Below are positions 1-64,000 of a stretch of 64,000 nucleotides of DNA, piece after piece. The position numbers were made by a program, and so were the translations under genes. The stretch covers positions 17,654-81,653 of the forward strand of contig DASXRG010000136.1 in NCBI GenBank assembly GCA_036506735.1, written 5' to 3'. Within the stretch, counting starts at the first letter, position 1, and each line of letters opens with the position of its first letter. The stretch comes from Candidatus Binatia bacterium (GTDB lineage Bacteria > Desulfobacterota > Binatia > UBA9968). The notes under the pieces were generated by a model. The model ran no database searches. It was not told the DNA's origin and saw only the letters and a list, made by a program, of their open reading frames with translations.

Positions 1-522
1 GGTGGGATTTAAAACTCTGCCGCTCTGCAGCATGTTGTCGAGCACGATCAGCCCGCCGCGCCGCGTGAGTTCGATGCAACGATCGTAATACGCGCCGTAG
101 GCGGGCTTGTCGGCGTCGATAAAACAGATATCGAAAGGACCGCTGAGAGTTTTCAACGTCTCCAGGGCCGGACCGAGTTTGATCTCGATCTTTTTTCCGT
201 GCGGGCTTTCCGCGAAGTAGCGCCGCGCGATCTCGGTCGTTTCGGGATTCACGTCGCAGGTGATAAGACGGCCTTCATCGGGGAGCGCCTCCGCCCACGC
301 CAGCGCGCTGTAGCCGGTGAACATGCCGATCTCTAGAATTCGCTTCGCACCGGTTATACGGACGAGCAATCTCAGAAATGCTCCTTCGAGCGGACCGACG
401 AGCATTTGTGGATGCGTTGTTTTCTGATGCGTCTCTTGCGCGAGGCGGGCGTGCAGCGGCGACAGTCCGCGCGTGTGCCGCTCGGCGTAATCCTCGATCT
501 CTTGAGCTACCGGTCGAATCAT
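1..522 (-). CDS. Class I SAM-dependent O-methyltransferase (caffeoyl-CoA OMT-like, PF01596-type); C-terminus runs off the window start
   Basis: Reverse-strand translation MIRPVAQEIEDYAERHT...ILEIGMFTGYSALAWAEALPDEGRLITCDVNPE...ICFIDADKPAYGAYYDRCIELTRRGGLIVLDNMLQSGRVLNP carries the OMT motifs. ATG at 522 is preceded by GGAGG. The ORF track missed it because it is edge-truncated. Confidence 0.75.
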   Translation of the reverse strand, partial: MIRPVAQEIEDYAERHTRGLSPLHARLAQETHQKTTHPQMLVGPLEGAFLRLLVRITGAKRILEIGMFTGYSALAWAEALPDEGRLITCDVNPETTEIARRYFAESPHGKKIEIKLGPALETLKTLSGPFDICFIDADKPAYGAYYDRCIELTRRGGLIVLDNMLQSGRVLNPT

Positions 523-598
523 CGCGCACCTCCTTGGCCAAAGCTTCTCCGGCTCAATATAACCGGGATGTCGCCCAATCGCTATGGGCGCGATGCCG

Positions 599-627
599 TT
601 GCGTCCTAGCAGAGAGTTTGGTAATGA
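599..627 (+). promoter_or_regulatory. Candidate sigma70-like promoter (TTGCGT-N17-TAATGA) in the divergent intergenic region upstream of the first SBP gene
   Basis: Hexamers read directly from the sequence; spacing is 17 nt. The -10 lies only ~7 nt upstream of the GTG at 634 (ATG at 643), so the mRNA would be leaderless or nearly so. Confidence 0.2.
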
Positions 628-633
628 GCGCAC

Positions 634-1737
634 GTGGCGGTGATGCTCTTTATCCTCCCATTTTTATTCTCCTTGAGCGCAACCCAAGCTCTGCTTGCCG
701 CTGAAACCGAGGCCTGGAAGACCGAGTGGTCGAGGACGGTCGACAGCGCCAAGAAGGAAGCCCAGCTCACGGCGTACGGCGGCGCGGAGATCAGCCACCC
801 GGATATCATCGCCGCGTTCAACAAAGAGTTCCCCGAGATCAAGGTCGCGGCGGTCACGGGACGGGCGCCGGACCTGACCGCGCGCATTCTGGCCGAGAGA
901 CGCGCCGAGAAATATTTGGCCGACATTATAGCGAGCGGGCCCAATGCTCCCCGCACGCTGTATCTCGCCAAGGCACTCGACCCGATTGCGACCGCGTTGA
1001 TCCTGCCGGAGGTCACGGACCAGACCAAATGGTACGGCGGCCGGCATTGGTACGCGGATCCGGAGAACAAGCATATCCTGCTCTTCGAAGGCTCCGTCTC
1101 GACGACGGGCGTTGCCGTCAATACCAAGCTGATGAGCCCGAACGAGATCGCATCTTACTGGGACCTCGTGCAGCCGAGATGGAAGGGAAAACTCCTGATG
1201 ATGGATCCGCGCGGCGCGGCGCTGCCCACGCCGGTGTTGATGCTCTACTATGACCCTGACGTGGGGCCGGAGTTTTTGCGCACGCTCCTCGGCAAAATGG
1301 ATATCACGCTCTTCCGCGACCGGAGCCAGGGAACTAACTGGCTCGGCACGGGAAAATTTCCCGTCTGCTTCTATTGCCGCGATCTCGATCTCGCGCAGAA
1401 GCAAGGACTCCCGATCGCCGAGGTGCCGCCGGCGCAGATGAAGGAAGGATCGACGATCGGCGGCGGCAGCAGCAGCGTGCTCGCGCTGATCAACCGCGCG
1501 CCTCACCCCAACGCGGCGCGCGTTTTCATCAACTGGTATCTATCGCGCCAGGGGCAGATGGTTTGGCAGAAGGTGATGAACGTTAAAGAGGTCGAGCCGT
1601 CGGACTCGATGCGGATCGATATTCCCAAGGATGATGTCCTGCCGGAAGCGCGGCGCGGCGAAGGGCGGAGGTATCGCGTCGTCGGCTTTCTCGATCCGGT
1701 TCCGCTGCAGCAGCTCCTGAAAGAAGTTCTGAAATAG
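634..1737 (+). CDS. Periplasmic ABC-transporter SBP, Fe3+/thiamine/spermidine-type (cluster D), paralog 1
   Basis: N-terminal hydrophobic signal-like segment. Motifs shared by all five paralogs: KEFPEIKV...LxxRIxAERRAxKYLADxxxGG and C-terminal APHPNAARVFINWYLSRQGQ. GTG start at 634, alternative ATG at 643. Confidence 0.8.
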   Translation: MAVMLFILPFLFSLSATQALLAAETEAWKTEWSRTVDSAKKEAQLTAYGGAEISHPDIIAAFNKEFPEIKVAAVTGRAPDLTARILAERRAEKYLADIIASGPNAPRTLYLAKALDPIATALILPEVTDQTKWYGGRHWYADPENKHILLFEGSVSTTGVAVNTKLMSPNEIASYWDLVQPRWKGKLLMMDPRGAALPTPVLMLYYDPDVGPEFLRTLLGKMDITLFRDRSQGTNWLGTGKFPVCFYCRDLDLAQKQGLPIAEVPPAQMKEGSTIGGGSSSVLALINRAPHPNAARVFINWYLSRQGQMVWQKVMNVKEVEPSDSMRIDIPKDDVLPEARRGEGRRYRVVGFLDPVPLQQLLKEVLK

Positions 1738-1747
1738 GAGGAATAAG

Positions 1748-2704
1748 ATGGCGCAGGGTGAAAATTACGATCCCGTCGAGATTCGCGGTTTCTTCCGCTC
1801 TCATACCCACCTGCCGATCTGGGAAATCATCGAGCAGGCCGGTATCTGGAAGCAGGTCGGCCTGAAAGTCAGCTTCGAGTTCTGCGACAGCTCCAATATA
1901 GCGGAAGCCGCGCTGTTCGACGGCAGCATCGATTTCGTCTCGGGAAATCATATTACTCCGTATGCGTTGGTCGCGCGCGGGAAGCCGATCGTGTGTCTGG
2001 CCTCCCCTTCCAACAGCGTGAACGACAAGCTGCTGTCCCGCGAGCCCGTAACTTCCGTTGCCGAGCTCCGCGGCAAGCGCATCGCCGATACAACCCTGCT
2101 CGACCCGGCGGGCGGCTACCACCACCTGCGCGGCAATCACATGCTCTACGTGATGCGCGGCGGCCTTGGCCTGGAAGACGTTCGCTGGGTCGAGCTCACC
2201 GACTCGATGGCGGTGTTTCGCACCGCGCAATTGGAGGCGCTCAAGTCCGGCACAGCGGATGCCACGTTCGTCACCGGCGGCACGGAGAAGTACACGCAGG
2301 CTGGATTCCACGTGCTCGATCTCGAGCCGCTGCCGATGATCACCGGCCCGACGCTCACGAGCACACTGGCGAACCTCAAACGGAAAGACCGGCTCGGCGA
2401 GCGGCTGGTCAAGGCCCTGGTCTTAGGTGTGCACTTCGCGCGCACGCGGCGCGAGGAGACCGAGCGCATTCTCGAAGGATTGAAGCGGAGAGAGCCACAG
2501 GCCGGCCGGGTGAGCTACAACAGCGTGGCGAAGCTGCAGCCGAAGCCCTACCCCGATCTCGGCGGCGTGGCCAATGCCTATACGCTTTGCTGTCTCAAGG
2601 ATCCGGCGGCGAAGGAGTTGAGCCCGGCCGCGCTTTGGGACGTCCATCATCTGCGCGAGCTGGATGATTCGGGGTTCATCGATCGGCTTTACAAACAGGC
2701 GTGA
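1748..2704 (+). CDS. NMT1/THI5-like (SsuA-fold) protein without signal peptide, cytoplasmic, paralog 1
   Basis: 318 aa, starts MAQGENYDPVEIRGFFRSHTHLP with no hydrophobic leader. SsuA/NMT1-like core (GKPIVCLASPSNSVNDKL, LRGKRIADTT). Conserved His cluster (SHTH, GNH, HHLRGNH) and LCC dyad. Start is 10 nt after the upstream SBP stop. Confidence 0.8.
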   Translation: MAQGENYDPVEIRGFFRSHTHLPIWEIIEQAGIWKQVGLKVSFEFCDSSNIAEAALFDGSIDFVSGNHITPYALVARGKPIVCLASPSNSVNDKLLSREPVTSVAELRGKRIADTTLLDPAGGYHHLRGNHMLYVMRGGLGLEDVRWVELTDSMAVFRTAQLEALKSGTADATFVTGGTEKYTQAGFHVLDLEPLPMITGPTLTSTLANLKRKDRLGERLVKALVLGVHFARTRREETERILEGLKRREPQAGRVSYNSVAKLQPKPYPDLGGVANAYTLCCLKDPAAKELSPAALWDVHHLRELDDSGFIDRLYKQA

Positions 2705-2742
2705 GGCTTGAGGCGCGAGGCGTGAGCGAAAGAGGGAACCTT

Positions 2743-3864
2743 ATGAAGCATAGGATGGCGCTGGCGATAACCATCGTCTTTGCTCTGTCGTTGTCGGGAG
2801 CCGAGGCGGCGGAGATGAAGCCCGACGCGAAGGCTGCGTGGGAGAAAACTCTCGCGGGCGCTAAAAAGGAGGGCGAGGTGAGAATCTGGGGCGACATGGA
2901 GATCACCCACCAAGATATCGTCGCCGCCTTCACGAAAGAAATTCCCTTCATCAAAGCGGTGTCGGTGAGCGGCAAGGTCGGCGACTTGATGCCGCGCATT
3001 ATCGCCGAGCGCCGCGGCGGCAAATATTTGGCCGACGTTTACAGCGGCGGCCTCGGCGGCCGCGCCTTTTACGATTTTCAGCGCGCCGGGGTGCTCGATC
3101 CGCTGAAGCCGCAGCTCGTGCTTCCCGACGTCGTCGACGAATCGAAATGGCTGAACGGCAAACATTACTACGCCGACGCGGAGGGGCAGTACGTTTTCAT
3201 GTACGAAGGCAGCGTCGCCGGCGTCGGACTTTATTACAACAGCAAGCTGTTCGACCCGAAGGAGTTTCACTCCTACTGGGATCTGCTCAATCCGAAGTGG
3301 AAGGGAAAAATCGTTTTGTTCGAACGGCCGGGGACCGGCTCGCCGAACATGGTGCGTTATTACTATAACCCGCAGCTCGGGCCGGAGTTCGTGCGGCGGC
3401 TCTGGAGCGAAATGGACCTCGTCGTTTCTCAAGAGCGGCGCCAGGCGACCGATTGGCTCGGCACGGGAAAATTCGTTCTGTGTCTCGATTGCGCCGACAC
3501 CGACGCGGCGCGCAAGCAAGGCGTCCCGGTCGGCGAGTTCGATCACGCCAATTTGAAGGAAGCCGGCAGCGATATCGGCACGAGCGGCAACAGCGGTCTC
3601 GCGCTGATCAACAAAGCACCGAACCCGAACGCGGCGCGCGTTTTGATCAACTGGTTTCTCTCGCGCCAGGGACAAACCGTTTTTCAGGACGTCATGAACA
3701 ACAAAGTCGTCGAGCCTTCGGACTCGATGCGGATAGATATTCCTAAAAACAACGTTCTCCCTCCCTCTCGGCGCGAAGAAGGGAAAAAATACGTCGTCAC
3801 CGGGTTTCAGGACCCCGACCCGGTGGCGAAGCTGATCAACGAAATCCGGTCTAAAAATAAGTAA
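2743..3864 (+). CDS. Periplasmic ABC-transporter SBP, Fe3+/thiamine-type, paralog 2
   Basis: MKHRMALAITIVFALSLSGAEAAE signal peptide; AGAGGG RBS before ATG 2743. Full-length similarity to SBP1 (KEIPFIKAVSVSGKVGDLMPRIIAERRGGKYLADVYSGG; APNPNAARVLINWFLSRQGQ). Confidence 0.8.
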   Translation: MKHRMALAITIVFALSLSGAEAAEMKPDAKAAWEKTLAGAKKEGEVRIWGDMEITHQDIVAAFTKEIPFIKAVSVSGKVGDLMPRIIAERRGGKYLADVYSGGLGGRAFYDFQRAGVLDPLKPQLVLPDVVDESKWLNGKHYYADAEGQYVFMYEGSVAGVGLYYNSKLFDPKEFHSYWDLLNPKWKGKIVLFERPGTGSPNMVRYYYNPQLGPEFVRRLWSEMDLVVSQERRQATDWLGTGKFVLCLDCADTDAARKQGVPVGEFDHANLKEAGSDIGTSGNSGLALINKAPNPNAARVLINWFLSRQGQTVFQDVMNNKVVEPSDSMRIDIPKNNVLPPSRREEGKKYVVTGFQDPDPVAKLINEIRSKNK

Positions 3865-3874
3865 AGGAGATTTC

Positions 3875-4819
3875 ATGTCGGACTACCAGCCGATCGAGAT
3901 CAAGGGCTTCTACAGATCACATACTCATCTACCGGTTTGGGAAGTAATCGAAAAGGCGGGGATCTGGAAACAACTGGAAATCAAAGCGAGCTTCGAGTAT
4001 TGCGATAGCTCGAGCGTGGCCGAAGCGGCGTTGTTTGACGGCGACGTCGATTTCGTCTCGGGAAATCACATCAGCCCGTATGGCCTGGTGGCCGAAGGCA
4101 AGCCGATCGTGTCGCTCGCCTCGCCGTCGAACAGCGTCAACGACAAGCTCATTGCGCGCGCGCCGATAAAATCCGTCGGCGAGCTGAGAGGAAAACGGCT
4201 GGCCGACACGACCGTGACGGACAAAGGCGGGGGCTACAACCATATCCGCGGCAACCACATGCTCTACGTGCTGAAGGCTGGGTTAAAATTGGATGAGGTC
4301 AAATGGGTGGAGATCGCGGACATCATGTCGGAAAGTTTTCGCGCAGCACAGCTCGAAGCGGTGCGGGAAGGCAAAGCGGACGCCGCGATGGTCACGGGCG
4401 GCGCGGAGAAGTTTCAGCAGGATGGGTTTCACGTTCTGGAACTGGGCCGGATGCCGATGGTCAACGGCCCGACGCTCACGTCCACTCTGACGAATCTCAA
4501 ACGCAAGGACCGCCTCGCCGAACGGCTGGTGAAGGGCCTCGTTCTCGGCATCCATTGGGCGCGGTCGAATCCGGATGAGACCGAGCGCGTCCTCGGCGCA
4601 TTGCGCCAATGTACGCCCGAGTCCAATGCGACTTACAACAGCGTCGCGAAGCTTCTGCCCAAGCCCTACCCCGACCATCAGGCGATTGCCAACGCTTACG
4701 AGCTGTGCTGCATGAAAGATCCCAAGGCAAAGGAGTTGAGCCCGGTCGCGCTCTGGGACCTGCACTATTTGCGCGAGCTGGACGATTCCGGCTTCATCGA
4801 CCGGCTGTATGGCGCGTAA
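3875..4819 (+). CDS. NMT1/THI5-like protein without signal peptide, paralog 2
   Basis: 314 aa, alignable end-to-end with 1748-2704 (MSDYQPIEIKGFYRSHTHLPVWEVIEKAGIWKQ...YELCCMKDPKAKELSP...LRELDDSGFIDRLY). AGGAG RBS. Starts 10 nt after the SBP2 stop. Confidence 0.8.
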   Translation: MSDYQPIEIKGFYRSHTHLPVWEVIEKAGIWKQLEIKASFEYCDSSSVAEAALFDGDVDFVSGNHISPYGLVAEGKPIVSLASPSNSVNDKLIARAPIKSVGELRGKRLADTTVTDKGGGYNHIRGNHMLYVLKAGLKLDEVKWVEIADIMSESFRAAQLEAVREGKADAAMVTGGAEKFQQDGFHVLELGRMPMVNGPTLTSTLTNLKRKDRLAERLVKGLVLGIHWARSNPDETERVLGALRQCTPESNATYNSVAKLLPKPYPDHQAIANAYELCCMKDPKAKELSPVALWDLHYLRELDDSGFIDRLYGA

Positions 4820-4867
4820 AATTGGCGTCCTCGTAAAGACGTTTAGCTGATAGAGAGGAGAACGAAG

Positions 4868-5554
4868 ATGGAAGAAAAAGTGATCACGATGGCCGACAAG
4901 GTTCAGATATTCGATGTCGATGAGGCGCTGAAAAAAGGCGATCAATTGGTCGGCCGCACCGATATGGCTAGGTCGCCGAACAGTTTTGTCGCAGTTTTCC
5001 GGACGCGGCCGCGCGGCGGCGAAACCCACATTCACCAGCATCCCGACTCCGATCAGATCCTCTTCGTTCTAAGGAGCGAATTGACCGTCGAAGGACTGTC
5101 GGAAAAATATGTGTTGAAACCGAATCAAGGCGTCCTGATACCGGCCGGCGTTCATTACGGCTTCACCAACACGACCGATAAGGATTTGATCTTTTTGTCG
5201 ATGCGCACGGAGTCGAGCGGAGGCCGCAGGGTCGCGTACGTGAAAAATGTCCCTTCGAATGTTCACCTCAAGATTCCGGCCGACGCGCTCGCGGCTCGGG
5301 GAATCGGCCACCATATTTACGTGTACGCCATGGACCGCGATACGTTCGGCTTGTCGCCTCTCCTGTTCGAGGATTGGAATAAGGGCTCTCTTTTACGCAT
5401 GAACTGCGAATACGAGATGGATGACGGTCACGTTGTCGCCAAGCTGCCTGAGCGGCTGGTCCAGTGGTACAAGATCGACAGGCTGTCGGACTCGAATTAC
5501 AAATTTATCACGGAGCCGGAAAAGACGCGGGTTCGCGTGGAGCTAAAACGCTGA
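4868..5554 (+). CDS. Cupin-domain protein
   Basis: HIHQHPDSDQILFVLRSELTVEGLSEKYVLKPNQGVLIPAGVHYGF is a classic cupin_2 two-His/Glu motif region. GAGAGGAG RBS. Confidence 0.7.
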   Translation: MEEKVITMADKVQIFDVDEALKKGDQLVGRTDMARSPNSFVAVFRTRPRGGETHIHQHPDSDQILFVLRSELTVEGLSEKYVLKPNQGVLIPAGVHYGFTNTTDKDLIFLSMRTESSGGRRVAYVKNVPSNVHLKIPADALAARGIGHHIYVYAMDRDTFGLSPLLFEDWNKGSLLRMNCEYEMDDGHVVAKLPERLVQWYKIDRLSDSNYKFITEPEKTRVRVELKR

Positions 5555-5559
5555 GGAAA

Positions 5560-5625
5560 AACGTAAGGCGTGAAAGGTAAGGCGTGAAGCGTCCGCCTCA
5601 CCCCTTACCCCTTACCCCTTACGGA
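5560..5625. repeat. GC-rich imperfect inverted-repeat / stem-loop element (GTAAGG x2 ... CCCCTTA x3) between the cupin gene and SBP3
   Basis: Left arm ggtaaggcgtgaagcg pairs with right arm cgcctcaccccttacc (14/16). Flanking direct repeats gtaaggcgtgaa x2 and cccctta x3. No U-tract follows, so this is a possible transcription attenuator or REP-like element. Confidence 0.35.
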
Positions 5626-5645
5626 TACGGGGTGGAGCCAGAAAG

Positions 5646-6692
5646 ATGAAAAGTCGTCGATTCTTTCAGGTAACGATCACGTGCTTGCTCCTTCTTCCCG
5701 CCCTCGTCTTCGCCCAGGGGCTGGACAGGATTGTCGAAGGAGCCAAGAAAGAAGGGAAAGCAAAGATCGGGCTCACGGTTCGATGGCAGGAAGGGGGCAA
5801 GCCCGGCGCAAAGAAGATTGTCGAGCTCTTTCAGTCGCGCTATCCTTTCGTCAAGATCGAATATGAGCGCGTCGGCGGGTCGCGCGAGCGGGAGCGGGTT
5901 CTTTCCGAGCTGGCGGCGGGACAGGTCTCTTACGACGTGACGGTTTTGAGCGAGACGCAGGTGCCGATCGCACTCAAAGCGAACGTCATCGAGAAGATCG
6001 ACTGGCGCGCTCTCGGCGTCGTGCCGCAGCACGTCCATGATAACGACGTCGGCATCAACTATCGCTCTCAGCTTTACGGCATCGCTTACAATCGCAAGCT
6101 CGTTCCCGATTCCGTCGGCGCGAAGCTCAACTGGGACGACTGCGCCTCGGCTCAGTATCGCGGCAAGATCGCGATCGACAGCCGGCCGCGTCACCTGGAG
6201 ATATTTTGGCAGCCGCAGGTGTGGGGACGCGAGAGAACTCTAGCGCACGCGCGGCGCCTGGCTGACAACGCCACAAAATTCGAGCAGGACCGTACCGCGG
6301 CGATAACCAAGCTCGCGCTCGGCGAGTACGCCATCGTTTGCGGCTCCTTTTATTCGACCTATTATGAAGCGGTCCGTTCGGGCGAGAATAGCCAACTCGC
6401 TTTCCGTGTCGCTGAGCCCGTTCCCATGAGCCTCGGCGACGTGGTTTTCGTGCCGCGCGGCGTGCCGCACCCGAACGCGGCCCGACTCTGGGTGGCCTGG
6501 TCTATTTCGGAAGAGGGACAGAAGGTTCTCGACGAGGTGGAGGGAAGCGGCAGCCCCCTCTTCCCAACCACCCAGGCGGCCAGGATGATCAAAGGGAAAA
6601 AGGTCGCATGGTATGAGCCGCAATGGAGAGCCAAGGCGGATGAGATTTTGAAAGAAGTTCTCGAAGCCGTGGGTCTCCCCGTCGTGCGGTGA
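5646..6692 (+). CDS. Periplasmic ABC-transporter SBP, Fe3+/thiamine-type, paralog 3
   Basis: Signal peptide MKSRRFFQVTITCLLLLPALVFAQG. VPHPNAARLWVAWSISEEGQ motif. GGAG RBS. Stop overlaps the permease start (ATGA). Confidence 0.8.
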   Translation: MKSRRFFQVTITCLLLLPALVFAQGLDRIVEGAKKEGKAKIGLTVRWQEGGKPGAKKIVELFQSRYPFVKIEYERVGGSRERERVLSELAAGQVSYDVTVLSETQVPIALKANVIEKIDWRALGVVPQHVHDNDVGINYRSQLYGIAYNRKLVPDSVGAKLNWDDCASAQYRGKIAIDSRPRHLEIFWQPQVWGRERTLAHARRLADNATKFEQDRTAAITKLALGEYAIVCGSFYSTYYEAVRSGENSQLAFRVAEPVPMSLGDVVFVPRGVPHPNAARLWVAWSISEEGQKVLDEVEGSGSPLFPTTQAARMIKGKKVAWYEPQWRAKADEILKEVLEAVGLPVVR

Positions 6693-8419
6693 GCATGCGG
6701 CTAAGACTTCCGAGCGCCACGACGCTCTTCTTGGCTTGCGTCGTCCTGATTCTGCTCTGGCTCATCGTCATCCCTCTCGGACAGATGGTTCTGAACAGTT
6801 TCCGCACGGGCCATCCCGCCGCGCCCGGTCCGTTCACTTTGAAAAACTACCTGGTCGCTTACACCAGCCCGTTAACCTACCGAATGATTTTCAACACGCT
6901 CGTGTTTGCCGTCGGCGGCACGGCGATCACGACCGTCATCGCGATCTTTTTCGCCTGGCTCCTGGAACGAACCGACATGCCGCTGCAAAATCTTTGCTGG
7001 AGTCTTTTGCTGATCCCGCTGGCCATGCCCGGGCTGCTCTTTTCCATGGCGTACGTTTTTCTGCTTTTGCCCAAGAGCGGTCTATTGAACGTCTTTCTGC
7101 GCGATGCGTTGTCCCACCTCGGCGTCGAGCTTTCCGAGGGGCCGATCAATATCTACTCTCTCGGCGGCATGATCTTTCTTGACGGACTGCGCGGCGTCAC
7201 GACGGTATTTCTCATGATCGTCGGCGCGTTTCGCATCATGGATCCGGCGATGGAGGAAGCCTCCTTCGCCGCGGGCGCAAAGAATTGGATGACGTTAAAG
7301 AAAGTGACCCTGCCGGTTTTGCGCCCTGCTCTTCTGGCGGCGGTGCTCTATGAGTTTGCCTCTTCCATGGAGTCTTTCGAAGCTCCCTTGGTGCTCGGTC
7401 TTCCCGGCCGAGTCTACGTTTACAGCACGATGATTTACATCTCCACGCGCGACGCCATCCCTAACTATGGTTTGGGGGCGGCGTTTGCGGCGAGCTACTT
7501 TGTCCTCTCGCTCGGACTCGTTTACCTTTATCAACGGGCCACGGTCCGGCAGTCGGAGCGCTTCGCCACCGTCACCGGCAGGGGATACCGGCCGCACAGG
7601 ATAAGGCTCGGCCGCTGGCGCTATCCGGCGCTCGCGCTTTTCATTTTGTATTTTCTGTTCGCCGTCGCGCTTCCTCTTGGAGTGCTGGTCTGGACTTCGC
7701 TGCTCCCCTCTTACCAGCCGCCGTCGCGCGCGGCTCTGACGCGGCTTCACTGGGGAAATTACCAAATGATCTTCGCCGACCCCGCCATCCTCAGGGCGAT
7801 CTGGAACACTTTGATCATGACCTTCGGCGCCGCCACGGCGACCGTCGCTCTTGCTTTCGGCGTCTCGTGGCTGGTCGTTCGGGCCCGCGTTAGAGGCTCC
7901 ATGGCTCTGGACGGACTCACCTTCGCGTCGCACGCCATTCCCGGCGTGGTGATCGCGCTTTCGTTTATATTCTTATACCTGCAGCCGCCGATGCGCTCGC
8001 TGGGCCTTTACGGAACCGTGTGGGTCGTCGTCCTGGCGCTCGTAACGCAATACGTTTCGTTCGCCTCCAGAGCCACCAACGCGGCGGTCATGCAGGTTCA
8101 CACGGAGCTCGAGGAGGCGGGCGAAGTGAGTGGAGCAAGCCGGCTGCGCATCCTCTGGCAGATCACTTTCCCCTTGATCCGCCCCGCTTTTATCGCCGCA
8201 TGGATCTGGGTTGCGGCTCACGCGGTCCGCGCCTTTTCGGTCCCGCTGATGCTCGCGGGCCGCGACAGCCGCCCGCTCGCAGTCATGCTCTGGCATCTGT
8301 GGGATGAAGAGCAAAATCTGCCGGCCGCCGCCGCGCTGGGAGTCCTGTTGATTCTGGCCTTGACGCTTCTGACCTTTTCCGGCAGGGCGATCGTCACCCG
8401 GGGCTTCGCATCCTCGTAA
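6689..8419 (+). CDS. Fused two-domain ABC-transporter permease (FbpB/ThiP-like, ~12 TM)
   Basis: 576 aa with two repeated permease halves, many hydrophobic helices and EAA-like loops (e.g. ...GAKNWMTLKKVTLPVLRPALLAAV..., ...ASRLRILWQITFPLIRPAFIAA...). Translationally coupled to SBP3. Confidence 0.85.
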   Translation: MSMRLRLPSATTLFLACVVLILLWLIVIPLGQMVLNSFRTGHPAAPGPFTLKNYLVAYTSPLTYRMIFNTLVFAVGGTAITTVIAIFFAWLLERTDMPLQNLCWSLLLIPLAMPGLLFSMAYVFLLLPKSGLLNVFLRDALSHLGVELSEGPINIYSLGGMIFLDGLRGVTTVFLMIVGAFRIMDPAMEEASFAAGAKNWMTLKKVTLPVLRPALLAAVLYEFASSMESFEAPLVLGLPGRVYVYSTMIYISTRDAIPNYGLGAAFAASYFVLSLGLVYLYQRATVRQSERFATVTGRGYRPHRIRLGRWRYPALALFILYFLFAVALPLGVLVWTSLLPSYQPPSRAALTRLHWGNYQMIFADPAILRAIWNTLIMTFGAATATVALAFGVSWLVVRARVRGSMALDGLTFASHAIPGVVIALSFIFLYLQPPMRSLGLYGTVWVVVLALVTQYVSFASRATNAAVMQVHTELEEAGEVSGASRLRILWQITFPLIRPAFIAAWIWVAAHAVRAFSVPLMLAGRDSRPLAVMLWHLWDEEQNLPAAAALGVLLILALTLLTFSGRAIVTRGFASS

Positions 8420-8432
8420 AGGGGCTTAGGGC

Positions 8433-9575
8433 ATGCTTGATTCTGCGAGGCGAAATCGTCGCACGGCGTGGAGAGCTGCGACTCTTGTCCTGCTGCTTTT
8501 AGGTTTTGTCGATAGCGGCTCGGCGCAGACAGACTGGAAAGCGGAATGGAACAAGACGCTGGCTGCGGCTAAAAAAGAAGGACGCCTTAATCTCTATGTC
8601 GGCCGGTATGGTCAGGCCCCGCTGCTCGCCGAGTTCGCCAAAGAGTTTCCAGAAATCAAACTGGTCACGGTCAATGGAACGGGAAACCAATTAGGGACAA
8701 GAATCTTGGCCGAGGTCAGGTCAAGCAAAGTCATAGCGGATCTCTATAGCGGCGGCGCCAACTCGAGTCATACCCTGCTCTATCGGGGCAAAGTTCTCGA
8801 CGCCTTTCCGACCACGCTGATTCTTCCCGAGGTCGTCGATGAATCCAAGTGGTATTCGGGTAAGCACGTTTACACGGACGTGGAGGGGAAGTATATTTTC
8901 GTTTACATAGCCAATCCGGGCGGCGGGAGCATCTCCTACAACACCGATCTTGTGAATCCTAAGGAGTTCAGGTCGTACTGGGATCTTCTCCAGCTCAAAT
9001 GGAAAGGGAAGATCGGTTCCCAGCCGCTCACGGAAACCGGCCTGGGCGCGACGCTTCAGTTTTTCTTTTATCACCCGGAGATCGGCCCGGAATGGATCAG
9101 GCGAATTTACGGGACGATGCACGTCACGTTCGGCGATCGGCGTCTCATCGTGGATTGGCTGGCTAAAGGAAAACTCGCCCTTTGCGTAGGGTGCAGAGAG
9201 GTGGAGCGCGCTAAAGCGCAAGGACTTCCGGTAGCTCGATTCGATGACGGCACGTGGAAAGAAGGACAGGGTCTAAGCACCGGCGGCGGCTCGATGAGCC
9301 TTATCAAGGGCGCCCCTCATCCAAATGCGGCGAAGGTCTTTATCAACTGGTTTCTCTCCCGCCAGGGACAGATCGCGCTGCAAAGCTCCAACGACCTCTA
9401 TGGCGAGCCCCCGCCCAACTCCCGCAGGATCGATATCCCAAAAGATATGCTCGCGCCGGACGATAGGCTGGTAGAGGGGAGGAAATATGTAGATGTCTCC
9501 CGCAGCGAATATGCCGACATGACGCCGATCTTTAAACTGGCGAAGGATATCATGAAAACCATCGAACAGAAGTAG
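8433..9575 (+). CDS. Periplasmic ABC-transporter SBP, Fe3+/thiamine-type, paralog 4
   Basis: Signal peptide ...TLVLLLLGFVDSGSAQT. KEFPEIKLVTVNGTGNQLGTRILAEVRSSKVIADLYSGG and APHPNAAKVFINWFLSRQGQ motifs. Confidence 0.8.
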   Translation: MLDSARRNRRTAWRAATLVLLLLGFVDSGSAQTDWKAEWNKTLAAAKKEGRLNLYVGRYGQAPLLAEFAKEFPEIKLVTVNGTGNQLGTRILAEVRSSKVIADLYSGGANSSHTLLYRGKVLDAFPTTLILPEVVDESKWYSGKHVYTDVEGKYIFVYIANPGGGSISYNTDLVNPKEFRSYWDLLQLKWKGKIGSQPLTETGLGATLQFFFYHPEIGPEWIRRIYGTMHVTFGDRRLIVDWLAKGKLALCVGCREVERAKAQGLPVARFDDGTWKEGQGLSTGGGSMSLIKGAPHPNAAKVFINWFLSRQGQIALQSSNDLYGEPPPNSRRIDIPKDMLAPDDRLVEGRKYVDVSRSEYADMTPIFKLAKDIMKTIEQK

Positions 9576-9586
9576 CGAGGGACTCG

Positions 9587-10753
9587 GTGAGTAGCGCGTT
9601 GCGAATGTTCGGTATCCTTGGATTTTTCATCTTGGGATTTTTCTTCCATTCGTTGCCGCTCTCAGCCGCGGAAACCAAGCCCGCCTGGCAGGCCGAATGG
9701 GAGAAAGCCGTGCGAGCGGCCGAGCAGGAGGGCCAAGTCGTCGTTTACATCGCCGGCTATGAGGCGGTGATCGCCGCGGGAATTTTTCAGAAGGCATATC
9801 CAAAAATCCGCGTCGTGACCGTGAGCGGATCCGGCACGCAGCTCGCGCCGCGCATCGCCTCGGAGAGAAGAGCGGGCAAGTACCTGGCCGACGTTTACAA
9901 CGGCGGCGGCAACTCGCTGCACCAGATTCTCTATCTCGGCAAGATGCTCGATCCGATCAAGCGCGCGCTGATCCTCCCCGAAGTTCTGGACGAGTCGAAA
10001 TGGTGGGAAGGAAAACACAAGTATGTCGATCCCGAGAGCATGTATGTCTTCGTCTACGAGGGCAACGTCTCGAGCGGCGGCGGCCTGAGCTACAACACCA
10101 AGCTCCTTAACGCGAAGGACTACAGGTCCTTCTGGGATTTCCTCGATCCCAAATTGAAGGGAAAGATCGTCGCCGCAGACCTGAGACAAGTGAGAGGCGC
10201 GGGACTATCGTGGCAGTATCTCTACTACCACCCGCAGCTCGGGCCGGCCTACATCAAGCGCCTTTACGGCGAAATGGACGTGACCATGTCGGCGGATTTG
10301 CGCCAAGCGGTAGACTGGATGGCGATGGGGAAAGTGGTTCTCTGCATTCCTTGTCAAGGCTCGGGCGTAGCGCGGGCGCGAAATCAGGGACTTCCCGTCG
10401 ATCAGTTCGAGCCGTTTCATTTCAAGGAAGGAGTGTCGATCTCTTCGGCCTTCGGCCAACTGGCGTTGCTGAACCGAGCGCCGCATCCGAACGCGGCCAA
10501 GGTATTCATCAATTGGCTCCTCTCGCGCGACGGCCAGAGCGCGTTTCAGAAAATCATGAGCGAGCCCGGCGACCCGCGCGACTCGCGCCGGGTCGACGTG
10601 CCCAAGGACCACATCCCGCCCGGCGAGCGGCGGAGAGACGGGATGCGCTACTTCGACACCGACGATCCCGAGACCAAGGACATAACACCCATCACAAAGC
10701 TTCTCGACGAGCTCCTGGCCAAGAAAAAGCCAGCAGACGGCAGCGCGCCTTAA
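9587..10753 (+). CDS. Periplasmic ABC-transporter SBP, Fe3+/thiamine-type, paralog 5
   Basis: GTG start with GAGGG RBS. Hydrophobic leader ILGFFILGFFFHSLPLSAAE. APRIASERRAGKYLADVYNGG and APHPNAAKVFINWLLSRDGQ motifs. Confidence 0.8.
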   Translation: MSSALRMFGILGFFILGFFFHSLPLSAAETKPAWQAEWEKAVRAAEQEGQVVVYIAGYEAVIAAGIFQKAYPKIRVVTVSGSGTQLAPRIASERRAGKYLADVYNGGGNSLHQILYLGKMLDPIKRALILPEVLDESKWWEGKHKYVDPESMYVFVYEGNVSSGGGLSYNTKLLNAKDYRSFWDFLDPKLKGKIVAADLRQVRGAGLSWQYLYYHPQLGPAYIKRLYGEMDVTMSADLRQAVDWMAMGKVVLCIPCQGSGVARARNQGLPVDQFEPFHFKEGVSISSAFGQLALLNRAPHPNAAKVFINWLLSRDGQSAFQKIMSEPGDPRDSRRVDVPKDHIPPGERRRDGMRYFDTDDPETKDITPITKLLDELLAKKKPADGSAP

Positions 10754-10981
10754 GGGCGCTACGGCCGAGCATCGTCACGTACGTTTTGTACCAAATTCTC
10801 CCCTGCCTGAACATTTTTGTGTTTAGTCCAACCCCCTGATTTACAGCGGGATTGACGGAAAAAATTTCCTACCGGCAAATTTTTCCTAAAGCCCCGGCAT
10901 TTGTTGCCGATGCCAATGCAGTGGCCAGGAAAGCACCCGTCCCAAGGCCTTCCAATTTAATCATTCGATATAAGGAACCCT

Positions 10982-13114
10982 GTGAAGACCAAACTCGATC
11001 TTCCTTCGAACTTGTTTAGCTATAAACCGACCCAACTCGCCAGCGGCATGCTGGACCGGGTGCGCAAGAAAGGCGTCGGCGCGATCGCGCCCGAGAAGGG
11101 CCTTTCACAAAAAGGCCTTTCTCAAGCCGTCGCCCAAAGCGCTCTAAAGATCCAGCAGCAACTCAGCGTCAAGGCGAACACCGACAACCGCGTCCAGTCG
11201 CGCGTCGAGAGCCAAACGGCGCGGTCGGCGGTGCAGGACGGCCAAACCGTCAAGGTCTTAACCAAGCAGGCGATTCAAGGGGAAACCAATCAGCAGCAGC
11301 GGTCGGAAGTCTCGCAGCGCTCCCAGCAGGTGGTCCAGGGCCAAACCAACGGCAAGCCGGTCTACAAAAATGTGGAGCGGGAGGTTTTTCAGATCAACGT
11401 CGGAAACAGGGAAGCGGAGTTCAAGGAAGTGCGCGTCAACCACGACAGCTCGACGCGGAACGTCGTGCAGAAGGCCAACGCCACGCGCGTGAGCCTCAGC
11501 ACTGACAGTTCCAGCACCCGAAACCGTAGCGATACGGTCGCCGCTCAGAACCGAACCGAGACCGAGACCTACGTCAGAACCTACGACTCTTTGGGCAATT
11601 TGGTGAGCGAGAAGGCGAGCCGGCAAGCCGTTACGACGACGCAGCAGCAGCAATCGGCCGTGAAGGCGCAGGCGGAGGCGAGCCGGCAAGTCGCGCAGCA
11701 GACCACCGTCGAGGCGAGCCAGGAAGGTAAGAAATCCGTCCGCGCGGGCACGACCGAAACGACCGACACTTCCAAGGGTCATCAACAAATCGAAACTCAA
11801 ATCCAATCGAAGACCGCCACGTTGGTGGAAAACCTCGGCGCCGACGGAGAGGTTCTTTCCGCCAAGGCCAGCGCGCAGCAGGTGACGACGACCGAGGCGA
11901 GAACGATCGACACGAGCCGCGCGAGCCACACCGAGCAAACCAACCTGACGCGCACCGGCCCGGATCAATTGGAAACCACAAGCCATACCCAATACGATAC
12001 CAGAGCCAGGACCGTGGATCAGATCAAAACCGAAGGCGACACGCAGCAATTCGACGACAAGGGCGCGCTGGTGCGCGAGCAGGCCTTCGAGCGACAGGTC
12101 ACCACGACCAGCACCGAGAACCGAAACGGCGAATCGCAGACGCGCGCGGCGACCAGCAAAGAAAAGAACGGCGACACCGTGGCGGAAACCGACATTACGT
12201 CAAGCGAATCGGTCGCCGCCGCAACGAGAGTCGTGTCCGAACAGGGCGGCGCGAAAACCGAAAGGGTGATCGAGAGCCAACTCCACACCGAACTGCGCGC
12301 CGACTTGGCGAACCGAATGGAGGCCGACGGGCAGAGGACGATCTCGTTCGACACGCAGCAGACCCGCACGGCACAAACCGCCGATCTGACCGCGGGCACG
12401 AATGGCCAGGGCCGCCTCGTCGAGAGCGAAACGAAGATCGCCCAACTAGCCCGCGGCCAAATCGAATATTCGCCCGAGACGCAGCAAGTCGGCGTCCACG
12501 CCGGAGCGGGCGCGATCATCGTCGACATTAGAAGCGCCGCCGGACTGCGCGCCAGCTTTAAACTCGATGAAGGACAGCTTGAATTCGACTTTTCGGCCGA
12601 GACTGCGACGGTCTCTCATCAGGAAGTCACGACCGGGAAAGTGATCCAGGGAAACGACGGCGCATCGACCGTGACGGGCTCATCCACCGACTCGCAGCGT
12701 GCTTCTGTCGAGACCGTTCACTTTCACGGCCACGTCAACGCGTCCGTCGATGCCGCAGGCAACCGGGTGTTGGAGCTCGACGGAGAACTCACTCAGGATT
12801 CAGCCGCCGTTCTCGTAGCCAACCAGCAGCAGGGAATCCAGGCCGAGCGAAGCTACACAGAGCTGGATGTCTTCGGGCGGCTGGCGGTCAATCGCCAGGT
12901 CTCCACGAACGGTTCCGCAACCGAGTTTCAGACTCAGGCTGAAGCCGAGCTGACAGTGGCTCGCGTCGAGAAGCGCGAAGACGCCGCGGTCGGCATGGCG
13001 AGCCTCAGTCGCTTGACCACGGCCGATGCCGTGCGCGCGGGTTTCCAAGCCTATCGCAGCACGATTCAACTTCACGTCGGCGGCTTCGATCTCGGCATCA
13101 GCTTCGTAGCTTAG
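10982..13114 (+). CDS. Gln/Thr/Ser-rich low-complexity protein (710 aa), unknown function, likely largely disordered
   Basis: No Cys and few hydrophobic residues. Internal ~70-90-aa repeats with motif G.LVSEKAS.Q.VTTT (three times). C-terminal ~170 aa less biased (…IQLHVGGFDLGISFVA). AAGGA RBS, GTG start. Preceded by a 228-bp lower-GC leader. Confidence 0.6.
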   Translation: MKTKLDLPSNLFSYKPTQLASGMLDRVRKKGVGAIAPEKGLSQKGLSQAVAQSALKIQQQLSVKANTDNRVQSRVESQTARSAVQDGQTVKVLTKQAIQGETNQQQRSEVSQRSQQVVQGQTNGKPVYKNVEREVFQINVGNREAEFKEVRVNHDSSTRNVVQKANATRVSLSTDSSSTRNRSDTVAAQNRTETETYVRTYDSLGNLVSEKASRQAVTTTQQQQSAVKAQAEASRQVAQQTTVEASQEGKKSVRAGTTETTDTSKGHQQIETQIQSKTATLVENLGADGEVLSAKASAQQVTTTEARTIDTSRASHTEQTNLTRTGPDQLETTSHTQYDTRARTVDQIKTEGDTQQFDDKGALVREQAFERQVTTTSTENRNGESQTRAATSKEKNGDTVAETDITSSESVAAATRVVSEQGGAKTERVIESQLHTELRADLANRMEADGQRTISFDTQQTRTAQTADLTAGTNGQGRLVESETKIAQLARGQIEYSPETQQVGVHAGAGAIIVDIRSAAGLRASFKLDEGQLEFDFSAETATVSHQEVTTGKVIQGNDGASTVTGSSTDSQRASVETVHFHGHVNASVDAAGNRVLELDGELTQDSAAVLVANQQQGIQAERSYTELDVFGRLAVNRQVSTNGSATEFQTQAEAELTVARVEKREDAAVGMASLSRLTTADAVRAGFQAYRSTIQLHVGGFDLGISFVA

Positions 13115-13119
13115 GAGTC

Positions 13120-14031
13120 ATGAGCCAGCTCCATATCGATGAACGACAGTCCGCGCGCCACGCGGACCTCTCCGACCATCATCACGAGGCGAACCGGCTC
13201 GCGCGGGAAGGGCGTCTCGCCCAGGCGGTGGCCCAGTGGGAGCTGTCGTTGAACGACGCGCCGCAATGCGCCGCCACCCATTACAATTTGGGGCTCGCCT
13301 ACTATCGCCAGGGAAATTTCGCCAAAGCCGCGAGCCATTGGCAAAAAGCCGCCGATGTCGATCCGCGCCATCCCGAGGCCCCTTATGCGTTGGGCCTCGC
13401 CTACTCCGAGCAAGGGCTGGTCGATCAGGCGAGAGACACTTTCGAGAGATTTCTGCAAACCAACCCGCGCCACCCCGCGACCTTGAATAATTTGGGACTC
13501 CTGCAGGCGCAAAAGCAACGCTTCGAAGAGGCGGCCGATTATTTCCGCCGGGCGATAGAAGCCAACCCCGGCTATGCCAACGCTCACTACAATCTCGGGA
13601 CCGTGTGGTATGAACAGGGAAAATATCCGGAGGCGATCGAAGCATTAAAGAAAGTTCTCGATCTCGAGCCGGGCTACGCCATGGCGCACCATAATCTCGG
13701 CCTCTGTCACGATCGTCTGGGAAATTTTGACGATGCGGAAAGATCGTTCCATCAAGCGCAGGCCTTGGATCCCGATTTCCCGCCGGCCTATTACAATCTC
13801 GGTCTCGTCTACTATCATTGGCAGCGATATGACGAAGCGATCGCGAGCTACCGCCAGGCCAAGGCTCGCGGGTTCGACAACTCGCTGCTCCGCTATGAGT
13901 TAGGCCTCGCTTATTCGGCTCTCGGCAGGAAATACGAGACGCTGAAGGTGTGGCAATCGATCGTCGCGGACGACCCGCACGGGCCACTGACCCCGGAAGT
14001 CAAGCTGCGGATCGCCGACCTCTTCACATAA
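13120..14031 (+). CDS. Tetratricopeptide-repeat (TPR) protein
   Basis: At least seven canonical TPR units (HYNLGLAYYRQGNFAKA...; AHYNLGTVWYEQGKYPEAIEALKKVLDLEP...). Start 6 nt after the Q/T-rich gene stop, with AGGAG RBS, indicating an operon. Confidence 0.8.
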   Translation: MSQLHIDERQSARHADLSDHHHEANRLAREGRLAQAVAQWELSLNDAPQCAATHYNLGLAYYRQGNFAKAASHWQKAADVDPRHPEAPYALGLAYSEQGLVDQARDTFERFLQTNPRHPATLNNLGLLQAQKQRFEEAADYFRRAIEANPGYANAHYNLGTVWYEQGKYPEAIEALKKVLDLEPGYAMAHHNLGLCHDRLGNFDDAERSFHQAQALDPDFPPAYYNLGLVYYHWQRYDEAIASYRQAKARGFDNSLLRYELGLAYSALGRKYETLKVWQSIVADDPHGPLTPEVKLRIADLFT

Positions 14032-14033
14032 TC

Positions 14034-15011
14034 TCACTGGTCACGCAAAACTTTTTCCAACGGCCCGTTTTCCCGGAACGGCTCCGGCCATCCCAGATAT
14101 TCTTTGAACTCGGGACGTTTTCCGATCAAGTCTTTCACCACGTTGTCGATCCCCTTGTCCGGCACCCGAGGCGCCCGCTTGAAAAGCGGCGCGTACACGG
14201 CCACCGACCGTTTGACGATCCCGAGATCTTTTTCCCGCAGCCATTTGGCAAACGACTTTTCCGCCAACGCGCGATCCTTTCGGATCAAATGAATCGCCGC
14301 GACGTAGGCCCGGAGAAAGTCCTCGGTGAGCTTCGGCTCCGCTTTGATAAACGCGCGGCTGCTGGTCACGCAGGATGAAGGATAAATCAAATCCGTTTTG
14401 CTGAGATCGACGAGCACCGGCCAGCCGCGATCCAAAAAAGATATCGCGTAGCGGGTCGTCAGGGCGGCTGCGGCGATGCGCCCCGCTTCCAACGCCGCGA
14501 CCATTTCCGGCCCGGCGCCCAACTGCAGGACCGTCACGTCCCGCTCGGGATCGAGGCCGGCGTGCTTCAGCGCCGCGCGGAGATAGAAATGCGTGCTCGA
14601 ACCGTAGCGCGTCACGCCGCTCGCCAGGCCCTTGAGCTCCGCCGGCGACTTGATTTCGGGACGCGCGATCAGGTAGACGGGGTCGGTGTCGATGGGACAG
14701 GCGAGCAAAACCACGTCGCCTCCCGCCACCCGCGCCGCCACCACCGATTCCGCGCCGACGCCGGAAAACGGCAGATCGCCGGTGATGATGACCAGCGCAA
14801 TCAATGAGCCGCCGCGAATCTGCACCGGCTCGACTTCCAAGCCATGCCGGGCAAAAAGGCCGGCGTCTTTCGCCACCCAGACGGGAAGATGCGCGGGCGA
14901 GGCGGTCGTTCCGTAGTAGATGCGTCTCAGCTCCTGCGCCGGGGTTGGCCGGCCAACCAGGAGCAACGCCGCGCAGATGGCGAGCTGAATTTTAAATTTG
15001 AAGCCGGTCAT
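14034..15011 (-). CDS. NMT1/SsuA-like periplasmic SBP (nitrate/sulfonate/bicarbonate family), orphan
   Basis: Signal peptide MTGFKFKIQLAICAALLLVGRPTPAQ. SsuA-like core (GGSLIALVIITGDLPFSG..., VVLLACPIDTDPVYLIARPEIKSPAELKG). Confidence 0.75.
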   Translation of the reverse strand: MTGFKFKIQLAICAALLLVGRPTPAQELRRIYYGTTASPAHLPVWVAKDAGLFARHGLEVEPVQIRGGSLIALVIITGDLPFSGVGAESVVAARVAGGDVVLLACPIDTDPVYLIARPEIKSPAELKGLASGVTRYGSSTHFYLRAALKHAGLDPERDVTVLQLGAGPEMVAALEAGRIAAAALTTRYAISFLDRGWPVLVDLSKTDLIYPSSCVTSSRAFIKAEPKLTEDFLRAYVAAIHLIRKDRALAEKSFAKWLREKDLGIVKRSVAVYAPLFKRAPRVPDKGIDNVVKDLIGKRPEFKEYLGWPEPFRENGPLEKVLRDQ

Positions 15012-15159
15012 CGCGACTCGACCCGGCCGGGCTGTGACGGGCGACAGACCTCAGCCGCAGTCTTGATAATCGCTTATATTCCGCGGAACGTTCGCCCGTC
15101 AACGGGAGAAATGTTGGGGCTTTGGAGCGAATGGGCCTGTTCACGAAGGAATGCGACGG

Positions 15160-15603
15160 CTACTTTCCCCGCACCGTCAGCACCGGGCAGAAAGCCTGCG
15201 AGACGACCCGGCTGGCAACGCTGCCCATGAGCAACTTTGAAATGCCGGTGCGGCCGTGCGTGCCGATCACGATCATGTCGGCGCGGCGATTTTTCGCGGC
15301 GCGAACGATTTGATCGTGCGCCACGCCTTTGAGCAGCAGGTTCGTCACCTTGATTTTCGTCCGCTTGAGTTTGTTCGCCAGCGTCGCGAGCGAAGACTGC
15401 GCTTGCTGCCGGGCGGTTTTTTCCAACTCGACATAGAGAAGCGGATCCGCCTCGGGCTCCGGCGGATACATCACGTGCGGGACCAGAACGTGGACCAGCA
15501 GCAGCTCGGCTTTGAATTGTTTGGCAAAATCCACGGCTGTTTCCAGCGCCCGGCTCGAGGCCTTGGAAAAATCGGTCGCATGGAGAATCCGACGCAGTTT
15601 CAT
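15160..15603 (-). CDS. Universal stress protein (UspA family)
   Basis: MKLRRILHATDFSKASSRALETAVDFAKQFKAELLLVHV...IVIGTHGRTGISKLLMGSVASRVV is the UspA ATP-binding motif (G-x2-G-x9-G(S/T)). Confidence 0.75.
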   Translation of the reverse strand: MKLRRILHATDFSKASSRALETAVDFAKQFKAELLLVHVLVPHVMYPPEPEADPLLYVELEKTARQQAQSSLATLANKLKRTKIKVTNLLLKGVAHDQIVRAAKNRRADMIVIGTHGRTGISKLLMGSVASRVVSQAFCPVLTVRGK

Positions 15604-15662
15604 AACACCCTCCCCTGCCCTCACCGCTTATCCAGAGTTATGACGCGCCGCCGCAAAAGCAC

Positions 15663-16067
15663 TTACAATGAAGTGCGATGCCGATGATAAGTGTGGTCGG
15701 GGTGATCGTCCGGATGCCGTTCTACGTCCGGATGACGCTCTACGGGATAAGCTTCTCTTTCTCCTCCAAGTCGCGCATTCTCGATCTCCAGTTCGTGGAC
15801 CCGCTGTTCGAGCTCAGCCACCGTGCGCCGGCTATTTCTCACCGCCCGATCTCTGCCGTAAATGGTCATCCTTGCCGAAACGGACTGAGCCACGTAAAGA
15901 ATCCACGCGATGAGGAGCCCGGCGAGGAGCGAGCCGACTACGACTAAATACAGCGGGACTTCCTCCAGGGCGTACTCCGCGAGCCGGATCGTCACGGGAA
16001 CCGTATTTTGAGTTGCAAAGTAACCGATGCCCAATCCAAAAACCACCGCAATAAGTAAAGGTAACAT
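15663..16067 (-). CDS. LapA-like (DUF1049) small inner-membrane protein
   Basis: Two N-terminal TM helices, then a coiled segment (ELEQRVHELEIENARL) and a His/Asp-rich tail. Architecture typical of the lipopolysaccharide assembly protein A family. Confidence 0.5.
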   Translation of the reverse strand: MLPLLIAVVFGLGIGYFATQNTVPVTIRLAEYALEEVPLYLVVVGSLLAGLLIAWILYVAQSVSARMTIYGRDRAVRNSRRTVAELEQRVHELEIENARLGGEREAYPVERHPDVERHPDDHPDHTYHRHRTSL

Positions 16068-16197
16068 AGTTCGCTCCTTCCTATAGACACACGCTTCTAA
16101 AAAATTTTACCGGCGTTGGAAAAACAAGTCGATCCGGGTGAATACCTTATGCGTATAAACTCTGCCGCCGGGTGTCAGGTAAGGACTAGGGCGGCCG

Positions 16198-17190
16198 TCA
16201 CTCGACCTTGTAGCCCAGCTCCTTGGCGATTTCGATCGCGAATCTGGGCTCGGCGACGTCTTGAAACGATACGGTCTTGGCGGAGGGTTTGAGCTGCGAC
16301 TGGACCATTTTGATGATGTTGTTCATGCCTTCTTCCGTCGGAATGCCGGTGTCATTGAAGTTGCTTTGCACCAGGCTATAGGTTTCCGCGGCGGTTTCCC
16401 GATCCATATTGAGGACGCGCACGATCAGATCGATAGTTTTTTCTTTCGCCTTGAGCATCTCTCTTTTGGCGAGCTGCAGCGCGCGAATCAGTCTCTTGAC
16501 CTCGTCGGGACGGTTTTTGATCGTTCGAAGCATCGCGGTCAGTCCGCCCGACGGCATCTCGACCAGCGCGCCGACGTCGAGCAGTTTACGAAAACCCTGC
16601 CGCTGGGCGAAAAACATATAAGGAGGATTCAGGGACGCGGCGTCGAGAAACTTCGATTCCAACGAGGAGACGAGCTGCATCGGCGGCACGGACATGATGA
16701 TGAAATCTTTGGCGTTGAATCCCTGCTTCTCCAGCGCGAACGTCAACGCGACGTGGCTGGTGCCGCCGAGACCGCTTACGCCGATGCGCTTTTGTTTGAG
16801 ATCGTGAACGGTTTTAAATTCCGGCCGCGCCATCAGCCAATAGGCGATCCGGTTGGTCGACGACCACACGGCGCGGGAGTCGAGGCCGCTCAGGCTCGCC
16901 CCGACCGTCGCCGGCCCGATGCCCGATTGGTAGTCGAGATCTCCCGAGACCAGCGCGGCGGCCGCGGCCGACGAGCGCATGAGGATGATCTCGACTTCGA
17001 GCCCCTGGCCGGCGAAAAATTTCCAGTCGCGCGCCGCGATCAGCGGCAGCGCGGTGAAGCTGAAGTTGGCATTGGAGATTCTAATCCTGCGCCGCTCTTG
17101 CGAGCCGGCGCTCGCAGCGTGGAGCAAAAAGAAAACCAGCAGGCACGCGGCGGACAACCGGCGGAGCGAGCTTTCGAGTCGCATCGTCAA
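16198..17190 (-). CDS. NMT1/SsuA-like periplasmic SBP, orphan
   Basis: Signal peptide LLVFFLLHAASAGSQ. SsuA-like motifs (VSGDLDYQSGIG; KQKRIGVSGLGGTSHVAL). 4-nt overlap with the upstream SBP gene. Confidence 0.75.
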   Translation of the reverse strand: MTMRLESSLRRLSAACLLVFFLLHAASAGSQERRRIRISNANFSFTALPLIAARDWKFFAGQGLEVEIILMRSSAAAAALVSGDLDYQSGIGPATVGASLSGLDSRAVWSSTNRIAYWLMARPEFKTVHDLKQKRIGVSGLGGTSHVALTFALEKQGFNAKDFIIMSVPPMQLVSSLESKFLDAASLNPPYMFFAQRQGFRKLLDVGALVEMPSGGLTAMLRTIKNRPDEVKRLIRALQLAKREMLKAKEKTIDLIVRVLNMDRETAAETYSLVQSNFNDTGIPTEEGMNNIIKMVQSQLKPSAKTVSFQDVAEPRFAIEIAKELGYKVE

Positions 17191-18185
17191 CGGCCCTGAC
17201 CCGGGAAAACCGCGCTGTCGCGGACCTTGTTGAGCAGGCTCATGTCTTCGAGGTCGTCCGGCGTAAACGTCTTGGCGATTTTCAAGGTCTCGCGATAAAT
17301 TTCGATCTCCGTCTCCACCGCCTTGCGCGGCTTCGTGCCGTCTTTGCTGTAACTCGGCAGCATCGCGGTAAACGATTTTTCCGCCAGCACCGGATCGATT
17401 TTGTGAAAAGCCGCGATGTACTGAATCATTTCGTTCCGGTTCGCCGGATTGTGCAAGTAGGCCATGGTTTTGAGTAAGCCGGCGATCAGCGTCTGTGCTT
17501 TAGTGGAATTTTTCGCCAGCGTGACCGTTGAAGTCACGAGACCGATGAAGCTCAAAGGCGCGTATGCCTTGGCTTCGGCGAGATGGCTGTATCCTTTCGC
17601 TTCGAGCTCTTGCGCGAACGGCGGCGCCAGCATCGTCGCCGCGACCTTGCCGGTCGTCAAAGACTTGTAAGCGGTCTCGGTCACGCCAGTGGAGAGCAAA
17701 GTGACGCGCGCGGGATCGACGCCGTTCGCTTTTAAAATTATTTTCGCCGCCATGCCGGTGGCGTCGGTGATCGCGTTCACGCTGACGACCTTGCCGGCCA
17801 GCTCTTGAACGCTCTTCAGCTCCGGCTGGCCGACGAGCACGTGCGCCGGCTCGTGCTGCACATAAAAAATGCGCCGCAGCGGATGGCCCTGCATGATGGC
17901 GGAAGTCGCCGCTCCCAGCGTCGTGGAAAAATCCAGCTCGCCGGCGACGAGAGCGACGATGGCGGTCGGCGGCGCCATTGCGACGAACTGTATTTCGATC
18001 GCTTCCCGGGGAAAGAAACCCTTATCCTTGCCGAAGTAGTAAGGCATCAGCGCAAGGCTCTTCGAAGGAATGTGGATCGTGACCTTGGCCGGCTGCGATG
18101 CGGGTTGGCTGAGCGATGGCCAAAGAACCGACACGACGGCGAAAACGACGACCGACAGCAGCCATCGACGCGCAGCACTCTTCAC
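17187..18185 (-). CDS. NMT1/SsuA-like periplasmic SBP, orphan
   Basis: Signal peptide MKSAARRWLLSVVVFAVVSVLWPSLSQPASQ. SsuA-like core (VAGELDFSTTLGAATS; LAGKVVSVNAITDATGMAAKI). Confidence 0.75.
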   Translation of the reverse strand: MKSAARRWLLSVVVFAVVSVLWPSLSQPASQPAKVTIHIPSKSLALMPYYFGKDKGFFPREAIEIQFVAMAPPTAIVALVAGELDFSTTLGAATSAIMQGHPLRRIFYVQHEPAHVLVGQPELKSVQELAGKVVSVNAITDATGMAAKIILKANGVDPARVTLLSTGVTETAYKSLTTGKVAATMLAPPFAQELEAKGYSHLAEAKAYAPLSFIGLVTSTVTLAKNSTKAQTLIAGLLKTMAYLHNPANRNEMIQYIAAFHKIDPVLAEKSFTAMLPSYSKDGTKPRKAVETEIEIYRETLKIAKTFTPDDLEDMSLLNKVRDSAVFPGQGR

Positions 18186-18214
18186 GAGACTCCCATTAGA
18201 ATTGATTGACCGTG

Positions 18215-18409
18215 TTATGTTTCGTATTGCTCAAGAGCGCCCGGCACCGGGCAATAAGGCAAGCACTCTCCGCAACCCGTGCATTCTTTCTCGATGACCT
18301 CGAACCGGTGGTGGATCTCCTGCATCATGGGGTGCACGGCGCCCTCGGGACAGGCTTCCCGGCAGAGACCGCAAGCGATGCACAGGCTCTGATCGATTCT
18401 GACTTTCAT
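18215..18409 (-). CDS. 2x[4Fe-4S] ferredoxin (64 aa)
   Basis: MKVRIDQSLCIACGLCREACPEGAV...EKECTGCGECLPYCPVPGA contains two CxxCxxCxxxCP motifs. Its ATG overlaps the TGA of the upstream gene (ATGA). Confidence 0.7.
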   Translation of the reverse strand: MKVRIDQSLCIACGLCREACPEGAVHPMMQEIHHRFEVIEKECTGCGECLPYCPVPGALEQYET

Positions 18410-19164
18410 GCGGGCGGCTCGCCTCCGCCCGCACCGCCCAAGGCGCGGGTCGGCGCAGACGCCCAGGGCTTGAGCAGGAAATCGAAAACTTCTTCGATGG
18501 GCTTTTGATCTTCGGGAGTCAACGCGTAGGCGTCGATTTGATATTTTCCTTCCATGAAGTGCATCATCTCCTCGACCTCCTGGCTGCGCAACTGGTGGCG
18601 GATCAAAGGATCGTCGACAACGCTCAAGGTCGCCGTGATGCTCAAGCATGCGGTCGCTTCGTTGAAGTAGTGCTGGCCCGCGCGAGCGAGCGGGTGGATG
18701 TGCGGGAACATCGACGTCATGCCGAAGTAGGCGAGCTTGGGCTGCGTATTCGCGCGCGGATCGTCCATCAACTCCTCCTCCCGTTTGACCCAACCGCCGC
18801 GAATGAGCACGTCCGCGTGGAGCTGGCCGTGCTTGACTTCGTCCCAGATCTGGCGCGCCCGCATGCGCTGAAGATCGATGTACTTGGGCTGCTCGTCGAC
18901 CGTCACCGAAAGGATCTGCGTCGACATCTGCTTGATCGACATGCAGGGCCCCTCGACGGCATATCCGGCCAAAGCCCGCGCGGCCTTCCAATCGTCGCGC
19001 CCCGACTTGAGATCCGCCGCGGCGGTCTTCAGCGCTCCGGCCACAATGTTGTCCCAGACCGGAATGCAGCGCTCGGTCTGGCGCATGCGAAAATCGACCC
19101 CGGCGCCGGCGAAGCCTACCGGATAGACCCACTTGGTTAAAAAATCTTCCAGAATCGGCTGCAT
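18406..19164 (-). CDS. Hypothetical protein (252 aa), possibly an all-alpha metal-binding or diiron/heme-oxygenase-like enzyme, ferredoxin-coupled
   Basis: No recognisable family. Contains EEMMHFMEG (ExxH) and HIHP motifs. Translationally coupled to the downstream ferredoxin. Confidence 0.5.
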   Translation of the reverse strand: MQPILEDFLTKWVYPVGFAGAGVDFRMRQTERCIPVWDNIVAGALKTAAADLKSGRDDWKAARALAGYAVEGPCMSIKQMSTQILSVTVDEQPKYIDLQRMRARQIWDEVKHGQLHADVLIRGGWVKREEELMDDPRANTQPKLAYFGMTSMFPHIHPLARAGQHYFNEATACLSITATLSVVDDPLIRHQLRSQEVEEMMHFMEGKYQIDAYALTPEDQKPIEEVFDFLLKPWASAPTRALGGAGGGEPPA

Positions 19165-19173
19165 GAAATCGCG

Positions 19174-19467
19174 CTACTCCTCGGCCGCTTTCGACGCGGC
19201 GCTACGCGGCCATCTGAGATCGTCGGTCCAGACCTCGGGCGGCGGAGGAACGAGAGATCTGCCGGTGTCCGATTCGACGATCGATCCTTCCGCCGGACAG
19301 TACATGAGACAAACCGTGCACTTCGGATAGATGCAGCGATCGTCGATCTCCAAGAGATGCTGGTCGGTAGAGGAGACCACGACGGCGTTCAAGTTGATCT
19401 CCCGGCACGCGACGTAGCACATCCGGCACTCGGTGCATTTTGCGTGGTCGATTTTTAAGCGCGCCAT
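19174..19467 (-). CDS. 2x[4Fe-4S] ferredoxin (~97 aa)
   Basis: MARLKIDHAKCTECRMCYVACREINLNAVVV...DDRCIYPKCTVCLMYCPAEGSI contains two Cys clusters. Start assigned to the internal ATG; the ORF could extend to 19524. Confidence 0.65.
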   Translation of the reverse strand: MARLKIDHAKCTECRMCYVACREINLNAVVVSSTDQHLLEIDDRCIYPKCTVCLMYCPAEGSIVESDTGRSLVPPPPEVWTDDLRWPRSAASKAAEE

Positions 19468-19483
19468 GACCTGGACCAATCCC

Positions 19484-20239
19484 TCAATCGATGTCGGCGG
19501 AGATGATCTCTCCCCTCTCCTCAACTTCCATCTCGAGCACGAATCGGGCGACCTCTTCGAGCATGAACAGGTAATCGCGCCGGACCTCGGCGCAAAGTCG
19601 CCGCGCGAGCTCGACGTCGACCGCCTTCTTGACGAACCGCTCCACCTGAAGGCGCCCCATCAAGACGTGGCTCCGAGTCTCGGCGCGCTGGCTCGAAAAG
19701 ATTTGACGGATCGGTTCGTCGGGTAGCGACGCGGCGAAGCGGTCGAGCCAAACCAACTCCATGGCCTTCGGTCCCAAGTTCAACGCCGCGATCCTGAGAT
19801 TCTGCGGATAGTTGGCCAGCGCGCGCAGGCTGAAGATAAACGAAGCGACGCGGGTTGCGGGAACGAGCCGGCAGTAAGGGTGCTCGAATGCCCGCCTCTG
19901 GGTGCGCGCCCACTTGCGCCTCAGAATCTCGTCCAGGTACTGCATCTCGTGCATGGAGTCGTCGTAAATCTGCTTGCCGAAAAGGTAGGCGACCGTCGGC
20001 GGGTATTCGTTCAAGTTGATCCCCAAGGCCCAACCACCGTAGACGTAGTACATGAGCCGCTTCACCGTCCATAGCCGGCCGAGGAGCTTGAAGTAGTGAT
20101 CGTCGCCGAATTCGCCTCTGCGCGCCGCGGCCAGCAGCGCGTCCATCGGTGTCGTCGAGGCCTCCTCCTCGCTTTGCCGGCGCAGCTCGTCGGCGAGAGC
20201 GGCGCCCGGTTTTTCGATTGAAGAGCTCATCGCATGCAT
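19484..20239 (-). CDS. Hypothetical protein (251 aa), unknown helical protein, possible metalloenzyme
   Basis: LWTVKRLMYYVYGGWALGINLNEYPP...DDSMHEMQYLDEILRRKW. No confident family assignment. Sits directly between the BNR gene and ferredoxin 2. Confidence 0.5.
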   Translation of the reverse strand: MHAMSSSIEKPGAALADELRRQSEEEASTTPMDALLAAARRGEFGDDHYFKLLGRLWTVKRLMYYVYGGWALGINLNEYPPTVAYLFGKQIYDDSMHEMQYLDEILRRKWARTQRRAFEHPYCRLVPATRVASFIFSLRALANYPQNLRIAALNLGPKAMELVWLDRFAASLPDEPIRQIFSSQRAETRSHVLMGRLQVERFVKKAVDVELARRLCAEVRRDYLFMLEEVARFVLEMEVEERGEIISADID

Positions 20240-20240
20240 T

Positions 20241-21359
20241 TCAGCTTGCGGCGAGAAGACGCTCGTGCCCCTTCTTGGAAATCGGCGCGAGCCCGGACGC
20301 GATCAGAGTCCAGTGCTCGCCGCCGTCCTCACTTGAGTAAATCTCGCCGCCGGTCGTGCCGGCAAAAACCGAGTATCCTTCGCCCCAATCAACCAGACAC
20401 AAGGCACCGATCTCGTGCTTCATCCTGTCGGGGAGCCCGCCCGCCAGCCTCTTCCAGCTCCGTCCCCCATCCTCGCTGCGATAAATCTTGCCGCCGGCCT
20501 CGGCGAGCGCTCCGCGCGCGCGCCAGGTGCTCGGGTTGTGTTCAGCGGCGGAGACAAACATGACGTCCGGCCGCCGCGGATTCAGAACGAAGCCGTCCGG
20601 GTAGACGTCTTCCGCCCAGTCGGAACTGGTCCATCGCTCCCAGCCGCCTCCGCCATTGAAAGTGACGTACAATCCCGCCCCGCCGGTGAGGTAGATCCTT
20701 TCCGGGTCGCGCGGATCGATGAGCGCCCGGTGCACGTCATAGAAATGCTCCACCGGACGGTTCTTGTCCCGGAGGAAGCCGACCGTATTGAGCTCGGCCC
20801 AGCTTTTTCCCGCGTCGGCGCTCTTTAGAAACGCGCCCTGTTCGATGCAGGCGTAGATGGTGTCGGGCGTGCGGGGATCGAACGTGATGAATTTCGTGTG
20901 CGCGACGTGCGGCGGAGCCGGGAACGACCAATCCTGGACGCTCGGCACCGCGCGCAGAGAGGGCAGCTCCGTCCAGTGAAGCCCCAGGTCGTCGCTGTAG
21001 AAGAGGTGCGCCGGCTCCGTGCCGGCATAAATCCGAACCTTGCCGTCCAACTGAGCCGAAGCCAAACTGTAAACGTCTTGATAGGTCAGCCCTCGGTCGC
21101 GCCGCTCCCAACTTTTCCCGCCGTCCGCGCTGGCGTGGAGCGAGCCGAAGAACGCGCCGGCAAAGAGCTGGCCTTGACTCGGCTCGCTGACCATCGAGCT
21201 GATGTGCAGTCCGCGCAGCGCGCGATGGGCCGCGCGCCACTCTGTGCCACCGGAGCGCTCCAGAAGAACGAGACCGTCTTGAGTCCCGACCCATACCTGC
21301 CGCGGCCGCTCAGTGGACGTATAGACATTCGAGCCACCGTGAGTAAGTCCGATTTCCAT
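20241..21359 (-). CDS. BNR/Asp-box repeat beta-propeller protein (Ycf48/sortilin-like), no signal peptide
   Basis: Six SxDxGxxW Asp-box motifs (SADGGKSW, SDDLGLHW, SADAGKSW, TFNGGGGW, SEDGGRSW, SEDGGEHW). Confidence 0.7.
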   Translation of the reverse strand: MEIGLTHGGSNVYTSTERPRQVWVGTQDGLVLLERSGGTEWRAAHRALRGLHISSMVSEPSQGQLFAGAFFGSLHASADGGKSWERRDRGLTYQDVYSLASAQLDGKVRIYAGTEPAHLFYSDDLGLHWTELPSLRAVPSVQDWSFPAPPHVAHTKFITFDPRTPDTIYACIEQGAFLKSADAGKSWAELNTVGFLRDKNRPVEHFYDVHRALIDPRDPERIYLTGGAGLYVTFNGGGGWERWTSSDWAEDVYPDGFVLNPRRPDVMFVSAAEHNPSTWRARGALAEAGGKIYRSEDGGRSWKRLAGGLPDRMKHEIGALCLVDWGEGYSVFAGTTGGEIYSSEDGGEHWTLIASGLAPISKKGHERLLAAS

Positions 21360-21398
21360 ATTTTTCCTCCCGACGTCGAGTCAGCTCGTCTTACCATC

Positions 21399-22418
21399 CT
21401 ACTTTCTGTAAAGCGCCGCAACAAAGCCGCTCTGCTCGATCCGCTTCACATACGAAGGATCGATAATCAGATTCGGATCCGTCTGCTTTGCCTGGGGGTA
21501 TTGGAACGAGACCATGTCCAACGCGGTCTTGATGACCGGCAAAGAAGGATGCGGCGCGGCTTCCACCACCGCGGCCGTGTACTGATAAATATCCTCCAGA
21601 ATCTCTTCGCTCGTCCCCCTCATGTACTGTCTCATGACCGCCAGCGCCTTTTGTTTGTTCGTTTTGAAGATAAAAATCCCCTCGATGACGCATTTCAAGA
21701 CCTTTTCCACGAGCTCGGGATTCTTGCTCAAAGTTTGTCTGAGGGTGGTCACCGTGTTGTAGGGATACTCGATTCCGAGCCGGTCGTAATTCGACAGCTC
21801 GCGGAAGCCCATTTTCCTCGCGATCAGCAGGTATGGAATCGAAACGGCCGCCGCGTCGACGACGCCCCGCTCCAGCGCCTGCAGCGAGAGAGTCGGCTCA
21901 CCCATGGGCAACAGCTTCACGTCCCGATCGGGCGTGAGGCCATATTTCGCCGGCAGCACGTACCGCACCATCGCATCGAGAAACGCCCCCGGGCGTCCCG
22001 TCGCCAGAGTTTTGCCTCTCAACTCTTCGACGCTCTTGATTTCGGTTTTCGAGACGATCCCTGATCCGACTTTATTGGTTACCGTCGCGATGATCACCTG
22101 GTCCCTGACGCCGAGAACGTGCGAGGTCACCGCGCCGGTGCCCGTGGCGACGACGAACGGCACTTCGCCGCTCGCCAGCAACTGCTGCGGCCGCACACGT
22201 CCCGCATAGACGGCCTTCAAATCCAGACCGTATTTGGTCCCCAGCCTCTCTGCCACCGCGATCCACAGCGGAATGTACGGACCTGAAAAAGACGAATAAC
22301 CGACTGTAAGGCTTTCCAACCGGGATGCGGCGAGACATGGGGCTGCAAAGACGGCCCATCCATAGACGAGCCACAGGCCGATGAGATATTTTTTGTTGGC
22401 CACGGAGGTCGCCGTCAC
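21399..22418 (-). CDS. NMT1/SsuA-like periplasmic SBP, orphan
   Basis: Leader LIGLWLVYGWAVFAAPCLAAS. SsuA-like core (LLASGEVPFVVATGTGAV; LRGKTLATGRPGAFLD). Confidence 0.75.
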   Translation of the reverse strand: MTATSVANKKYLIGLWLVYGWAVFAAPCLAASRLESLTVGYSSFSGPYIPLWIAVAERLGTKYGLDLKAVYAGRVRPQQLLASGEVPFVVATGTGAVTSHVLGVRDQVIIATVTNKVGSGIVSKTEIKSVEELRGKTLATGRPGAFLDAMVRYVLPAKYGLTPDRDVKLLPMGEPTLSLQALERGVVDAAAVSIPYLLIARKMGFRELSNYDRLGIEYPYNTVTTLRQTLSKNPELVEKVLKCVIEGIFIFKTNKQKALAVMRQYMRGTSEEILEDIYQYTAAVVEAAPHPSLPVIKTALDMVSFQYPQAKQTDPNLIIDPSYVKRIEQSGFVAALYRK

Positions 22419-22560
22419 GGCGGAGAAGTCTGAGTCTCGTTACCACTTCTGACAATGACAAATCAATAGATGAAGCCAAGCCGCCGGCGGCTTGACACAA
22501 AGAGCCAGCCGTAATTATAACGTACCAGCTAATCTGTTTCGTGCCGTCCTCTGAAGGATC

Positions 22561-23778
22561 GTGATCATCGTGAAAACCAACGGAACTGCGCCGCTCTCCG
22601 GGTATCGAGTCTTGGACCTCGCGGGGCCGTTGGCTTTTCATTGCGTGAAGCTCCTGGCGGATATGGGCGCGGACGTGGTGAAGGTAGAACCGCCGGGCGG
22701 CGATCCGGCGCGTCATGTCCCACCCTTCAAGGATGACATGCCGCATGCAGAGAAGAGCCTCTATTTCCTACACTACAACACCAACAAGCGCGGCATCACC
22801 TTGAACTTGGATGCGCGTGAGGGGCGGTCGATTTTCTTGCAGCTTGCCCGCTCGGCGCACGTGGTGGTCGAGACGTTTCGCCCTGGACACATGGACGAGT
22901 TGGGTCTGGGCTACGGTGCGCTGAGCGGCACTAACCCAGGCCTCGTCATGGCGTCTCTCACCCCATTCGGGCAGACAGGTCCGTGGCGCGACTACAAGGC
23001 GACCGACATCGCCGGCCTCGCGCTCAGCAACCTGATGGTCATGACCGGCGAGCCCGGCGAGCCTCCCCTGCAGGCGCCCGGCGAGGTGGCCTACGGCATG
23101 GCGTCGACTTACGGGGCATTCGGCGTCGCCGTTGCCCTCTATCATCGCGAGAACGGCGGCAAGGGCCAGCACATCGACGTGTCGATGCACGAGTGCGGCG
23201 CTCACATCGCCGGCTACTTCATTCCTCAATACGGCGCCACCGGCGCCAAGCCCAGCCGCGCCTCGCGCAAAGGCGAAGAGACCGATCTTTATGATCCGTA
23301 TCCGGCGAAAAATGGATACGTGCGGATCTTCATCATTCCGTCGGAGCAGTGGCGCAGGCTGGTGGACTGGATGGGCCGTCCGGAAGCGATCGCGGGCCCG
23401 GAGTTCGAGAAGATGGAACACCGCCGGCAACATCCGGAGCCGGTTCTAAGGACGATCACGGAATTTTGCAAGCGCCACACTAAAGAGGAACTCTACGAGG
23501 AAGGGCAAAAACGCCGCATCAGCGTGACGCCGATCAATACGGCGCGTGAATTCATGGAGAGCGCCCACACGAAGGCGCGGCATCTCTTCCTCGAGATGGA
23601 GCACCCGGCCGTCGGCAAATATCTCCACTACGGCCCGGTTCCGAGATTCAGCGAAACGCCGGGCCGGGTAACTAGAACCGCGCCGCTGATCGGCGAGCAC
23701 AACGAGGAGATCTACTGCGGCGAGCTGGGTTTTTCCAAAAAGGACCTCATCACGCTGGGCGCGGCCGGGGTGATTTAG
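22561..23778 (+). CDS. CoA-transferase family III (CaiB/BaiF-type)
   Basis: LSGYRVLDLAGPLAFHCVKLLADMGADVVKVEPPGGDP is the N-terminal family III signature. Conserved Asp region (MVMTGEPGEPP). GTG start. Confidence 0.85.
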   Translation: MIIVKTNGTAPLSGYRVLDLAGPLAFHCVKLLADMGADVVKVEPPGGDPARHVPPFKDDMPHAEKSLYFLHYNTNKRGITLNLDAREGRSIFLQLARSAHVVVETFRPGHMDELGLGYGALSGTNPGLVMASLTPFGQTGPWRDYKATDIAGLALSNLMVMTGEPGEPPLQAPGEVAYGMASTYGAFGVAVALYHRENGGKGQHIDVSMHECGAHIAGYFIPQYGATGAKPSRASRKGEETDLYDPYPAKNGYVRIFIIPSEQWRRLVDWMGRPEAIAGPEFEKMEHRRQHPEPVLRTITEFCKRHTKEELYEEGQKRRISVTPINTAREFMESAHTKARHLFLEMEHPAVGKYLHYGPVPRFSETPGRVTRTAPLIGEHNEEIYCGELGFSKKDLITLGAAGVI

Positions 23779-23786
23779 GAGGAGCC

Positions 23787-24995
23787 ATGCAGCAGCTTCC
23801 ATTGGAGGGGATTCGAGTCCTCGAGCTGACCACCGGCGCGGCCGGGCCTACCTGCGCGCGCGTGCTTTGTGAGTTTGGCGCCGAGGTAATCCGAGTCGAG
23901 ACCCGGTTGCGCGGCGACGGCCACAGAGGCGAGGACCCGAAGAAATGGAACAAGAAACCGGATTTCGTAAAACTCCATCGGGGCAAGAAGTCCTTCACCG
24001 TGAACATGAAGCTGGACAAAGGGCGCGAGCTGGTCAAGCAGCTGGCCAAGAAATGCGACGTGCTGGTCGAGAACTACGGCCTGGGTGTCTTGGAAAGGTG
24101 GGGGCTCGATTATCCCCAACTGAAAGAGCTGAATCCATCCTGCATTCTCGTGCGCGTCAAGGGGCTGGGCTGCACCGGCCCGCACGCCGCGGATCTCACC
24201 TGGGGTCCAAACGTAGGAAACATCATGGGTGGCACCTACTTGTGGAATTATCCCGGAGCCACCACCGCGACGGCGGAGCCCAGGACTCAGCATCCCGACT
24301 TCATGGGTGGCGTGACCGGCGCTTTCGCCGTGGTCCTCGCCTTGATGCAGCGGAAAAAAATCGGACAGGGGCAATGGATCGACAACGCGCAGCTCGAGAT
24401 CGGCGCATCGCTCCTCGGTCCGCGCTATCTGGAATACTCCGTCAACGGCCGGGAGCCTGGGCCCGAGGGAAACCGGAGTCTCGTCGCCGCGCCTTACGGG
24501 GCCTACCGATGCAAGGGCGACGACCGTTGGTGCGCCATCGCCGTTTACACTCAAGAGGAATGGGAAAAATTCTCGCGCTTGCTGGAGCACTCGGGCCTGG
24601 ACCGCAACGGCCAGTTCACGACCCACTTGGAGCGCGTGCGCCGGCGGGAAGAGTTGGATCGCTGGGTCGAGATGTGGACCAGCCAGCGCGACGCCTATGA
24701 AGTGATGGAAAAGCTGCAAGGGATCGGGGTCTGCGCCGCGGTGGTGCAGGATGTGGAGGACCAATTCACGCGCGACGCCCAGTACGCCGCGCGCGGCTTC
24801 CTCGTGAAGCTTAAAGAGCCCGAGGCCGGGGTAGTGGTGACGGAAGGTATTCCCGTGCGGTTGTCGGAGACGCCGGGAAGGGTGCGCGGCGCCGCGCCGC
24901 TCATGGGCGAACATACCCAGGAAATCGCTCGCGACCTGCTCGGGCTCAGCGACGCAGAGATCAAAACTTTAGAGCAGGAAGGCGTTTTGACTTAA
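23787..24995 (+). CDS. CoA-transferase family III (CaiB/BaiF-type), paralog
   Basis: LEGIRVLELTTGAAGPTCARVLCEFGAEVIRVE. GGAGG RBS. Starts 8 nt after the upstream paralog. Confidence 0.85.
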   Translation: MQQLPLEGIRVLELTTGAAGPTCARVLCEFGAEVIRVETRLRGDGHRGEDPKKWNKKPDFVKLHRGKKSFTVNMKLDKGRELVKQLAKKCDVLVENYGLGVLERWGLDYPQLKELNPSCILVRVKGLGCTGPHAADLTWGPNVGNIMGGTYLWNYPGATTATAEPRTQHPDFMGGVTGAFAVVLALMQRKKIGQGQWIDNAQLEIGASLLGPRYLEYSVNGREPGPEGNRSLVAAPYGAYRCKGDDRWCAIAVYTQEEWEKFSRLLEHSGLDRNGQFTTHLERVRRREELDRWVEMWTSQRDAYEVMEKLQGIGVCAAVVQDVEDQFTRDAQYAARGFLVKLKEPEAGVVVTEGIPVRLSETPGRVRGAAPLMGEHTQEIARDLLGLSDAEIKTLEQEGVLT

Positions 24996-25016
24996 ACACA
25001 AGAAAGGGGAATCAGC

Positions 25017-25835
25017 ATGCCAGAACCAATTCTCATCTACGAGAAAAGAGATCCTCATATCGCTATCATTCGACTCAACCGGCCGGAGAAAAAGAACTCG
25101 ATCAGCAGCGAGCTGCACTGGGCGCTCGACGAGGCGTGGCACAAGGCCAAAGACGATGAGGACGTCTGGAGCATTATTCTCACCGGCTCGGGGGATTCGT
25201 TCTGCGCGGGGGGCGACTTAAAAGAGAATCTGGCGTCGGCCCGCGGCGAGCTTAAGAAACCTCGCTTCGGAAATCGAACCTACTCGAATCTCCGCGACCT
25301 GGAGCTCCATAAGCCGATAATCGCCGCGATCAACGGCTACGCGGTGGGCGGCGGCTTCAGCCTGGCGCTCAACTGCGACATACGCTATTGCGTTCCGGCG
25401 ACGAAGTTCGGTTGTTCCGAGGTCCGTTGGTCCCACCTGGCCGCGTGGCCGGCCTACGTGTGCACTCTGCCTCTGGGCTGGGCTTTTTGGTTCGCATTCA
25501 CCGGACAGACGGTCGACGCGGAGACGGCTTTTCGCCTCGGACTGGTGCAGAAGATCTGCGAGCCGGAGAAGCTCCTCGACGACTGCGTGGAGCTATGCAC
25601 GATCATCAACCGCAATGGAAAGTTGATCGCGGCCCACACAAAAGAATACATCTACAAGCTCTTGTATGAGATTCAGGGCTGGGAGCAAGGCTACAAGGTG
25701 CACCGGGACTATTACACCCACCTGCGCCAGAGCAAGGACTACGATGAGGGCTCCGCAGCTTTTGCCGAAAGGCGCAAACCGGAGTTTACCGCCACTTATT
25801 ACGACAAGAAGGACAAGCCGCCGGGAGTTCCCTAA
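25017..25835 (+). CDS. Enoyl-CoA hydratase/isomerase (crotonase) family protein, divergent
   Basis: IAIIRLNRPEKKNSIS...ILTGSGDSFCAGGDLKE...PIIAAINGYAVGGGFSLALNCDIRY are canonical. The usual second oxyanion-hole segment is replaced by SEVRWSHLAAWPAYVCTLPLGWAFW. Confidence 0.75.
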   Translation: MPEPILIYEKRDPHIAIIRLNRPEKKNSISSELHWALDEAWHKAKDDEDVWSIILTGSGDSFCAGGDLKENLASARGELKKPRFGNRTYSNLRDLELHKPIIAAINGYAVGGGFSLALNCDIRYCVPATKFGCSEVRWSHLAAWPAYVCTLPLGWAFWFAFTGQTVDAETAFRLGLVQKICEPEKLLDDCVELCTIINRNGKLIAAHTKEYIYKLLYEIQGWEQGYKVHRDYYTHLRQSKDYDEGSAAFAERRKPEFTATYYDKKDKPPGVP

Positions 25836-25839
25836 CCCT

Positions 25840-26916
25840 TCATCCCTTCCCCAGGTGGTGGGCGAGAAAGTCCGCGATCAGCGGCCGGTATTTGAACGGC
25901 ATGTTGTTGCACACGTGATTGCCGCCTTCCAGCACGACCATCTCTTTCGGGCCTGAAGCTTCAGCGTAAATTCTCTTCGGCTGTTCGAGCGGGATGAAAT
26001 CTTTCGTCCCGTGCACAATCAATAGCGGGCAGCGGATCTTCGGCGCCAGCCCTTCGAGCGTGCAGCGGCGATGGAGGTCCGCGAGCTGCTTTTTGTCGTA
26101 GATCTTCCAGATGTGCGCGATGCGGGCGAACTCGAACGGATCGTCGAAGCGATTGAGCGAGCGGGTGCGGTCGTACATGCCGCCCGATAGGGTGCAGGCC
26201 TTGATGCGATCGTCGCACGCCGCCGAGCGCGGGCCGAGGTAGCCGCCCATGCTGGGACCGAAGACGCCGAGCCGTTTGGCGTCAACCTGCTGCAGCTTTT
26301 CCAAATAGTCGATGACGGTCGAAGTCGCGCGCTCGAACTCGACGATGATTCCGCCTTGAAACCAGCTCTCGCCCTGCCCCGGGCCGTCGAAGGTGAACGT
26401 CGCCAGACCGCGGCGCAGGAAAACGTCTTCCATCGTGCGCGCTTCTTCTTTGGTCGATTCAAGGCCGGAGATGATCATCACCACCGGCGGCTTTTTCACC
26501 GCCGTTGGAACTCGGAGGTAAGCGGGCAAACGAAAATGATCGAACGGCATTTCGTGGCGCTCGGCCGGCGGGTCGAGATAAGGCGCAGCCTTCGCGTAGC
26601 AGGCGACTCGCTTGTGATGCGCCGCCGTGTACTGGTCCCGATCCTCGGGAGAATTGTTGCAAGCGAAGTGATAGGCCATCGCCGCAAGCAAATAAGCTTC
26701 GGTCGCGCTCTCGCGGTTGCCCTTGGCCTCGTTCTCGCGCGCGAACTCTTCGTGCCCGGCGGCGGTCGCCGACCACTCGCGGCACCAGTCCTGCCAGGCC
26801 CCGATGCGCGCGCTGGTCGTGGCGAGATCGTTGTAGTCGATGCCCTGGACGATCATGCGCGGCGCCCAAGTTTGTAAGACATGATCGACGGTCGCATCCG
26901 GATGTTTGGCCAGCAT
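25840..26916 (-). CDS. Alpha/beta hydrolase, FrsA/DUF1100-like esterase family
   Basis: VMIISGLESTKEE...RLGVFGPSMGGYLG (GxSxG nucleophile elbow)...LIVHGTKDFIP...GGNHV. Paralogous to 32188-33297 and 57393-58490. Confidence 0.7.
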   Translation of the reverse strand: MLAKHPDATVDHVLQTWAPRMIVQGIDYNDLATTSARIGAWQDWCREWSATAAGHEEFARENEAKGNRESATEAYLLAAMAYHFACNNSPEDRDQYTAAHHKRVACYAKAAPYLDPPAERHEMPFDHFRLPAYLRVPTAVKKPPVVMIISGLESTKEEARTMEDVFLRRGLATFTFDGPGQGESWFQGGIIVEFERATSTVIDYLEKLQQVDAKRLGVFGPSMGGYLGPRSAACDDRIKACTLSGGMYDRTRSLNRFDDPFEFARIAHIWKIYDKKQLADLHRRCTLEGLAPKIRCPLLIVHGTKDFIPLEQPKRIYAEASGPKEMVVLEGGNHVCNNMPFKYRPLIADFLAHHLGKG

Positions 26917-26939
26917 GAGGGTCTCCTTACTTGACGGTT

Positions 26940-27992
26940 TCAGTCGCCGCAGGTTCCTATCTTCGTCGGCCCTCCCGCCGCTTTCAACGCCTCCTCGCCG
27001 AGCTTGACGTCGACGACCTGGTCATAGGTTGGCTTTTTGTCCGCCTGGATGTCGCCGTTCTCGATGCCGTTCTGGATCGACCACTCGGTGCGCTCTTTGG
27101 AAAAGCCGGTGTTGACGCTCCAGACGCAATTTTTCATCAGGTAATCGTAAGAGAAGCTGACCGCCTCCTGCGGTTTCTTGGTCGCCTCCACCATGACCGG
27201 AATGACCTTCTCCTTCTGCGCGTAGATCGCGCGGTTCGCTTCGATGAGTGAAGTCGCCACGTCGCGCACCAAAGCGCGATCCTTGGCGAGCATGCTCTCC
27301 GACGCGCCGTAGGCGTTGAAGAAATATTTCGGCATCAATTTGGCCAGATCCACCAGCACGTGCAGCCCCGGCTTTTCCTTCTGCGCCAGATAGACGTCTT
27401 CGGGATGCAGCGCCACGCCGTTAACCTGCCCGGCGATGAGACCGGGCAGCCTTCCGGCAGTCGCAGAGGAAACGAACTGGGCGTCGTCGACCGTAAGTCC
27501 GGCGCTCTTGAGCACCTCGCGGCCCATGACCCAATTAAGGCCGCCCACACCGCCGCCGGTCGCGCTCAGCCGCTTGCCTTTCAAATCCGCCGCCGTCTTG
27601 ACTTCCTCGCTCACCATATAGGCTTGCGGCAGGCGCGGCGCCATGCCCCAGAATTGTTTCGCCTTGAGACCCTGCGCGATGGCAGTCGCATTGATCGTGG
27701 CCATCGCTTGGCCCTGCACCACCGCGGCCAGATTGGCCGCCGAAGCGCCGCCTTCGAACTCGACGATTTCCGCGTCGATGCAATGCCGCGCGAAAATTCC
27801 CAGCGCGCGCGCCACGTAGATCGGAGTGTGCACCACGTTGGGCGGGGAGACCGAGATGCCGAGTTTCACCTTGCGCATCTCTTTGCAGGCGGGCTTGGCC
27901 GGTTCGGCGGCAAAAGCAAAATTCGCGACGGCAACCAAGAGCGCGAACAAAACGGTCAGAGCTATTCGACCGAGCAACCGTTGTCGAATCAT
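26940..27992 (-). CDS. NMT1/SsuA-like periplasmic SBP of a sulfonate/nitrate/taurine-type ABC transporter
   Basis: Signal peptide LLGRIALTVLFALLVAVANFAFAAE. AAGGAGG RBS. Downstream of a cognate permease and ATPase. Confidence 0.8.
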   Translation of the reverse strand: MIRQRLLGRIALTVLFALLVAVANFAFAAEPAKPACKEMRKVKLGISVSPPNVVHTPIYVARALGIFARHCIDAEIVEFEGGASAANLAAVVQGQAMATINATAIAQGLKAKQFWGMAPRLPQAYMVSEEVKTAADLKGKRLSATGGGVGGLNWVMGREVLKSAGLTVDDAQFVSSATAGRLPGLIAGQVNGVALHPEDVYLAQKEKPGLHVLVDLAKLMPKYFFNAYGASESMLAKDRALVRDVATSLIEANRAIYAQKEKVIPVMVEATKKPQEAVSFSYDYLMKNCVWSVNTGFSKERTEWSIQNGIENGDIQADKKPTYDQVVDVKLGEEALKAAGGPTKIGTCGD

Positions 27993-28011
27993 GTGAACCT
28001 CCTTCGTTCCC

Positions 28012-28887
28012 TTATTCTCGTCCCGGTTGATGCATCCACGGCGCGACGCGACGTTCGACGAAGCGCAAAATCCCGGTCAACGTGATGCCCAAAATTCCCA
28101 GCGTCACGATCGGCACGAACATCGCGTCGGTGCGGTACGTGCTGGCATAGCGCGAGATGAGATAGCCGATGCCCGTGATCGCCGTGTAGAGATCCGCCAG
28201 CACCATGCCGATCATGCCGCGGCCGATGGCGAGCCTCAAGCCGGCCACGATGAAGGGCACCGCCGCCGGCAACACGATGTGGCGCCAGAGATCGCGCTCG
28301 CGGCAGCGAAACGCGCGGCCGACCTCGATCAAGCGGTCGTCGACATTTTTTACTCCCTGATACGTGTTGATCACGATCGGGAAGAAAGTAAAAAGAAAAA
28401 CCACGGCGGTCTTGGCCGTCATTTCAAAACCGAACCAGAGCACCAGCACCGGCACCAGCGCGACCGAAGGGATGGAATAGAGCGCCGTGATGTAAGTATC
28501 GAGCGCGAGATCGACGACCCAAAAGCGCGCCATGACGAGGCCGAGCGCGATGCCAAAAACGGCCGCGAGACCGAGGCCGGTAAAGAGCACGATCAGGCTC
28601 TGCGACAGATATCTCCACAGCTCGCCGCTGGCGATCATCTTGACCGCGGCATTGGCCACCGCCGTTGGATAGGTGAACAAGATCGGATTGGTTTGACGGC
28701 CAAAGTATTCCCAGGCGCCGAGCACGACAACGAACGAAGCGATTCGAATCGCCACGCGAATCGCCGCCGCGCGCCGTTCGGCCGCCTGCGCGCGCTCCCG
28801 CGCCGCCTGCTGCTCCGCCGCCAGCTCTTGATCGGCGGCAGCGACAGCGCCCGCAGATATTCCATTGTCGGCTTTGCTGATGCTCAT
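28012..28887 (-). CDS. ABC-transporter permease (NitT/TauT, SsuC-like)
   Basis: Six TM helices. EAA-type loop ...EVGRAFRCRERDLWRHIVLPAAVPFIVAGLRLAIG. Confidence 0.8.
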   Translation of the reverse strand: MSISKADNGISAGAVAAADQELAAEQQAARERAQAAERRAAAIRVAIRIASFVVVLGAWEYFGRQTNPILFTYPTAVANAAVKMIASGELWRYLSQSLIVLFTGLGLAAVFGIALGLVMARFWVVDLALDTYITALYSIPSVALVPVLVLWFGFEMTAKTAVVFLFTFFPIVINTYQGVKNVDDRLIEVGRAFRCRERDLWRHIVLPAAVPFIVAGLRLAIGRGMIGMVLADLYTAITGIGYLISRYASTYRTDAMFVPIVTLGILGITLTGILRFVERRVAPWMHQPGRE

Positions 28888-28893
28888 CGCTTC

Positions 28894-29694
28894 CTACATG
28901 ACCACCGAAGGCCGCAGCTCGTCCCAGATGTGATTTCGCATCTCCATGTAACGCGGCGCGGCGCGCACCGCCGCCGGGTCACGCGGCCGGGAAAAATCCA
29001 CATTCAAAACCTCTTTGACCCGGCCGGGCCGGCTCGCCATCACCGCCACGCGGTCGCCGAGGACCAGCGCCTCGTCGATCGAGTGCGTGATGAAGACCAT
29101 GGTCTTGCGCTCGCGCTCGTGCAGACGAAGCAACTCTTCCTGCAGCACCTCGCGCGTCTGCGCGTCCACGGAAGCAAACGGCTCGTCCATCAACAAAATC
29201 TCCGGTTGCGTCGCAAGCGCGCGCGCCAGGCCGACTCGCTGCTGCATGCCGCCGCTGAGCTGGTAAGGATAGTGATCGTCGAATCCGGTAAGCCCGACGA
29301 GCCGGATGTAATGCTCGACCCGTTCGCTGAGTTCTTTGCGGGCAACGCCGGCGATCTTGAGGCCGAAGCCGACGTTGTCGACGACCGTCTTCCACGGCAG
29401 CAGGCCGAAATGTTGAAAGACGATCGCGACGCCCGCGCGCGGGCGATCGACCGATTCACCGTCGATCAAGACTTGTCCCGAGCTGGGCGCGAGCAGCCCG
29501 CCGATGCAGCGAAGCAAAGTCGTTTTGCCGCAGCCTGAGGGACCGACGATGCAAAGAACCTCGTTGCTTTTTACTTTGAGCTCGACGTTGCGAAAGGCGA
29601 CGACCGTCCCTTCGAGGAAAAGCTTGCTGGCGTGGTCCACCACGATCTTGGCGCCATCGGCCATGGGGAAAGAACCCGCCGTAACCCCTACCAA
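28894..29694 (-). CDS. ABC-transporter ATP-binding protein (SsuB/TauB-like)
   Basis: Walker A GPSGCGKTT, ABC signature LSGGMQQRVGLARAL, Walker B ILLMDEPF. An alternative internal start is at 29664. Confidence 0.85.
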   Translation of the reverse strand: MVGVTAGSFPMADGAKIVVDHASKLFLEGTVVAFRNVELKVKSNEVLCIVGPSGCGKTTLLRCIGGLLAPSSGQVLIDGESVDRPRAGVAIVFQHFGLLPWKTVVDNVGFGLKIAGVARKELSERVEHYIRLVGLTGFDDHYPYQLSGGMQQRVGLARALATQPEILLMDEPFASVDAQTREVLQEELLRLHERERKTMVFITHSIDEALVLGDRVAVMASRPGRVKEVLNVDFSRPRDPAAVRAAPRYMEMRNHIWDELRPSVVM

Positions 29695-29755
29695 GGCGCT
29701 CCCGACGTGTCAACAAGGAAGGATGAGGCTCAGGCTGACGACTGAGTAAAAAGAT

Positions 29756-30910
29756 TTACCTCCCCCATAATTCTTTCGTGGCGATGCGCGCGCCTTCCGC
29801 CATCGCCTCGAACTTGGCCCAGGCGATTTTCGGATCGCCGACGCGCGGGCCGAGCCCGCAGTCCGTGCCGCCCATGACGTTCTCGCGCCCGACGATTTTG
29901 GCGTAGCGCACGAGGCGGTCGGCGATCAAGCGCGGATGCTCGACGATGTCCGTCGCGTGGCCGACGACGCCGGGAACGAGAACTTTTCCTTCCGGCAGCT
30001 TCACCTCTTCCCACACGCGCCACTCATGATCGTGGCGCGGATTCGACGCTTCGATGGAATAAGTGTTGGCGCGGACTTTCAAAATAATATCGACGATGTC
30101 TCTCAGCGGAATATCGTACTTGTGCGGACCGTGATAACTACCCCAGCAGGTATGGAAGCGGACGCGATCCGGCGGAATTTCTCTCAGCGCGTGATTCAGC
30201 GCGTCGACCCGAACTTCGGCGTACTTGCGATACTCGGCGACGCTCATGTCGGCATGGATTTGCCAGGCGTCGGGCAGGTCGGGGTTGTCGATCTGAAGCA
30301 GAAAGCCGGCGTCGACGATCGCCTTGTACTCCTCCCGCATCGCCTCGGCCAACGCAAAAAGATACTCTTCGTCCGTGCGGTAGTAATCGTTTTTGAGCCA
30401 GTGCTCCATCGTGCCCGGCGCGACCGCCGGCAAAAACGCCTCCTCGACTTTCGCTCCCTGGAGCGCGGCTTTGAAAGTTTCGATGTCCGCTTTGACCGCG
30501 GCGTGGCCGATGTACTTGAGGGGGCCGTTGCAGAAAACCCGCCAGACGTTTTCGCCGCGCATCGTGGTGGTTCTTTTCTGAAAATATTCGGGAAAATCTT
30601 TATAGTCGCGGCCGTAGATCGTCGAAGGGCGCTCTTCCGGTTTGGCCTGCCGCTCGACAAAACCGCTCAGCCGCTCCCGCGCGTAGCGGGAAAAATTCGG
30701 CTTGCCCAACTCGCCGTCGTTGATGACGTCGAGGCCGCAATCGACCTGCTTCTTGACCGCCTCCGCGACCGCGCTCTCCACGCGCCGCGCCAGCGCGGCG
30801 CGGTCGTACGGCTGACCGTTGTTCCGGGCGAGAAGCATCGCTTTTAAATCCTCCGGCAGCGGCAGGCTGCCCGCATGGGTGGTGAGAATCCGCTCGGTGC
30901 TGTGTTTCAT
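29756..30910 (-). CDS. Cobalamin-independent methionine synthase (MetE C-terminal domain)-like methyltransferase
   Basis: 384 aa single MetE-type (Meth_synt_2-like) domain: ...THAGSLP...DVINDGELGKPNF...VRFHTCWGSYHGP...IEASNPRHDHEW... carries the Zn-binding His/Cys/Glu pattern. Confidence 0.7.
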   Translation of the reverse strand: MKHSTERILTTHAGSLPLPEDLKAMLLARNNGQPYDRAALARRVESAVAEAVKKQVDCGLDVINDGELGKPNFSRYARERLSGFVERQAKPEERPSTIYGRDYKDFPEYFQKRTTTMRGENVWRVFCNGPLKYIGHAAVKADIETFKAALQGAKVEEAFLPAVAPGTMEHWLKNDYYRTDEEYLFALAEAMREEYKAIVDAGFLLQIDNPDLPDAWQIHADMSVAEYRKYAEVRVDALNHALREIPPDRVRFHTCWGSYHGPHKYDIPLRDIVDIILKVRANTYSIEASNPRHDHEWRVWEEVKLPEGKVLVPGVVGHATDIVEHPRLIADRLVRYAKIVGRENVMGGTDCGLGPRVGDPKIAWAKFEAMAEGARIATKELWGR

Positions 30911-30980
30911 GTCATCTCCCTTTCCAAATGAACTTTATGCGAATACAAACGCAAGCGTCAACCCCGCCCTTTTGTGATCC

Positions 30981-31009
30981 TTGACAGCAACCGAACGGCT
31001 CTCTAGAAT
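30981..31009 (+). promoter_or_regulatory. Candidate sigma70 promoter TTGACA-N17-TAGAAT upstream of the glyoxalase-family gene
   Basis: Perfect -35 (30981-30986), 17-nt spacer and near-consensus -10 (31004-31009), ~25 nt before the AAGGAGA RBS and ATG 31035. Confidence 0.35.
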
Positions 31010-31034
31010 CCATCGCATCTAAGGAGAACCAATT

Positions 31035-31415
31035 ATGGGTAAAATTCGTCACATCGCCTACCGCGCGGCCGACGTTGAAAAGATGGCCAACTTCTTCGTC
31101 GATGCCCTGGGAATGGAAATCACGCAGCGGCGGAAGAACCGCGCCATCGATCTCTCCGACGGCTCGATTAACATCACGGTTTTGCCGCTGCGCGGCGCCG
31201 GGCCGAACGGCGAGCCGGAGAATCAAGGCATCGATCACATCGGCTTCTCGGTGGAAAACGACGACGCGGCGGGGCAAAAGCTGGAAAGCGCGGGCGCGAA
31301 AAAGATCGCCACGATCGAGCTCGGCAGCGCGGCGCACTACGAAGCGAAGTACAAAGGTCCCGAAGGGATCGTGGTTGATATCGGCAAGTGGATCGGCACG
31401 GAACCGGTAAAATAG
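31035..31415 (+). CDS. Glyoxalase/bleomycin-resistance/VOC family protein
   Basis: 126 aa. IRHIAYRAADVEKMANFFVDALGME...GIDHIGFSVEND is a paired beta-alpha-beta-beta-beta VOC module. Confidence 0.7.
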   Translation: MGKIRHIAYRAADVEKMANFFVDALGMEITQRRKNRAIDLSDGSINITVLPLRGAGPNGEPENQGIDHIGFSVENDDAAGQKLESAGAKKIATIELGSAAHYEAKYKGPEGIVVDIGKWIGTEPVK

Positions 31416-31436
31416 GCCGGATTGTGGAGCTCGCCT

Positions 31437-32159
31437 CTAGGGTTTCATCTTCGAGTAGGAATTGATCGTCGCGTGCAGGTTCTTGGCGAAGTCGTTTGCC
31501 GCCTGCGTGTCCATCCCATAAGCGAATCTCGCATATTCTTTCACGGCCAGCACCGCGGGCAGCGGATATTTGGTCAGCTGATTGACGAGCTCGCTCACCG
31601 CGGACTCCAGCTTATCAGCCGAAACAACGCCGCTCGCCAAACCGAAACCGACGGCTTGGCGCGCGTCGACTTCCTCGGTCGAATAGACCAAATACATGAG
31701 CGCTTTGCGCGGCACGCGGTCGATTAGCGCCGACATCGCGATCGTCGGCATGATGTTGTGTCCCATCTCCGGCACTTGAAAGCGCGCCTTCTCGCTCGCC
31801 AGCGTGATGTCGCACAGCGCCGCCAGCGCGCAGCCGAACCCGGCGGCTCTTCCCTGCACGGCGCCGACGATTGGGACTTTCGCCCGGCGGAATGCGTCGT
31901 AGCAATTGAAGATGGTCTCGCTTCGGCCGCGGAAATCGTAAGCTTCGATGGCAGCCCCGCGCTGGCCCATCGCCTCGCGACCCAGACAAAATTCTTCGCC
32001 CGCGGCTTTGAGGACAATCAGCCGCGACTCCTTCGCGGCATTGTCGATCATGTCCGCCAATTGGCCGATCGTCGCATCGCTCACGCGATTGCCGATCTCC
32101 GGTCGGTTCAGCGTGATCACGCTTACATCGCCGTTTCGCTCGTAAAGTAATTCCGCCAT
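31437..32159 (-). CDS. Enoyl-CoA hydratase/isomerase family protein
   Basis: VSVITLNRPEIGNRVSDAT...VLKAAGEEFCLGRE...PIVGAVQGRAAGFGCALAALCDITLA is the canonical crotonase fold. Confidence 0.8.
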   Translation of the reverse strand: MAELLYERNGDVSVITLNRPEIGNRVSDATIGQLADMIDNAAKESRLIVLKAAGEEFCLGREAMGQRGAAIEAYDFRGRSETIFNCYDAFRRAKVPIVGAVQGRAAGFGCALAALCDITLASEKARFQVPEMGHNIMPTIAMSALIDRVPRKALMYLVYSTEEVDARQAVGFGLASGVVSADKLESAVSELVNQLTKYPLPAVLAVKEYARFAYGMDTQAANDFAKNLHATINSYSKMKP

Positions 32160-32187
32160 AGGACCTCCGTTGATCTAAAAACTGTAC

Positions 32188-33297
32188 TTACAGCCGCTCC
32201 TCCAGCCAATCGAGCATGAACGGCAAGTTATGCGCCCAGTAGTCGTGACTGCAATGGATCGCGCCGCCGGTGTCCGGGTCGTCGTAGATCTTCAAACTTT
32301 TGTCGGCGCTGCCAAGCTCGGCGAACAGGCGCTTCGCGCCCTCGACCCTCATGAGGCGGTCTCCGCCGCCGTGCGCAATCAATGTGGGGCAGGTGATTTT
32401 TTTCGCCGCGCCTGCCAGTGTGAACAACTCCAGCCGCTCGCGCGCCTCGGCGTCCGTGACGCCGCCGAGGATGCGCTGCAAAGTCGGCTGCAGGTGCGGG
32501 CAAAAAAGATAAAGATCATCGAGCACGCTGTAGCAGCCGGACCAGCAGACGAGCGCCTTGATCCGCTGATCGAAGGCCGCGGCGCGCGGCGCGTAGTAGC
32601 CGGCCATGCTGATCCCGACGACGGCGATCCTGTTTGGCTCGACTTCGGAACGAGAGACAAGATAGTCGATGCAGGCCCGCGCCGGAATTTCATAATCGTG
32701 GCGCGTCGGAATATTTTTCACGTAGTGCGACGAGCCGCGGCCCGGCGTGTCCGCCAGCAGCACCGCCCAGCCGCGCGCCAGCATCGGCCGGGCGCCGAAG
32801 TAAATTTCCTCCGCGTAGGCGTCCGCGCCGCCGAGAAAGAGAATCGCCGGCCAGGGTCCGGGTTGGGGATCGACCGGATGACAGAAATAGCCGTCGTACT
32901 CTTCGTCGCCGCAGCGCACGCTGATCACTTCGATGGGCGGCGCGTGGAGTTCGGCCGCGGCGCGAAAATTTTCCCGGGCTTTTAGAAAACGTTGGGTTTT
33001 CTCTCTCATCTCGTCCGCGGTAAGCAGGACGTCCGACATGCGATAATATTGGTTGGCGTGAAAAAAATTCCTCATGGCGCTGTCCTGGTGACCTAGAGCC
33101 AGCGCCCGCTTTGCGGTCGCCTCCGTCCTCTCGGCCAGATCGAGCCAGCCGCGCTCCCACCCTTCCAGGTCGCCCGGCTCGAGGCGCTCGCAGAGCCGCG
33201 CGATGTCGAAAAGGTCTCCGCCGCCTTGCTGCGCCTCGGCGGCGAGCCTGAGCACGTGAAAGCCCCACGGATGATTCGGCTTCAGAAAATTCAGCAT
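32188..33297 (-). CDS. Alpha/beta hydrolase, FrsA/DUF1100-like esterase family, paralog
   Basis: AILFLGGADAYAEE...RIAVVGISMAGYY...LIAHGGGDRLM...HCSHDYW. Alignable to 25840-26916 and 57393-58490. Confidence 0.7.
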   Translation of the reverse strand: MLNFLKPNHPWGFHVLRLAAEAQQGGGDLFDIARLCERLEPGDLEGWERGWLDLAERTEATAKRALALGHQDSAMRNFFHANQYYRMSDVLLTADEMREKTQRFLKARENFRAAAELHAPPIEVISVRCGDEEYDGYFCHPVDPQPGPWPAILFLGGADAYAEEIYFGARPMLARGWAVLLADTPGRGSSHYVKNIPTRHDYEIPARACIDYLVSRSEVEPNRIAVVGISMAGYYAPRAAAFDQRIKALVCWSGCYSVLDDLYLFCPHLQPTLQRILGGVTDAEARERLELFTLAGAAKKITCPTLIAHGGGDRLMRVEGAKRLFAELGSADKSLKIYDDPDTGGAIHCSHDYWAHNLPFMLDWLEERL

Positions 33298-33358
33298 GAA
33301 GTTGTTGCACCGTTGGCAGAAAGAACCTAGGCAAAATTTTGTTGGGCGTCAAGCCAAC

Positions 33359-33393
33359 AAAAAAAGGCCCGCCGCAGATTGCTGCGACGGGCC
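33359..33393 (-). terminator. Rho-independent terminator downstream of dacC (minus strand)
   Basis: Hairpin ggcccgccgcag-attg-ctgcgacgggcc (11/12 bp stem), followed on the minus strand by a 7-nt U-run (plus-strand A7 at 33359-33365). A second short hairpin ttgttgg...ccaacaa lies adjacent. Confidence 0.45.
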
Positions 33394-33428
33394 CGCTCAG
33401 GTTCTTCAATCCTAATTCAGCCGCCCTG

Positions 33429-34616
33429 CTAGAACATGCGATCCCAGAGGCGCCAGATAATATTGGACTGCTGGATATCCTGATTGGAAATCAAGGTGAA
33501 TTTTCCGACGGGCTTGTCGCCCAGTGTGAGAGTTAGCTCGCCGAGCTTGTCGCCCTTCTTGAGCGGCGCCCACACCGGACTGCTCAGTTGAATATTGGAT
33601 TTGATCGCCTTCTCATCCGCTCGTTTGACCAGAATCTGCGCCGGGCTGCCGACCACCGCCTGAAGCGATTTGATCTGGCCCCCCTTGATCCTAATCGCTT
33701 GCGGCACAACCTCGCCGGGTTTCATGACCGTCAGGATCTTGTATTCGCTGAATCCCATCGTCAGCAGACGCGCCCCTTCACGGAAACGAATCTTGTTGGT
33801 GGGAGAACCCAGGGTCACAGAGATCAGCCGCATGCCGTCGCGCTCCGCGGTCGCCGCGAGATTGAACCCGGCTTCATGATAGGAGCCGGTCTTGAGTCCG
33901 TCCGCTCCGGGAAATTTTCCGATCAGATGATTGGTGTTTTCCAGGACGAACTTTCCGTCGCGGAAACCCTCCTTGACGATCGAGGTCCATTTGAGAATCT
34001 CCGGATACTTGACCAGCTCGCGCGCCAGCAGCGCCGTATCGTAGGCGCTGGTGACGTCTGGCTGCTGGCTTCTTTCCGGCGGGAGACCGTGCGCGTTGAA
34101 GTACTTTGTATCCTTGAGCCCCAGCTCCTGCGCGCGCTGGTTCATCATCACGACAAAGGCGTCGGCGTCGCCCGCGAGTTTTTCCGCCACGGCTTCGGAA
34201 GCGTCGTTGGCCGAGTGGACGGCGATCGCCTTCATCATGTCTTCGAGGGGAAAACTTTCTCCCTGCTTGAGATAGACCTGCGAGCCGCCCATCTTGCTGG
34301 CGCGCGCCGAGACCAGAACGGGATCGGTCAGCTTGATCGCTCCCTGCTTGACTTTTTCGATCACGATGAGCATGAGCATCATCTTCGTGAGCGAAGCCGG
34401 CGGCCAGGGTTTGTGGATTTCCTGCTCAAAAAGGATTTGCCCGGTTTTTGGCTCCATCAGGATCGCCGCGACGTACGGCGTCTGATTGTCCTCGACGACC
34501 TTCTGCGCGCCACGGCCCAGCCGTTGCGCGTTGGTCTCGCCGAGGAACAGCGCGTGGAGAAAAAACAGCGCGGCCAAAAAACTCACGGTCAAATGTCTTG
34601 CTTTACGTACCGTCAT
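33429..34616 (-). CDS. dacC: D-alanyl-D-alanine carboxypeptidase (peptidase S11, PBP5/6-like)
   Basis: Signal peptide. SxxK (ASLTKMM), SxN (HSANDA) and KTG (LKTGSY) motifs, plus a C-terminal beta-domain. Confidence 0.8.
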   Translation of the reverse strand: MTVRKARHLTVSFLAALFFLHALFLGETNAQRLGRGAQKVVEDNQTPYVAAILMEPKTGQILFEQEIHKPWPPASLTKMMLMLIVIEKVKQGAIKLTDPVLVSARASKMGGSQVYLKQGESFPLEDMMKAIAVHSANDASEAVAEKLAGDADAFVVMMNQRAQELGLKDTKYFNAHGLPPERSQQPDVTSAYDTALLARELVKYPEILKWTSIVKEGFRDGKFVLENTNHLIGKFPGADGLKTGSYHEAGFNLAATAERDGMRLISVTLGSPTNKIRFREGARLLTMGFSEYKILTVMKPGEVVPQAIRIKGGQIKSLQAVVGSPAQILVKRADEKAIKSNIQLSSPVWAPLKKGDKLGELTLTLGDKPVGKFTLISNQDIQQSNIIWRLWDRMF

Positions 34617-34805
34617 TCTGGAAAGCCTCCTTACGGCTTAAAATTGCTGGGGCTGATTTTACACGTTTGCAAGGAACCTGACAAGTTTTCAGTCCCGGCA
34701 GCGCCGAAAGGGCAAGAAATGGCCGGAACCAGAGCTTTAAATCTCAGATTGCAGATGCCGGTAGCGTTTCTAGGCAGCAGGATTCGGCGGATTGACAGAA
34801 ACGCT

Positions 34806-35534
34806 CTAGGTTTCGTTCACGAGCTTGCCTTCTTGATACGCGACGCACTGGCCGCTCTGGCTCAACGGGAGCTCGGCCGCCAGAACGAACGCCTGGCCCA
34901 AGATCTCGGGACCGGGCATACGGTTAAGCGCCTCCTGCGGAGCGCCTTCGGTGGCGATGGGAACGCGCGGCGAAAAAATCACCACGCAGACATTCGACTC
35001 TCTCACTTCCTCCGCGACGTAGCGCGTGAAGGTGCGGATGGCTTCTTTGGTCACCATGTAAGCGCACGCGCCGGCGGGTTTGACGCCTCCGCCGCCGTAG
35101 AGATTGACGATGTGGCCCGACCTCTTCGATTCCATGTGCGGAAGAACCTGCTTGGTGCAAAAAAAGGTGCCGCCGAGATTCGTTTGGATGACGCGGTCCC
35201 AAAACGCTGCGTCCATGTCCCGGATGCGCGGCCACCGCGGAATTCCCCAGGCAAAATGCGGCACGATCGCGGCGTTATTGACCAGGACGTCGATTTGACC
35301 GAACCTGCTCATCGTCTGATCGACCATCTTCTTCACGTCTTCTTCGGTGCGCACATCGGCGTTAACCGCGAGACTGTCCGTAAGGCGAGCAAGCTCGCCC
35401 GAAGTTTTCTGCAGCCGTTCTTTGTCGAAGTCGGCGATCACAACCTTCGCCTTCTCTCGTGCGAAAGTTATGGCCGCGTGCCGGCCGATCCCTTTGCCGC
35501 CGCCGGTAACGATAACGACTTTTCCTTCGAGCAT
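34806..35534 (-). CDS. Short-chain dehydrogenase/reductase (SDR)
   Basis: MLEGKVVIVTGGGKGIGRHAA (TGxxxGxG), NNAAI, YxxxK (CAYMVTKEA). Start set at the internal ATG that yields a canonical SDR N-terminus. Confidence 0.85.
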   Translation of the reverse strand: MLEGKVVIVTGGGKGIGRHAAITFAREKAKVVIADFDKERLQKTSGELARLTDSLAVNADVRTEEDVKKMVDQTMSRFGQIDVLVNNAAIVPHFAWGIPRWPRIRDMDAAFWDRVIQTNLGGTFFCTKQVLPHMESKRSGHIVNLYGGGGVKPAGACAYMVTKEAIRTFTRYVAEEVRESNVCVVIFSPRVPIATEGAPQEALNRMPGPEILGQAFVLAAELPLSQSGQCVAYQEGKLVNET

Positions 35535-35627
35535 GAGCGCCCTCCTGGATCGAATTATTGTTACAACTGAACCAGCGCATATCGCAAACCGCTGGCTCAA
35601 TCAATCCGCTGTTGTTACTATCACAGC

Positions 35628-36065
35628 ATGGGCTGGCAGGAGAATCTCATCGAAGATGCCGCACAGATCCGAGAGCTGATCTCACGAACCAAAAGCGTCG
35701 CCGTCCTCGGCATCAAAACGGAAAAGCAGGGCTCCCAGCCCGCTTTCTACGTCCCCAGCTATCTCGCCGCCGCCGGCTTCGAGATCATTCCGGTGCCGGT
35801 CTATTACCCGAACGTTACGGATATTCTCGGTAAAAAAGTTTATCGCCGATTGATCGACGTGCCCGGCGAAATCGATCTGGTCGATGTCTTCCGCCGGGCG
35901 CACGATATCTCCGGACACGCGGAAGACATCCTGGCGAAAAAGCCGCAGGCGGTCTGGTTTCAATCCGGAATCCGCAACGACGAGGTGGCCGAGCAATTAG
36001 CGAAAGCCGGCATACAAGTGGTTCAAGACCGCTGCCTGATGGTCGAGCATCGCTCAATGCTATGA
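35628..36065 (+). CDS. CoA-binding domain protein (YccU/CoA_binding_2 family)
   Basis: 145 aa. ...KSVAVLGIKTEKQGSQPAFYVPSYLAAAGFEIIPV... is a Rossmann-like CoA-binding signature. Confidence 0.7.
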   Translation: MGWQENLIEDAAQIRELISRTKSVAVLGIKTEKQGSQPAFYVPSYLAAAGFEIIPVPVYYPNVTDILGKKVYRRLIDVPGEIDLVDVFRRAHDISGHAEDILAKKPQAVWFQSGIRNDEVAEQLAKAGIQVVQDRCLMVEHRSML

Positions 36066-36105
36066 ACGTGTTGTAACGGAATGGACGGAGTGTAAAATTG
36101 AAAAT

Positions 36106-36726
36106 ATGAAAACCGAAACCGAGCTCGGCCTCACGCGCCGCGAATTTCTTACCGCTTCGGTGGCAGTGCCCGCCATCCTTTTATGTAACTCGGTTCACGG
36201 TTGGGAGATCGTTGCGGCGACGCGTGAGCTGGAAGCGACGCCGGCCTGCGGCGACAAAGACGACGTGACGCCGGCGCAAACGGAGGGGCCGTTCTTCAAG
36301 CCGCGCTCGCCGGAGCGCAAGTCGCTGCTCGAACCGGGCATCCAGGGAACCAAAATTATTCTTGAAGGCCGCGTTCGTTCGACGAAATGCAAACCCATCG
36401 AGAAAGCGCTCGTCGATTTCTGGCAGGCGGACGCGGGCGGAGAATATGACAACGCTGGCTACAGGCTGCGCGGCCACCAGTTTACCGATGGGAATGGATT
36501 GTATCGTTTGGAAACGATCGTGCCGGGGCTCTACCCCGGACGCACGCGCCACTTCCACGTCCGCGTGCAGGCGCCGAACCGCCCGATTCTTACCACGCAG
36601 CTTTATTTTCCCGGCGAGCCCGACAACAAACGAGACGGGATCTTCAATCCGAAACTGGTGATGGCTATCCGCGACGCGGCAGGCGCTAAGACCGGTAACT
36701 TCGATTTTGTTGTGGATCTTGGTTAA
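36106..36726 (+). CDS. Intradiol ring-cleavage dioxygenase-like protein with twin-arginine (Tat) signal
   Basis: TRREFLTASVAVPAIL is a Tat motif. Dioxygenase_C-like core: VDFWQADAGGEYDN...GLYPGRTRHFHVRVQAPN...TQLYFPGEP. Confidence 0.7.
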   Translation: MKTETELGLTRREFLTASVAVPAILLCNSVHGWEIVAATRELEATPACGDKDDVTPAQTEGPFFKPRSPERKSLLEPGIQGTKIILEGRVRSTKCKPIEKALVDFWQADAGGEYDNAGYRLRGHQFTDGNGLYRLETIVPGLYPGRTRHFHVRVQAPNRPILTTQLYFPGEPDNKRDGIFNPKLVMAIRDAAGAKTGNFDFVVDLG

Positions 36727-36895
36727 GGAAACCAGACAAGAGTTTCGAGTTTTGAGTTTCGCATCAACTTGATCCTTCGACCTTTCGATTTCACTCAAGG
36801 CCGCAATCCGGTCCAATGGTGAACCCAGGACTTCGAGTCGTGAGTCTTAGTCGAACGATCAAAGGCCGGTCAAGACGCGACCGCATTCAGCCTGT

Positions 36896-37984
36896 TCACT
36901 TGCGACCCACCGCGTCAAGGAATTTTTCCTGTACAGCCTCACAGGCTACGCGGTAGAGGAGATCTCGGTCGGGCGATTGAGCGAGGAATCCCAGCGGAAT
37001 TTGAAAGCCGCCTTTTTCTCTAATATTTCCACCGCCGTAATATGTTTGCCTTTCCTCATCGAGCCCGAACGCCTTCTTTAGAAACGTATCGGGCTTGATG
37101 GTGTCACTGCGGGTACGCATCGAACCGTCGACCGTTGCGCCGTCCACGATCCCGAATACGAGCACCGTGTCGATACCCTCACGTTGCAAGAGAAACTCGG
37201 AGACTTGCGGGATGCCGTCCCTATGCTCGGCGCGGACAAAGCCGACATCGGTGAGGATGATATTGTCGAATACCTGTTTCTTTTCCAGAGCTTTCTGGAG
37301 CATGTCCATTATCGCCGGCTTGAGAAACTGCGTAGAGATCTTTTTGATCAACGATTGGTCAACACAGGGCCAAAGGTAGGCCGCTCCTTCAAACTCCAAC
37401 CGACTCGCCTCGAGCATCGCCATGGTGTCCGACCGGATGCCGTGCATAAGCGCCGTAGCCAAGCGTACGTGCTCGATGTCCCCCGGGTTGAGGCCTTTGG
37501 GGAATTGCGCGCGCAGGTACTCTGCGTAGATGGCGGATGTGGACGAAGCGTCCTTACGGATATCCACAAACTCGGCAGGGATGTCGCCGAGCCGCGCATG
37601 GTGATCAACCAGAGAGAGCAAACCTTTGTTAACAAGCTTGTCTGAAATCGGATTGTCAATCTTTTGGGTATCGACAAAAGCCACGGCGCTGTAGGGCTGC
37701 AGGTCGAACTTATCGTTGTAGAGCTGCAGATCAATTTCCAGCAGTTTCACCAGGGCGCAGTTCTGCTGGTGACTGACCTCATGAAAACAGAGCAGCATGG
37801 TATCGATGTCAAACTGCTTGGCTAGCAGCGTGTGTGCCAGGCCCGAGGCGATACTATCCGGATCCGGGTAACCCGTGAGGACTACCAGTATCCTCTCGCC
37901 CCGGTGGCGCCGCAGCACCTCGCAAAACTCTTCCCACTTTTTGCTGGCTGCCTTCTCTTCTTCGAGGTTGACTCGCTCAACCAC
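36896..37984 (-). CDS. nrnA: DHH-family phosphoesterase (NrnA-like oligoribonuclease/pAp phosphatase; DHH + DHHA1)
   Basis: Motifs ILVVLTGYPDPDSIAS, VDHHARLGD (DHH), and C-terminal GGGNIREKGG (DHHA1 GGGH-like). Confidence 0.7.
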   Translation of the reverse strand: MVERVNLEEEKAASKKWEEFCEVLRRHRGERILVVLTGYPDPDSIASGLAHTLLAKQFDIDTMLLCFHEVSHQQNCALVKLLEIDLQLYNDKFDLQPYSAVAFVDTQKIDNPISDKLVNKGLLSLVDHHARLGDIPAEFVDIRKDASSTSAIYAEYLRAQFPKGLNPGDIEHVRLATALMHGIRSDTMAMLEASRLEFEGAAYLWPCVDQSLIKKISTQFLKPAIMDMLQKALEKKQVFDNIILTDVGFVRAEHRDGIPQVSEFLLQREGIDTVLVFGIVDGATVDGSMRTRSDTIKPDTFLKKAFGLDEERQTYYGGGNIREKGGFQIPLGFLAQSPDRDLLYRVACEAVQEKFLDAVGRK

Positions 37985-38300
37985 ACGCAGGGGTCGGTCT
38001 CCCTGCGCGGTTGCTTCAGCTTTGTTGGCCGTAGAGCTTTCTCCTTATAAATAAACGCCCTAGGATTAAACCGCGTCCACCCTCAATAGACCCTACGAAT
38101 GTGCGACCCGCAGCGTAACGCGCGCGACGCAGAACAACAATCAGGTGAGTTCGGGAGCTTAAAGAAAAAAAATCCTGAAGCAGCCGTCGGGAAATCCCTG
38201 GGGAGTGTTAACCACCACGATCGGCGCGGGAGTAATTTTTAGTGAAAAGAGGCCAATCGAGATTCGAGACCCGACTTTAGAGCCGGCGAAGGCGCAATTT

Positions 38301-39263
38301 TTATAACCTCCCCAACTCTTTTAGGACTTCCTCAGCGATTGAAGTGTCCGCCACCTGTTCCAAAGCGACGGTCTTCGGCAATCCCGCCTTTCTTTCTATC
38401 TCCAAGAGGTTCTCCACTCCGGCGGTATCGACGCGGCCGTCCCGGCTGAAAGCGTTGACCACGACTTCGTAGGACTCGCGCGCCATCGCCTCGTCCATCG
38501 CGAAGCGCTTGCGAATCACTTCGGTAGAACTCGCCCGCTCTTCGCGCAGGTGCCTCAACGCCTCCACCTCGGACTTCAAAACCCTTTTCACCTGCGAGCG
38601 GTTCTGCTTGATTTTTTCGACGGTCGCGGAGAGCCCCGCCAACGGGATCGAGACGACATCGGCGGTATTCGCCAGCAGAGGGAAACCCTCGCGCTTCATT
38701 AAAATCGAAAACGGCGGCGCGACCAGAATTGCGTCCACGCGCTTTGCCTTGAAGGCCTCGACGACGAACTTCTCCTCGCCGATCGCGAGAAACTTGACGT
38801 CACGATCGGGATCGAGGCCGAAGTGCTGCAGCAGCAGCCGGCCGCTGATCTGGTTGGTGCCGCCGAGACTGGTGACGCCGACTACGCGCCCTTTCAGCTC
38901 TTTGACGCTTTTGATCGATGGATAGACGATGAGACTGAAAAACGGCGCCTTGATGCTGGTCGAAAAGGCGCGCACCGGAGCGCCCCTGGCCGCCGAGCGG
39001 ATCGCCGAGCCGAAGACTTCCGCATAATCCGCGTCGCCGCTGACCAGCGCCGCGATGTTGACCGCCGGGCGCGCCTGCACCAGCTCGGCGCTCAAACCGT
39101 TCTTGGCGTAAAGGCCGCGATCTTTGGCGATGAAGGCGGCGAGAAACGAGAGCGAGTTGTTGGCGTAGGTGATGCGGATTTTTTCCTGCGCGTGGGCCGA
39201 ACAAACCGCGAGCAGAAGGACGAGGAGAAAACTCGCCGCATACCCAATCCCTTGTCGCTTCAT
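38301..39263 (-). CDS. NMT1/SsuA-like periplasmic SBP, orphan
   Basis: Signal peptide ASFLLVLLLAVCSAHAQE. SsuA-like core (LVSGDADYAEVFGSA; LKGRVVGVTSLGGTNQ). Confidence 0.75.
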   Translation of the reverse strand: MKRQGIGYAASFLLVLLLAVCSAHAQEKIRITYANNSLSFLAAFIAKDRGLYAKNGLSAELVQARPAVNIAALVSGDADYAEVFGSAIRSAARGAPVRAFSTSIKAPFFSLIVYPSIKSVKELKGRVVGVTSLGGTNQISGRLLLQHFGLDPDRDVKFLAIGEEKFVVEAFKAKRVDAILVAPPFSILMKREGFPLLANTADVVSIPLAGLSATVEKIKQNRSQVKRVLKSEVEALRHLREERASSTEVIRKRFAMDEAMARESYEVVVNAFSRDGRVDTAGVENLLEIERKAGLPKTVALEQVADTSIAEEVLKELGRL

Positions 39264-39303
39264 GATTTTTTTTCACCCGGAACTTGGAACTCGGAACTCG
39301 AAA

Positions 39304-40290
39304 CTATTTTTTTCCGTACAGGCGATCGATATAACCGCTCTTTTTGATCTCCTCCATGAGACTCGTATCGATGAAATCCTTGGCCTGAGGATTGCGGTCC
39401 TTCGAGGTCAAAATCGAATCCAACGCCGCCTGGATGCCCTTCAACTCGGGTATCGGATACTCGCGCAGACTGCCCGCAAGCCTGGCGTAAACTTCTTTGG
39501 CGGCTTGTGGATCGTCGACACCCTCCTGTTTCATAGCCGCGAGCGGCACCTCCGGCCGGGTTTTGAAGACGTGGATTCCGTCGATGTAGGACTCCAGTAG
39601 TTTTCGCAAGGTCTCCCGCCGCGTTTGGAGAACGGATACGGGAGCGACGATGCCGAAGCGCGCATAATCCAACGGCAGCTCTGAAAGATCCGCCAGCACT
39701 CGGCAACACTTCGTGGCCAGCACCTTGTAAACTTGCTCGGGACTCACCAGCGCCCCCTCGACGTGGCCGCCGACCAGCGCGGTGATTCGCGTCGGCGTAT
39801 TGCCCGACTGCAGAATCGTCACGTCCTTCTCGGGATTGAGCTTCAAGAAGCGCAGCGCCAGTCTCGTCGTTACGTCGGAGGCCGAGCCGAACCGGCTGAT
39901 CGCGATGCGCTTGCCTTTGAGATCATCCGCCGTCTTGACGTTGCTGCGCACGACGAGATAGTGCTCCAGCCGGTTGATCGTGACCGCGATCACTCTTACA
40001 TCCAGGATGCCGGCTACCTTTGGACTGAGCTGTGCGGGCACATCGGAATCGGTGACAATAACGTCCCCCGCTATCATCGCCTGCGACATGATGCTGCCGC
40101 TGTTGAAATAGATGGGCTTCACATCCAGGCCGCGCTTCTGCCAGAGTCTCTCCCGCTCGATCACGAGGCGCAGTGTGCCGCTCACGCCGGTGCCGCTGTA
40201 GCCCATATTGATCGTCTCAGCTCGAATCGTCTGCGGGGAAAATACCGCCGCTGACACCATCGCCAAAACCAACGCAACGCGTCGCATCAA
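39304..40290 (-). CDS. NMT1/SsuA-like periplasmic SBP, orphan
   Basis: Signal peptide VALVLAMVSAAVFSPQTIRAE. Core motifs (MIAGDVIVTDSD; LKGKRIAISRFGSASD). Confidence 0.75.
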   Translation of the reverse strand: MMRRVALVLAMVSAAVFSPQTIRAETINMGYSGTGVSGTLRLVIERERLWQKRGLDVKPIYFNSGSIMSQAMIAGDVIVTDSDVPAQLSPKVAGILDVRVIAVTINRLEHYLVVRSNVKTADDLKGKRIAISRFGSASDVTTRLALRFLKLNPEKDVTILQSGNTPTRITALVGGHVEGALVSPEQVYKVLATKCCRVLADLSELPLDYARFGIVAPVSVLQTRRETLRKLLESYIDGIHVFKTRPEVPLAAMKQEGVDDPQAAKEVYARLAGSLREYPIPELKGIQAALDSILTSKDRNPQAKDFIDTSLMEEIKKSGYIDRLYGKK

Positions 40291-40325
40291 AGTTTTACCC
40301 GCCCTTTCTTAAAGCCATTGGATTG

Positions 40326-41252
40326 TCAGCTCCGCCGCCTGCGAGCGCGCCACTTTCGCAGCAGCCACACGAGAAGCAGGATCGCGATGAAAACCGGCGC
40401 GAGCCACACCCAACCTTTTACGAATCGCACCGCCGAGTAGACCGGACTGCTATCGACCGTTACAGTTTTGGTGAAAACGGGAAGTTCCCTTCTTTCCTCA
40501 CTGTCGCTTCCGGGCACCTTGGTGCTCACCGTCACCGTGAGCAGCAACGACTGGGGTCCCGATCGCAGCGGCGTCACGTCCCAAATCCACGGGACCGGTC
40601 CCTCGCCTTGCAACATTCTTTCCTCGTCGTTCAAAGGGGTAATGTCGAAGCCGTCTCCCGATAGACGCGCCCGGATAGAGCTGCCGGCCGTGATCTCGTC
40701 CGCGTCCGTGATGCCGGATTCTTTCAGCGTCTTGGTAAAATCGTCGGCCAGCTCGTCCGGCACGCGCGCCTGGATCTTCTCCTTAATGCCGGCCCTCATG
40801 CGCTCGGGAGCATCGAAAACGACGCGCGCGCCGGCCATTTTTTCCAGCTGATCGCGCGCGATCAGCGCGGACAGCCGGGGACCGCCGGGCGACGGCGGCG
40901 GGGGCGTTTTCCGCGCGGGAGGAGATGTTTTCGCGGGCGGGTTCGCGCTCTGGGACGTGCCGGTCTGGGTTGCGCTCTTGCTCTCCGCCGTGCTCCTGGT
41001 TTTCGGCAGCCCTGCATCCGGGACATTAGCGGCAACGCGCACGGCGGGCTCGGGACAGACCGCCGGTTTGCACGCCGTTCCCGAGGGAGCATTCCGAACC
41101 GGCGGGCCGGCGAATGCCATTGGACTTTGACTCGGGAATTGAAGCTTGCAGGCGGAGCCCAGAGCCACGACCGCGAGAACCGACAGCGGCAGGATAAATA
41201 AGAATAACTTTTTTCTCCCCGCCGCGGGAGAGTTGGCCTTGCGCAATTTCAT
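40326..41252 (-). CDS. Hypothetical envelope protein: N-terminal signal, Pro/Ala-rich linker, folded domain, C-terminal TM anchor with poly-Arg tail
   Basis: LFLFILPLSVLAVVALGSAC leader. PPAKTSPPARKTPPPPSPGGP linker. C-terminal GWVWLAPVFIAILLLVWLLRKWRARRRRS. Confidence 0.5.
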   Translation of the reverse strand: MKLRKANSPAAGRKKLFLFILPLSVLAVVALGSACKLQFPSQSPMAFAGPPVRNAPSGTACKPAVCPEPAVRVAANVPDAGLPKTRSTAESKSATQTGTSQSANPPAKTSPPARKTPPPPSPGGPRLSALIARDQLEKMAGARVVFDAPERMRAGIKEKIQARVPDELADDFTKTLKESGITDADEITAGSSIRARLSGDGFDITPLNDEERMLQGEGPVPWIWDVTPLRSGPQSLLLTVTVSTKVPGSDSEERRELPVFTKTVTVDSSPVYSAVRFVKGWVWLAPVFIAILLLVWLLRKWRARRRRS

Positions 41253-41434
41253 GAACTCGACTGCTATTGTATGCGGAATCGCGCCCTAAACCAAAGCGCG
41301 CGACCGCTTTTTATTATCATTCGGTCGTTGGGCTTGCAAAGAGAGAGCGCGCGCCGCTCGCCCGCTCAACGGGGGGTACTTGCAAAAGATCTCCTCGGAG
41401 CTAAGCTTTACAAAGTCCCTAGAGGTGGAGAATT

Positions 41435-42013
41435 ATGATGCAAAGGCCGAGCGTTTTCATAGTCGGTTTCTCTATTCTGCTGGCAGGCTGTTCGGTAAGT
41501 ACTCAGGTCACGAACACCTCTCGTTCCGCTATCGAACAACGGCTGCTCGTTGGCTCATTGGAGCGTGCGCTGGACGCGCGCGATATCGAGCAATTCAAAG
41601 GCAAAACCGTCGGCGTTGATTTCTATGGCCTGACCGGTGACAAGGAATTTGCGCGGGAATTTTTCACCGCGTGGCTGCAAGAACACCGAGCGCGGGTCAC
41701 TCCAGACCCCCAAAAGGCGGAGTTGCGGCTCAAAGTTTTTGCCTCCGCCCTCGGAGTCGACAAAGGTCAATCTTTCTTCGGCCTTCCGGTTCTCACGGTC
41801 CCGGTCATAGGCGTCACCGTGCCTGAGATCGCTCTGTATAAATCCGTGAGGTACCGCGGACGCGCGGACGTTCAAATCTACACGTTGGATGCCGCGAACG
41901 GAGAGTTCGTCGAAAAGAGCCCGGAGAGAGCCGGCGAGACGAAGTACGACGACTACACGATCCTCGTCTTTATCAACTACACTCGCAGCGACCTGGACGA
42001 CCAAGACAGGTAA
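41435..42013 (+). CDS. Hypothetical lipoprotein
   Basis: Lipobox LLAGC (FSILLAGCSVS). 192 aa with no recognised domain. GGTGGAG RBS. Confidence 0.55.
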   Translation: MMQRPSVFIVGFSILLAGCSVSTQVTNTSRSAIEQRLLVGSLERALDARDIEQFKGKTVGVDFYGLTGDKEFAREFFTAWLQEHRARVTPDPQKAELRLKVFASALGVDKGQSFFGLPVLTVPVIGVTVPEIALYKSVRYRGRADVQIYTLDAANGEFVEKSPERAGETKYDDYTILVFINYTRSDLDDQDR

Positions 42014-42116
42014 CGGCGCCCAACGCTTCGCACTTCGCTTGCGGGAATCCCGCGCATTTCCGCCTGTTGCTATTCACCGCGACGCTCCTCTATGATCCGG
42101 TTCAAAGGAGACGGCC

Positions 42117-44303
42117 ATGGCCAACACGGTTGCGGCGGGCGGACTCAAAATAGACGAACAGTTGTTTCGCCTCGTGCGGGACGAGATCGCGCCGGGCACG
42201 GGCGTGGACGCCGATGATTTTTGGCGCTCGTTCGGCGCGATCGTGCGCGACCTGGGTCCGAAAAACCGCGCGCTGTTGGAAAAACGGGACGAGCTGCAAA
42301 AACAAATCGACGAGTGGCATCTTGCCCGCAAAGACCGGCCGTTCGATCTCAAAGAGTATAAGTCGTTTCTCAAAGAGATCGGCTATCTCGTCCCTGAGGG
42401 AAAAGATTTTCAGGCGGCAACCGCCGGCGTCGATCCGGAAATCACCGAGATCGCCGGCGCGCAATTGGTCGTGCCGCTCGATAACGCGCGCTACGCGCTC
42501 AACGCCGCCAATGCGCGCTGGGGAAGTTTGTACGACGCGCTTTACGGCACCAACGTGATTCCAGAAGACGGCGGCGCCGAGAAGGGCGAGAGCTACAACC
42601 CGCGGCGCGGCGCCAAAGTCATCGCCTACACCGAGGAGTTCTTGGACAAAGTGATCGGTCTCGAGCGCGGAAGCTTTTCGGACGCGGCGCGATTTTCTCT
42701 GAAAGACGCCGGCGGCAAGAAACAACTCGCGGCGACGATGAAGAACGGCGCGACGGCGGGACTCGCGGACCCGGGCAAATTTGCCGGCTATGTGGAAAAA
42801 GCGGGCGAGTTGACGAGTATTCTGCTGCGCAACAACAACTCGCACATCGAGATTCAGATCGATCGCAGCCACCCGATCGGCAAAACCCACGCGGCGGGCG
42901 TGAAGGACGTGGTCCTGGAATCGGCGATCACGACGATCGAAGACTGCGAGGACGCCGTGGCGGCCGTCGATGCCGCCGACAAGGTGACGGTCTATCGCCA
43001 CTGGTGCGGCATCATGAAAGGCACGCTCGAAGCGAGGTTCGAAAAAAACGGCCGGCCGCTCAACCGCGCGCTGAATCCGGATCGTATTTTCACGACGCCG
43101 GCCGGCGGGAAGCTCACCTTGCCGGGAAGAAGCTTGCTGCTCGTGCGCAACGTCGGCATCCACATGTACACCGACGCCGTGACGACGGAGGACGGCAGGG
43201 AGGTTCCCGAGGGATTTCTCGACGCGATGGTGACGGTGCTGGCGGCGCTACACGACCTCAAAGGAAAAAACCGAGGCGCCAACAGCCGCGCGGGGAGCAT
43301 TTACATCGTCAAGCCTAAACAGCACGGCCCGGAAGAAGTCGCCGCGACCGTCGAACTCTTCGAGCGGGTGGAAGACGCGCTCGGCTTGAAGCGCAACACT
43401 CTCAAGATCGGCATCATGGATGAAGAGCGGCGCACGACGGTGAACTTGAAGGAATGCATCCGCGCGGCCCGCGAGCGCGTGGTTTTCATCAACACCGGAT
43501 TTTTGGATCGCACCGGCGACGAAATTCATACGAGCATGGAATTGGGCGCGATGCTGCCGAAGGAAGAGATCAAAGCACAGCCGTGGATCAAGGCCTACGA
43601 AGATTGGAACGTGGACATCGGCATCGAGACCGGACTGCCGGGCAAAGCGCAGATCGGCAAGGGCATGTGGACGGCGCCCGACGAGATGCGCGAGATGGTG
43701 CAGACCAAGATCGCCCATCCCCAGGCCGGCGCGAACACCGCCTGGGTGCCGTCGCCGACCGCGGCGACCCTGCATGCGCTGCACTATCATTATGTCAATG
43801 TCGCCAAGCGCCAGGCGGAGCTGGCGAAAAGGGGCCGCGCGAGTCTGGATAACATTCTCACACCACCGTTGTTAGACCGGAAATTGAAGCCGGAGGAGAT
43901 CCAGCGCGATCTCGACAACAACGCGCAAGGGATCCTCGGCTACGTCGTGCGCTGGGTCGATCAGGGCATCGGCTGCTCCAAAGTGCCCAACATCCACGAC
44001 GTCGCGCTGATGGAAGACCGTGCGACGCTGAGAATCTCGAGCCAGCACATCGCCAACTGGCTACACCACGGAATTGTCACGAAGGAGCAGGTCATCGAGA
44101 CGCTGAAACGCATGGCGAAAGTCGTCGATCGGCAAAACGCCGGCGACCGCAACTACCGCAACATGGCGCCCGATTATGATAAGAGCATCGCGTTTCAGGC
44201 GGCGCTCGATTTGGTTTTCAAAGGCCGCGCAGCCCCGAACGGCTACACCGAGCCGGTGCTTCACGCCCGGCGTAGGGAAGTGAAGGCGGTGAAGCGAACG
44301 TGA
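42117..44303 (+). CDS. glcB: Malate synthase G
   Basis: 728 aa. Full-length match to malate synthase G hallmarks (MANTV...[26 protein letters not shown]...; catalytic ...[16 protein letters not shown]...; ...[16 protein letters not shown]...). Confidence 0.9.
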
Positions 44304-44368
44304 TTACTTTATTCGGGTAAATACCGGATACAAGTTTAAGCCGGCTTGGCGGATAATCGGTAGATGCC

Positions 44369-44737
44369 ATGGCCAGCCGGACCCAATGGACGATCGCGAT
44401 CCGTTGCCATCTATGCCATGGAAAATTCGCTCTGCGCCATCTGGAACTGGATAGCGTTTTCATCTCTCCGCTGACCACTTTCTGCCCGCATTGTCATACC
44501 CAGCTGCACGTCACGTCGGGACCGAACAACGCCCGGTACGCTTACTTGCAACGGGTCGACCTCAGAGAAGAAACAGAATCGATCTACAGAAAAACCAGCG
44601 GCAGCTACGTTTGGCACTTTTCCGAGGATTGTTCTCGCTGGCCCACAGACGCCTACGTGCAGATGGAAATCCAGCCTGACGTCGGCGAGATCTGCGGCGA
44701 GTGCAAAACCAAACAACGAAGAATGAGGGTTCACTAA
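44369..44737 (+). CDS. Small Cys/His-rich (zinc-ribbon-like) hypothetical protein
   Basis: 122 aa with CHLCHG...CPHCH and C-terminal CGECKTK, i.e. two CxxC pairs at each end. Confidence 0.45.
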   Translation: MASRTQWTIAIRCHLCHGKFALRHLELDSVFISPLTTFCPHCHTQLHVTSGPNNARYAYLQRVDLREETESIYRKTSGSYVWHFSEDCSRWPTDAYVQMEIQPDVGEICGECKTKQRRMRVH

Positions 44738-44749
44738 CTCCGCGGCTGC

Positions 44750-45265
44750 TCAGGACCTTGTCCCAAGAACATCCTTGGTCAATAACACCGCCACCGGCCG
44801 GTTCGAGTCTTCCGCCAAGATCCAGGCGTTCTTGAAAGTCCAATCGATGTCTTCCACGCTGCGCAGGACGTAGTGCCGGACGCCTAAAGCATCCAAGACG
44901 GGTATCGTCGCGGTTCCGACTCTGGCGAAGCCCCGATCGCCGATATCGCCCGCGTAATAAATAACCAGAAGCATCGGCAGCTCGAGTTGTATCCCCGTCG
45001 TCACGATGCCGTTGCAGCTGTTGAGCAGCCCCGCATTCTGCATGAGCATCGCCGGCTTTTTTCCGACCAAGCGGGCGCCGGCGCAAATCCCTATTCCCTC
45101 TTCCTCACGGCACAGAGGGACGTGGATGATCTCTGCGTCGCGCTCGAGGGCGTCGATGAGATCGAGGCAGTTGATATCCGGAAGGCTCGCAACGAGATTG
45201 ACCCCGGCTTTTTTCGCGCCGTCCAGGATCGCCCGAGCCCTGGCTTTTGCGTCCATCTCAGTCAC
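44750..45265 (-). CDS. Sulfopyruvate/phosphonopyruvate decarboxylase alpha subunit-like (TPP_enzyme_N, ComD-like)
   Basis: 171 aa. ...IHVPLCREEEGIGICAGARLVGKKPAMLMQNAGLLNSCNGIVT... is a ThDP pyrimidine-binding domain. 4-nt overlap with the upstream SBP gene. Confidence 0.7.
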   Translation of the reverse strand: MTEMDAKARARAILDGAKKAGVNLVASLPDINCLDLIDALERDAEIIHVPLCREEEGIGICAGARLVGKKPAMLMQNAGLLNSCNGIVTTGIQLELPMLLVIYYAGDIGDRGFARVGTATIPVLDALGVRHYVLRSVEDIDWTFKNAWILAEDSNRPVAVLLTKDVLGTRS

Positions 45266-46290
45266 TGGTAAAGCCGCGCGATCCAGCCGCTCTTGTCGAG
45301 TTCTTCCACGAAGCTGGTGTCGACAAAAGCCGCCGGATCGGCGCCCCTCGCTTCGGGCATCGACGACTCGGCAAAAGAGTCGAGAATCGCCTTGACCCCG
45401 TTTTGCGTCGGGTACGGTGCCCTGGACAGATAGCGCAGCGCGTACACGCGATACGTCTCCTCCAAAACCTCGGGATTCTGCGTCTTCGTGTATTTCTGAA
45501 TAATTTTGAGTGAGAACGTCTTGTCGATCTTAAAGCGATGGATCGCCTCGGTGAGGGAACGAATAAATTGGCCGACCGTTTCCTTGCGCTCGCGAATGAA
45601 GCGCCGCGTGGTTCCGTAGCAGGTGCTGGCGTACTCGATGCCCGTCGAGCCGGCGTCCATGAATTCCCGGAAGCCGAGCGTCTGCGCGGTGATGTTCGAA
45701 GGTGGAGAGAAGACGCCGCCGTCGAGCAGCCCCGACTTCATGCTCGCCAATATTTCCGGATAGCCGCCCATCGGGCGAACGACAACGTCCCGGCTCGGGT
45801 CGAGACCGGATCGTCTTAGTAGAGTGCGCAAAGTAAAATCCGAAAGGCTCCCCAGCGTGGTGACACCGAATCTTTTTCCCTTGAGGTCTTTCGGCTCCTT
45901 CATGTCCGCAAGTGTCATCAGCGAGAAGACCAAAGTGTTGTAAGTGGTCGCAATCAGCACGGCGTCCTTGGCCCCATTGAGATTCGCGGCGACCAGGGCG
46001 TTTCCTCCCGTGCCGATTACCTGCAACTGGTTTGAAAGAAGGGCCGCCATCGAACGCGGGCCGCCGGTAAGATAGACGAGATCTACGTCGAGCCCGTGCT
46101 TGCGGAAGATTCCGGTTTCCTTCGCGATCCACAAAACCGCCTGGGCCCCGCTGATCGAAGGATAACTGATCGTCAAATGATTGAGCTTGCCCTCCTGGGC
46201 AAACCCGAAAGCGCGCGCCAAAACGACCGCCGCCAAGACCAGTCCGCACGACGTGACTTTCCTCAAAGATTCACTCAACCTTTCTTCCAA
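45262..46290 (-). CDS. NMT1/SsuA-like periplasmic SBP embedded between decarboxylase subunit genes
   Basis: Signal peptide VTSCGLVLAAVVLARAFGFAQE. SsuA-like core (LLSNQLQVIGTGGNA; LKGKRFGVTTLGSLSD). Overlaps the comE-like stop by 16 nt. Confidence 0.75.
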   Translation of the reverse strand: MEERLSESLRKVTSCGLVLAAVVLARAFGFAQEGKLNHLTISYPSISGAQAVLWIAKETGIFRKHGLDVDLVYLTGGPRSMAALLSNQLQVIGTGGNALVAANLNGAKDAVLIATTYNTLVFSLMTLADMKEPKDLKGKRFGVTTLGSLSDFTLRTLLRRSGLDPSRDVVVRPMGGYPEILASMKSGLLDGGVFSPPSNITAQTLGFREFMDAGSTGIEYASTCYGTTRRFIRERKETVGQFIRSLTEAIHRFKIDKTFSLKIIQKYTKTQNPEVLEETYRVYALRYLSRAPYPTQNGVKAILDSFAESSMPEARGADPAAFVDTSFVEELDKSGWIARLYQ

Positions 46291-46904
46291 CTCCCGGGAA
46301 TGCGCGCCTGGAGGATCGGAATGCCTTCGGTCTGTTCGATGTGGCGAGTGAAACGATATTTGTTTTCAACGTCAGGCCAGGGCCACGGCGGCACCTCTCC
46401 CCGCCCCGGCGCTACTTTGGCGCAGATGAAGGTGTGTTCCCAGCGCGCCAACGCGTCGCTGAAGAGCTTTTTGAATTCATCCACGGAAGCGGCGCCAAAT
46501 GCGTTCTTGATGCCGACGCCCCTCGCCACGGCGACAAAATCGACGCCCTCCGCGGTTGCGGTCTTCGTTCCGCCCGAAGATTCATAGACACCGTTGTCGA
46601 ACACAACATGGATCAAGTTTTTCGGGTTCTTTCGCATGATCGTCGGCAGACCGCACAAGTTCATCAAAAGCGAGCCGTCGCCGTCGAGCGCGATCACTCT
46701 CCGCTGAGGCAAACCGAGAGCCATTCCCAAAGCGATCGAAGAGGTGAGCCCGAGAGTCCAACAGCGCAGGTTCCCATCGCTCGGACGATAGGCGTTCCAC
46801 TCGGACGACGTGCCACCGACGCAGACCACCACGAGCGCGTCGCCGACCGATCCGGCGATTTCTTTAAGACACTCGTGCCGTTTCACCAGGGTGACCCATA
46901 CCAA
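46275..46904 (-). CDS. Sulfopyruvate/phosphonopyruvate decarboxylase beta subunit-like (TPP_enzyme_C, ComE-like)
   Basis: ThDP-binding motif GDGSLLMNLCGLPTI...VVFDNGVYESSGG (GDG-x24-NN). Confidence 0.75.
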   Translation of the reverse strand: MVWVTLVKRHECLKEIAGSVGDALVVVCVGGTSSEWNAYRPSDGNLRCWTLGLTSSIALGMALGLPQRRVIALDGDGSLLMNLCGLPTIMRKNPKNLIHVVFDNGVYESSGGTKTATAEGVDFVAVARGVGIKNAFGAASVDEFKKLFSDALARWEHTFICAKVAPGRGEVPPWPWPDVENKYRFTRHIEQTEGIPILQARIPGSWKKG

Positions 46905-47014
46905 CGTTCCGACTACGCGTCAAGTTTCAGTCTCAAACGATCGTCGTTCTTGAAGCCGTGGAGCTTATTTTATAAGAAGGGTACGGAACGAGACGATCGC
47001 AGGAAGGATCGGCG

Positions 47015-47170
47015 ATGGACGTACGAGCCGCAGCCGCATTCGCGCCGGGGAAGCCTCTTAAAGTCGAAACCGTACAACTCGACGGGCCGAAAGAAGGCGA
47101 GGTCCTGGTCGAGATCAAGGCGACCGGAGTGTGCCACACGGACGAGTTCACGCGCTCGGGCGCTGATTCG
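47015..47170 (+). pseudogene. 5' fragment (first ~50 codons) of a class III alcohol dehydrogenase (frmA) paralog, with duplicated upstream promoter/RBS region from ~46919
   Basis: [49 protein letters not shown] matches the N-terminus of the intact gene at 51965. Upstream ~100 bp also align (gcgtcaag...cgttcttg...acgatcgcag.aagga). Homology ends abruptly after 47160. Confidence 0.6.
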
Positions 47171-47534
47171 GAGAGAAGAGCCGATGGGCGCCGCCGCGGT
47201 CGTAGGTGATGCTGCGAACTTCCTTGCGGTTGGCCCGCAGGCGCTGGTCGATTTGTTGGAAGCTGGTGAGAACGCCGGATTGGTCGCTCGCCTCGACCAG
47301 AAGCAGGACCGGCGCTTTAATCGAGTCCAGCCGCTCGGTCAACTCTTGCACCTCTCGTCCCACGGGGGCGAGGAGACCGAGCGCTTTCAAATCGTTCCGC
47401 CCCAGCGCAACCGACAACGATAACGCCCCTCCGCGAGAAAAGCCTACGAGCGCGATTCGCGACGCGTCGATGTCCGCCAGCGTCTTGACGTGATCGATCG
47501 AGCGGGCGATCTGCTGTTTGTGACGCGGCTGCAT
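47148..47534 (-). pseudogene. Dienelactone-hydrolase family gene, N-terminally truncated fragment
   Basis: ORF starts MQPRHKQ, but DLH homology (EDGYNLKAIREAFAADGFFVFAPIRKGGPE...IALVGFSRGG...) continues in-frame upstream to an in-frame stop. The ~40 N-terminal residues are missing. Confidence 0.45.
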
Positions 47535-47633
47535 TTCCGGCCCGCCTTTGCGAATCGGGGCGAAGACGAAGAAACCATCGGCAGCGAAGGCCTCACGGAT
47601 GGCTTTGAGGTTGTAGCCATCCTCCGCCGCTCC

Positions 47634-48326
47634 TCAACTTCCCGCCTTGATGAAAACGACGCTGCGCCCGTCCGGCGATAATCCAGGCTGGACGCAGCTT
47701 ACGCCGTCACACGCGCTGATGTTCTGCGGCGCGGCGTTGCCGCGTCGAAGGTAAACCTCGGTCCATTCTATATTGCGCGAGAGACCGCGCTTGGTTTCGG
47801 TCTTGGTATAAACGACCGTGTCGCCGTACACCCGTTCCTGGCCGCGGATTTGCGCCAGCATGCGGCGCTGCTCGTCCGACTTGGCGTCATACGGCAACGG
47901 CGTAACTCCGCCGCTCTTCAGCGACACCACCGCCAGCGGCGCGCCTTTGGCGCCGTTCTCCATTAGCAGCACGGCCTCGTCCGGACTCTTGCCGTCGAAT
48001 CCTACCAGCTTGAGCGCGCCCGGGACTTTTTGCACGCCCACGGCTTTGCCGCCTTCGGAAGGAATCCGAACGATCGTGTCGCCCTTGAGGGCGTAGACGG
48101 CTCGATCCGCCGGCGAGAAGACGGGCGCGCGGTAACCGCCGTCGGTCGTCAACGCTCTTACCGTCCCCCGGTCCAGGCTCGCGATCCAGACGTTTCCCGT
48201 GTCGATCTCATCGCCCGGTCCGCGCATCTGCCCGGGCGCCGCGGTCAGCCCCGAAACCCGCAGCAGGCGGTTGACGAGCGATTCCGTGGCGGCGCCGACA
48301 GGAACCGCCAGCGCCAGCAATAGCAT
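47634..48326 (-). CDS. Secreted hypothetical protein (possible beta-propeller/TolB-like fold)
   Basis: Start set at MLLLALAVPVGAATE (signal peptide); the longer upstream ORF overlaps the neighbouring gene. Repeated ...VYALKGDTIVRIP / VVSLKSGGVTPLP strands. Confidence 0.5.
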   Translation of the reverse strand: MLLLALAVPVGAATESLVNRLLRVSGLTAAPGQMRGPGDEIDTGNVWIASLDRGTVRALTTDGGYRAPVFSPADRAVYALKGDTIVRIPSEGGKAVGVQKVPGALKLVGFDGKSPDEAVLLMENGAKGAPLAVVSLKSGGVTPLPYDAKSDEQRRMLAQIRGQERVYGDTVVYTKTETKRGLSRNIEWTEVYLRRGNAAPQNISACDGVSCVQPGLSPDGRSVVFIKAGS

Positions 48327-48352
48327 CACGCGCGCCAACCGCCGTGGACCGA

Positions 48353-49231
48353 TCACCGCTTCTCTCCGGTCAGAAAAAGTTTCGGCACCATACGGTCGAA
48401 GCCGAGAATCTCCGTGCGCTCGATTTTGCCGCGCGGCACCGTGAGCAGCTCCCGGCGCGGCGCTTCCGGACGCCGAATCAGAAACGTCGCGCCGTCCTTC
48501 CCTTCCCACACGAGCCATGCCTCCTCGCCGTCGGCCAGCACCTTGTCTCCGATCGCCGCGACCCGCGGCAGCGTTTTGTCGGCGATGAGAACTCCGTAAT
48601 TGATCGGCAACAGCAGGATCTGCACCGCCGCGAGAAACGCGAGCAACGCTCTGGCGAACGCCGCCCGCGCGCCCAGCGGTTCATCGCGGAGCGCCGCCAG
48701 GATCGCCAGGGAAACCGCGCAGGCCGCGACGAGCCCGCTAAAATAGAGCGGCATGAGCGCATCGTCGAGCAGCAGCCTGACGAGCCAGGCGGGCTGCGGC
48801 GGCAAGGCGGGAGCCAGCAGCAGATCGGTGAAGAAGAAGCATTGCCGCATGACGAACTGAATCATAATCACGGCGAAAACCACGCCGAAAACCGCGAGCC
48901 GCTCCGGCTGTACCATCCAGACCGTAGCTTTGGCGCGAGCCGTCTCCGGCACAAGCCTGCCCGCCGACCACGCCAGCGCCGCCAGCGGCAGCGCGACGAG
49001 CACAACGGCCGGCACGGCGGAGACGAGGTAAACGAGAAAACGCGCCCCGGTGAAGAGATATCGCTCATCGAGAACGGCGAGGTCCGTGCCGATGCCGATC
49101 GCGGTCAGATGAAATCTGAGCGCGAGATAACCGAGCACGTATAACAGGAAGCTGCCGACGACCGTGTACCTCGTCCAGTCGCTTCCCAGCGCCTTGACGC
49201 GCTCGCCCAGTTCCTGCAGCAGGTTCGCCAC
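48353..49231 (-). CDS. Polytopic membrane protein with C-terminal soluble domain, hypothetical
   Basis: At least six predicted TM helices (FLLYVLGYLALRF..., FLVYLVSAVPAVVLVALPLAALAW..., FGVVFAVIMIQFVM...), then a ~60-aa hydrophilic tail. GTG start 3 nt after the CHAT gene stop. Confidence 0.55.
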   Translation of the reverse strand: MANLLQELGERVKALGSDWTRYTVVGSFLLYVLGYLALRFHLTAIGIGTDLAVLDERYLFTGARFLVYLVSAVPAVVLVALPLAALAWSAGRLVPETARAKATVWMVQPERLAVFGVVFAVIMIQFVMRQCFFFTDLLLAPALPPQPAWLVRLLLDDALMPLYFSGLVAACAVSLAILAALRDEPLGARAAFARALLAFLAAVQILLLPINYGVLIADKTLPRVAAIGDKVLADGEEAWLVWEGKDGATFLIRRPEAPRRELLTVPRGKIERTEILGFDRMVPKLFLTGEKR

Positions 49232-49234
49232 TTT

Positions 49235-51766
49235 TTATCGCCCGATCATCGTGAACGCCGCCCAGTAGTACGGATGGCCGTACGCCGGATTGCTTTTCAC
49301 TTTTATGAGCGCCGCGCGCGCCGCCTCCTGCGGCGGCCGGTTGAGCGCGGCTTCGTAAAAGCTTTGCATCCACAGCGCGGTCGCCGCCGAGTCCACCTTC
49401 CAGTGCGACACGACCAGGGTTCCCGCGCCCGCGTAAATCAGCGCGCGCACGATGCCGAGGACTTCGTTCGCGTGCGTCGCCTCGGCGCGTCCGGTTTCGC
49501 ACGCGGAAAGCACGACCAGCCGACTTTTTTCGAGCGGCAGGCCGAACATCTCCGCCGCGGTCAGCTTGCCGTCGTCGCCGGCGCCGCCAGCGAGCGACAG
49601 GTAGGAGAGCATCGGCTCGGCGCCGTCGAATTTGCCGTGCACGGAGAGATGAATCACGTCGAAATCGCGCACCCAGGATTTAACATCGCCTTCGCGCGCG
49701 AGCTCATCGACGACGACCTTGTTGCGCCCGGGAAAAAGTTTCGCGATCGCCTGCACCTCGGGAACCGCCGCGTCGATGCTCGGATCCGCGACCGCGAGCA
49801 GCCTGCCGCCCGATAACCCCGGCGGCCGCCTGAGGCCGAGCAGCACGGAGGCGCTCGGGGCGTAGGTGATCTGAAAACGCTCGCCGAGGTAACGCCCGTC
49901 CGCCGGATCCTGGAAAACCTGAAATGGAACGTAATGCAGGTCTTCGTGCGGGATAATGACCAGCCGCTCGCTGCGAATGCGCGCGAGGACCGGCTGGATG
50001 AGGAAAAGGAACAGCTCGCGCGCGGTCGTTTCATCGAAACGCGCGTTCCGGTCGGCGAGACTTTTTTGCAGCGCGGCGACCTTGCCGATCATCTCGCTCC
50101 GCGGCAGAAAAACGCTGCGCACGAATACCGAGTCGGGCGCGATGTGCCAGACGATGATGCTGTGCTCGAGGACAAGGTATTCGAGCACCTCATAACCTTC
50201 CTCGCGCATCGATTGCTGCAAGGCCTTGAGACTCGCCGGCGCCGAAGTGACGAGGTTCTGCAGCCGCGGCGACTCGACGGCCATGCGCGCGACGACTTTT
50301 TGGTGCTGCGCCTCGAGCGTCCGTATCTGATCCTGGAGCGCGCTCATCTGCGGCGCGTTCTTCGCCGCGTCGCGCTGGCTCGCGATTTCGAAGAGCCGGC
50401 TCTGCGCGTCGGCGATCCGGGTTCGGAGCACCGTCGATTCCGCGTAGAGCTTTTGTTCCTCGGGCCGTTCGAGCCCGAGCTTGCGGCTGGCGAGCAGATC
50501 GGCGAGCGCCCGGGAGCGCGAACGCTCGAACAGCTCGAAGGCCTCGGCGTAACGGCGGCGCTCGAGCAACTGCTGGATCGGCGCGTAGTAGAAATTGATC
50601 CGGTCCTCGAGAAAAGTGCCCCGGCTGCGCTCGTCGCGCAGCGCCCGGCGGTCGCTTTCGAGCGTCTCGACCGCTTTCAAGAAATCCGCCAGTGCCGCGT
50701 CGTTGTTGCCGCGCAGCTCGTTCATCATGCCTTCGGTGAAATGGGTCCGCGCCTGAACGACGTCGGCAAAGCCGCCCGCCTGCTGCTCCATGCGCTTGGA
50801 AGCCTGGTAGATCTCGTTGAGCATCGGCGGAATTTCTCCGGGCGGCGGGACAAATTTTTCCGTCACCAGAACGTCGGCGGCCTTCTTCGGATGGAACACG
50901 CCGGTCTTTTGCACGGTCTGGTGCATGCGTTCCTGGGACTGGATCAGGCCGCGGCTCGCTTCGACGTTGCCGATCAGGCCCTCGGTCTGGCGCGCGAGCC
51001 CGGAGTAGCCGAGCTTGCGGACGATCGCGAGCCCCTGCTCGAGGTCGGCGCGCGCGCGGTCGAGCGCCTGATAGCACGGCTCGAACGAGCGCTGGAAATC
51101 GCATTTTCCGCCGGTTTTGAAATACACGTCCGACCGGTTCAAGTAGGCAAAATACGAAGCCATCGGATCTTTCGCCTGTGCGGCGACCGTGACCTCGCGG
51201 TTGAGAGTATCCGACGCGCCGGCGAGGTTGCCCTGCGCGATCTGGACGGTGCCGAGCACGTCCAGCGCGCGCGCCAGCACGTCCTTGTCGCTGATGCCTT
51301 CCGCAAGCCGCACGGCTTGCGTCGCATCGGCGAAGGCCTGGCCGACGTTTCGCCGCGAAGATTCGGCGAGCGCCTTCCACGCGAGCGCGTCCGCCTGATG
51401 CGCCACGTTTCGAGCGCGCTTGGCGGCCTCTTCGGCCTGCTGGTATAACGCGATGGCATTCGGCCACTGGCTTTGCATCCGATAAATGTGGCCCTGTTTG
51501 GTCAAGCCGAGCGCGAGCGCCGGCCAGTCGCCGCGGGCGGCGAGCATTTGGTTGCTGGCGCCGAGCTCCGCGTCCGCCTGCGCGAGGTCGGAGAGCCGCG
51601 AGCGCGGGTCGCCGGTTTTGCGAAACTGGTCGACAAATCCGTCGATGCGCTCGATCGCGCGCTTCTGCAAGGCGATCGGATCGCTTTGGGCGCGGGCAGA
51701 TTGCGCCGGCAGGAGCAGACACAAAAACAGCGCCGTAAATACGAAAGTGAAATCGCGTCGATCCAT
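49235..51766 (-). CDS. Secreted TPR-CHAT protein (caspase-like His/Cys protease domain)
   Basis: Signal peptide MDRRDFTFVFTALFLCLLLPAQSARAQS with GGGAG RBS. N-terminal helical TPR-like repeats. C-terminal CHAT domain with His (DVIHLSVHGKFD) and Cys (LVVLSACETG) dyad. Confidence 0.8.
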   Translation of the reverse strand: MDRRDFTFVFTALFLCLLLPAQSARAQSDPIALQKRAIERIDGFVDQFRKTGDPRSRLSDLAQADAELGASNQMLAARGDWPALALGLTKQGHIYRMQSQWPNAIALYQQAEEAAKRARNVAHQADALAWKALAESSRRNVGQAFADATQAVRLAEGISDKDVLARALDVLGTVQIAQGNLAGASDTLNREVTVAAQAKDPMASYFAYLNRSDVYFKTGGKCDFQRSFEPCYQALDRARADLEQGLAIVRKLGYSGLARQTEGLIGNVEASRGLIQSQERMHQTVQKTGVFHPKKAADVLVTEKFVPPPGEIPPMLNEIYQASKRMEQQAGGFADVVQARTHFTEGMMNELRGNNDAALADFLKAVETLESDRRALRDERSRGTFLEDRINFYYAPIQQLLERRRYAEAFELFERSRSRALADLLASRKLGLERPEEQKLYAESTVLRTRIADAQSRLFEIASQRDAAKNAPQMSALQDQIRTLEAQHQKVVARMAVESPRLQNLVTSAPASLKALQQSMREEGYEVLEYLVLEHSIIVWHIAPDSVFVRSVFLPRSEMIGKVAALQKSLADRNARFDETTARELFLFLIQPVLARIRSERLVIIPHEDLHYVPFQVFQDPADGRYLGERFQITYAPSASVLLGLRRPPGLSGGRLLAVADPSIDAAVPEVQAIAKLFPGRNKVVVDELAREGDVKSWVRDFDVIHLSVHGKFDGAEPMLSYLSLAGGAGDDGKLTAAEMFGLPLEKSRLVVLSACETGRAEATHANEVLGIVRALIYAGAGTLVVSHWKVDSAATALWMQSFYEAALNRPPQEAARAALIKVKSNPAYGHPYYWAAFTMIGR

Positions 51767-51964
51767 AAGCGCTCCCGGCCGGGTGGCACTGAAAATCAAA
51801 CGTTAATCGCCGCGGCTGCCTCGCCGAAGTAGTGTGACGTAAATTAAGTCAATTGAGGCGAAGCGTCAAGCGAGAACGGCCACACACGCCGACAAAAGCG
51901 CGTTCTTGCGGGCTAGGGTCGTATCTTGTAAGAACAGCTACACGATCGCAGAAAGGAGTTAACG

Positions 51965-53074
51965 ATGGACGTACGAGCGGCGGTGGCGTTCGCGCCGGGC
52001 CAACCACTCAAGACTGAAACCGTAAAACTGGAAGGTCCGAAAGACGGCGAAGTCCTGATCGAGATCAAGGCGACCGGAGTCTGCCACACGGATGAGTTCA
52101 CGCGCTCGGGCGGCGATCCGGAGGGACTCTTCCCGGTAATTTTCGGCCACGAGGGCGCGGGCATCGTCGTGGATGTCGGACGCGGCGTGACTTCAGTTGC
52201 GAAGGACGATCATGTCATCCCGCTCTACATCCCTGAGTGCCGCAACTGCAAGGCGTGCCTGTCGGGCAAAACGAATCTCTGCACCGCGATCCGTGCGACC
52301 CAGGGCAAAGGCGTGATGCCGGACGGGACCAGCCGGTTTTCGCTCGGCGGCGAGAAGCTGCACCACTACATGGGCTGCTCGACGTTCGCCAACTACACGG
52401 TGCTGCCGGAGATCGCCGTCGCGAAAATTCGCAAAGACGCGCCGTTCGACAAAGTCTGCTACATCGGCTGCGGCGTGACGACCGGAATCGGCGCGGTGCT
52501 CAACACCGCGAAAGTCGAGCCCGGCGCGAGCGTGGTCGTGTTCGGCTTGGGCGGCATCGGCCTCAACGTCGTGCAAGGCGCGCGCATGGCCGGCGCGAAC
52601 CGGACCATCGGCGTCGATATCAATCCGAAGCGCGAAACGCTGGCGCGGAAATTCGGCATGACGGACTTCGTCAACCCGAAAGAAGTCGCAGGCGATCTCG
52701 TCGCACACCTCACGGACCTCACCGACGGCGGCGCCGACTACAGCTTCGAGTGCATCGGCAACGTGGACGTGATGCGCCAGGCGTTGGAGTGCTGCCACCG
52801 GGGCTGGGGCGTGTCGACGATCATCGGCGTCGCCGGCGCGGGACATGAGATCAGGACGCGCCCGTTTCAGCTCGTCACCGGCCGCGTCTGGAAAGGCACC
52901 GCCTTCGGCGGCGCCAGAGGCCGCACCGACGTGCCGAAATTCGTCGATTGGTACATGGAAAAGAAGATCAACATCGACGACCTCATCACCCACACGATGC
53001 CGCTGGAAAAAATCAACGACGCGTTCGATCTGATGCACTCAGGAGAGTCGATCAGAAGTGTGGTGATCTATTAG
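51965..53074 (+). CDS. frmA: S-(hydroxymethyl)glutathione dehydrogenase / class III alcohol dehydrogenase
   Basis: 369 aa. Catalytic Zn (GVCHTD, GHEGAG), structural Zn Cys cluster ([15 protein letters not shown]), NAD Rossmann motif GLGGIGL. AAAGGAG RBS. Confidence 0.9.
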
Positions 53075-53132
53075 GCGAGAGGCTAGCGGCAACAGGCGAG
53101 AATTCTTTCGTTCATGCCTCGCGCCTCACGCC

Positions 53133-53921
53133 TCACGCCTTCTTGATGCCGCGGACGGCGCGCGCCCTGCCATTCAGTTTAAACGGTCGATCAGGACCAG
53201 CGCCGATAACTCTTTCACGCACCCGCGCGCGCACAGCTTCCTGCTGTTCGGCAGGCAAACTGACGAAGTAAGACCCGCCCGATCCCTGGCCGCCATAGAA
53301 CGGCGCCCAGAAATCGTCGAACGACTTAAACTCGGGCGATATGACCAGTGGCTTTTCTTCGACGTCGGTAAATCCAACTTCGTGCCACAAAGCTGAAAGT
53401 TGGTCCTTGACGTAAAGCCGCTCATCCCGCGTCTGTTTGCCGGCGGGATCGATTTCCGCCGCGCTGTCCCAAAACACCGAATGGAGCTCATTCTCGTCCC
53501 GGTCCCAAACGGCCGCCGCTACGATTCCTCCCCGCCGGGCGACCCGGCTCATTTCGCATAGTGCGCCGCGAGCGTCCGGAATCAACTGAATGACGAGGAG
53601 AGCGAGGCATTTGTCGAACGAGCCGTCGGGATAAGGCAGGCTCAGAGCATTGCCGATGTCGAAGGTGACGCGCGGATCGCTCGCGCGGGAGCGGGCATAT
53701 TCAATGAAAGCCTCCGATCGGTCGATGCCGACGATCTCGCTTCGAGCCCGCCGGGCTGCGGCGGTGAAAGCGAGCCCTCCCGTCCCGCAGCCGACGTCGA
53801 GCAGCCGTTCGCCGTCTTTGATGCCGACAAAATCGATAAACGGCCCGGCCAATAGCTGGCTGTAACGGCCGGTGCGCTGATTGTAGGCTTCAGCGTTGGA
53901 AAACCCGCCGGGTTTGCTCAT
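53133..53921 (-). CDS. Class I SAM-dependent methyltransferase (Methyltransf_11/25-like)
   Basis: Motif I LLDVGCGTGGLAF; post-I acidic residue. Paralog of 53928-54710. Confidence 0.75.
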   Translation of the reverse strand: MSKPGGFSNAEAYNQRTGRYSQLLAGPFIDFVGIKDGERLLDVGCGTGGLAFTAAARRARSEIVGIDRSEAFIEYARSRASDPRVTFDIGNALSLPYPDGSFDKCLALLVIQLIPDARGALCEMSRVARRGGIVAAAVWDRDENELHSVFWDSAAEIDPAGKQTRDERLYVKDQLSALWHEVGFTDVEEKPLVISPEFKSFDDFWAPFYGGQGSGGSYFVSLPAEQQEAVRARVRERVIGAGPDRPFKLNGRARAVRGIKKA

Positions 53922-53927
53922 AACTCG

Positions 53928-54710
53928 TTATCTAACGCCGCGGACAGCCCAGGCTTTCGCTCGCAGTTTGAACGCTCGGTCGGGGCCGGCGCCGAACACT
54001 TTCTCGCGCACGCGATTACGCAAGGTTAGCTGTTTGTCGACAGATAGACTGGCCAAGTAAGAACCGGCCGGACCTTGGCCTTCGACCAACGGCTTCCAGT
54101 ACTCGTCAAACGATTTAAATTCAGGCCAAAGGAGCAATGCCGTTTCATCAATGCCGGTAAACCCGCCTTCGACCCATAAGCCTGCGAGTTGACCCGCGAC
54201 GTAACCCCGGGTCTCCCGCATCTTTCCAGCCTCCGGGCTGATTTCAGCCGCGCTATTCCAGAAGAAAGTGTGAAAGTCATCCTCGTCCCGGTCCCAAACG
54301 CATGCCGCTACAGTTCCCCCCTGCCGGGTCACCCGTCGCATCTCGGATACCGCTCTCCGGACATCTGGAATGAACTGGACGACGAGCAAAGATAGGGATT
54401 TGTCGAAGGAACCGTCAGTATAAGGAAGGCTCAGAGCGTCGCCGACCTCGAACCTTAAGCGCGGCTCGCTCGTCTGCGCGCGGTCGTATTCGATAAAGGA
54501 TTCTGATCGATCGATTCCAACAATCTCGCTTCGAGGATTCAGGGCTGCGGCGACAAACGCAAGCGAGCCTGTGCCACAGCCGACATCGAGCAGGCGCTCG
54601 CCGTCTTTGACGCCGGCAAAATCGATAAATTGTGGCGCCAACAGCCGGCTGATACGGCCGGTGTGGCGATTGTATGCTTCCGCGTTGGAAAACCTGCCGG
54701 TCAATTTCAT
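53928..54710 (-). CDS. Class I SAM-dependent methyltransferase, paralog
   Basis: MKLTGRFSNAEAYNRHTGRISRLLAPQFIDFAGVKDGERLLDVGCGTGSLAF is co-linear with 53133-53921. Start set at the internal ATG matching the paralog N-terminus. Confidence 0.75.
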   Translation of the reverse strand: MKLTGRFSNAEAYNRHTGRISRLLAPQFIDFAGVKDGERLLDVGCGTGSLAFVAAALNPRSEIVGIDRSESFIEYDRAQTSEPRLRFEVGDALSLPYTDGSFDKSLSLLVVQFIPDVRRAVSEMRRVTRQGGTVAACVWDRDEDDFHTFFWNSAAEISPEAGKMRETRGYVAGQLAGLWVEGGFTGIDETALLLWPEFKSFDEYWKPLVEGQGPAGSYLASLSVDKQLTLRNRVREKVFGAGPDRAFKLRAKAWAVRGVR

Positions 54711-54717
54711 GAGTGAT

Positions 54718-55461
54718 TTACGTCTTTTTCTTGCTGAGCCTGAACGGGATGATCTTCGGCACCTGCTGCTGATATTGCCTGTAGGCGTCGCCGAAGAAAC
54801 TGACCAGATCTTTCTCCTCGTATTTAATCGCGCGCAGAATATATCCAGTGGTGACGATGGCAAATAGCAAGTGGCCAACGGTCATCGTCGGCGTCGACCA
54901 GAAGGCAAAAAACCAGCCGAGATAAAGCGGGTGGCGCACGTATTTATAAAGACCGGGCGTCTTGAAGGTCACCGGCGTGGGCTGTTTCCCTATGAGGTGA
55001 AGAAAAACCTGGCGCAAGCCGAAGAGATCGAAGTGGTTGATCAAAAATGTGCTCGTCAGGACAAGGAGCCAGCCGAGCGCAAAGAGCGCCCATAAGATAA
55101 AGCGCCCTGCCGGATTCTCCACGTTCCAAATGACGCCGGTCATCGGCCGCCACTGCCAGAAGAGAAGGATCAGCAGCAGGCTGGAGAGCAGGACATAAGT
55201 GCTGCGCTCCGCCGGCTCGGGGATGATCTTCGTCCAAGCGCGCTTGAATCCCTGACGCGCCATCACGCTGTGCTGAATCGCGAAGAGTCCCAGCAGCGCG
55301 ACGTTGATCACCAGCGCCTGGCCGCGCGGGCCTAGCACGCCGCCGTCGATACCTTTTGGAACGAGAAAATTACTCAGGAACCCGATTGCGTAAAGAAAAG
55401 TTCCCAGGAATATAAGGTAGCAGACCACACCGTAGATAAAGATAAAAACACGCCCCACCAT
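54718..55461 (-). CDS. Membrane methyltransferase of the ICMT/PEMT (isoprenylcysteine carboxyl / phospholipid methyltransferase, MddA-like) family
   Basis: Four or five TM helices and C-terminal RHPLYLG...EEKDLVSFFGDAYRQY motif. GGAGG RBS before ATG 55461. Confidence 0.7.
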   Translation of the reverse strand: MVGRVFIFIYGVVCYLIFLGTFLYAIGFLSNFLVPKGIDGGVLGPRGQALVINVALLGLFAIQHSVMARQGFKRAWTKIIPEPAERSTYVLLSSLLLILLFWQWRPMTGVIWNVENPAGRFILWALFALGWLLVLTSTFLINHFDLFGLRQVFLHLIGKQPTPVTFKTPGLYKYVRHPLYLGWFFAFWSTPTMTVGHLLFAIVTTGYILRAIKYEEKDLVSFFGDAYRQYQQQVPKIIPFRLSKKKT

Positions 55462-55675
55462 AGAAGACCTCCTTCCCGAAGGTTCTAACCGCTGGTAAAG
55501 ATCCCGGCGGGCCGTGTGAAACAACTCGAAGATGTGGCCGGATCGAGCGAGCCAGCCATAATAGCTCCCATGAAATTAGGATGGGACGGCAACGGTTGTC
55601 AAGAAAATAGTATTATGTAGAAGAGCGCGAATGCTTAACGCACGCCGCGCGCGCCGCCCACGCGTGGCGCGGCGC

Positions 55676-55852
55676 CGCAGCCGCGAGCGTGTAGGTAAGC
55701 GATCCGGTGCCGCAGCCGACATCGAGCAGGCGCTCGCCGTCCGCGATTCCCACGAAGTCGACGAAGCGCCGCGCGAAGAGCCGGCTCCACCGTCCCATGT
55801 AGCGCTCGTAACCCTCGGCGTTGGAAAAATTAACTGTCGGATTCGTCGTCAT
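55676..55852 (-). pseudogene. N-terminal fragment (~58 aa) of a third methyltransferase paralog
   Basis: MTTNPTVNFSNAEGYERYMGRWSRLFARRFVDFVGIADGERLLDVGCGTGSL matches the paralog N-termini through motif I. It then diverges into unrelated sequence and no frame restores homology. Confidence 0.55.
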
Positions 55853-55862
55853 CGCGCAAAGC

Positions 55863-56174
55863 TCAACGCCAGTCCCTATCCGGAGGGATCACGTTCTTGC
55901 CGAAGCGCCGCTCCGCCGGCGCGGCGAGCCAGGATTGTGTTTTTTCGAAGTAGAGTTTGAAGTGCGGTGTTTGGCGATGCGCTTCCAGCGCCGCTTCGTC
56001 CTTGTAAACTTCGTAAAAATAAAAACGGTTGGGATCGTCGCGGTCCTGGATCACGTCGAAGCGCACACAACCGGGCTCCTGCTGCGAATGTTCCGCGTCG
56101 TAGCGCGCCATCTCCAAGAATTCGGCGGCGTGCTCCGGCTTTACCTGAAACGTCACCTGCAGCACGACCATCAA
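55863..56174 (-). CDS. Antibiotic-biosynthesis-monooxygenase (ABM) domain protein
   Basis: 103 aa. ...VRFDVIQDRDDPNRFYFYEVYKDEAALEAHRQTPHF... is a ferredoxin-like ABM signature. Confidence 0.7.
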   Translation of the reverse strand: MMVVLQVTFQVKPEHAAEFLEMARYDAEHSQQEPGCVRFDVIQDRDDPNRFYFYEVYKDEAALEAHRQTPHFKLYFEKTQSWLAAPAERRFGKNVIPPDRDWR

Positions 56175-56188
56175 GGTACCTCGCGACT

Positions 56189-56632
56189 CTACTTTGCGGG
56201 GATAAGGTCAAATTTTCCGGACGCTTCTTCGTAGAACAGCGCGCCTTCTTTCGCGTCCCCGCCGCTCCAGTGCTTCAATTTGCCGGGAATTCGGATGAAG
56301 CTGCCCGGGCCTACCCGTTTCTCACCCGCGTCGTCCTTATACAGGTATGCGCCTTTGATGACGACGAGCCAAACGTCGTTCGTGTGCGTGTGCATCCCGG
56401 CATCCATCCCCGGTTTGAATTTCGTGAACGCGCCGTACGGTCCCTTGTCGGGATTACCCCAAAGCACCGCCCTGGTTACGCCCGGAACTACTTCCTTATA
56501 CTTGGCCTCGTCCGCAGTGGCGAAGATCGCCGGCTTGGCTTTGGTTTGTTTTTCCGCGCTCTCGGCGAAGCCGATCCATGACGTAGCGGCTAGTTCAACC
56601 GCCAATCCAAAAACTATCAAAAACTTTTTCAT
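56189..56632 (-). CDS. Secreted cupin-domain protein
   Basis: Signal peptide MKKFLIVFGLAVELAATSWIGFAES. Cupin His cluster (GMHTHTNDVWLVVIKG...GSFIRIPGKLKHW). Confidence 0.6.
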   Translation of the reverse strand: MKKFLIVFGLAVELAATSWIGFAESAEKQTKAKPAIFATADEAKYKEVVPGVTRAVLWGNPDKGPYGAFTKFKPGMDAGMHTHTNDVWLVVIKGAYLYKDDAGEKRVGPGSFIRIPGKLKHWSGGDAKEGALFYEEASGKFDLIPAK

Positions 56633-56732
56633 GGCACCCTCCTGTTGTCGGAACCCTACCGCGAAGTGCAACGGGTTGTAATTGCCATAACGGAAGCCCG
56701 ACAAGTGGTCAAGGTGTCCTAATCAGATGAGC

Positions 56733-57323
56733 CTAAAACGGCAACGCTATCTGCTCCCCCGCCTTGGGCTCGGCGCGTGGACGTTGCGCCAATGCTTTGA
56801 TGCGTCCCTCGAGCCATTGAATATAGAATCGATGGGTCTTCCGCTTCTGCAGCGCGGCGATGCAGAGGCGGCGAACTGATTGCGAATACGCCGGCCAGTT
56901 TTCTCGCATGACGCGCGGCAGGCGAATGTACGTCGGCGCATCGTCGCAAAACAAATTGCTCCGCGCTAGCGTCCAGATGTCGCACTGCTTCTCGCCGTAA
57001 GGAATCGTACCGCCCTTCCCTACTTTCTTTTCCTTCCAAGAAATCTTCGACAGCCCTTGCAGCAAGTGCGTCATCTCGTGGCCGATCGTATTGTAGGTGA
57101 GCGTTTTGACTTTGAGGCGGATCGTGAGCTTCGCCGCGGCTTCGGCGCGGAGCGGCACGAGCGCGCTGCCGAGATGCGCCGCCGTGTAACCGACGGTGAT
57201 TTTTTTGCCCTGCAGCTCGGGAAAATGGCGCAACGCGTTTTGCAGCATGTCGATGACGCGGCGGGAGAGCCGCTTTTTCATCCGCGGCGTGAAGAGGAAA
57301 GGGAATTCCGGCGCGCGACTCAT
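56733..57323 (-). CDS. Putative HExxH zinc metallopeptidase (SprT/YgjP-like)
   Basis: Motif TIGHEMTHLLQG. Family placement uncertain. Confidence 0.45.
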   Translation of the reverse strand: MSRAPEFPFLFTPRMKKRLSRRVIDMLQNALRHFPELQGKKITVGYTAAHLGSALVPLRAEAAAKLTIRLKVKTLTYNTIGHEMTHLLQGLSKISWKEKKVGKGGTIPYGEKQCDIWTLARSNLFCDDAPTYIRLPRVMRENWPAYSQSVRRLCIAALQKRKTHRFYIQWLEGRIKALAQRPRAEPKAGEQIALPF

Positions 57324-57392
57324 TGATCGCGACGATTTTACGCGATTTGGCGGCGGCGGAAAAGAGTTTTTTTGAGCAGAGAACCCGGTGCG

Positions 57393-58490
57393 TTAGTCCA
57401 GTTTAGTATGGAGCCAAGTCAAAACCGTCTTAAAAATGTCGGGAATCGCGCCCATGTGGCCGCCGGAAAAAAGCCGCATCGCTTTCGGCTCGCCGTGCTC
57501 GAGCAGCAGGTAAAAATCCTCCAGCGGCACCTGCTTGTCCTCCTTGCCGTTGACGAGCAGCATCGGCGCGCACGGTTTGTCGAGCCAGCCCTGAGTTTTT
57601 AACGAGAGCGCCGGCATGACCTCGATCAGCTCTTCGAAAGTTTTCTTGCCGAAGAGATTCGCCCGCGCCTCGATCAAGTCGAAAAGATAGGACGGCGCGT
57701 TGCGCGATCTTTCCTGCCATTCGGCCTGAAAAAAGGAGTGGACGCCGCCGCCCCAGTTGACGGCGGCGCGCAATCTTTCATGCTCGACGTGGGCCATCTT
57801 GGTGGACCAGTAGCCGCCGAAGCTCGCGCCGACTACGGCGATTTTCTTCGGATCGACCTCGGGTCGCTTGAGCAAATAATCCAGCGCGGCCGAGTGAACG
57901 CGATGCGCGTCGGGCGACGCCAGCATCGGACATTCGCCGGTGCCCGGGCTGTCCAACACCAAACAGCCCCAGCCCTCGCGCACGAACGCCTCGGCAAAGG
58001 TCAGACGCTCTTCTTTCCAGTTGTCGATCCCGCCCCAGTGCATCACCAACGGCGCGGGCAGCTTCTTGGGAAATCTCAGGTGGCCGGCTATCTCTTTGCC
58101 GTCGAAGGGGATCGCGACGCGCTCGAGCGGAATGTCGAAGTAGCGGGAAGCGGCCAGATACATTTCGCGGGTCTTGAGATAAGCCTGCCGCTTGCCCGGA
58201 GAGTTGGGAAATGGATGGCGCGCGATGCCGTAGTAACCGTAGGCTTTGAGTAAGGCCGCCTTCGCCTGCTTGGCGTCGCCGCGAGCCTCCGCCGCCTTCG
58301 CCTTGTTTTCCCAGCGGGCGCCGATCTCGCTCCACGCCGCGGCCCACTTTTCGGCTTCGATGCTGTCCAGCCTGGCGAGCGCTTCTTCGGCCTCTGCCTT
58401 GTCGGCGTGAGAAAACGGGGCGCGCAGGCCGACGCGGCTCCGAATGTCGTCTTTGATTTCAGCGAGAGTACGTGCGGCGAACATGCTCAT
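57393..58490 (-). CDS. Alpha/beta hydrolase, FrsA/DUF1100-like esterase family, paralog
   Basis: LVMHWGGIDNWKEE...KIAVVGASFGGYW...LLVNGKEDKQVP...SGGHM. Third copy in the window. Confidence 0.7.
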   Translation of the reverse strand: MSMFAARTLAEIKDDIRSRVGLRAPFSHADKAEAEEALARLDSIEAEKWAAAWSEIGARWENKAKAAEARGDAKQAKAALLKAYGYYGIARHPFPNSPGKRQAYLKTREMYLAASRYFDIPLERVAIPFDGKEIAGHLRFPKKLPAPLVMHWGGIDNWKEERLTFAEAFVREGWGCLVLDSPGTGECPMLASPDAHRVHSAALDYLLKRPEVDPKKIAVVGASFGGYWSTKMAHVEHERLRAAVNWGGGVHSFFQAEWQERSRNAPSYLFDLIEARANLFGKKTFEELIEVMPALSLKTQGWLDKPCAPMLLVNGKEDKQVPLEDFYLLLEHGEPKAMRLFSGGHMGAIPDIFKTVLTWLHTKLD

Positions 58491-58776
58491 TCCTCCCCTT
58501 TGACGTGAACTCTAGTGCCCGAGCCCAGGCTTTGCAACCCGGTTTGAGTCCGAGAGAGAATGTGATCGCTTCCCATGCTGCGCCGTATTTTGTCTTAACA
58601 TCAAAACAATTCCGTATTTCGGTATGATTACGGTTTTTGGTTCCTGGTAGAGAACAGACCGTGGCCAGAAATCCCTATAAATGCGACAAATCAGTGGCTT
58701 ATAAGACGGAACATTGCAGAATTCTTTGGCCTGCCTTTTGCTCCCTCACCCTGGATCCTGGTCTTGGAGAACCGCT

Positions 58777-61308
58777 ATGCAAACTTTTCAGCCATTATTT
58801 TTGTTCAACCTGCCCATTCCAGTTTGGCAAATCGCGCTCTATGTCGCGCTGATGAGTTTCTTTCTGATCAACCACAAGATCAGATTATGCCTTGCCACGT
58901 CGTATCTGTTCATCTTGTTTTGGCTTTACTATTCGTTCCGGGCCGATCTCCTTTTGGTTACCAAAGAAGATTTCGTCGCGCAGGCTGCCTATACCGTGTT
59001 TGGATTTGCCCTCTTGGGACTTGGCCTGTTTGCCTATTTCTTTGTCGAAGGCGGCACGGAAACTCTTTTAGAAAACTTAAGCAAGCGGAACGGGGAAATC
59101 GCCGACCTGAAGTTAAAATTGAAAAAGGCGGAAAAAAGAGTCCACGGGCTGGAGACCCAGGCGGAGGAAGCGCAGCGCAGTTTTCAAGCGCAGGAATCGT
59201 CCCTGGCGAAACAACTGGAGGAAGAGTTAAACGCCGACATCGCCGCGCTCGAACATCGATTAAACGACCGGGAAAATCTGCTCGAGAAACGCAACGAAGA
59301 GATTGCCGACCTCAAGTCAACGGCAAGAGAGGCCGAAAAAAGCGCATCCGGATTGAAGACCCAGGTTGAAGAAATGCAGCGCAGCCTCGAAGCCGATCAG
59401 TCGACCTTTAGGAAAAGCCTGGAAAAAGAGTTCCACAAAAAGGTCGCCGATCTGGAGCATCGACTTAAGGACGGTGCGAATCTCCTCGAGAAGCGTAATG
59501 GAGAGATCGCCGACTTAAAATCCAAGGCAAAAGATGCGGAGAAAAACGCCCAGGCGCTGAAAACTCAAGTCGAGGACGGTCAGCGCAGGGCGGATGAGGC
59601 GGAAAAAAGCGCCCGCGCCTTGAAGACCCAGATCGAAGACGCGCAGCGCAGTTTCCAAGCTGAGCGATCGGCCGCCAAGAAAGCGCTCGAAAAGGAATTC
59701 AACACTCTCGAAAAAGAGTTCAATACAACGATCGCCGATCTCGAGCGCCGGCTAGAGGACGGCGAAAGCCTCATCGAGAAGCGCAACGGCGAGATCGCCG
59801 ACTTCAAGGCCAAGGCAAAGGAGACGGAGAAGAGCGCCCAGGCGCTGAAAACCCAGGTCGAGGACAGCCAGCGCCGGGCGGATGAAGCGGAAAAAAGCGC
59901 CCGCACGTTGAAGGCGCAGGTCGAAGAAGCTCAGCGCAGCTCTAACGCCCGGGACTCGACCGCGAAGAAAAAACTCGAGCAAGAGCTCAACGCAAAGATC
60001 GATGAACTCGAGCACCGGCTCAAGGACGGCGAGAGCCTGCTCGAGCAGCGCAACAGCGAGATCGCCGACCTGAAGTCCAAGACCAAAGAAGCGGAGAAAA
60101 ATTTTCATGCACTGAAGACTCAGGTCGAAGAAAGCCAGGCAAAGGTTAGGGAAGCGGAAAAAGACGCTCGCGCGTTCAAGGAAGACACGCAACGCGGCCA
60201 TACCGCCCAGGAATCGGCCGCCAAGAAAAAACTCGAGAAAGAGTTTAACGCAAAGATCGCCGACGTCGAACATCAACTGAAGGACAGCGAGAATCTCCTG
60301 GAGAAGCGCAACGGCGAGATTGCCGATCTGAAGTCGAAGGCAAAAGAGGCGGAAAAAGGCGCCCGGACGCTGAAGGCGCAGGTCGAGGAGACGCAGCGCA
60401 GCCTCCATGCGGAGCAGTCGGCCCTCATGAAAAAACTGGCGGACGAGCTGAACGGAAAGGTCGCCGACCTCCAACGGCGGCTGGAAGACGGCCAGGCTTT
60501 GTTAGAGAAGCGCAATGGAGAGATCGCCAGCTTCAAGCAGAAAACGGAAGAAGCGGAAAAAAGCGCGCGCGCATTGAAGCAGCAGGCGGAAGAAACGCAG
60601 CGAAGCCTTGACACGCGGGAATCGGCCGCCACAAAACAACTCGCGGACGAGCTCAACGCCAAGATCGCGGACCTCGAGCAACGGCTGAAGGACCGTGAGA
60701 ATCTGTTAGGGAAACGGAACGAGGAGATCGCGGACTTCAAGCGTAAGACGGTCGACGCGGAAAAAACCGCCTGGCTGTCGAAAAACCTGGACCAAAAAGA
60801 TCGACAAGGCCCTCCGGCTCAAATTTCCAAAAACGCGCTGGAGCAAGCGCTTAAAAATAACAAGGCACTGGAAAAACAGCTCAATGGTTTGGAAGAGCAG
60901 ATTAAAAACAAAGACAACCTGTTGAGCCTGATGGCGAAGCGCAACGGAGAGATTGCCGATTTGAAGCTGAGGGCGGAAGAAGCGGAGAAAAAAGTCCACG
61001 CGCTGAAAAATCACGACAAAGGCGTTGGGCACGATGCGCAAATACAAGATTCCAACAACAAGAATCTGGAGCAGGAGTTGAAAAACAAGATGCTCGAGCT
61101 CAAACAGCTCCGGGAGCAGGTTAACCATAAAGAAGGCCTTCTCGGTCTCATGGCAAAACGCAACCTGGAACTTGCCGATCTGAAGTCAAAGGCCGATGAA
61201 AGGATCGAAGCGTTGGAGGCTCAACTGCAAGAAAGCCGGCCGGTGCTCCACACCGGAGAATCCGGCAACGGCAATTCGCACTCCAATCATCAGAACCACA
61301 GACCTTGA
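58777..61308 (+). CDS. Membrane-anchored giant coiled-coil tandem-repeat protein (3 N-terminal TM helices, then ~10 repeats of ~66-93 residues)
   Basis: Start at ATG 58777 (GGAGAA RBS); ORF could extend to 58714. TM segments WQIALYVALMSFFLI, LCLATSYLFILFWLYY, AAYTVFGFALLGLGLFAYFFV. Repeat unit LEKRNGEIADLKSKAKEAEKSARALKTQVEEAQRS...EKEFNAKIADLEHRLKDGENL with heptad pattern. Confidence 0.7.
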   Translation: MQTFQPLFLFNLPIPVWQIALYVALMSFFLINHKIRLCLATSYLFILFWLYYSFRADLLLVTKEDFVAQAAYTVFGFALLGLGLFAYFFVEGGTETLLENLSKRNGEIADLKLKLKKAEKRVHGLETQAEEAQRSFQAQESSLAKQLEEELNADIAALEHRLNDRENLLEKRNEEIADLKSTAREAEKSASGLKTQVEEMQRSLEADQSTFRKSLEKEFHKKVADLEHRLKDGANLLEKRNGEIADLKSKAKDAEKNAQALKTQVEDGQRRADEAEKSARALKTQIEDAQRSFQAERSAAKKALEKEFNTLEKEFNTTIADLERRLEDGESLIEKRNGEIADFKAKAKETEKSAQALKTQVEDSQRRADEAEKSARTLKAQVEEAQRSSNARDSTAKKKLEQELNAKIDELEHRLKDGESLLEQRNSEIADLKSKTKEAEKNFHALKTQVEESQAKVREAEKDARAFKEDTQRGHTAQESAAKKKLEKEFNAKIADVEHQLKDSENLLEKRNGEIADLKSKAKEAEKGARTLKAQVEETQRSLHAEQSALMKKLADELNGKVADLQRRLEDGQALLEKRNGEIASFKQKTEEAEKSARALKQQAEETQRSLDTRESAATKQLADELNAKIADLEQRLKDRENLLGKRNEEIADFKRKTVDAEKTAWLSKNLDQKDRQGPPAQISKNALEQALKNNKALEKQLNGLEEQIKNKDNLLSLMAKRNGEIADLKLRAEEAEKKVHALKNHDKGVGHDAQIQDSNNKNLEQELKNKMLELKQLREQVNHKEGLLGLMAKRNLELADLKSKADERIEALEAQLQESRPVLHTGESGNGNSHSNHQNHRP
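59083..61230 (+). repeat. Tandem degenerate in-frame DNA repeats (~200-280 bp, ~10 copies) inside the coiled-coil gene
   Basis: Recurring block aagcgcaacggNgagatYgccgaYctgaag (KRNGEIADLK) at ~59083, 59284, 59491, 59770, 60037, 60298, 60508, 60706, 60937 and 61150. Confidence 0.7.
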
Positions 61309-61359
61309 CCCGCCCTGAATAAACGACCACCGTGGCGAAACGATCGCCGCGCGTTCCGT

Positions 61360-62370
61360 TTACCTTTTATCCCCCCAGAGCTTGGCGAAGAAATCGCTTT
61401 TATCCAGCTCGATTAAATATCTGCGATCGATCAAGTCCGCCGGCTTGGCGAGTTTCGCCCGCGGGTCCGTCGGGGCGATCTCGTCGAGCGAAGCCTGCAG
61501 CGCCGATGGTTGGATTTCCAAACGGCGCTCGAGGGCGGGAATCTCCGATTGATAAGCGGCGTCGAGAATCTTCGTGTCGGTGACGCGCATATATTTCCCC
61601 AGGACTTTGTAGACGAGGTTTTTGTCGGTGTGCAAAATTTTCGCCGCCTCGGCCATCGCCCGCATGAACCTTCCGATGACCGGACCGCGCTGAGCGATCA
61701 CCGAGCGGAGCGTGACGAACGTAGTGGCGGCATAAGGAATGCGAAGCTCCAGACCGTTGACGATCAGACGGTATCCCTGCGACGCCGCGCCCGCGTCGCC
61801 CGGCGCAACCAGCGAGGCCGCATCGACACGGCCGGCGACGAGCGCCGCCAGCGACTCCGGCCCCCCGCCTGTCGGCACCGCCTGAACATCCTTGCCGGCG
61901 TCGAGACCGAATTTTCTCAGCGCCTGGATGGTGAAATAGTGGGTATTGCTGCCGAACCGCCCTATCCCGATCCTTCGTCCTTTCAGCTCCTCGGGCCGTT
62001 TGATCTCCGCCTTGCCCATAATGTTGTGCGTCAGGATGTTTTTTACGGCGCCGATGAAGACCAAATCGGTGCTGCCTTGAACGTAAGCGCGCACGTTGCC
62101 GATCGCGCCCGTGACGGCGATCTCCCCGTCGCCGCCCAACATGGCGGCGGTTGCGACCGGCGACGACGAGATGAAAACCAGGCGAAAATCCAGATCGTAT
62201 TTTTTAAACAGTCCCGCATCCTGGGCGATCCACGGCATCGATTGCGACAAGACTTGCGCCGAGTGAAGGCCGACCAGCTTGTCGGCCGCGCAAACTCCGC
62301 CGTAAGGCAACAACGAGCCCAGCACGACGAACGCCGACCAACGAAAATATCTGTGAAAATGTTTGAACAT
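61360..62370 (-). CDS. NMT1/SsuA-like periplasmic SBP, orphan
   Basis: Signal peptide FRWSAFVVLGSLLPYGGVCAADK. SsuA-like core (AMLGGDGEIAVTGAIGN; LKGRRIGIGRFGSNTH). Confidence 0.75.
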   Translation of the reverse strand: MFKHFHRYFRWSAFVVLGSLLPYGGVCAADKLVGLHSAQVLSQSMPWIAQDAGLFKKYDLDFRLVFISSSPVATAAMLGGDGEIAVTGAIGNVRAYVQGSTDLVFIGAVKNILTHNIMGKAEIKRPEELKGRRIGIGRFGSNTHYFTIQALRKFGLDAGKDVQAVPTGGGPESLAALVAGRVDAASLVAPGDAGAASQGYRLIVNGLELRIPYAATTFVTLRSVIAQRGPVIGRFMRAMAEAAKILHTDKNLVYKVLGKYMRVTDTKILDAAYQSEIPALERRLEIQPSALQASLDEIAPTDPRAKLAKPADLIDRRYLIELDKSDFFAKLWGDKR

Positions 62371-62556
62371 GAAACTCCTCGCTTCCCGCCTGATTCGGAT
62401 TCTGCGTCTGATATTACCTCTTATTGAGCGGCGCGTTCAACAAAGCCGTAGCCGTCAGTCAAAAATTTCAAGCGAATTGACAGTACGGCACTGTTGATCT
62501 ACTGTCTGGCGAGCTTGGGCCGAACGCACAAGAGCAAGTCAAAGGAGGCGCCTCTC

Positions 62557-63807
62557 ATGGTAACCCGCAGCACGTCGAGCTTCGGTCTGGTCGGCACGGA
62601 CTGGCAGCAGCGCATCAATTGGGATCGGCTCAGGAAGTACCGCCTCGACCGCGCGCGTGAGGCATTGAAGCGCAACGGATTGGGCGCGATCCTCGCGATG
62701 TACGACGAAAACGTCCGCTACATTTCGAGCACGGTCACGCCCGGCTGGTGCCGCCTGAAGCCCGGCCTGCGCTACGCGCTCTTGTGCGAGGGCGCCGAGC
62801 CCGTGCTCTTCGAGCAAGGCGACATCGGCATACAAATCAATCGCCACTGCCCGTGGATTCCGCGCGACAACGTGCGCTACGCCTACTCCTGGATCAAAGG
62901 CGCCGTCGGTGGCGCGTCGCGCCAGCAGGTAAAAAAATTCACCGAGGCGATCGTCGAAGAGCTGAAGAAGTACCACGTGGACAAGGCTCCCCTTGGCGTC
63001 GACTTTGTCGACCTCAACATGATCAACGCCTTCAAGGAAGCGGGCATCAACTGGACCGACGGCGCATCTCCGATGGTGGAAGCGCGCGCGATCAAGAACG
63101 AGGACGAGCTGGAGGCGATGCGCATCGTCGCCGCCATCTGCGACGGCTGCCACACGGCGATCTCCCATTTCATCAGACCGGGAATGCAGGAGCACCAGAT
63201 CACCGCCTTCGCCATGAACTTCCTCTACAACATTCCGGGGATCGAAGACGTGGAGGACATCATCGTATCGTCCGGGCCGAATAGCTGGCCGAACTGGCGG
63301 CACTTTTCCGATCGGATCATCCAGCCGGGCGATCTGGTGATCATTGACATGGCGGCAGTCACCTGGAACGGCTACAAGAGCTGCATGTACCGCACCTACT
63401 GCGTGGGTAAAAAGCCGACCAAAGAGCAGAACGATTTTTATCATATCGCCTACGATTGGCTGTATCGGGCCATCGAAAAGGTGAAACCCGGAGCGACGAC
63501 AAAGGAGATCGCCGAGGTCTGGCCCTCGGCGATGGAGACTTGGGGATACAAAGAAGAGGATCAGGCGGCGGCGAATCTGTGGGGCCATGGGCTCGGACTC
63601 GCGCAATACGACACGCCGGTCATCTCGCGAATTTATTCTCTCGACTTCCCGGTAGTGATCCAGCCCGGAATGAGCTTTGCGCTGGAGACCCAGCACGGCA
63701 AGCCGCTTCAGTGGGGCGTACGGCTGGAGGAGATGATGGTCGTCACCGAAAGGGGGCCGGAAGTCACGACCCAATTTCCCATAGAGGAAATCACCGTCAT
63801 CGATTAG
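62557..63807 (+). CDS. M24-family metallopeptidase (Xaa-Pro aminopeptidase/creatinase/ectoine-hydrolase-like)
   Basis: AAAGGAGG RBS before ATG 62557. Creatinase_N-like N-domain and pita-bread C-domain with metal ligands (DLVIIDMAA, HGLGL, FALE, VRLEEMMVVTE). Confidence 0.8.
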   Translation: MVTRSTSSFGLVGTDWQQRINWDRLRKYRLDRAREALKRNGLGAILAMYDENVRYISSTVTPGWCRLKPGLRYALLCEGAEPVLFEQGDIGIQINRHCPWIPRDNVRYAYSWIKGAVGGASRQQVKKFTEAIVEELKKYHVDKAPLGVDFVDLNMINAFKEAGINWTDGASPMVEARAIKNEDELEAMRIVAAICDGCHTAISHFIRPGMQEHQITAFAMNFLYNIPGIEDVEDIIVSSGPNSWPNWRHFSDRIIQPGDLVIIDMAAVTWNGYKSCMYRTYCVGKKPTKEQNDFYHIAYDWLYRAIEKVKPGATTKEIAEVWPSAMETWGYKEEDQAAANLWGHGLGLAQYDTPVISRIYSLDFPVVIQPGMSFALETQHGKPLQWGVRLEEMMVVTERGPEVTTQFPIEEITVID

Positions 63808-63837
63808 GCGATTCCGGCGGCGGCCTATTCCATTCAA

Positions 63838-64000
63838 TGAAGCGACGATCAAAGACGTCGAAGACGCGAAAACGCGCCGCCGCTTTAGCAGAGCGCTCAC
63901 GCCGTGCGTCATCCACGATCGATATTCACGCCCACTTTGTTCCCGAGGGGTATCTCCGCGCCATCGAGGCGGAAGGAGAGCCGCGCGGCGTGCGTCTGCT
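63838..64000 (+). CDS. Amidohydrolase-2 (ACMSD/TIM-barrel metal hydrolase) family protein, 5' part only; runs off the window end
   Basis: ...STIDIHAHFVPEGYLRAIEA is the HxH metal-binding start of amidohydrolase_2 enzymes. Start codon uncertain. Confidence 0.45.

Follow-up and report, generated by a model that had tools for sequence, protein, structure and literature searches.

A conserved putative operon of uncultured soil bacteria places a solute-binding protein gene between the two subunit genes of a split ThDP-dependent enzyme

Our comparisons support the view that three closely packed genes, encoding the β subunit of a split ThDP-dependent enzyme, an exported solute-binding protein (SBP) and the α subunit of the same enzyme, make up an operon that is conserved among a group of uncultured soil bacteria. 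As an overall explanation we favour, with reasonable though far from full confidence, an operon that would combine uptake and decarboxylation of an organic acid and whose gene order is a derived trait of a single clade. Throughout, the window is the whole 64-kb stretch of DNA analysed.

Results

Three closely packed genes on the minus strand

The three ORFs of the original prediction (44750-45265, 45262-46290 and 46275-46904) are all present on the minus strand (Table 1). The first carries Pfam TPP_enzyme_N, the PYR domain (E = 8.7e-8), the second NMT1 and NMT1_2 (E = 1e-17), and the third TPP_enzyme_C, the PP/ThDP-binding domain (E = 1.6e-17). Because the β homologues, which share the N-terminus MKRxEC, are 203 aa long, we place the β start at GTG 46886 and not at TTG 46904. 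Homology sets the SBP start at TTG 46266 (MRKVTSCGLVLAAVVLARAFGFA, then QEGK), leaving an 8-nt spacer after the β stop (46275), and the 16-nt overlap proposed for this junction is an artefact, seen only when the ORF is drawn at maximal length. The 4-nt overlap proposed for the second junction stands only if α starts at GTG 45265 (GTGA); the other candidate, ATG 45256, is more widely conserved and lies 5 nt past the SBP stop. Even with the corrected starts, the packing is, judged from these distances, tight enough for coupled expression.

Table 1 Features of the β-SBP-α locus in window coordinates
Feature	Coordinates	Strand	Details
β subunit, PP (ThDP diphosphate-binding) domain	46275..46886	-	203 aa, GTG start; maximal ORF extends to 46904
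Exported NMT1/SsuA-like (NitT/TauT family) SBP	45262..46266	-	334 aa, TTG start; maximal ORF extends to 46290
α subunit, PYR (pyrimidine-binding) domain	44750..45265	-	171 aa from GTG 45265, or 168 aa from ATG 45256
Putative sigma-70-like promoter	46895..46923	-	TTGACG (46923-46918), 17-nt spacer, TATGGG (46900-46895)
Palindrome CTTATAAAATAAG	46964..46976	-	upstream of promoter; partly conserved in L001-L004, L017
Class III alcohol dehydrogenase (ADH) gene remnant	47015..47173	+	53 codons; tblastn and DNA alignment

The arrangement is conserved, and the SBP keeps company with the split enzyme

The order β-SBP(-α) was found in 19 of 19 related loci with a β at least 77% identical (L001-L004, L013, L016-L024, L101, L102 and L104-L106), 13 of them complete, three more divergent and three cut by contig ends. 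Values of dN/dS range from 0.035 to 0.051 for β, from 0.091 to 0.109 for the SBP and from 0.025 to 0.070 for α (0.03-0.11 overall), with dS of at least 1 for each, so that synonymous sites are saturated in all three genes; by these ratios, all three are under purifying selection. Since the arrangement recurs in 19 loci despite this saturation, it goes far beyond what chance would give, and its three genes move together, since the genes beside them (ADH and malate synthase G; PAS kinases; arylmalonate-decarboxylase-like) vary from locus to locus. Conservation across the whole clade speaks against a gene insertion in this particular genome, which had been offered as one reading of the layout. 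To the question raised with it, whether this might be a standard conserved operon of known function, the answer is divided: the conserved operon holds, the known function does not, and a literature search returned no paper on this ThDP subfamily and none for PDB 9U8Q. On one contig (P0132), a 58-aa ORF is followed by the SBP gene and then α.

In 62 surveyed, more distant loci the usual order is adjacent α-β, as originally stated. The SBP orthologue group (64-68% identity) occurs as SBP-α-β in L097 and L098 and as α-β-SBP-α-β in L096, and thus adjoins split ThDP genes in three gene orders with unrelated flanks. The link between SBP and split enzyme is therefore older than the β-SBP-α order, and the SBP-to-α junction is the only one common to every arrangement that contains this SBP.

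Could the SBP gene nevertheless be a passenger, fixed between the subunit genes without any functional tie to the enzyme? NMT1-like SBP genes occur about once per 6 kb in this genome, so adjacency to an enzyme gene means little by itself; at least 10 further SBP paralogues lie in the window. Moreover, most α-β loci lack an adjacent SBP, as is usual in clade B (the closest α-β relatives, ~60% identity) and true of most of the 40% identity group, and the genes of a sister SBP group accompany another enzyme, hydantoinase A/B. We nonetheless consider a passenger unlikely, because neither the change between three gene orders nor unrelated flanks nor saturated dS has separated the orthologue group from split ThDP genes, the SBP-α junction within the clade is always at most 10 nt or overlapping, and no SBP of the orthologue group (at least 63% identity) lies away from ThDP genes in the loci examined. 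A functional link between SBP and enzyme is therefore plausible from gene context.

The enzyme belongs to the ComDE/Ppd superfamily, and its scores lie below the cutoffs of the named families

Pfam, NCBIfam and structure matches agree with the original view that the two small genes together encode a split ThDP enzyme, here placed in the ComDE/Ppd superfamily, one gene specifying the PYR half and the other the PP half. The ThDP motif of β, GDGS-X25-DN (GDGSLLMN...FDN), and the cofactor-activating (catalytic) Glu of α, in HVPLCREEEGIG (the REEEG Glu), are present and invariant across relatives. As in ComDE, PYR and PP are on separate polypeptides with motif and catalytic Glu intact; the adjacent comD-comE order (α then β) is replaced here by β-SBP-α. 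The closest solved structures are RhiF for β (9IZ3_B, E = 1e-16, ~64 bits) and RhiE for α (9IZ3_A, E = 9e-14, ~55 bits).

The name sulfopyruvate/phosphonopyruvate decarboxylase had been given to this pair, and such an enzyme, served by a sulfonate/phosphonate-type SBP, would turn an imported C3 sulfonate (sulfolactate, cysteate) into sulfopyruvate and then sulfoacetaldehyde. In its favour, the best NCBIfam matches are sulfopy_beta and sulfopyru_alph, the SBP's top match is SsuA_fam (aliphatic sulfonate SBP, TIGR01728), some homologues have been named 'sulfopyruvate decarboxylase subunit beta' by JGI, and the closest solved structure is the phosphonopyruvate decarboxylase RhiEF. Every curated score, however, is below its cutoff: β reaches 128.2 against an equivalog cutoff of 221.5 and α 119.5 against 147.95 in the ComDE models (TIGR03845/TIGR03846), the phosphonopyruvate decarboxylase model TIGR03297 (Ppd) gives 117.1 for β and 57.1 for α against 312.5, and SsuA_fam gives 80.9 against 163.5. 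Where RhiF has HESTGGQRT, β has YESSGGTKT. Among the ~27 ORFs scanned for domains (those around the operon, the 25.8-32.2 kb stretch and two other SBP paralogues) there was no sulfonate or phosphonate pathway domain (Xsc, sulfolactate dehydrogenase, sulfite handling, PEP mutase), nor any comABC or xsc/pta/suyAB/sulfolactate dehydrogenase context. The closest relatives adjoin genes for a GST and a penicillin amidase and, in clade B, a luciferase-like oxidoreductase (F420-type LLM) and a RidA-like protein, and the full-length ThDP enzyme next to the relative L014 is not Xsc (144.6 vs 676.4). We therefore regard a genuine sulfopyruvate or phosphonopyruvate decarboxylase as quite improbable; nothing points specifically to either compound as substrate, and on these scores the sulfopyruvate decarboxylase label is not justified. 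Of the coupled uptake and decarboxylation of a sulfonated or phosphonated acid that had been proposed, the coupling of SBP and enzyme thus survives as plausible, while scores and context speak against the sulfonated or phosphonated acid.

The SBP is intact and has no linked translocator genes

As predicted, the product of the middle gene is an intact SBP of the NitT/TauT type and carries a signal peptide. It exceeds the Pfam gathering scores (NMT1, 64.9 against 20.5; NMT1_2, 62.3 against 24.7), its AF2 model (pLDDT 78) has the bilobed fold, with a TM of 0.76 to 3QSL, and the signal peptide, judged by eye, follows an n-h-AxA pattern before Q that is conserved in orthologues. A pseudogene, which had been named as a possibility to check, is at odds with the intact ORF and its dN/dS of ~0.1. 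After 3QSL the fold search returned TauA and SsuA (E ~1e-14), and its matches also include ThiY, PqqT, Thi5 and DszB. TauA models score 21-23 bits against cutoffs of 304-490. The nearest structures share 18-20% identity with the SBP, and their ligands are chemically unrelated to one another (sulfonates, the thiamine pyrimidine precursor FAMP, thiamin, PQQ, nitrate and bicarbonate), and we dropped the attempt to derive a ligand from structure for this reason, the model itself being adequate.

No permease or ATPase gene of the kind expected in a NitT/TauT importer operon is linked to the locus; the closest BPD_transp_1 and ABC_tran genes (28012-29694) lie ~16 kb away, and a complete NitT/TauT importer spans 26940-29694. 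That the protein is instead a periplasmic enzyme or sensor built on the SBP fold, an idea prompted by the enzymes Thi5 and DszB, which share this fold, and by the missing neighbours, is hardly credible, given that the top matches are true binding proteins (3QSL, TauA, SsuA, ThiY, PqqT), that the window holds a NitT/TauT importer together with many orphan SBPs, and that orphan SBPs sharing one translocator are the simpler reading.

A conserved putative promoter abuts the β start codon

The 3' edge of a putative sigma-70-like promoter lies 7-8 nt ahead of the β start codon, 8 nt in the window itself, and there is no Shine-Dalgarno sequence between the two; conservation of its position and hexamers extends to L001-L004, L017, L102, L013, L019 and L024. 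A generic promoter scan did not call it, so the assignment rests on conservation. Because the promoter abuts the start and no Shine-Dalgarno sequence intervenes, the mRNA is probably leaderless, with its 5' end at the β start codon. A scan for terminator-like sites gave no call at the two gene junctions, and its three minus-strand calls inside the SBP ORF are within the expectation from shuffled sequence. Neither a TPP riboswitch nor another RNA element was found in 44000-48000. The palindrome upstream of the promoter is a possible regulator binding site.

An intact ADH gene lies at 51965-53074, and the ADH remnant matches the N-terminus of its product with 83% identity (tblastn). In L001-L004, L017, L101 and L102 the intact ADH adjoins the operon, divergent from β, and in the window this link has been broken by a 4.8-kb insertion. 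We set aside the neighbouring class III ADH and malate synthase G genes as pointers to function, since their conservation does not reach beyond the closest subclade, in which synteny extends over the whole region.

Origin of the gene order

Simple insertion of an SBP gene into an α-β pair would yield α-SBP-β and not β-SBP-α, which argues against it as the origin of the layout. Orphan SBP genes also flank other split-ThDP genes, NMT1-like ones next to other subfamilies in L058, L059, L061, L062, L064 and L065, and TctC-like ones in L108, L068, L062, L059 and L053. The arrangement in L108/L109 is TctC-like SBP, α', β, SBP. The L108 β is chimeric, with residues 1-100 82-90% identical to the L049/L053 type, residues 101-203 74-87% identical to the window type and the breakpoint at the ThDP motif, and the L108/L109 α' is 80% identical to the L049/L053 type. 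We therefore rejected L108/L109 as an ancestral intermediate in favour of a secondary recombinant; its chimeric β indicates that paralogous operons do recombine.

The α subunits of the window clade group with those of SBP-α-β operons in 313 of 500 neighbour-joining bootstraps and in up to 960 of 1000 replicates of four-point tests. For β, clade A and group C are joined in 0/500 bootstraps of the neighbour-joining tree and, in the four-point test with a far outgroup, in 850/1000, while nearer outgroups favour A+B. As the β four-point result depends on the outgroup, we dropped the incongruence between α and β trees as proof of a hybrid origin. The divergence of β and α from group C, taken relative to that of the SBP, exceeds expectation. 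Together with the α grouping, the neighbour-joining result for β and the chimeric β of L108, this hints at a further reading. It is doubtful, though worth stating, that the operon is the fused remainder of two paralogous modules, encoding a hybrid heteromer, and at the same time an SBP-fed, non-sulfonate decarboxylation route widespread in soil bacteria. On such a reading, β and α may descend from different ancestral enzyme pairs, and candidate substrates would be aryl or N-heteroaromatic α-keto-like carboxylates, by analogy to LumKL.

Discussion

In our model of the uptake-plus-decarboxylation operon, β-SBP-α is transcribed as one conserved, probably leaderless unit. The dedicated periplasmic SBP would capture an extracellular organic acid that is the substrate of the enzyme or its immediate precursor, and, as an orphan, would pass it to an ABC permease/ATPase encoded elsewhere, possibly the importer ~16 kb away. 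In the cytoplasm, α and β would form a heteromeric ThDP-dependent decarboxylase, belonging to a large and uncharacterised subfamily within the split ComDE/RhiEF/LumKL group, and remove a carboxyl group adjacent to a C=O or C=N centre. The gene order itself would be derived, having arisen in one clade from rearrangement among neighbouring or paralogous SBP, α and β modules. Gene content, conservation, purifying selection, promoter conservation and the distribution of gene orders are what the sequences show; transport coupling, heteromer assembly and decarboxylase chemistry are what we infer, the first by inference only because the operon has neither a permease nor an ATPase gene linked to it, and we assume that subunits encoded 1 kb apart assemble into one heteromer.

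The β-SBP-α operon does not overturn current understanding. Automatic annotation names thousands of proteins of this subfamily from soil metagenomes as subunits of sulfopyruvate decarboxylase; since the name lacks support, conclusions about the sulfur cycle that build on it would be wrong. Through its conserved pairing with the enzyme, the dedicated orphan SBP offers a practical handle for finding the substrate. Moreover, with its three gene orders, tandem arrays and chimeric subunit gene, the family is a natural series of operon rearrangements in which one could ask how heteromeric enzymes cope when their genes are reordered or their subunits exchanged.

Among known systems, ComDE of Methanocaldococcus jannaschii, from coenzyme M biosynthesis, similarly consists of two polypeptides of ~170 and ~200 aa, PYR and PP, without a middle domain and with ThDP motif and catalytic Glu, and its models are the best-scoring curated ones; the present pair differs in that both scores are below equivalog level, the SBP gene lies between β and α, and the scanned ORFs hold no coenzyme M or sulfonate context. 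RhiEF, a split phosphonopyruvate decarboxylase (PDB 9IZ3/9IZ4; PMC12141560), is likewise a heteromer of PYR and PP and the closest solved structure for both subunits, but β has YESSGGT in place of HESTGGQ of RhiF, and no PEP mutase gene or phosphonate cluster is found in the scanned ORFs. LumK/LumL of Nocardioides simplex, from lumichrome catabolism, is a ThDP-dependent heterocycle decarboxylase acting on a quinoxaline carboxylate, with split, co-expressed subunits of 20 and 23 kDa (PMC12746152). It resembles the present enzyme, by description and not by sequence, as a split ThDP architecture in a soil bacterium, and its substrate shows that this architecture is not restricted to sulfo- or phosphonopyruvate; its genes lie in a 25-gene catabolic operon (PMC12746152), in contrast to the three-gene module with an SBP described here.

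Orphan-SBP catabolic modules (HyuA-HyuB-SBP of the sister SBP group; Bug/TctC orphans) similarly combine SBP and enzyme genes without membrane components, with the SBP at the end of the operon and not, as here, inside the enzyme's gene pair. Finally, we note that in E. coli ssuEADCB an SsuA-family SBP gene lies between the genes for two enzyme components (ssuE reductase and ssuD monooxygenase) and overlaps at both junctions. In contrast to the present operon, ssu carries its own permease and ATPase, and its enzyme is a two-component flavin monooxygenase, whereas here two halves of a ThDP enzyme would build one active site. For the layout, ssuEADCB is by analogy a direct precedent.

Results

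Gene order and start sites of the operon

As originally predicted, three consecutive minus-strand ORFs are present in the window, and domain matches on each of them support both the subunit assignment and the beta-SBP-alpha order, in which the gene of an NMT1/SsuA-like solute-binding protein (SBP) separates the PP-domain (beta) and PYR-domain (alpha) subunit genes of a split ThDP enzyme (Table). Homologues of beta comprise 203 aa and begin with MKRxEC, which places the start at GTG 46886, while SBP orthologue starts align with the TTG codon at 46266, resulting in a signal peptide, MRKVTSCGLVLAAVVLARAFGFA followed by QEGK, that is kept in all orthologues. With these refined starts, the beta-SBP junction is an 8-nt spacer and not the 16-nt overlap initially proposed. 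The proposed 4-nt overlap (GTGA) between SBP and alpha is possible, the alternative being that alpha starts after a 5-nt spacer, at ATG 45256, which is more conserved. GDGSLLMN...FDN of beta and the Glu within HVPLCREEEGIG of alpha are invariant across distant relatives, and judged from these motifs the catalytic apparatus looks intact.

Table. Features of the operon and its surroundings in the window
Feature	Position	Strand	Remark
beta ORF	46275-46904	minus	TPP_enzyme_C (PP) domain
SBP ORF	45262-46290	minus	NMT1 and NMT1_2 domains
alpha ORF	44750-45265	minus	TPP_enzyme_N (PYR) domain
Putative promoter	46923-46895	minus	TTGACG-17 nt-TATGGG; geometry conserved
Palindrome	46964-46976	minus	CTTATAAAATAAG
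Cys-rich ORF	44369-44737	plus	122 aa, CxxC...CxxC
Class III ADH remnant	47015-47173	plus	53 codons
Region between ADH copies	47148-51964		~4.8 kb
Probable disrupted hydrolase gene	47148-48518	minus	294-aa ORF ending at TGA
Dienelactone-hydrolase-like C-terminal fragment	47148-47534	minus	same frame as 294-aa ORF
CHAT/TPR protein	49235-51799		
Intact class III ADH	51965-53074		TIGR02818, 624.8 > 543.95
Class I methyltransferases	53133-54878 and 55688-55837	minus	two tandem paralogues, 62% identical, and a third fragment
NMT1-like SBP paralogues (examples)	1817-2695, 14127-14900, 16222-16881, 21405-22322, 26940-27992, 38301-39263, 39304-40290, 61375-62247		
NitT/TauT-type importer	26940-29694		complete (SBP, permease, ATPase)
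Sole permease/ATPase pair	28012-29694		

Expression signals and neighbourhood

The distance from the end of the putative promoter to the beta start codon is 8 nt, and a Shine-Dalgarno sequence is lacking there. Related loci (L001-L004, L017, L102, L013, L019 and L024) keep this geometry despite sequence divergence. The arrangement points to a leaderless transcript beginning at beta. The evidence for the promoter is its conservation, as a generic promoter scan missed it. The same scan placed no terminator-like site at the two gene junctions, and the three that it placed within the SBP ORF on the minus strand do not exceed what shuffled sequence would give. The beta 3' end (GGAAGAAAGG) plausibly supplies the ribosome-binding site for SBP. 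No Rfam element, including the TPP riboswitch, is present. The palindrome, which precedes the -35 hexamer by ~40 nt and is retained in part by L001-L004 and L017, may be an operator common to divergent ADH and beta promoters.

Where relatives keep an intact class III ADH gene divergent from beta, the window has a remnant that is 83% identical in amino acids to the intact copy; about 250 nt of the ADH 5' end and upstream sequence are duplicated at ~81% DNA identity. The ~4.8 kb between the copies holds the CHAT/TPR gene and other ORFs, and this rearrangement is private to this genome. Within this region, the 294-aa ORF, which has no Pfam match, and the hydrolase-like fragment that continues its frame are probably one disrupted gene. 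On the other side, the Cys-rich ORF has no match in Pfam or NCBIfam; L002-L004 also have it downstream of malate synthase G, with 66-67% identity. Only 12 nt lie between its stop and that of the convergent alpha gene, so that there is no space for terminators.

Conservation and origin of the gene order

In a survey of one genome per species plus metagenome contigs, which yielded >100 loci, every locus with a beta at least 77% identical to that of the window had beta-SBP-alpha, or beta-SBP at a contig end (13 complete, three more divergent (L104-L106) and three truncated), while alpha and beta were adjacent in 62 loci with more distant betas (at most 64% identity). Comparison of the window with six orthologous loci showed saturation of synonymous sites (dS at least 1), with dN/dS values of 0.035-0.051 (beta), 0.091-0.109 (SBP) and 0.025-0.070 (alpha). 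Hence, the SBP gene of this genome is not a pseudogene and was not recently inserted; a gene insertion event had been one of the original suggestions. The flanks of these loci vary (class III ADH with malate synthase G, PAS histidine kinases or an arylmalonate-decarboxylase-like gene), indicating that the three genes travel together.

A simple insertion of SBP into an alpha-beta pair is excluded, as it would yield alpha-SBP-beta. All arrangements with this SBP share the junction from SBP to alpha. Alphas of the close beta-SBP-alpha relatives (clade A) group with those of SBP-alpha-beta operons in 313-327 of 500 NJ bootstraps and, depending on the outgroup, in 549-960 of 1000 four-point tests; the corresponding betas group in 0 of 500 NJ trees, and the four-point test joined them (850 of 1000) when the outgroup was the most distant one but did not do so when it was nearer. 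SBP identities are about equal (63-68%) among clade A, L104 and group C (the SBP-alpha-beta type), whereas identities within clade A/L104 versus to group C are 72-77% versus 52-54% for beta and 73-75% versus 62-67% for alpha. This inequality hints at a shuffling of modules. L108 (757-1871) and L109 give direct evidence that paralogous operons recombine, as they have a naturally chimeric beta gene with its breakpoint at the conserved ThDP motif: residues 1-100, the upstream alpha' and a TctC-like gene are of L049/L053 type (80-90% identity), and residues 101-203 and the downstream SBP are of window type (74-87% identity). Tandem arrays occur in L096 and L064 and provide a substrate for two routes, a rotation through duplication and loss or a fusion between neighbouring modules.

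Identity of the enzyme

Sulfopyruvate decarboxylase (ComDE) models are the best curated matches of both subunits, with scores below cutoff for beta (128.2 versus 221.5) and alpha (119.5 versus 147.95), as for the phosphonopyruvate decarboxylase (Ppd) model (117 versus 312.5). Among solved structures, the split phosphonopyruvate decarboxylase RhiEF (PDB 9IZ3; PMC12141560) is nearest; where RhiF has HESTGGQRT, the window beta has YESSGGTKT. The nearest adjacent alpha-beta relatives (clade B, ~60% identity; L029, L043 and ~15 other loci) form a conserved cluster with penicillin-amidase and GST genes divergent upstream, followed by alpha, beta, an F420-type luciferase-like oxidoreductase and a RidA/RutC-like gene, a context of neither sulfonates nor phosphonates. 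With this context and scores well under the curated cutoffs, the sulfopyruvate/phosphonopyruvate decarboxylase name given originally is not retained. Sulfoacetaldehyde acetyltransferase is excluded as the identity of a full-length ThDP enzyme that adjoins one relative. LumK/LumL decarboxylates a quinoxaline carboxylate in lumichrome catabolism (PMC12746152); thus, the split architecture serves other chemistry too. The subfamily is large (2099 clusters at E <=0.001), with the MAG labels Binatia, Methylomirabilota, Deltaproteobacteria, Acidoferrales and Dehalococcoidia. On these comparisons, we file the enzyme as a member of the split ThDP decarboxylase superfamily, and not as ComDE or Ppd.

The SBP and its link to the enzyme

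The SBP exceeds the Pfam NMT1 and NMT1_2 thresholds and is below those of SsuA_fam (80.9 versus 163.5) and the TauA models. Its AlphaFold model (pLDDT 78) matched 3QSL with TM 0.76, followed by TauA, SsuA, ThiY, a thiamin binder, PqqT, Thi5 and DszB, all at 12-20% identity; the modelled matches confirm the fold, from which the ligand cannot be inferred. No permease or ATPase gene adjoins the operon. At least 10 NMT1-like SBP paralogues lie within the 64-kb window, an extreme expansion of orphan SBPs that fits one translocator common to many of them.

Because the genome is SBP-rich, adjacency alone is weak evidence for a link between SBP and enzyme. The SBP orthologue group has >100 clusters at 71-90% identity, and split ThDP genes adjoin every member examined at 63% identity or more, in three orders: beta-SBP-alpha (clade A, L104-L106), SBP-alpha-beta (L097, L098) and alpha-beta-SBP-alpha-beta (L096). 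Orphan SBP genes also flank other split-ThDP subfamilies, both NMT1-like (L058, L059, L061, L062, L064, L065) and TctC-like (L108, L068, L062, L059, L053). Another enzyme-plus-orphan-SBP module is seen in L099, L100, L103 and the P0236 contigs, where SBP genes of a sister group (46-51% identity) are in every case preceded by those of hydantoinase A/B. In the P0132 contig (ENA ERZ27297570), only a 58-aa ORF precedes SBP and alpha and a full-length beta is lacking; either a truncation of beta or an artefact of assembly may explain this.

Discussion

The recurring pairing of SBP and split-ThDP genes supports a model whereby the operon would be an uptake-plus-decarboxylation module handling an imported carboxylic acid. 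Of the coupled uptake and decarboxylation of a sulfonated or phosphonated substrate first envisaged, the coupling is thus probable, while the identity of the substrate is not upheld. Altogether, the superfamily and the unusual order hold, and functional coupling of SBP and enzyme is probable. The main value of these results is that they correct a widespread annotation; moreover, the SBP offers guidance towards the substrate of a large family of soil enzymes.

A textbook precedent for the layout is ssuEADCB of E. coli, where an SBP gene of the SsuA family separates ssuE from ssuD and the junctions overlap. Unlike in ssuEADCB, the two genes kept apart here encode the halves of a single active site and stand in reversed order, the membrane parts of a transporter are absent and the enzyme belongs to an uncharacterised subfamily.

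What the first reader, a model, noticed from the sequence alone, without database searches (positions are those of the whole stretch)
58490..61308. Membrane-anchored ~840-aa protein built from ~10 tandem 66-93-residue coiled-coil repeats
After three N-terminal TM helices the protein is a continuous heptad-patterned coiled coil of KRNGEIADLK...EKSARALKTQVEE...KEFNAKIADLEHRLKDGENLLE units. At DNA level these are degenerate ~200-280-bp repeats, divergent enough to be ancient rather than a recent expansion. The gene sits behind a ~290-bp lower-GC leader carrying a small dyad (TCCGTAtttcgGTAtgatTACGG). A coiled coil this long is of the order of 100 nm. A membrane-tethered rod of that length could be a cytoskeletal (CCRP-like) element, a periplasm-spanning or surface fibril, or a molecular ruler. 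The repeat family is not one I recognise.
Basis: seen in the sequence. Interest (0 to 1): 0.68.

Follow-up and report, generated by a model that had tools for sequence, protein, structure and literature searches.

The report
Membrane-anchored coiled-coil repeat rod protein
This is a real, conserved gene for an 843-residue protein made of a three-helix membrane anchor, a roughly 100-nm coiled-coil rod of about ten repeats and a conserved end motif; it belongs to an undescribed family from uncultured soil and sediment bacteria, appears to be switched on by a sigma-54 promoter, and its cellular role is still unknown.

Summary
The gene is window 58777-61308 (+) and encodes 843 aa: a 3-TM N-terminal module, nine full repeats plus one partial repeat anchored on KRNGEIADLK (68-96 aa), and a conserved C-terminal motif.

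No Pfam, NCBIfam or PDB family reaches threshold; every hit is a generic coiled-coil match. About 70 homologues exist, all in uncultured Syntrophobacteraceae, Binatota or deltaproteobacterial assemblies, labelled hypothetical or, wrongly, 'chromosome segregation ATPase'.

The rod has a 3.58-residue hydrophobic period with one fixed heptad break per repeat. It is rich in i-to-i+5 salt pairs, which points to a parallel, in-register oligomer. Charge distribution places the rod in the cytoplasm.

Repeat number and insertions (7, 14, 21, 42 aa) vary between relatives, so it is a variable spacer, not a strict ruler.

Sigma-54 elements recur in two distant homologue lineages.

The 3-TM module also occurs as free-standing ~90-aa proteins.

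Best reading: a sigma-54-induced, membrane-tethered cytoplasmic scaffold or tether. The function is inferred, not shown. Interest is moderate.

The parts
58491..58776 (+). Intergenic leader and promoter region (286 nt, lower GC) between the divergent FrsA-like hydrolase gene and the coiled-coil gene
   Evidence: Blocks of this region are conserved at DNA level in six orthologous loci whose proteins are only ~49% identical.
58583..58640 (+). Candidate enhancer (UAS) for a sigma-54 activator, about 90-145 nt upstream of the -24 element.
   Evidence: Alignment A3. The inner CCG-N5-CGG is kept in all six loci; the outer TACGG arm is TACGA in four of the six. That it is a protein-binding site is inferred from position only.
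58689..58701 (+). IHF-consensus-like site AATCAGTGGCTTA (WATCARNNNNTTR), lying between the upstream block and the promoter
   Evidence: It is present in all six near-clade loci at a fixed distance from the promoter. The consensus positions are invariant while the four N positions vary (TGGC, TGTC, TCTC, TCCC, GGGC).
58727..58742 (+). Sigma-54-type -24/-12 promoter element TGGCCTGCCTTTTGCT (GG-N10-GC). The predicted transcription start is near 58753.
   Evidence: It is the only match to TGGC-N7-TTGCW in the 64-kb window on either strand. It is conserved in six loci, with a single C/T difference at one unspecified spacer position. Equivalent elements lie 54 and 45 nt before the ATG in the distant homologue loci L019 and L020.
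58766..58769 (+). Shine-Dalgarno GGAG, 7 nt before the ATG
   Evidence: GGAG/GGTG is conserved in alignment A3.
58777..61308 (+). Coding sequence, 843 aa plus stop codon
   Evidence: dN/dS against the L018 orthologue is 0.135 for aa 1-95, 0.31 for aa 103-645 and 0.21 for aa 646-819 (no whole-gene value was obtained).
58777..59061 (+). N-terminal 3-TM module (aa 1-95; helices at about aa 16-31, 35-62, 66-89; conserved LPIPVWQ, TSYxFxLYW and G76). TM3 continues directly into the rod helix.
   Evidence: A profile search found 80 representatives, including many free-standing 88-100-aa proteins. No Pfam, NCBIfam or PDB match.
59083..60711 (+). Core repeats 1-7 (aa 103-645): 68, 68, 96, 89, 86, 68, 68 aa, 55-71% identical to each other. 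Repeats 3-5 carry inserts of about 21 aa, and repeat 3 also has a 7-aa duplication (LEKEFNT).
60712..61155 (+). Divergent repeats 8-9 (aa 646-793; 75 and 73 aa). Each has a Pro/Gly-containing polar linker (aa ~660-685 and 749-760) followed by LL(S/G)LMAKRN.
61129..61224 (+). Most conserved element of the rod: the C-terminal motif K-x-G-L-L-x-L-M-A-K-R-N-x-E-L-A-D-L-K (aa 785-816). Candidate docking or assembly site.
   Evidence: Invariant columns K785, G787, L788, L789, L791, M792, K794, R795, N796, E798, L799, A800 and K803 across 28 proteins.
61225..61305 (+). Polar, low-complexity tail, predicted disordered (pLDDT below 50 for aa 820-842; the model's last helix ends at aa 819)
61331..61351 (+). 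Terminator-like GC-rich hairpin just after the stop codon
   Evidence: This is a consensus scan only, and the count in the region is not above the shuffle expectation.

Best explanation
The gene encodes an inner-membrane-anchored structural protein with three modules:
1. A conserved 3-TM N-terminal domain that also exists elsewhere as a free-standing ~90-aa protein.
2. A variable-length alpha-helical rod built from 64/68-residue units. Each unit is about 9 heptads with one phase-locked discontinuity, giving a weakly supercoiled coil with a mean period of 3.58. The rod most likely forms a parallel, in-register homo-oligomer (probably a dimer) on the cytoplasmic side.
3. Two linker-separated terminal units ending in an almost invariant LLxLMAKRNxELADLK motif.

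Transcription is from a sigma-54 promoter, with an IHF-type bend site and an upstream conserved block. The protein would therefore be made only when a so far unidentified enhancer-binding activator is switched on.

Most likely role: a membrane-tethered scaffold or tether. The repeat array acts as a spacer and the conserved C-terminal motif docks a partner or another rod.

Shown: gene reality, architecture, family conservation, the periodicity and salt-pair pattern, and the conserved promoter elements.
Inferred: topology, oligomer state, sigma-54 dependence in vivo, and the scaffold/tether role.
For: - Architecture and repeats.
- Family with the same three modules: 35 close homologues and a second subfamily of 34 hits (query included; the weaker hits were not checked for the 3-TM module). 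All are in Syntrophobacteraceae, Binatia/Binatota or deltaproteobacterial MAGs.
- Purifying selection on all modules, relaxed in the rod: dN/dS 0.135, 0.31 and 0.21.
- Coiled coil: 3.57-residue period at power 6.3 against a shuffle maximum of 1.5. Only 2 Pro in 717 rod residues. All-helical AlphaFold model with TM3 continuous into the rod.
- Heptad constraint: indels of 7, 14, 21 and 42 aa between repeats and relatives.
- Parallel in-register pairing: attractive g-to-e' (i, i+5) pairs make up 42% (68-mers) and 30% (64-mers), against 10% and 7% for other i, i+5 pairs. Ile/Val/Leu/Ala occupy a positions and Leu dominates d positions.
- Topology: N-tail K+R 0.06; loop 1 K+R 2.3 with no acidic residues; loop 2 balanced; no signal peptide.
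- Sigma-54 promoter: unique match in the window, correctly oriented 35 nt before the ATG. It is conserved together with the IHF-like site and upstream block in six loci. TGGC-N7-TTGC recurs in L019 and L020.
- The gene is always monocistronic with no conserved partner gene.
Against: - No experiment and no homologue of known function exists. The scaffold/tether role rests on architecture alone.
- The full-length AlphaFold model has low confidence (pLDDT 61, pTM 0.24) and is a monomer, so it cannot show oligomer state or whether the rod is extended.
- The polar stretch at unit positions 28-40 of the 64-mers has almost no core residues and could be a hinge.
- The distant clade (P0013-P0035) shows no recognisable sigma-54 element but has a different conserved leader.
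- No activator gene (GAFTGA motif) lies in the window.
- The topology comes from my own charge count, not from a trained predictor.
Confidence: 0.45

Rival explanations
1. Envelope spacer: the topology is N-in/C-out, so the rod lies in the periplasm. It would be a TolA-, Lpp- or periskeletal-type element that spans or lines the envelope.
For: Loop 2 also carries about 2.2 K+R, so the charge bias is not absolute. Sigma-54 regulons are enriched for cell-exterior functions (PMC3162934). Periplasmic solute-binding protein genes are frequent neighbours.
Against: Counting K+R, the N-out/C-in orientation has about 5.7 on the predicted inside against 2.2 on the outside. There is no signal peptide. A 740-residue domain that is 41% charged would have to be exported after TM3. 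At about 100 nm the rod is several times the width of a periplasm. The solute-binding protein neighbours differ in family, side and strand, and these genomes are full of them (two NMT1 genes in this window alone).
Confidence: 0.12
2. The rod is not extended. The units fold back at the polar mid-unit segment or at the 21-aa inserts into antiparallel hairpins or bundles (spectrin/EzrA-like), giving a shorter, thicker or arc-shaped membrane-proximal structure.
For: Unit positions 28-40 are polar, variable and nearly free of core residues in the 64-mers. AlphaFold breaks the helix at aa 257-277 and 465-479 (inside the inserts) and at aa 660-685 and 749-760. Ala-rich core positions 13, 16 and 20 are also compatible with tightly packed antiparallel helices.
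Against: Almost no Gly or Pro at the putative turns. AlphaFold predicts uninterrupted helices of about 180-190 residues across several units. The g-to-e' i, i+5 salt-pair enrichment is the signature of parallel in-register pairing. The periodicity is coherent across all seven units.
Confidence: 0.2
3. Membrane-stress effector in the manner of PspA/Vipp1: a sigma-54-induced helical protein that coats or stabilises damaged inner membrane.
For: The promoter layout (upstream site, IHF-like site, -24/-12) is the same as the classical E. coli pspA promoter (textbook knowledge). The protein is helical and membrane-associated.
Against: No match to the PspA/IM30 family in Pfam or NCBIfam. No pspBC-like or pspF-like neighbours. 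PspA-type proteins are about 220 aa, peripheral and not repetitive. This protein is an integral membrane protein with a variable repeat array.
Confidence: 0.08
4. The database label is right: it is an SMC-like chromosome segregation ATPase.
For: JGI names many homologues 'chromosome segregation ATPase'. TIGR02168 SMC gives E = 4.6e-19. PADLOC LmuB/JetC hits.
Against: The SMC score is 67.7 bits against a cutoff of 567, and the match covers only the coiled-coil arm of the model (positions 670-936). There is no Walker A motif, no head or hinge domain, and the N-terminus is a 3-TM domain.
Confidence: 0.01
5. Assembly artefact or spurious ORF in repetitive DNA.
For: Repetitive genes are prone to mis-assembly. 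The length variation among the P0003-P0012 relatives, whose repeats are more alike, could partly be collapse.
Against: The longest exact repeat is 20 nt. An independent assembly has the same layout. dN/dS is 0.13-0.31. Promoter, SD and termini are conserved.
Confidence: 0.01

Closest known systems
EzrA (Firmicutes division regulator)
   Same: N-terminal membrane anchor followed by a long cytoplasmic all-helical repeat region; a scaffold with no enzymatic domain.
   Different: EzrA has one TM helix and about four to five ~100-aa spectrin-like triple-helix repeats that form an arc (from memory of the literature). This protein has three TM helices and 64/68-aa units predicted as a continuous helix. 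No EzrA family hit in Pfam or NCBIfam. No link to division genes.
Bacterial coiled-coil-rich proteins (crescentin, FilP/Scy, Helicobacter Ccrp, cyanobacterial CCRPs)
   Same: Long heptad-based rods with stutter-type discontinuities; structural rather than catalytic; lineage-specific families.
   Different: Those are soluble or peripheral. Scy uses a 51-residue repeat and crescentin has an intermediate-filament-like segmented rod (from memory). The Rod_CreS match is far below threshold: 16.9 bits against a cutoff of 100 in P0030, and faint elsewhere. This protein is an integral membrane protein with a regular 64/68-residue unit.
Tropomyosin and the myosin rod
   Same: Parallel two-stranded coiled coil with a superimposed long-period repeat, Ala clusters in the core and skip or stutter residues at fixed phase.
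   Different: Eukaryotic, no membrane anchor, different period (about 39-40 and 28/196 residues). The Pfam Tropomyosin score is 25.4 against a cutoff of 38.6. The resemblance is analogy, not homology.
SMC / Rad50 / MukB coiled-coil arms
   Same: Composition and heptad pattern, which explains the automatic 'chromosome segregation ATPase' labels.
   Different: No ATPase head, no hinge, no Walker A. SMC arms are antiparallel and intramolecular.
PspA and its sigma-54/IHF/PspF promoter
   Same: A helical membrane-associated protein expressed from a -24/-12 promoter with an IHF site and an upstream activator site.
   Different: No sequence relationship, different size and architecture, and no psp-type neighbours.
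TolA
   Same: N-terminal inner-membrane anchor, then a long Lys/Ala/Glu-rich helical domain, then a conserved C-terminal interaction domain.
   Different: TolA has one TM helix, its helix is periplasmic and about 200-250 residues long, its C-terminal domain is globular, and it sits in the tol-pal operon. None of this applies here.

Membership tests
SMC / 'chromosome segregation ATPase' (TIGR02168, COG1196) | N- and C-terminal ABC-type ATPase head with Walker A/B and signature motif | tested here: not met
   No [AG]xxxxGK[ST] motif anywhere in the protein. The N-terminus is a 3-TM domain.
SMC / 'chromosome segregation ATPase' (TIGR02168, COG1196) | Whole-protein score above the curated cutoff, with a hinge domain | tested here: not met
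   67.7 bits against a cutoff of 567.35. Only model positions 670-936 (the arm) align.
Crescentin / intermediate-filament-like CCRP (Pfam Rod_CreS PF19220) | Match to the rod-domain model above the gathering score | tested here: not met
   Not among the window protein's hits. 16.9 bits against 100 in homologue P0030. Only 'faint' precomputed hits elsewhere.
Crescentin / intermediate-filament-like CCRP (Pfam Rod_CreS PF19220) | Self-assembly into nucleotide-independent filaments | not testable with these tools
   Needs purified protein and electron microscopy.
Generic parallel coiled coil (structural class, not a homology family) | Hydrophobic a/d seam with a period of about 3.5-3.67 over long stretches, and helix-compatible composition | tested here: met
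   Period 3.57-3.59, power 6.3 against a shuffle maximum of 1.5. Core positions mapped on 64 + 174 repeat units. All-helix model.
Generic parallel coiled coil (structural class, not a homology family) | Complementary g-to-e' charges in the parallel in-register arrangement | tested here: met
   42% (68-mers) and 30% (64-mers) attractive pairs, against 10% and 7% background. This is suggestive of a parallel arrangement, not proof of oligomer number.
EzrA family | Match to the EzrA family model; single N-terminal TM helix plus spectrin-like repeats | tested here: not met
   No EzrA hit in Pfam or NCBIfam at E <= 1. There are three TM helices.
PspA/IM30/Vipp1 | Match to the PspA_IM30 model; psp operon context | tested here: not met
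   No hit. Neighbours are unrelated.
Sigma-54-dependent gene (regulatory class) | Conserved -24 GG / -12 GC element with the correct 10-nt spacing, close upstream of the gene | tested here: met
   TGGCCTGCCTTTTGCT at 58727-58742 is the only such match in the window. It is conserved in six loci and equivalent elements occur in L019 and L020.
Sigma-54-dependent gene (regulatory class) | Dependence on RpoN and an enhancer-binding activator in vivo | not testable with these tools
   No GAFTGA-type activator is encoded in the window. rpoN was not looked for: no genome is available.
Surface M-protein-like or autotransporter coiled-coil fibrils | Signal peptide plus a cell-wall (LPXTG) or outer-membrane anchor | tested here: not met
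   The N-terminus is a 3-TM domain with an acidic 12-aa tail. There is no C-terminal sorting signal or beta-barrel.

The most novel reading that the evidence does not exclude
This may be the founding example of an undescribed, sigma-54-switched membrane-skeleton or tether system of Binatota and Desulfobacterota-type bacteria. In it, an autonomous 3-TM module (also found as free-standing ~90-aa proteins) nucleates parallel rods of about 60-130 nm, and their invariant LLxLMAKRNxELADLK tips capture a cytoplasmic structure or link rods into a sub-membrane lattice. The 64/68-residue unit, with its phase-locked heptad break, would set a defined, nearly straight geometry.
Probability: 0.25. Interest if true: 0.6.

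Novelty: new member of a known kind. Interest (0 to 1): 0.4.

Why it matters
Coiled-coil-rich structural proteins shape bacterial cells and position their contents. Almost all studied examples come from a few cultured model organisms.

This family is confined to abundant but uncultured soil and sediment lineages (Binatota, Syntrophobacteraceae-like), and public annotation mislabels it as SMC-like.

Three things make it experimentally tractable:
- a clean three-module design;
- natural length variants;
- a recognisable sigma-54 promoter.

The soluble rod can be expressed. The promoter can be tested in a heterologous rpoN-plus or rpoN-minus host. The C-terminal motif can be used as bait.

If the rod proves to be a membrane tether or lattice, it would add an integral-membrane, condition-induced class to the bacterial cytoskeleton. 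If not, the practical value is a corrected annotation and a new domain definition for the 3-TM module.

Tried and rejected
1. Pfam, NCBIfam, PADLOC, PHROGs and PDB sequence searches with the whole protein gave only sub-threshold generic coiled-coil hits: SMC, Rad50, tropomyosin, fibrinogen, LmuB, JetC.

3. The first genome-contig scan, with the single protein, found nothing. The alignment-based scan gave five loci.

4. I looked for a conserved partner gene in 10 loci and found none. The NMT1/TctC solute-binding protein neighbours are inconsistent in family, side and strand, so I treat them as background.

5. I looked for a sigma-54 activator in the window using the GAFTGA/ESELFGH motifs and found none.

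6. Rfam found nothing on the window or on the leaders. There are no tRNAs in the window.

7. My first sigma-54 pattern had the wrong spacer (N8) and hit only a chance site on the minus strand. The corrected N7 pattern was run.

8. The profile search with the C-terminal motif alone (A7) returned only short fragments of the same family and no new architectures.

9. Literature searches found no paper on this family.

10. The strict-ruler idea was rejected because length varies among close relatives.

Full report

Yes. The ORF listing gives one long ORF, 58714..61308 on the plus strand (864 aa from a TTG). The true start is almost certainly the ATG at 58777 (843 aa), for three reasons:
- Every homologue starts at the equivalent Met.
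- A GGAG lies 7 nt upstream.
- The TTG falls inside a conserved promoter block.

The gene stands alone between two genes on the opposite strand: a divergent FrsA-like alpha/beta hydrolase (57393-58490) and a convergent NMT1-type solute-binding protein (61360-62370).

DNA repeat finding recovers ten copies of the KRNGEIADLK-encoding anchor. They are spaced 204, 204, 288, 267, 258, 204, 204, 225 and 219 nt apart at 60-81% identity. At protein level the units are aa 103-170, 171-238, 239-334, 335-423, 424-509, 510-577, 578-645, 646-720 and 721-793, with a partial tenth unit running into the tail.

An assembly artefact is very unlikely. The longest exact repeat inside the gene is only 20 nt. An independently assembled orthologue (L018, protein P0001, 85% identical) has the same unit order.

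The gene is under purifying selection against that orthologue. dN/dS is 0.135 for the membrane module, 0.31 for the rod and 0.21 for the C-terminal units.

**2. Anatomy of the protein**

*Membrane module.* The first ~95 residues form three hydrophobic helices. This is supported by hydropathy, the full-length AlphaFold model and a model of the domain alone (pLDDT 77). TM3 runs without a break into the rod helix.

*Composition of the rod.* The rod (aa 103-819) is 41% charged with a net charge of -4. It is 13% Ala and 12% Leu and contains only two prolines.

*Core pattern.* I pooled 64 distinct 68-residue units and 174 distinct 64-residue units from the family.
- Core positions of the 68-mer are 6, 9, 13, 16, 20, 23, 27, (30), 34, (37), 41, 45, 49, 53, 56, 60, (63) and 66/67.
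- That is five regular heptads, a 4-4-4 irregularity at positions 41-53, then regular heptads again.
- The 64-mer of the distant clade equals nine heptads plus one extra residue at the same place. The 68-mer has four more residues there.
- The measured hydrophobic period is 3.57-3.59 residues, far above shuffles. On average the coil is only weakly supercoiled.

*Indels keep the heptad frame.* Insertions between units and between relatives come as 7, 14, 21 or 42 residues. This is what a heptad register would impose.

*Pairing signature.* Charged residues five apart across the seam (g to e') are complementary in 42% of 68-mer heptads and 30% of 64-mer heptads. For other i, i+5 pairs the figures are 10% and 7%. 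Ile/Val/Leu/Ala occupy a positions and Leu dominates d positions. These are the textbook marks of a parallel, in-register coiled coil. Two chains anchored side by side in one membrane fit that arrangement.

*Caveats on the model.* The full-length AlphaFold model is all-helical but of low confidence (pLDDT 61, pTM 0.24). It breaks the helix at aa 257-277 and 465-479 (in the ~21-aa inserts) and at aa 660-685 and 749-760 (the Pro/Gly-containing linkers of units 8 and 9). If fully extended, the rod would be about 107 nm long.

**3. The family**

*Close family.* The large protein database holds 35 close homologues of 476-1028 aa. All full-length members have the same three parts:
- the 3-TM module (invariant P15, W17, W49 and others);
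- a variable number of units;
- a nearly invariant C-terminal motif, K-x-G-LL-x-LM-A-KRN-x-ELA-DLK.

*Second subfamily.* Shorter proteins (P0047-like, 265-621 aa) have the same membrane module and a related unit.

*Taxonomy and labels.* The titles of the genome records name uncultured Syntrophobacteraceae, Candidatus Binatia/Binatota and 'deltaproteobacterium' MAGs. Source annotations are 'hypothetical protein' or automatic coiled-coil labels such as 'chromosome segregation ATPase', 'ParB family' and 'CEP63'.

*Repeat turnover.* The central units are 55-71% identical to one another within the window protein. They show clear one-to-one orthology only with the 85% relative. Against ~49% relatives, only the termini are orthologous. 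The array therefore turns over, while consensus positions and both ends are held.

*Length variation.* Lengths among relatives with near-identical termini run from 650 to 875 aa. Some of this could be assembly collapse in those metagenomes.

*The membrane module is autonomous.* A profile of the module alone, run against 1.84 billion representatives, found 80 proteins. Most of the weaker ones are free-standing 88-100-aa proteins that end right after TM3. The anchor is thus an independent, undescribed small-membrane-protein domain. It has no Pfam, NCBIfam or PDB sequence hit and no Foldseek-PDB hit.

**4. Known families**

Nothing reaches threshold.
- Pfam: Fib_alpha, Tropomyosin, Fez1 and others, all below their gathering scores.
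- NCBIfam: SMC at 67.7 bits against a cutoff of 567, plus Rad50 and others.
- PDB, PADLOC (LmuB/JetC arms) and PHROGs likewise.

All matches cover only coiled-coil segments. There is no Walker A motif. The SMC label is therefore wrong.

**5. The leader is a sigma-54 promoter region (new here)**

I aligned the upstream DNA of the window with L018 and with four loci whose proteins are only ~49% identical. Long identical blocks sit in otherwise diverged sequence. There are three.

(a) *Promoter element.* TGGCCTGCCTTTTGCT lies at 58727-58742.
- It fits the sigma-54 -24/-12 consensus TGGCACG-N4-TTGCW, with the required GG-N10-GC spacing (consensus from memory of Barrios et al. 1999).
- It is the only match to TGGC-N7-TTGCW in the whole 64-kb window on either strand.
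- It points at the gene and ends 35 nt before the ATG.

(b) *Bend site.* AATCAGTGGCTTA lies at 58689-58701 and fits the IHF consensus WATCARNNNNTTR. Across the six loci the consensus letters are fixed while the four N positions vary.

That is where enhancer-binding activators normally bind.

Two distant members of the superfamily carry their own TGGC-N7-TTGC element:
- L019 (P0050 lineage), 54 nt before the start codon.
- L020 (P0125 lineage), 45 nt before the start codon.

Their flanking sequence is unrelated to the window's, and they share a ~30-nt element further upstream. An eight-base pattern has a chance of roughly 0.002 per 150 nt of one strand, so three independent occurrences are not a coincidence.

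Limits:
- The distant 64-mer clade lacks a recognisable element and has a different conserved leader.
- No activator gene lies in the window.
- Dependence on RpoN in vivo is inferred.

**6. Topology**

Across 33 family members the charge distribution is as follows:

| Segment | Mean K+R | Mean D+E |
|---|---|---|
| 12-residue N-tail | 0.06 | 0.82 |
| Loop 1 | 2.30 | 0.00 |
| Loop 2 | 2.18 | 2.15 |
| 15 residues after TM3 | 3.42 | 4.70 |

By the positive-inside rule this gives N-out/C-in, which places the rod in the cytoplasm. That also avoids exporting 740 highly charged residues. This is my own count, not a trained predictor.

**7. Context**

In ten loci the gene is always monocistronic. In the six full-length homologue loci with gene kb or more upstream (L006, L008-L011, L013) it follows a gene-free leader of about 430-700 nt (286 nt in the window). 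No neighbour is conserved. Periplasmic solute-binding protein genes (NMT1, TctC) are often adjacent. They differ in family, side and strand, and they are abundant in these genomes. I treat them as background.

**8. Most likely mechanism**

*Shown:* a conserved three-module membrane protein with a long, regular, parallel-type coiled-coil rod, and a conserved sigma-54-type promoter.

*Inferred:*
- A signal-activated enhancer-binding protein switches the gene on.
- The product inserts with its rod in the cytoplasm and pairs in parallel.
- The repeat array acts as a spacer of variable length between the membrane module and the invariant C-terminal motif.
- That motif docks a partner or other rods.

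This makes the protein a membrane-tethered scaffold or tether. I put 0.45 on this package: about 0.8 on the structural statements and about 0.3 on the role.

*Rivals* (these overlap the main package rather than sum with it; the fold-back one concerns geometry only):
- Periplasmic spacer, 0.12.
- Fold-back bundle rather than extended rod, 0.2 (this affects geometry only).
- PspA-like stress effector, 0.08.
- SMC-like ATPase, 0.01.
- Artefact, 0.01.

**9. Comparison with what is known, and novelty**

In design the protein works most like EzrA or TolA (anchor, helical spacer, interaction end) and like coiled-coil-rich cytoskeletal proteins. Its rod periodicity recalls tropomyosin and the myosin rod. 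It is a member of none of these families, because every membership test on sequence failed.

It is best filed as a new, undescribed family within the known kind 'bacterial coiled-coil-rich structural proteins'. Three distinctive traits stand out:
- an autonomous 3-TM module;
- a phase-locked 64/68-residue unit;
- sigma-54 control.

Interest is moderate (0.4). Nothing here overturns expectations. The family is widespread in uncultured lineages, is mis-annotated, and is now experimentally approachable.

Noticed in passing
L006:10897-16364 (minus strand): In the 2.35-Mb contig that carries homologue P0027, a complete rRNA operon (16S, two tRNAs, 23S, 5S) lies immediately downstream of the coiled-coil gene and convergent with it. 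This explains the 6-kb 'gene-free' gap in the gene calls. It also provides a 16S sequence that could place that organism taxonomically.
   Followed up: partly
L010:7830-8000, L003-L006, L009, L013 (about 130 nt before the ATG): The distant 64-mer clade has its own conserved leader and no sigma-54 element. RNAalifold suggests a stem (CCAGC...GCTGG) that overlaps the Shine-Dalgarno GGAGG, with little covariation support and no Rfam match. It could be a translational control element.
   Followed up: partly
L019:6853-6890 and L020:5868-5905: Two distant homologue loci share a ~30-nt element, TTTGCGACAyTTTT(T)GAyGwA..TTGCCrT, about 50-90 nt upstream of their sigma-54-like promoters. It is a candidate shared enhancer and differs from the window's upstream block.
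   Followed up: no
L015:4506-5273, L016, L017: A free-standing 90-aa homologue of the 3-TM module (P0079) lies directly downstream of a DksA/TraR-type zinc-finger gene in three contigs. Its significance is unknown.
   Followed up: no
L020:1-3070: The short homologue P0125 lies about 3 kb from a divergent mreB-mreC-mreD-PBP2 cell-shape cluster, in a 'Deltaproteobacteria bacterium' MAG. This is a single case and could be coincidence.
   Followed up: no
window 49235-51799 (-): An 854-aa protein with a TPR region and a C-terminal CHAT (caspase-like protease) domain. It has a weak PADLOC BovA hit, E = 4.9e-6.
   Followed up: no
window 56733-57323 (-): A 196-aa ORF with no Pfam hit that contains an HExxH motif (IGHEMTHLLQG). 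It may be an undescribed small zinc metalloprotease.
   Followed up: no
window 10982-13114 (+): A 710-aa ORF with no Pfam family at E <= 1e-5.
   Followed up: no
window 45262-46290 (-) and 61360-62370 (-): Two NMT1-type periplasmic solute-binding protein genes lie in the window. NMT1 or TctC binding-protein genes also sit next to the coiled-coil gene in most related loci, in varying orientation. I judged this a genome-wide abundance effect rather than a functional link, but did not test it statistically.
   Followed up: partly
window 58778-58794 (-): A TGGC-N8-TTGCA match on the minus strand overlaps the start of the gene. The spacer is wrong for sigma-54 and the match count equals chance expectation.
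   Followed up: yes
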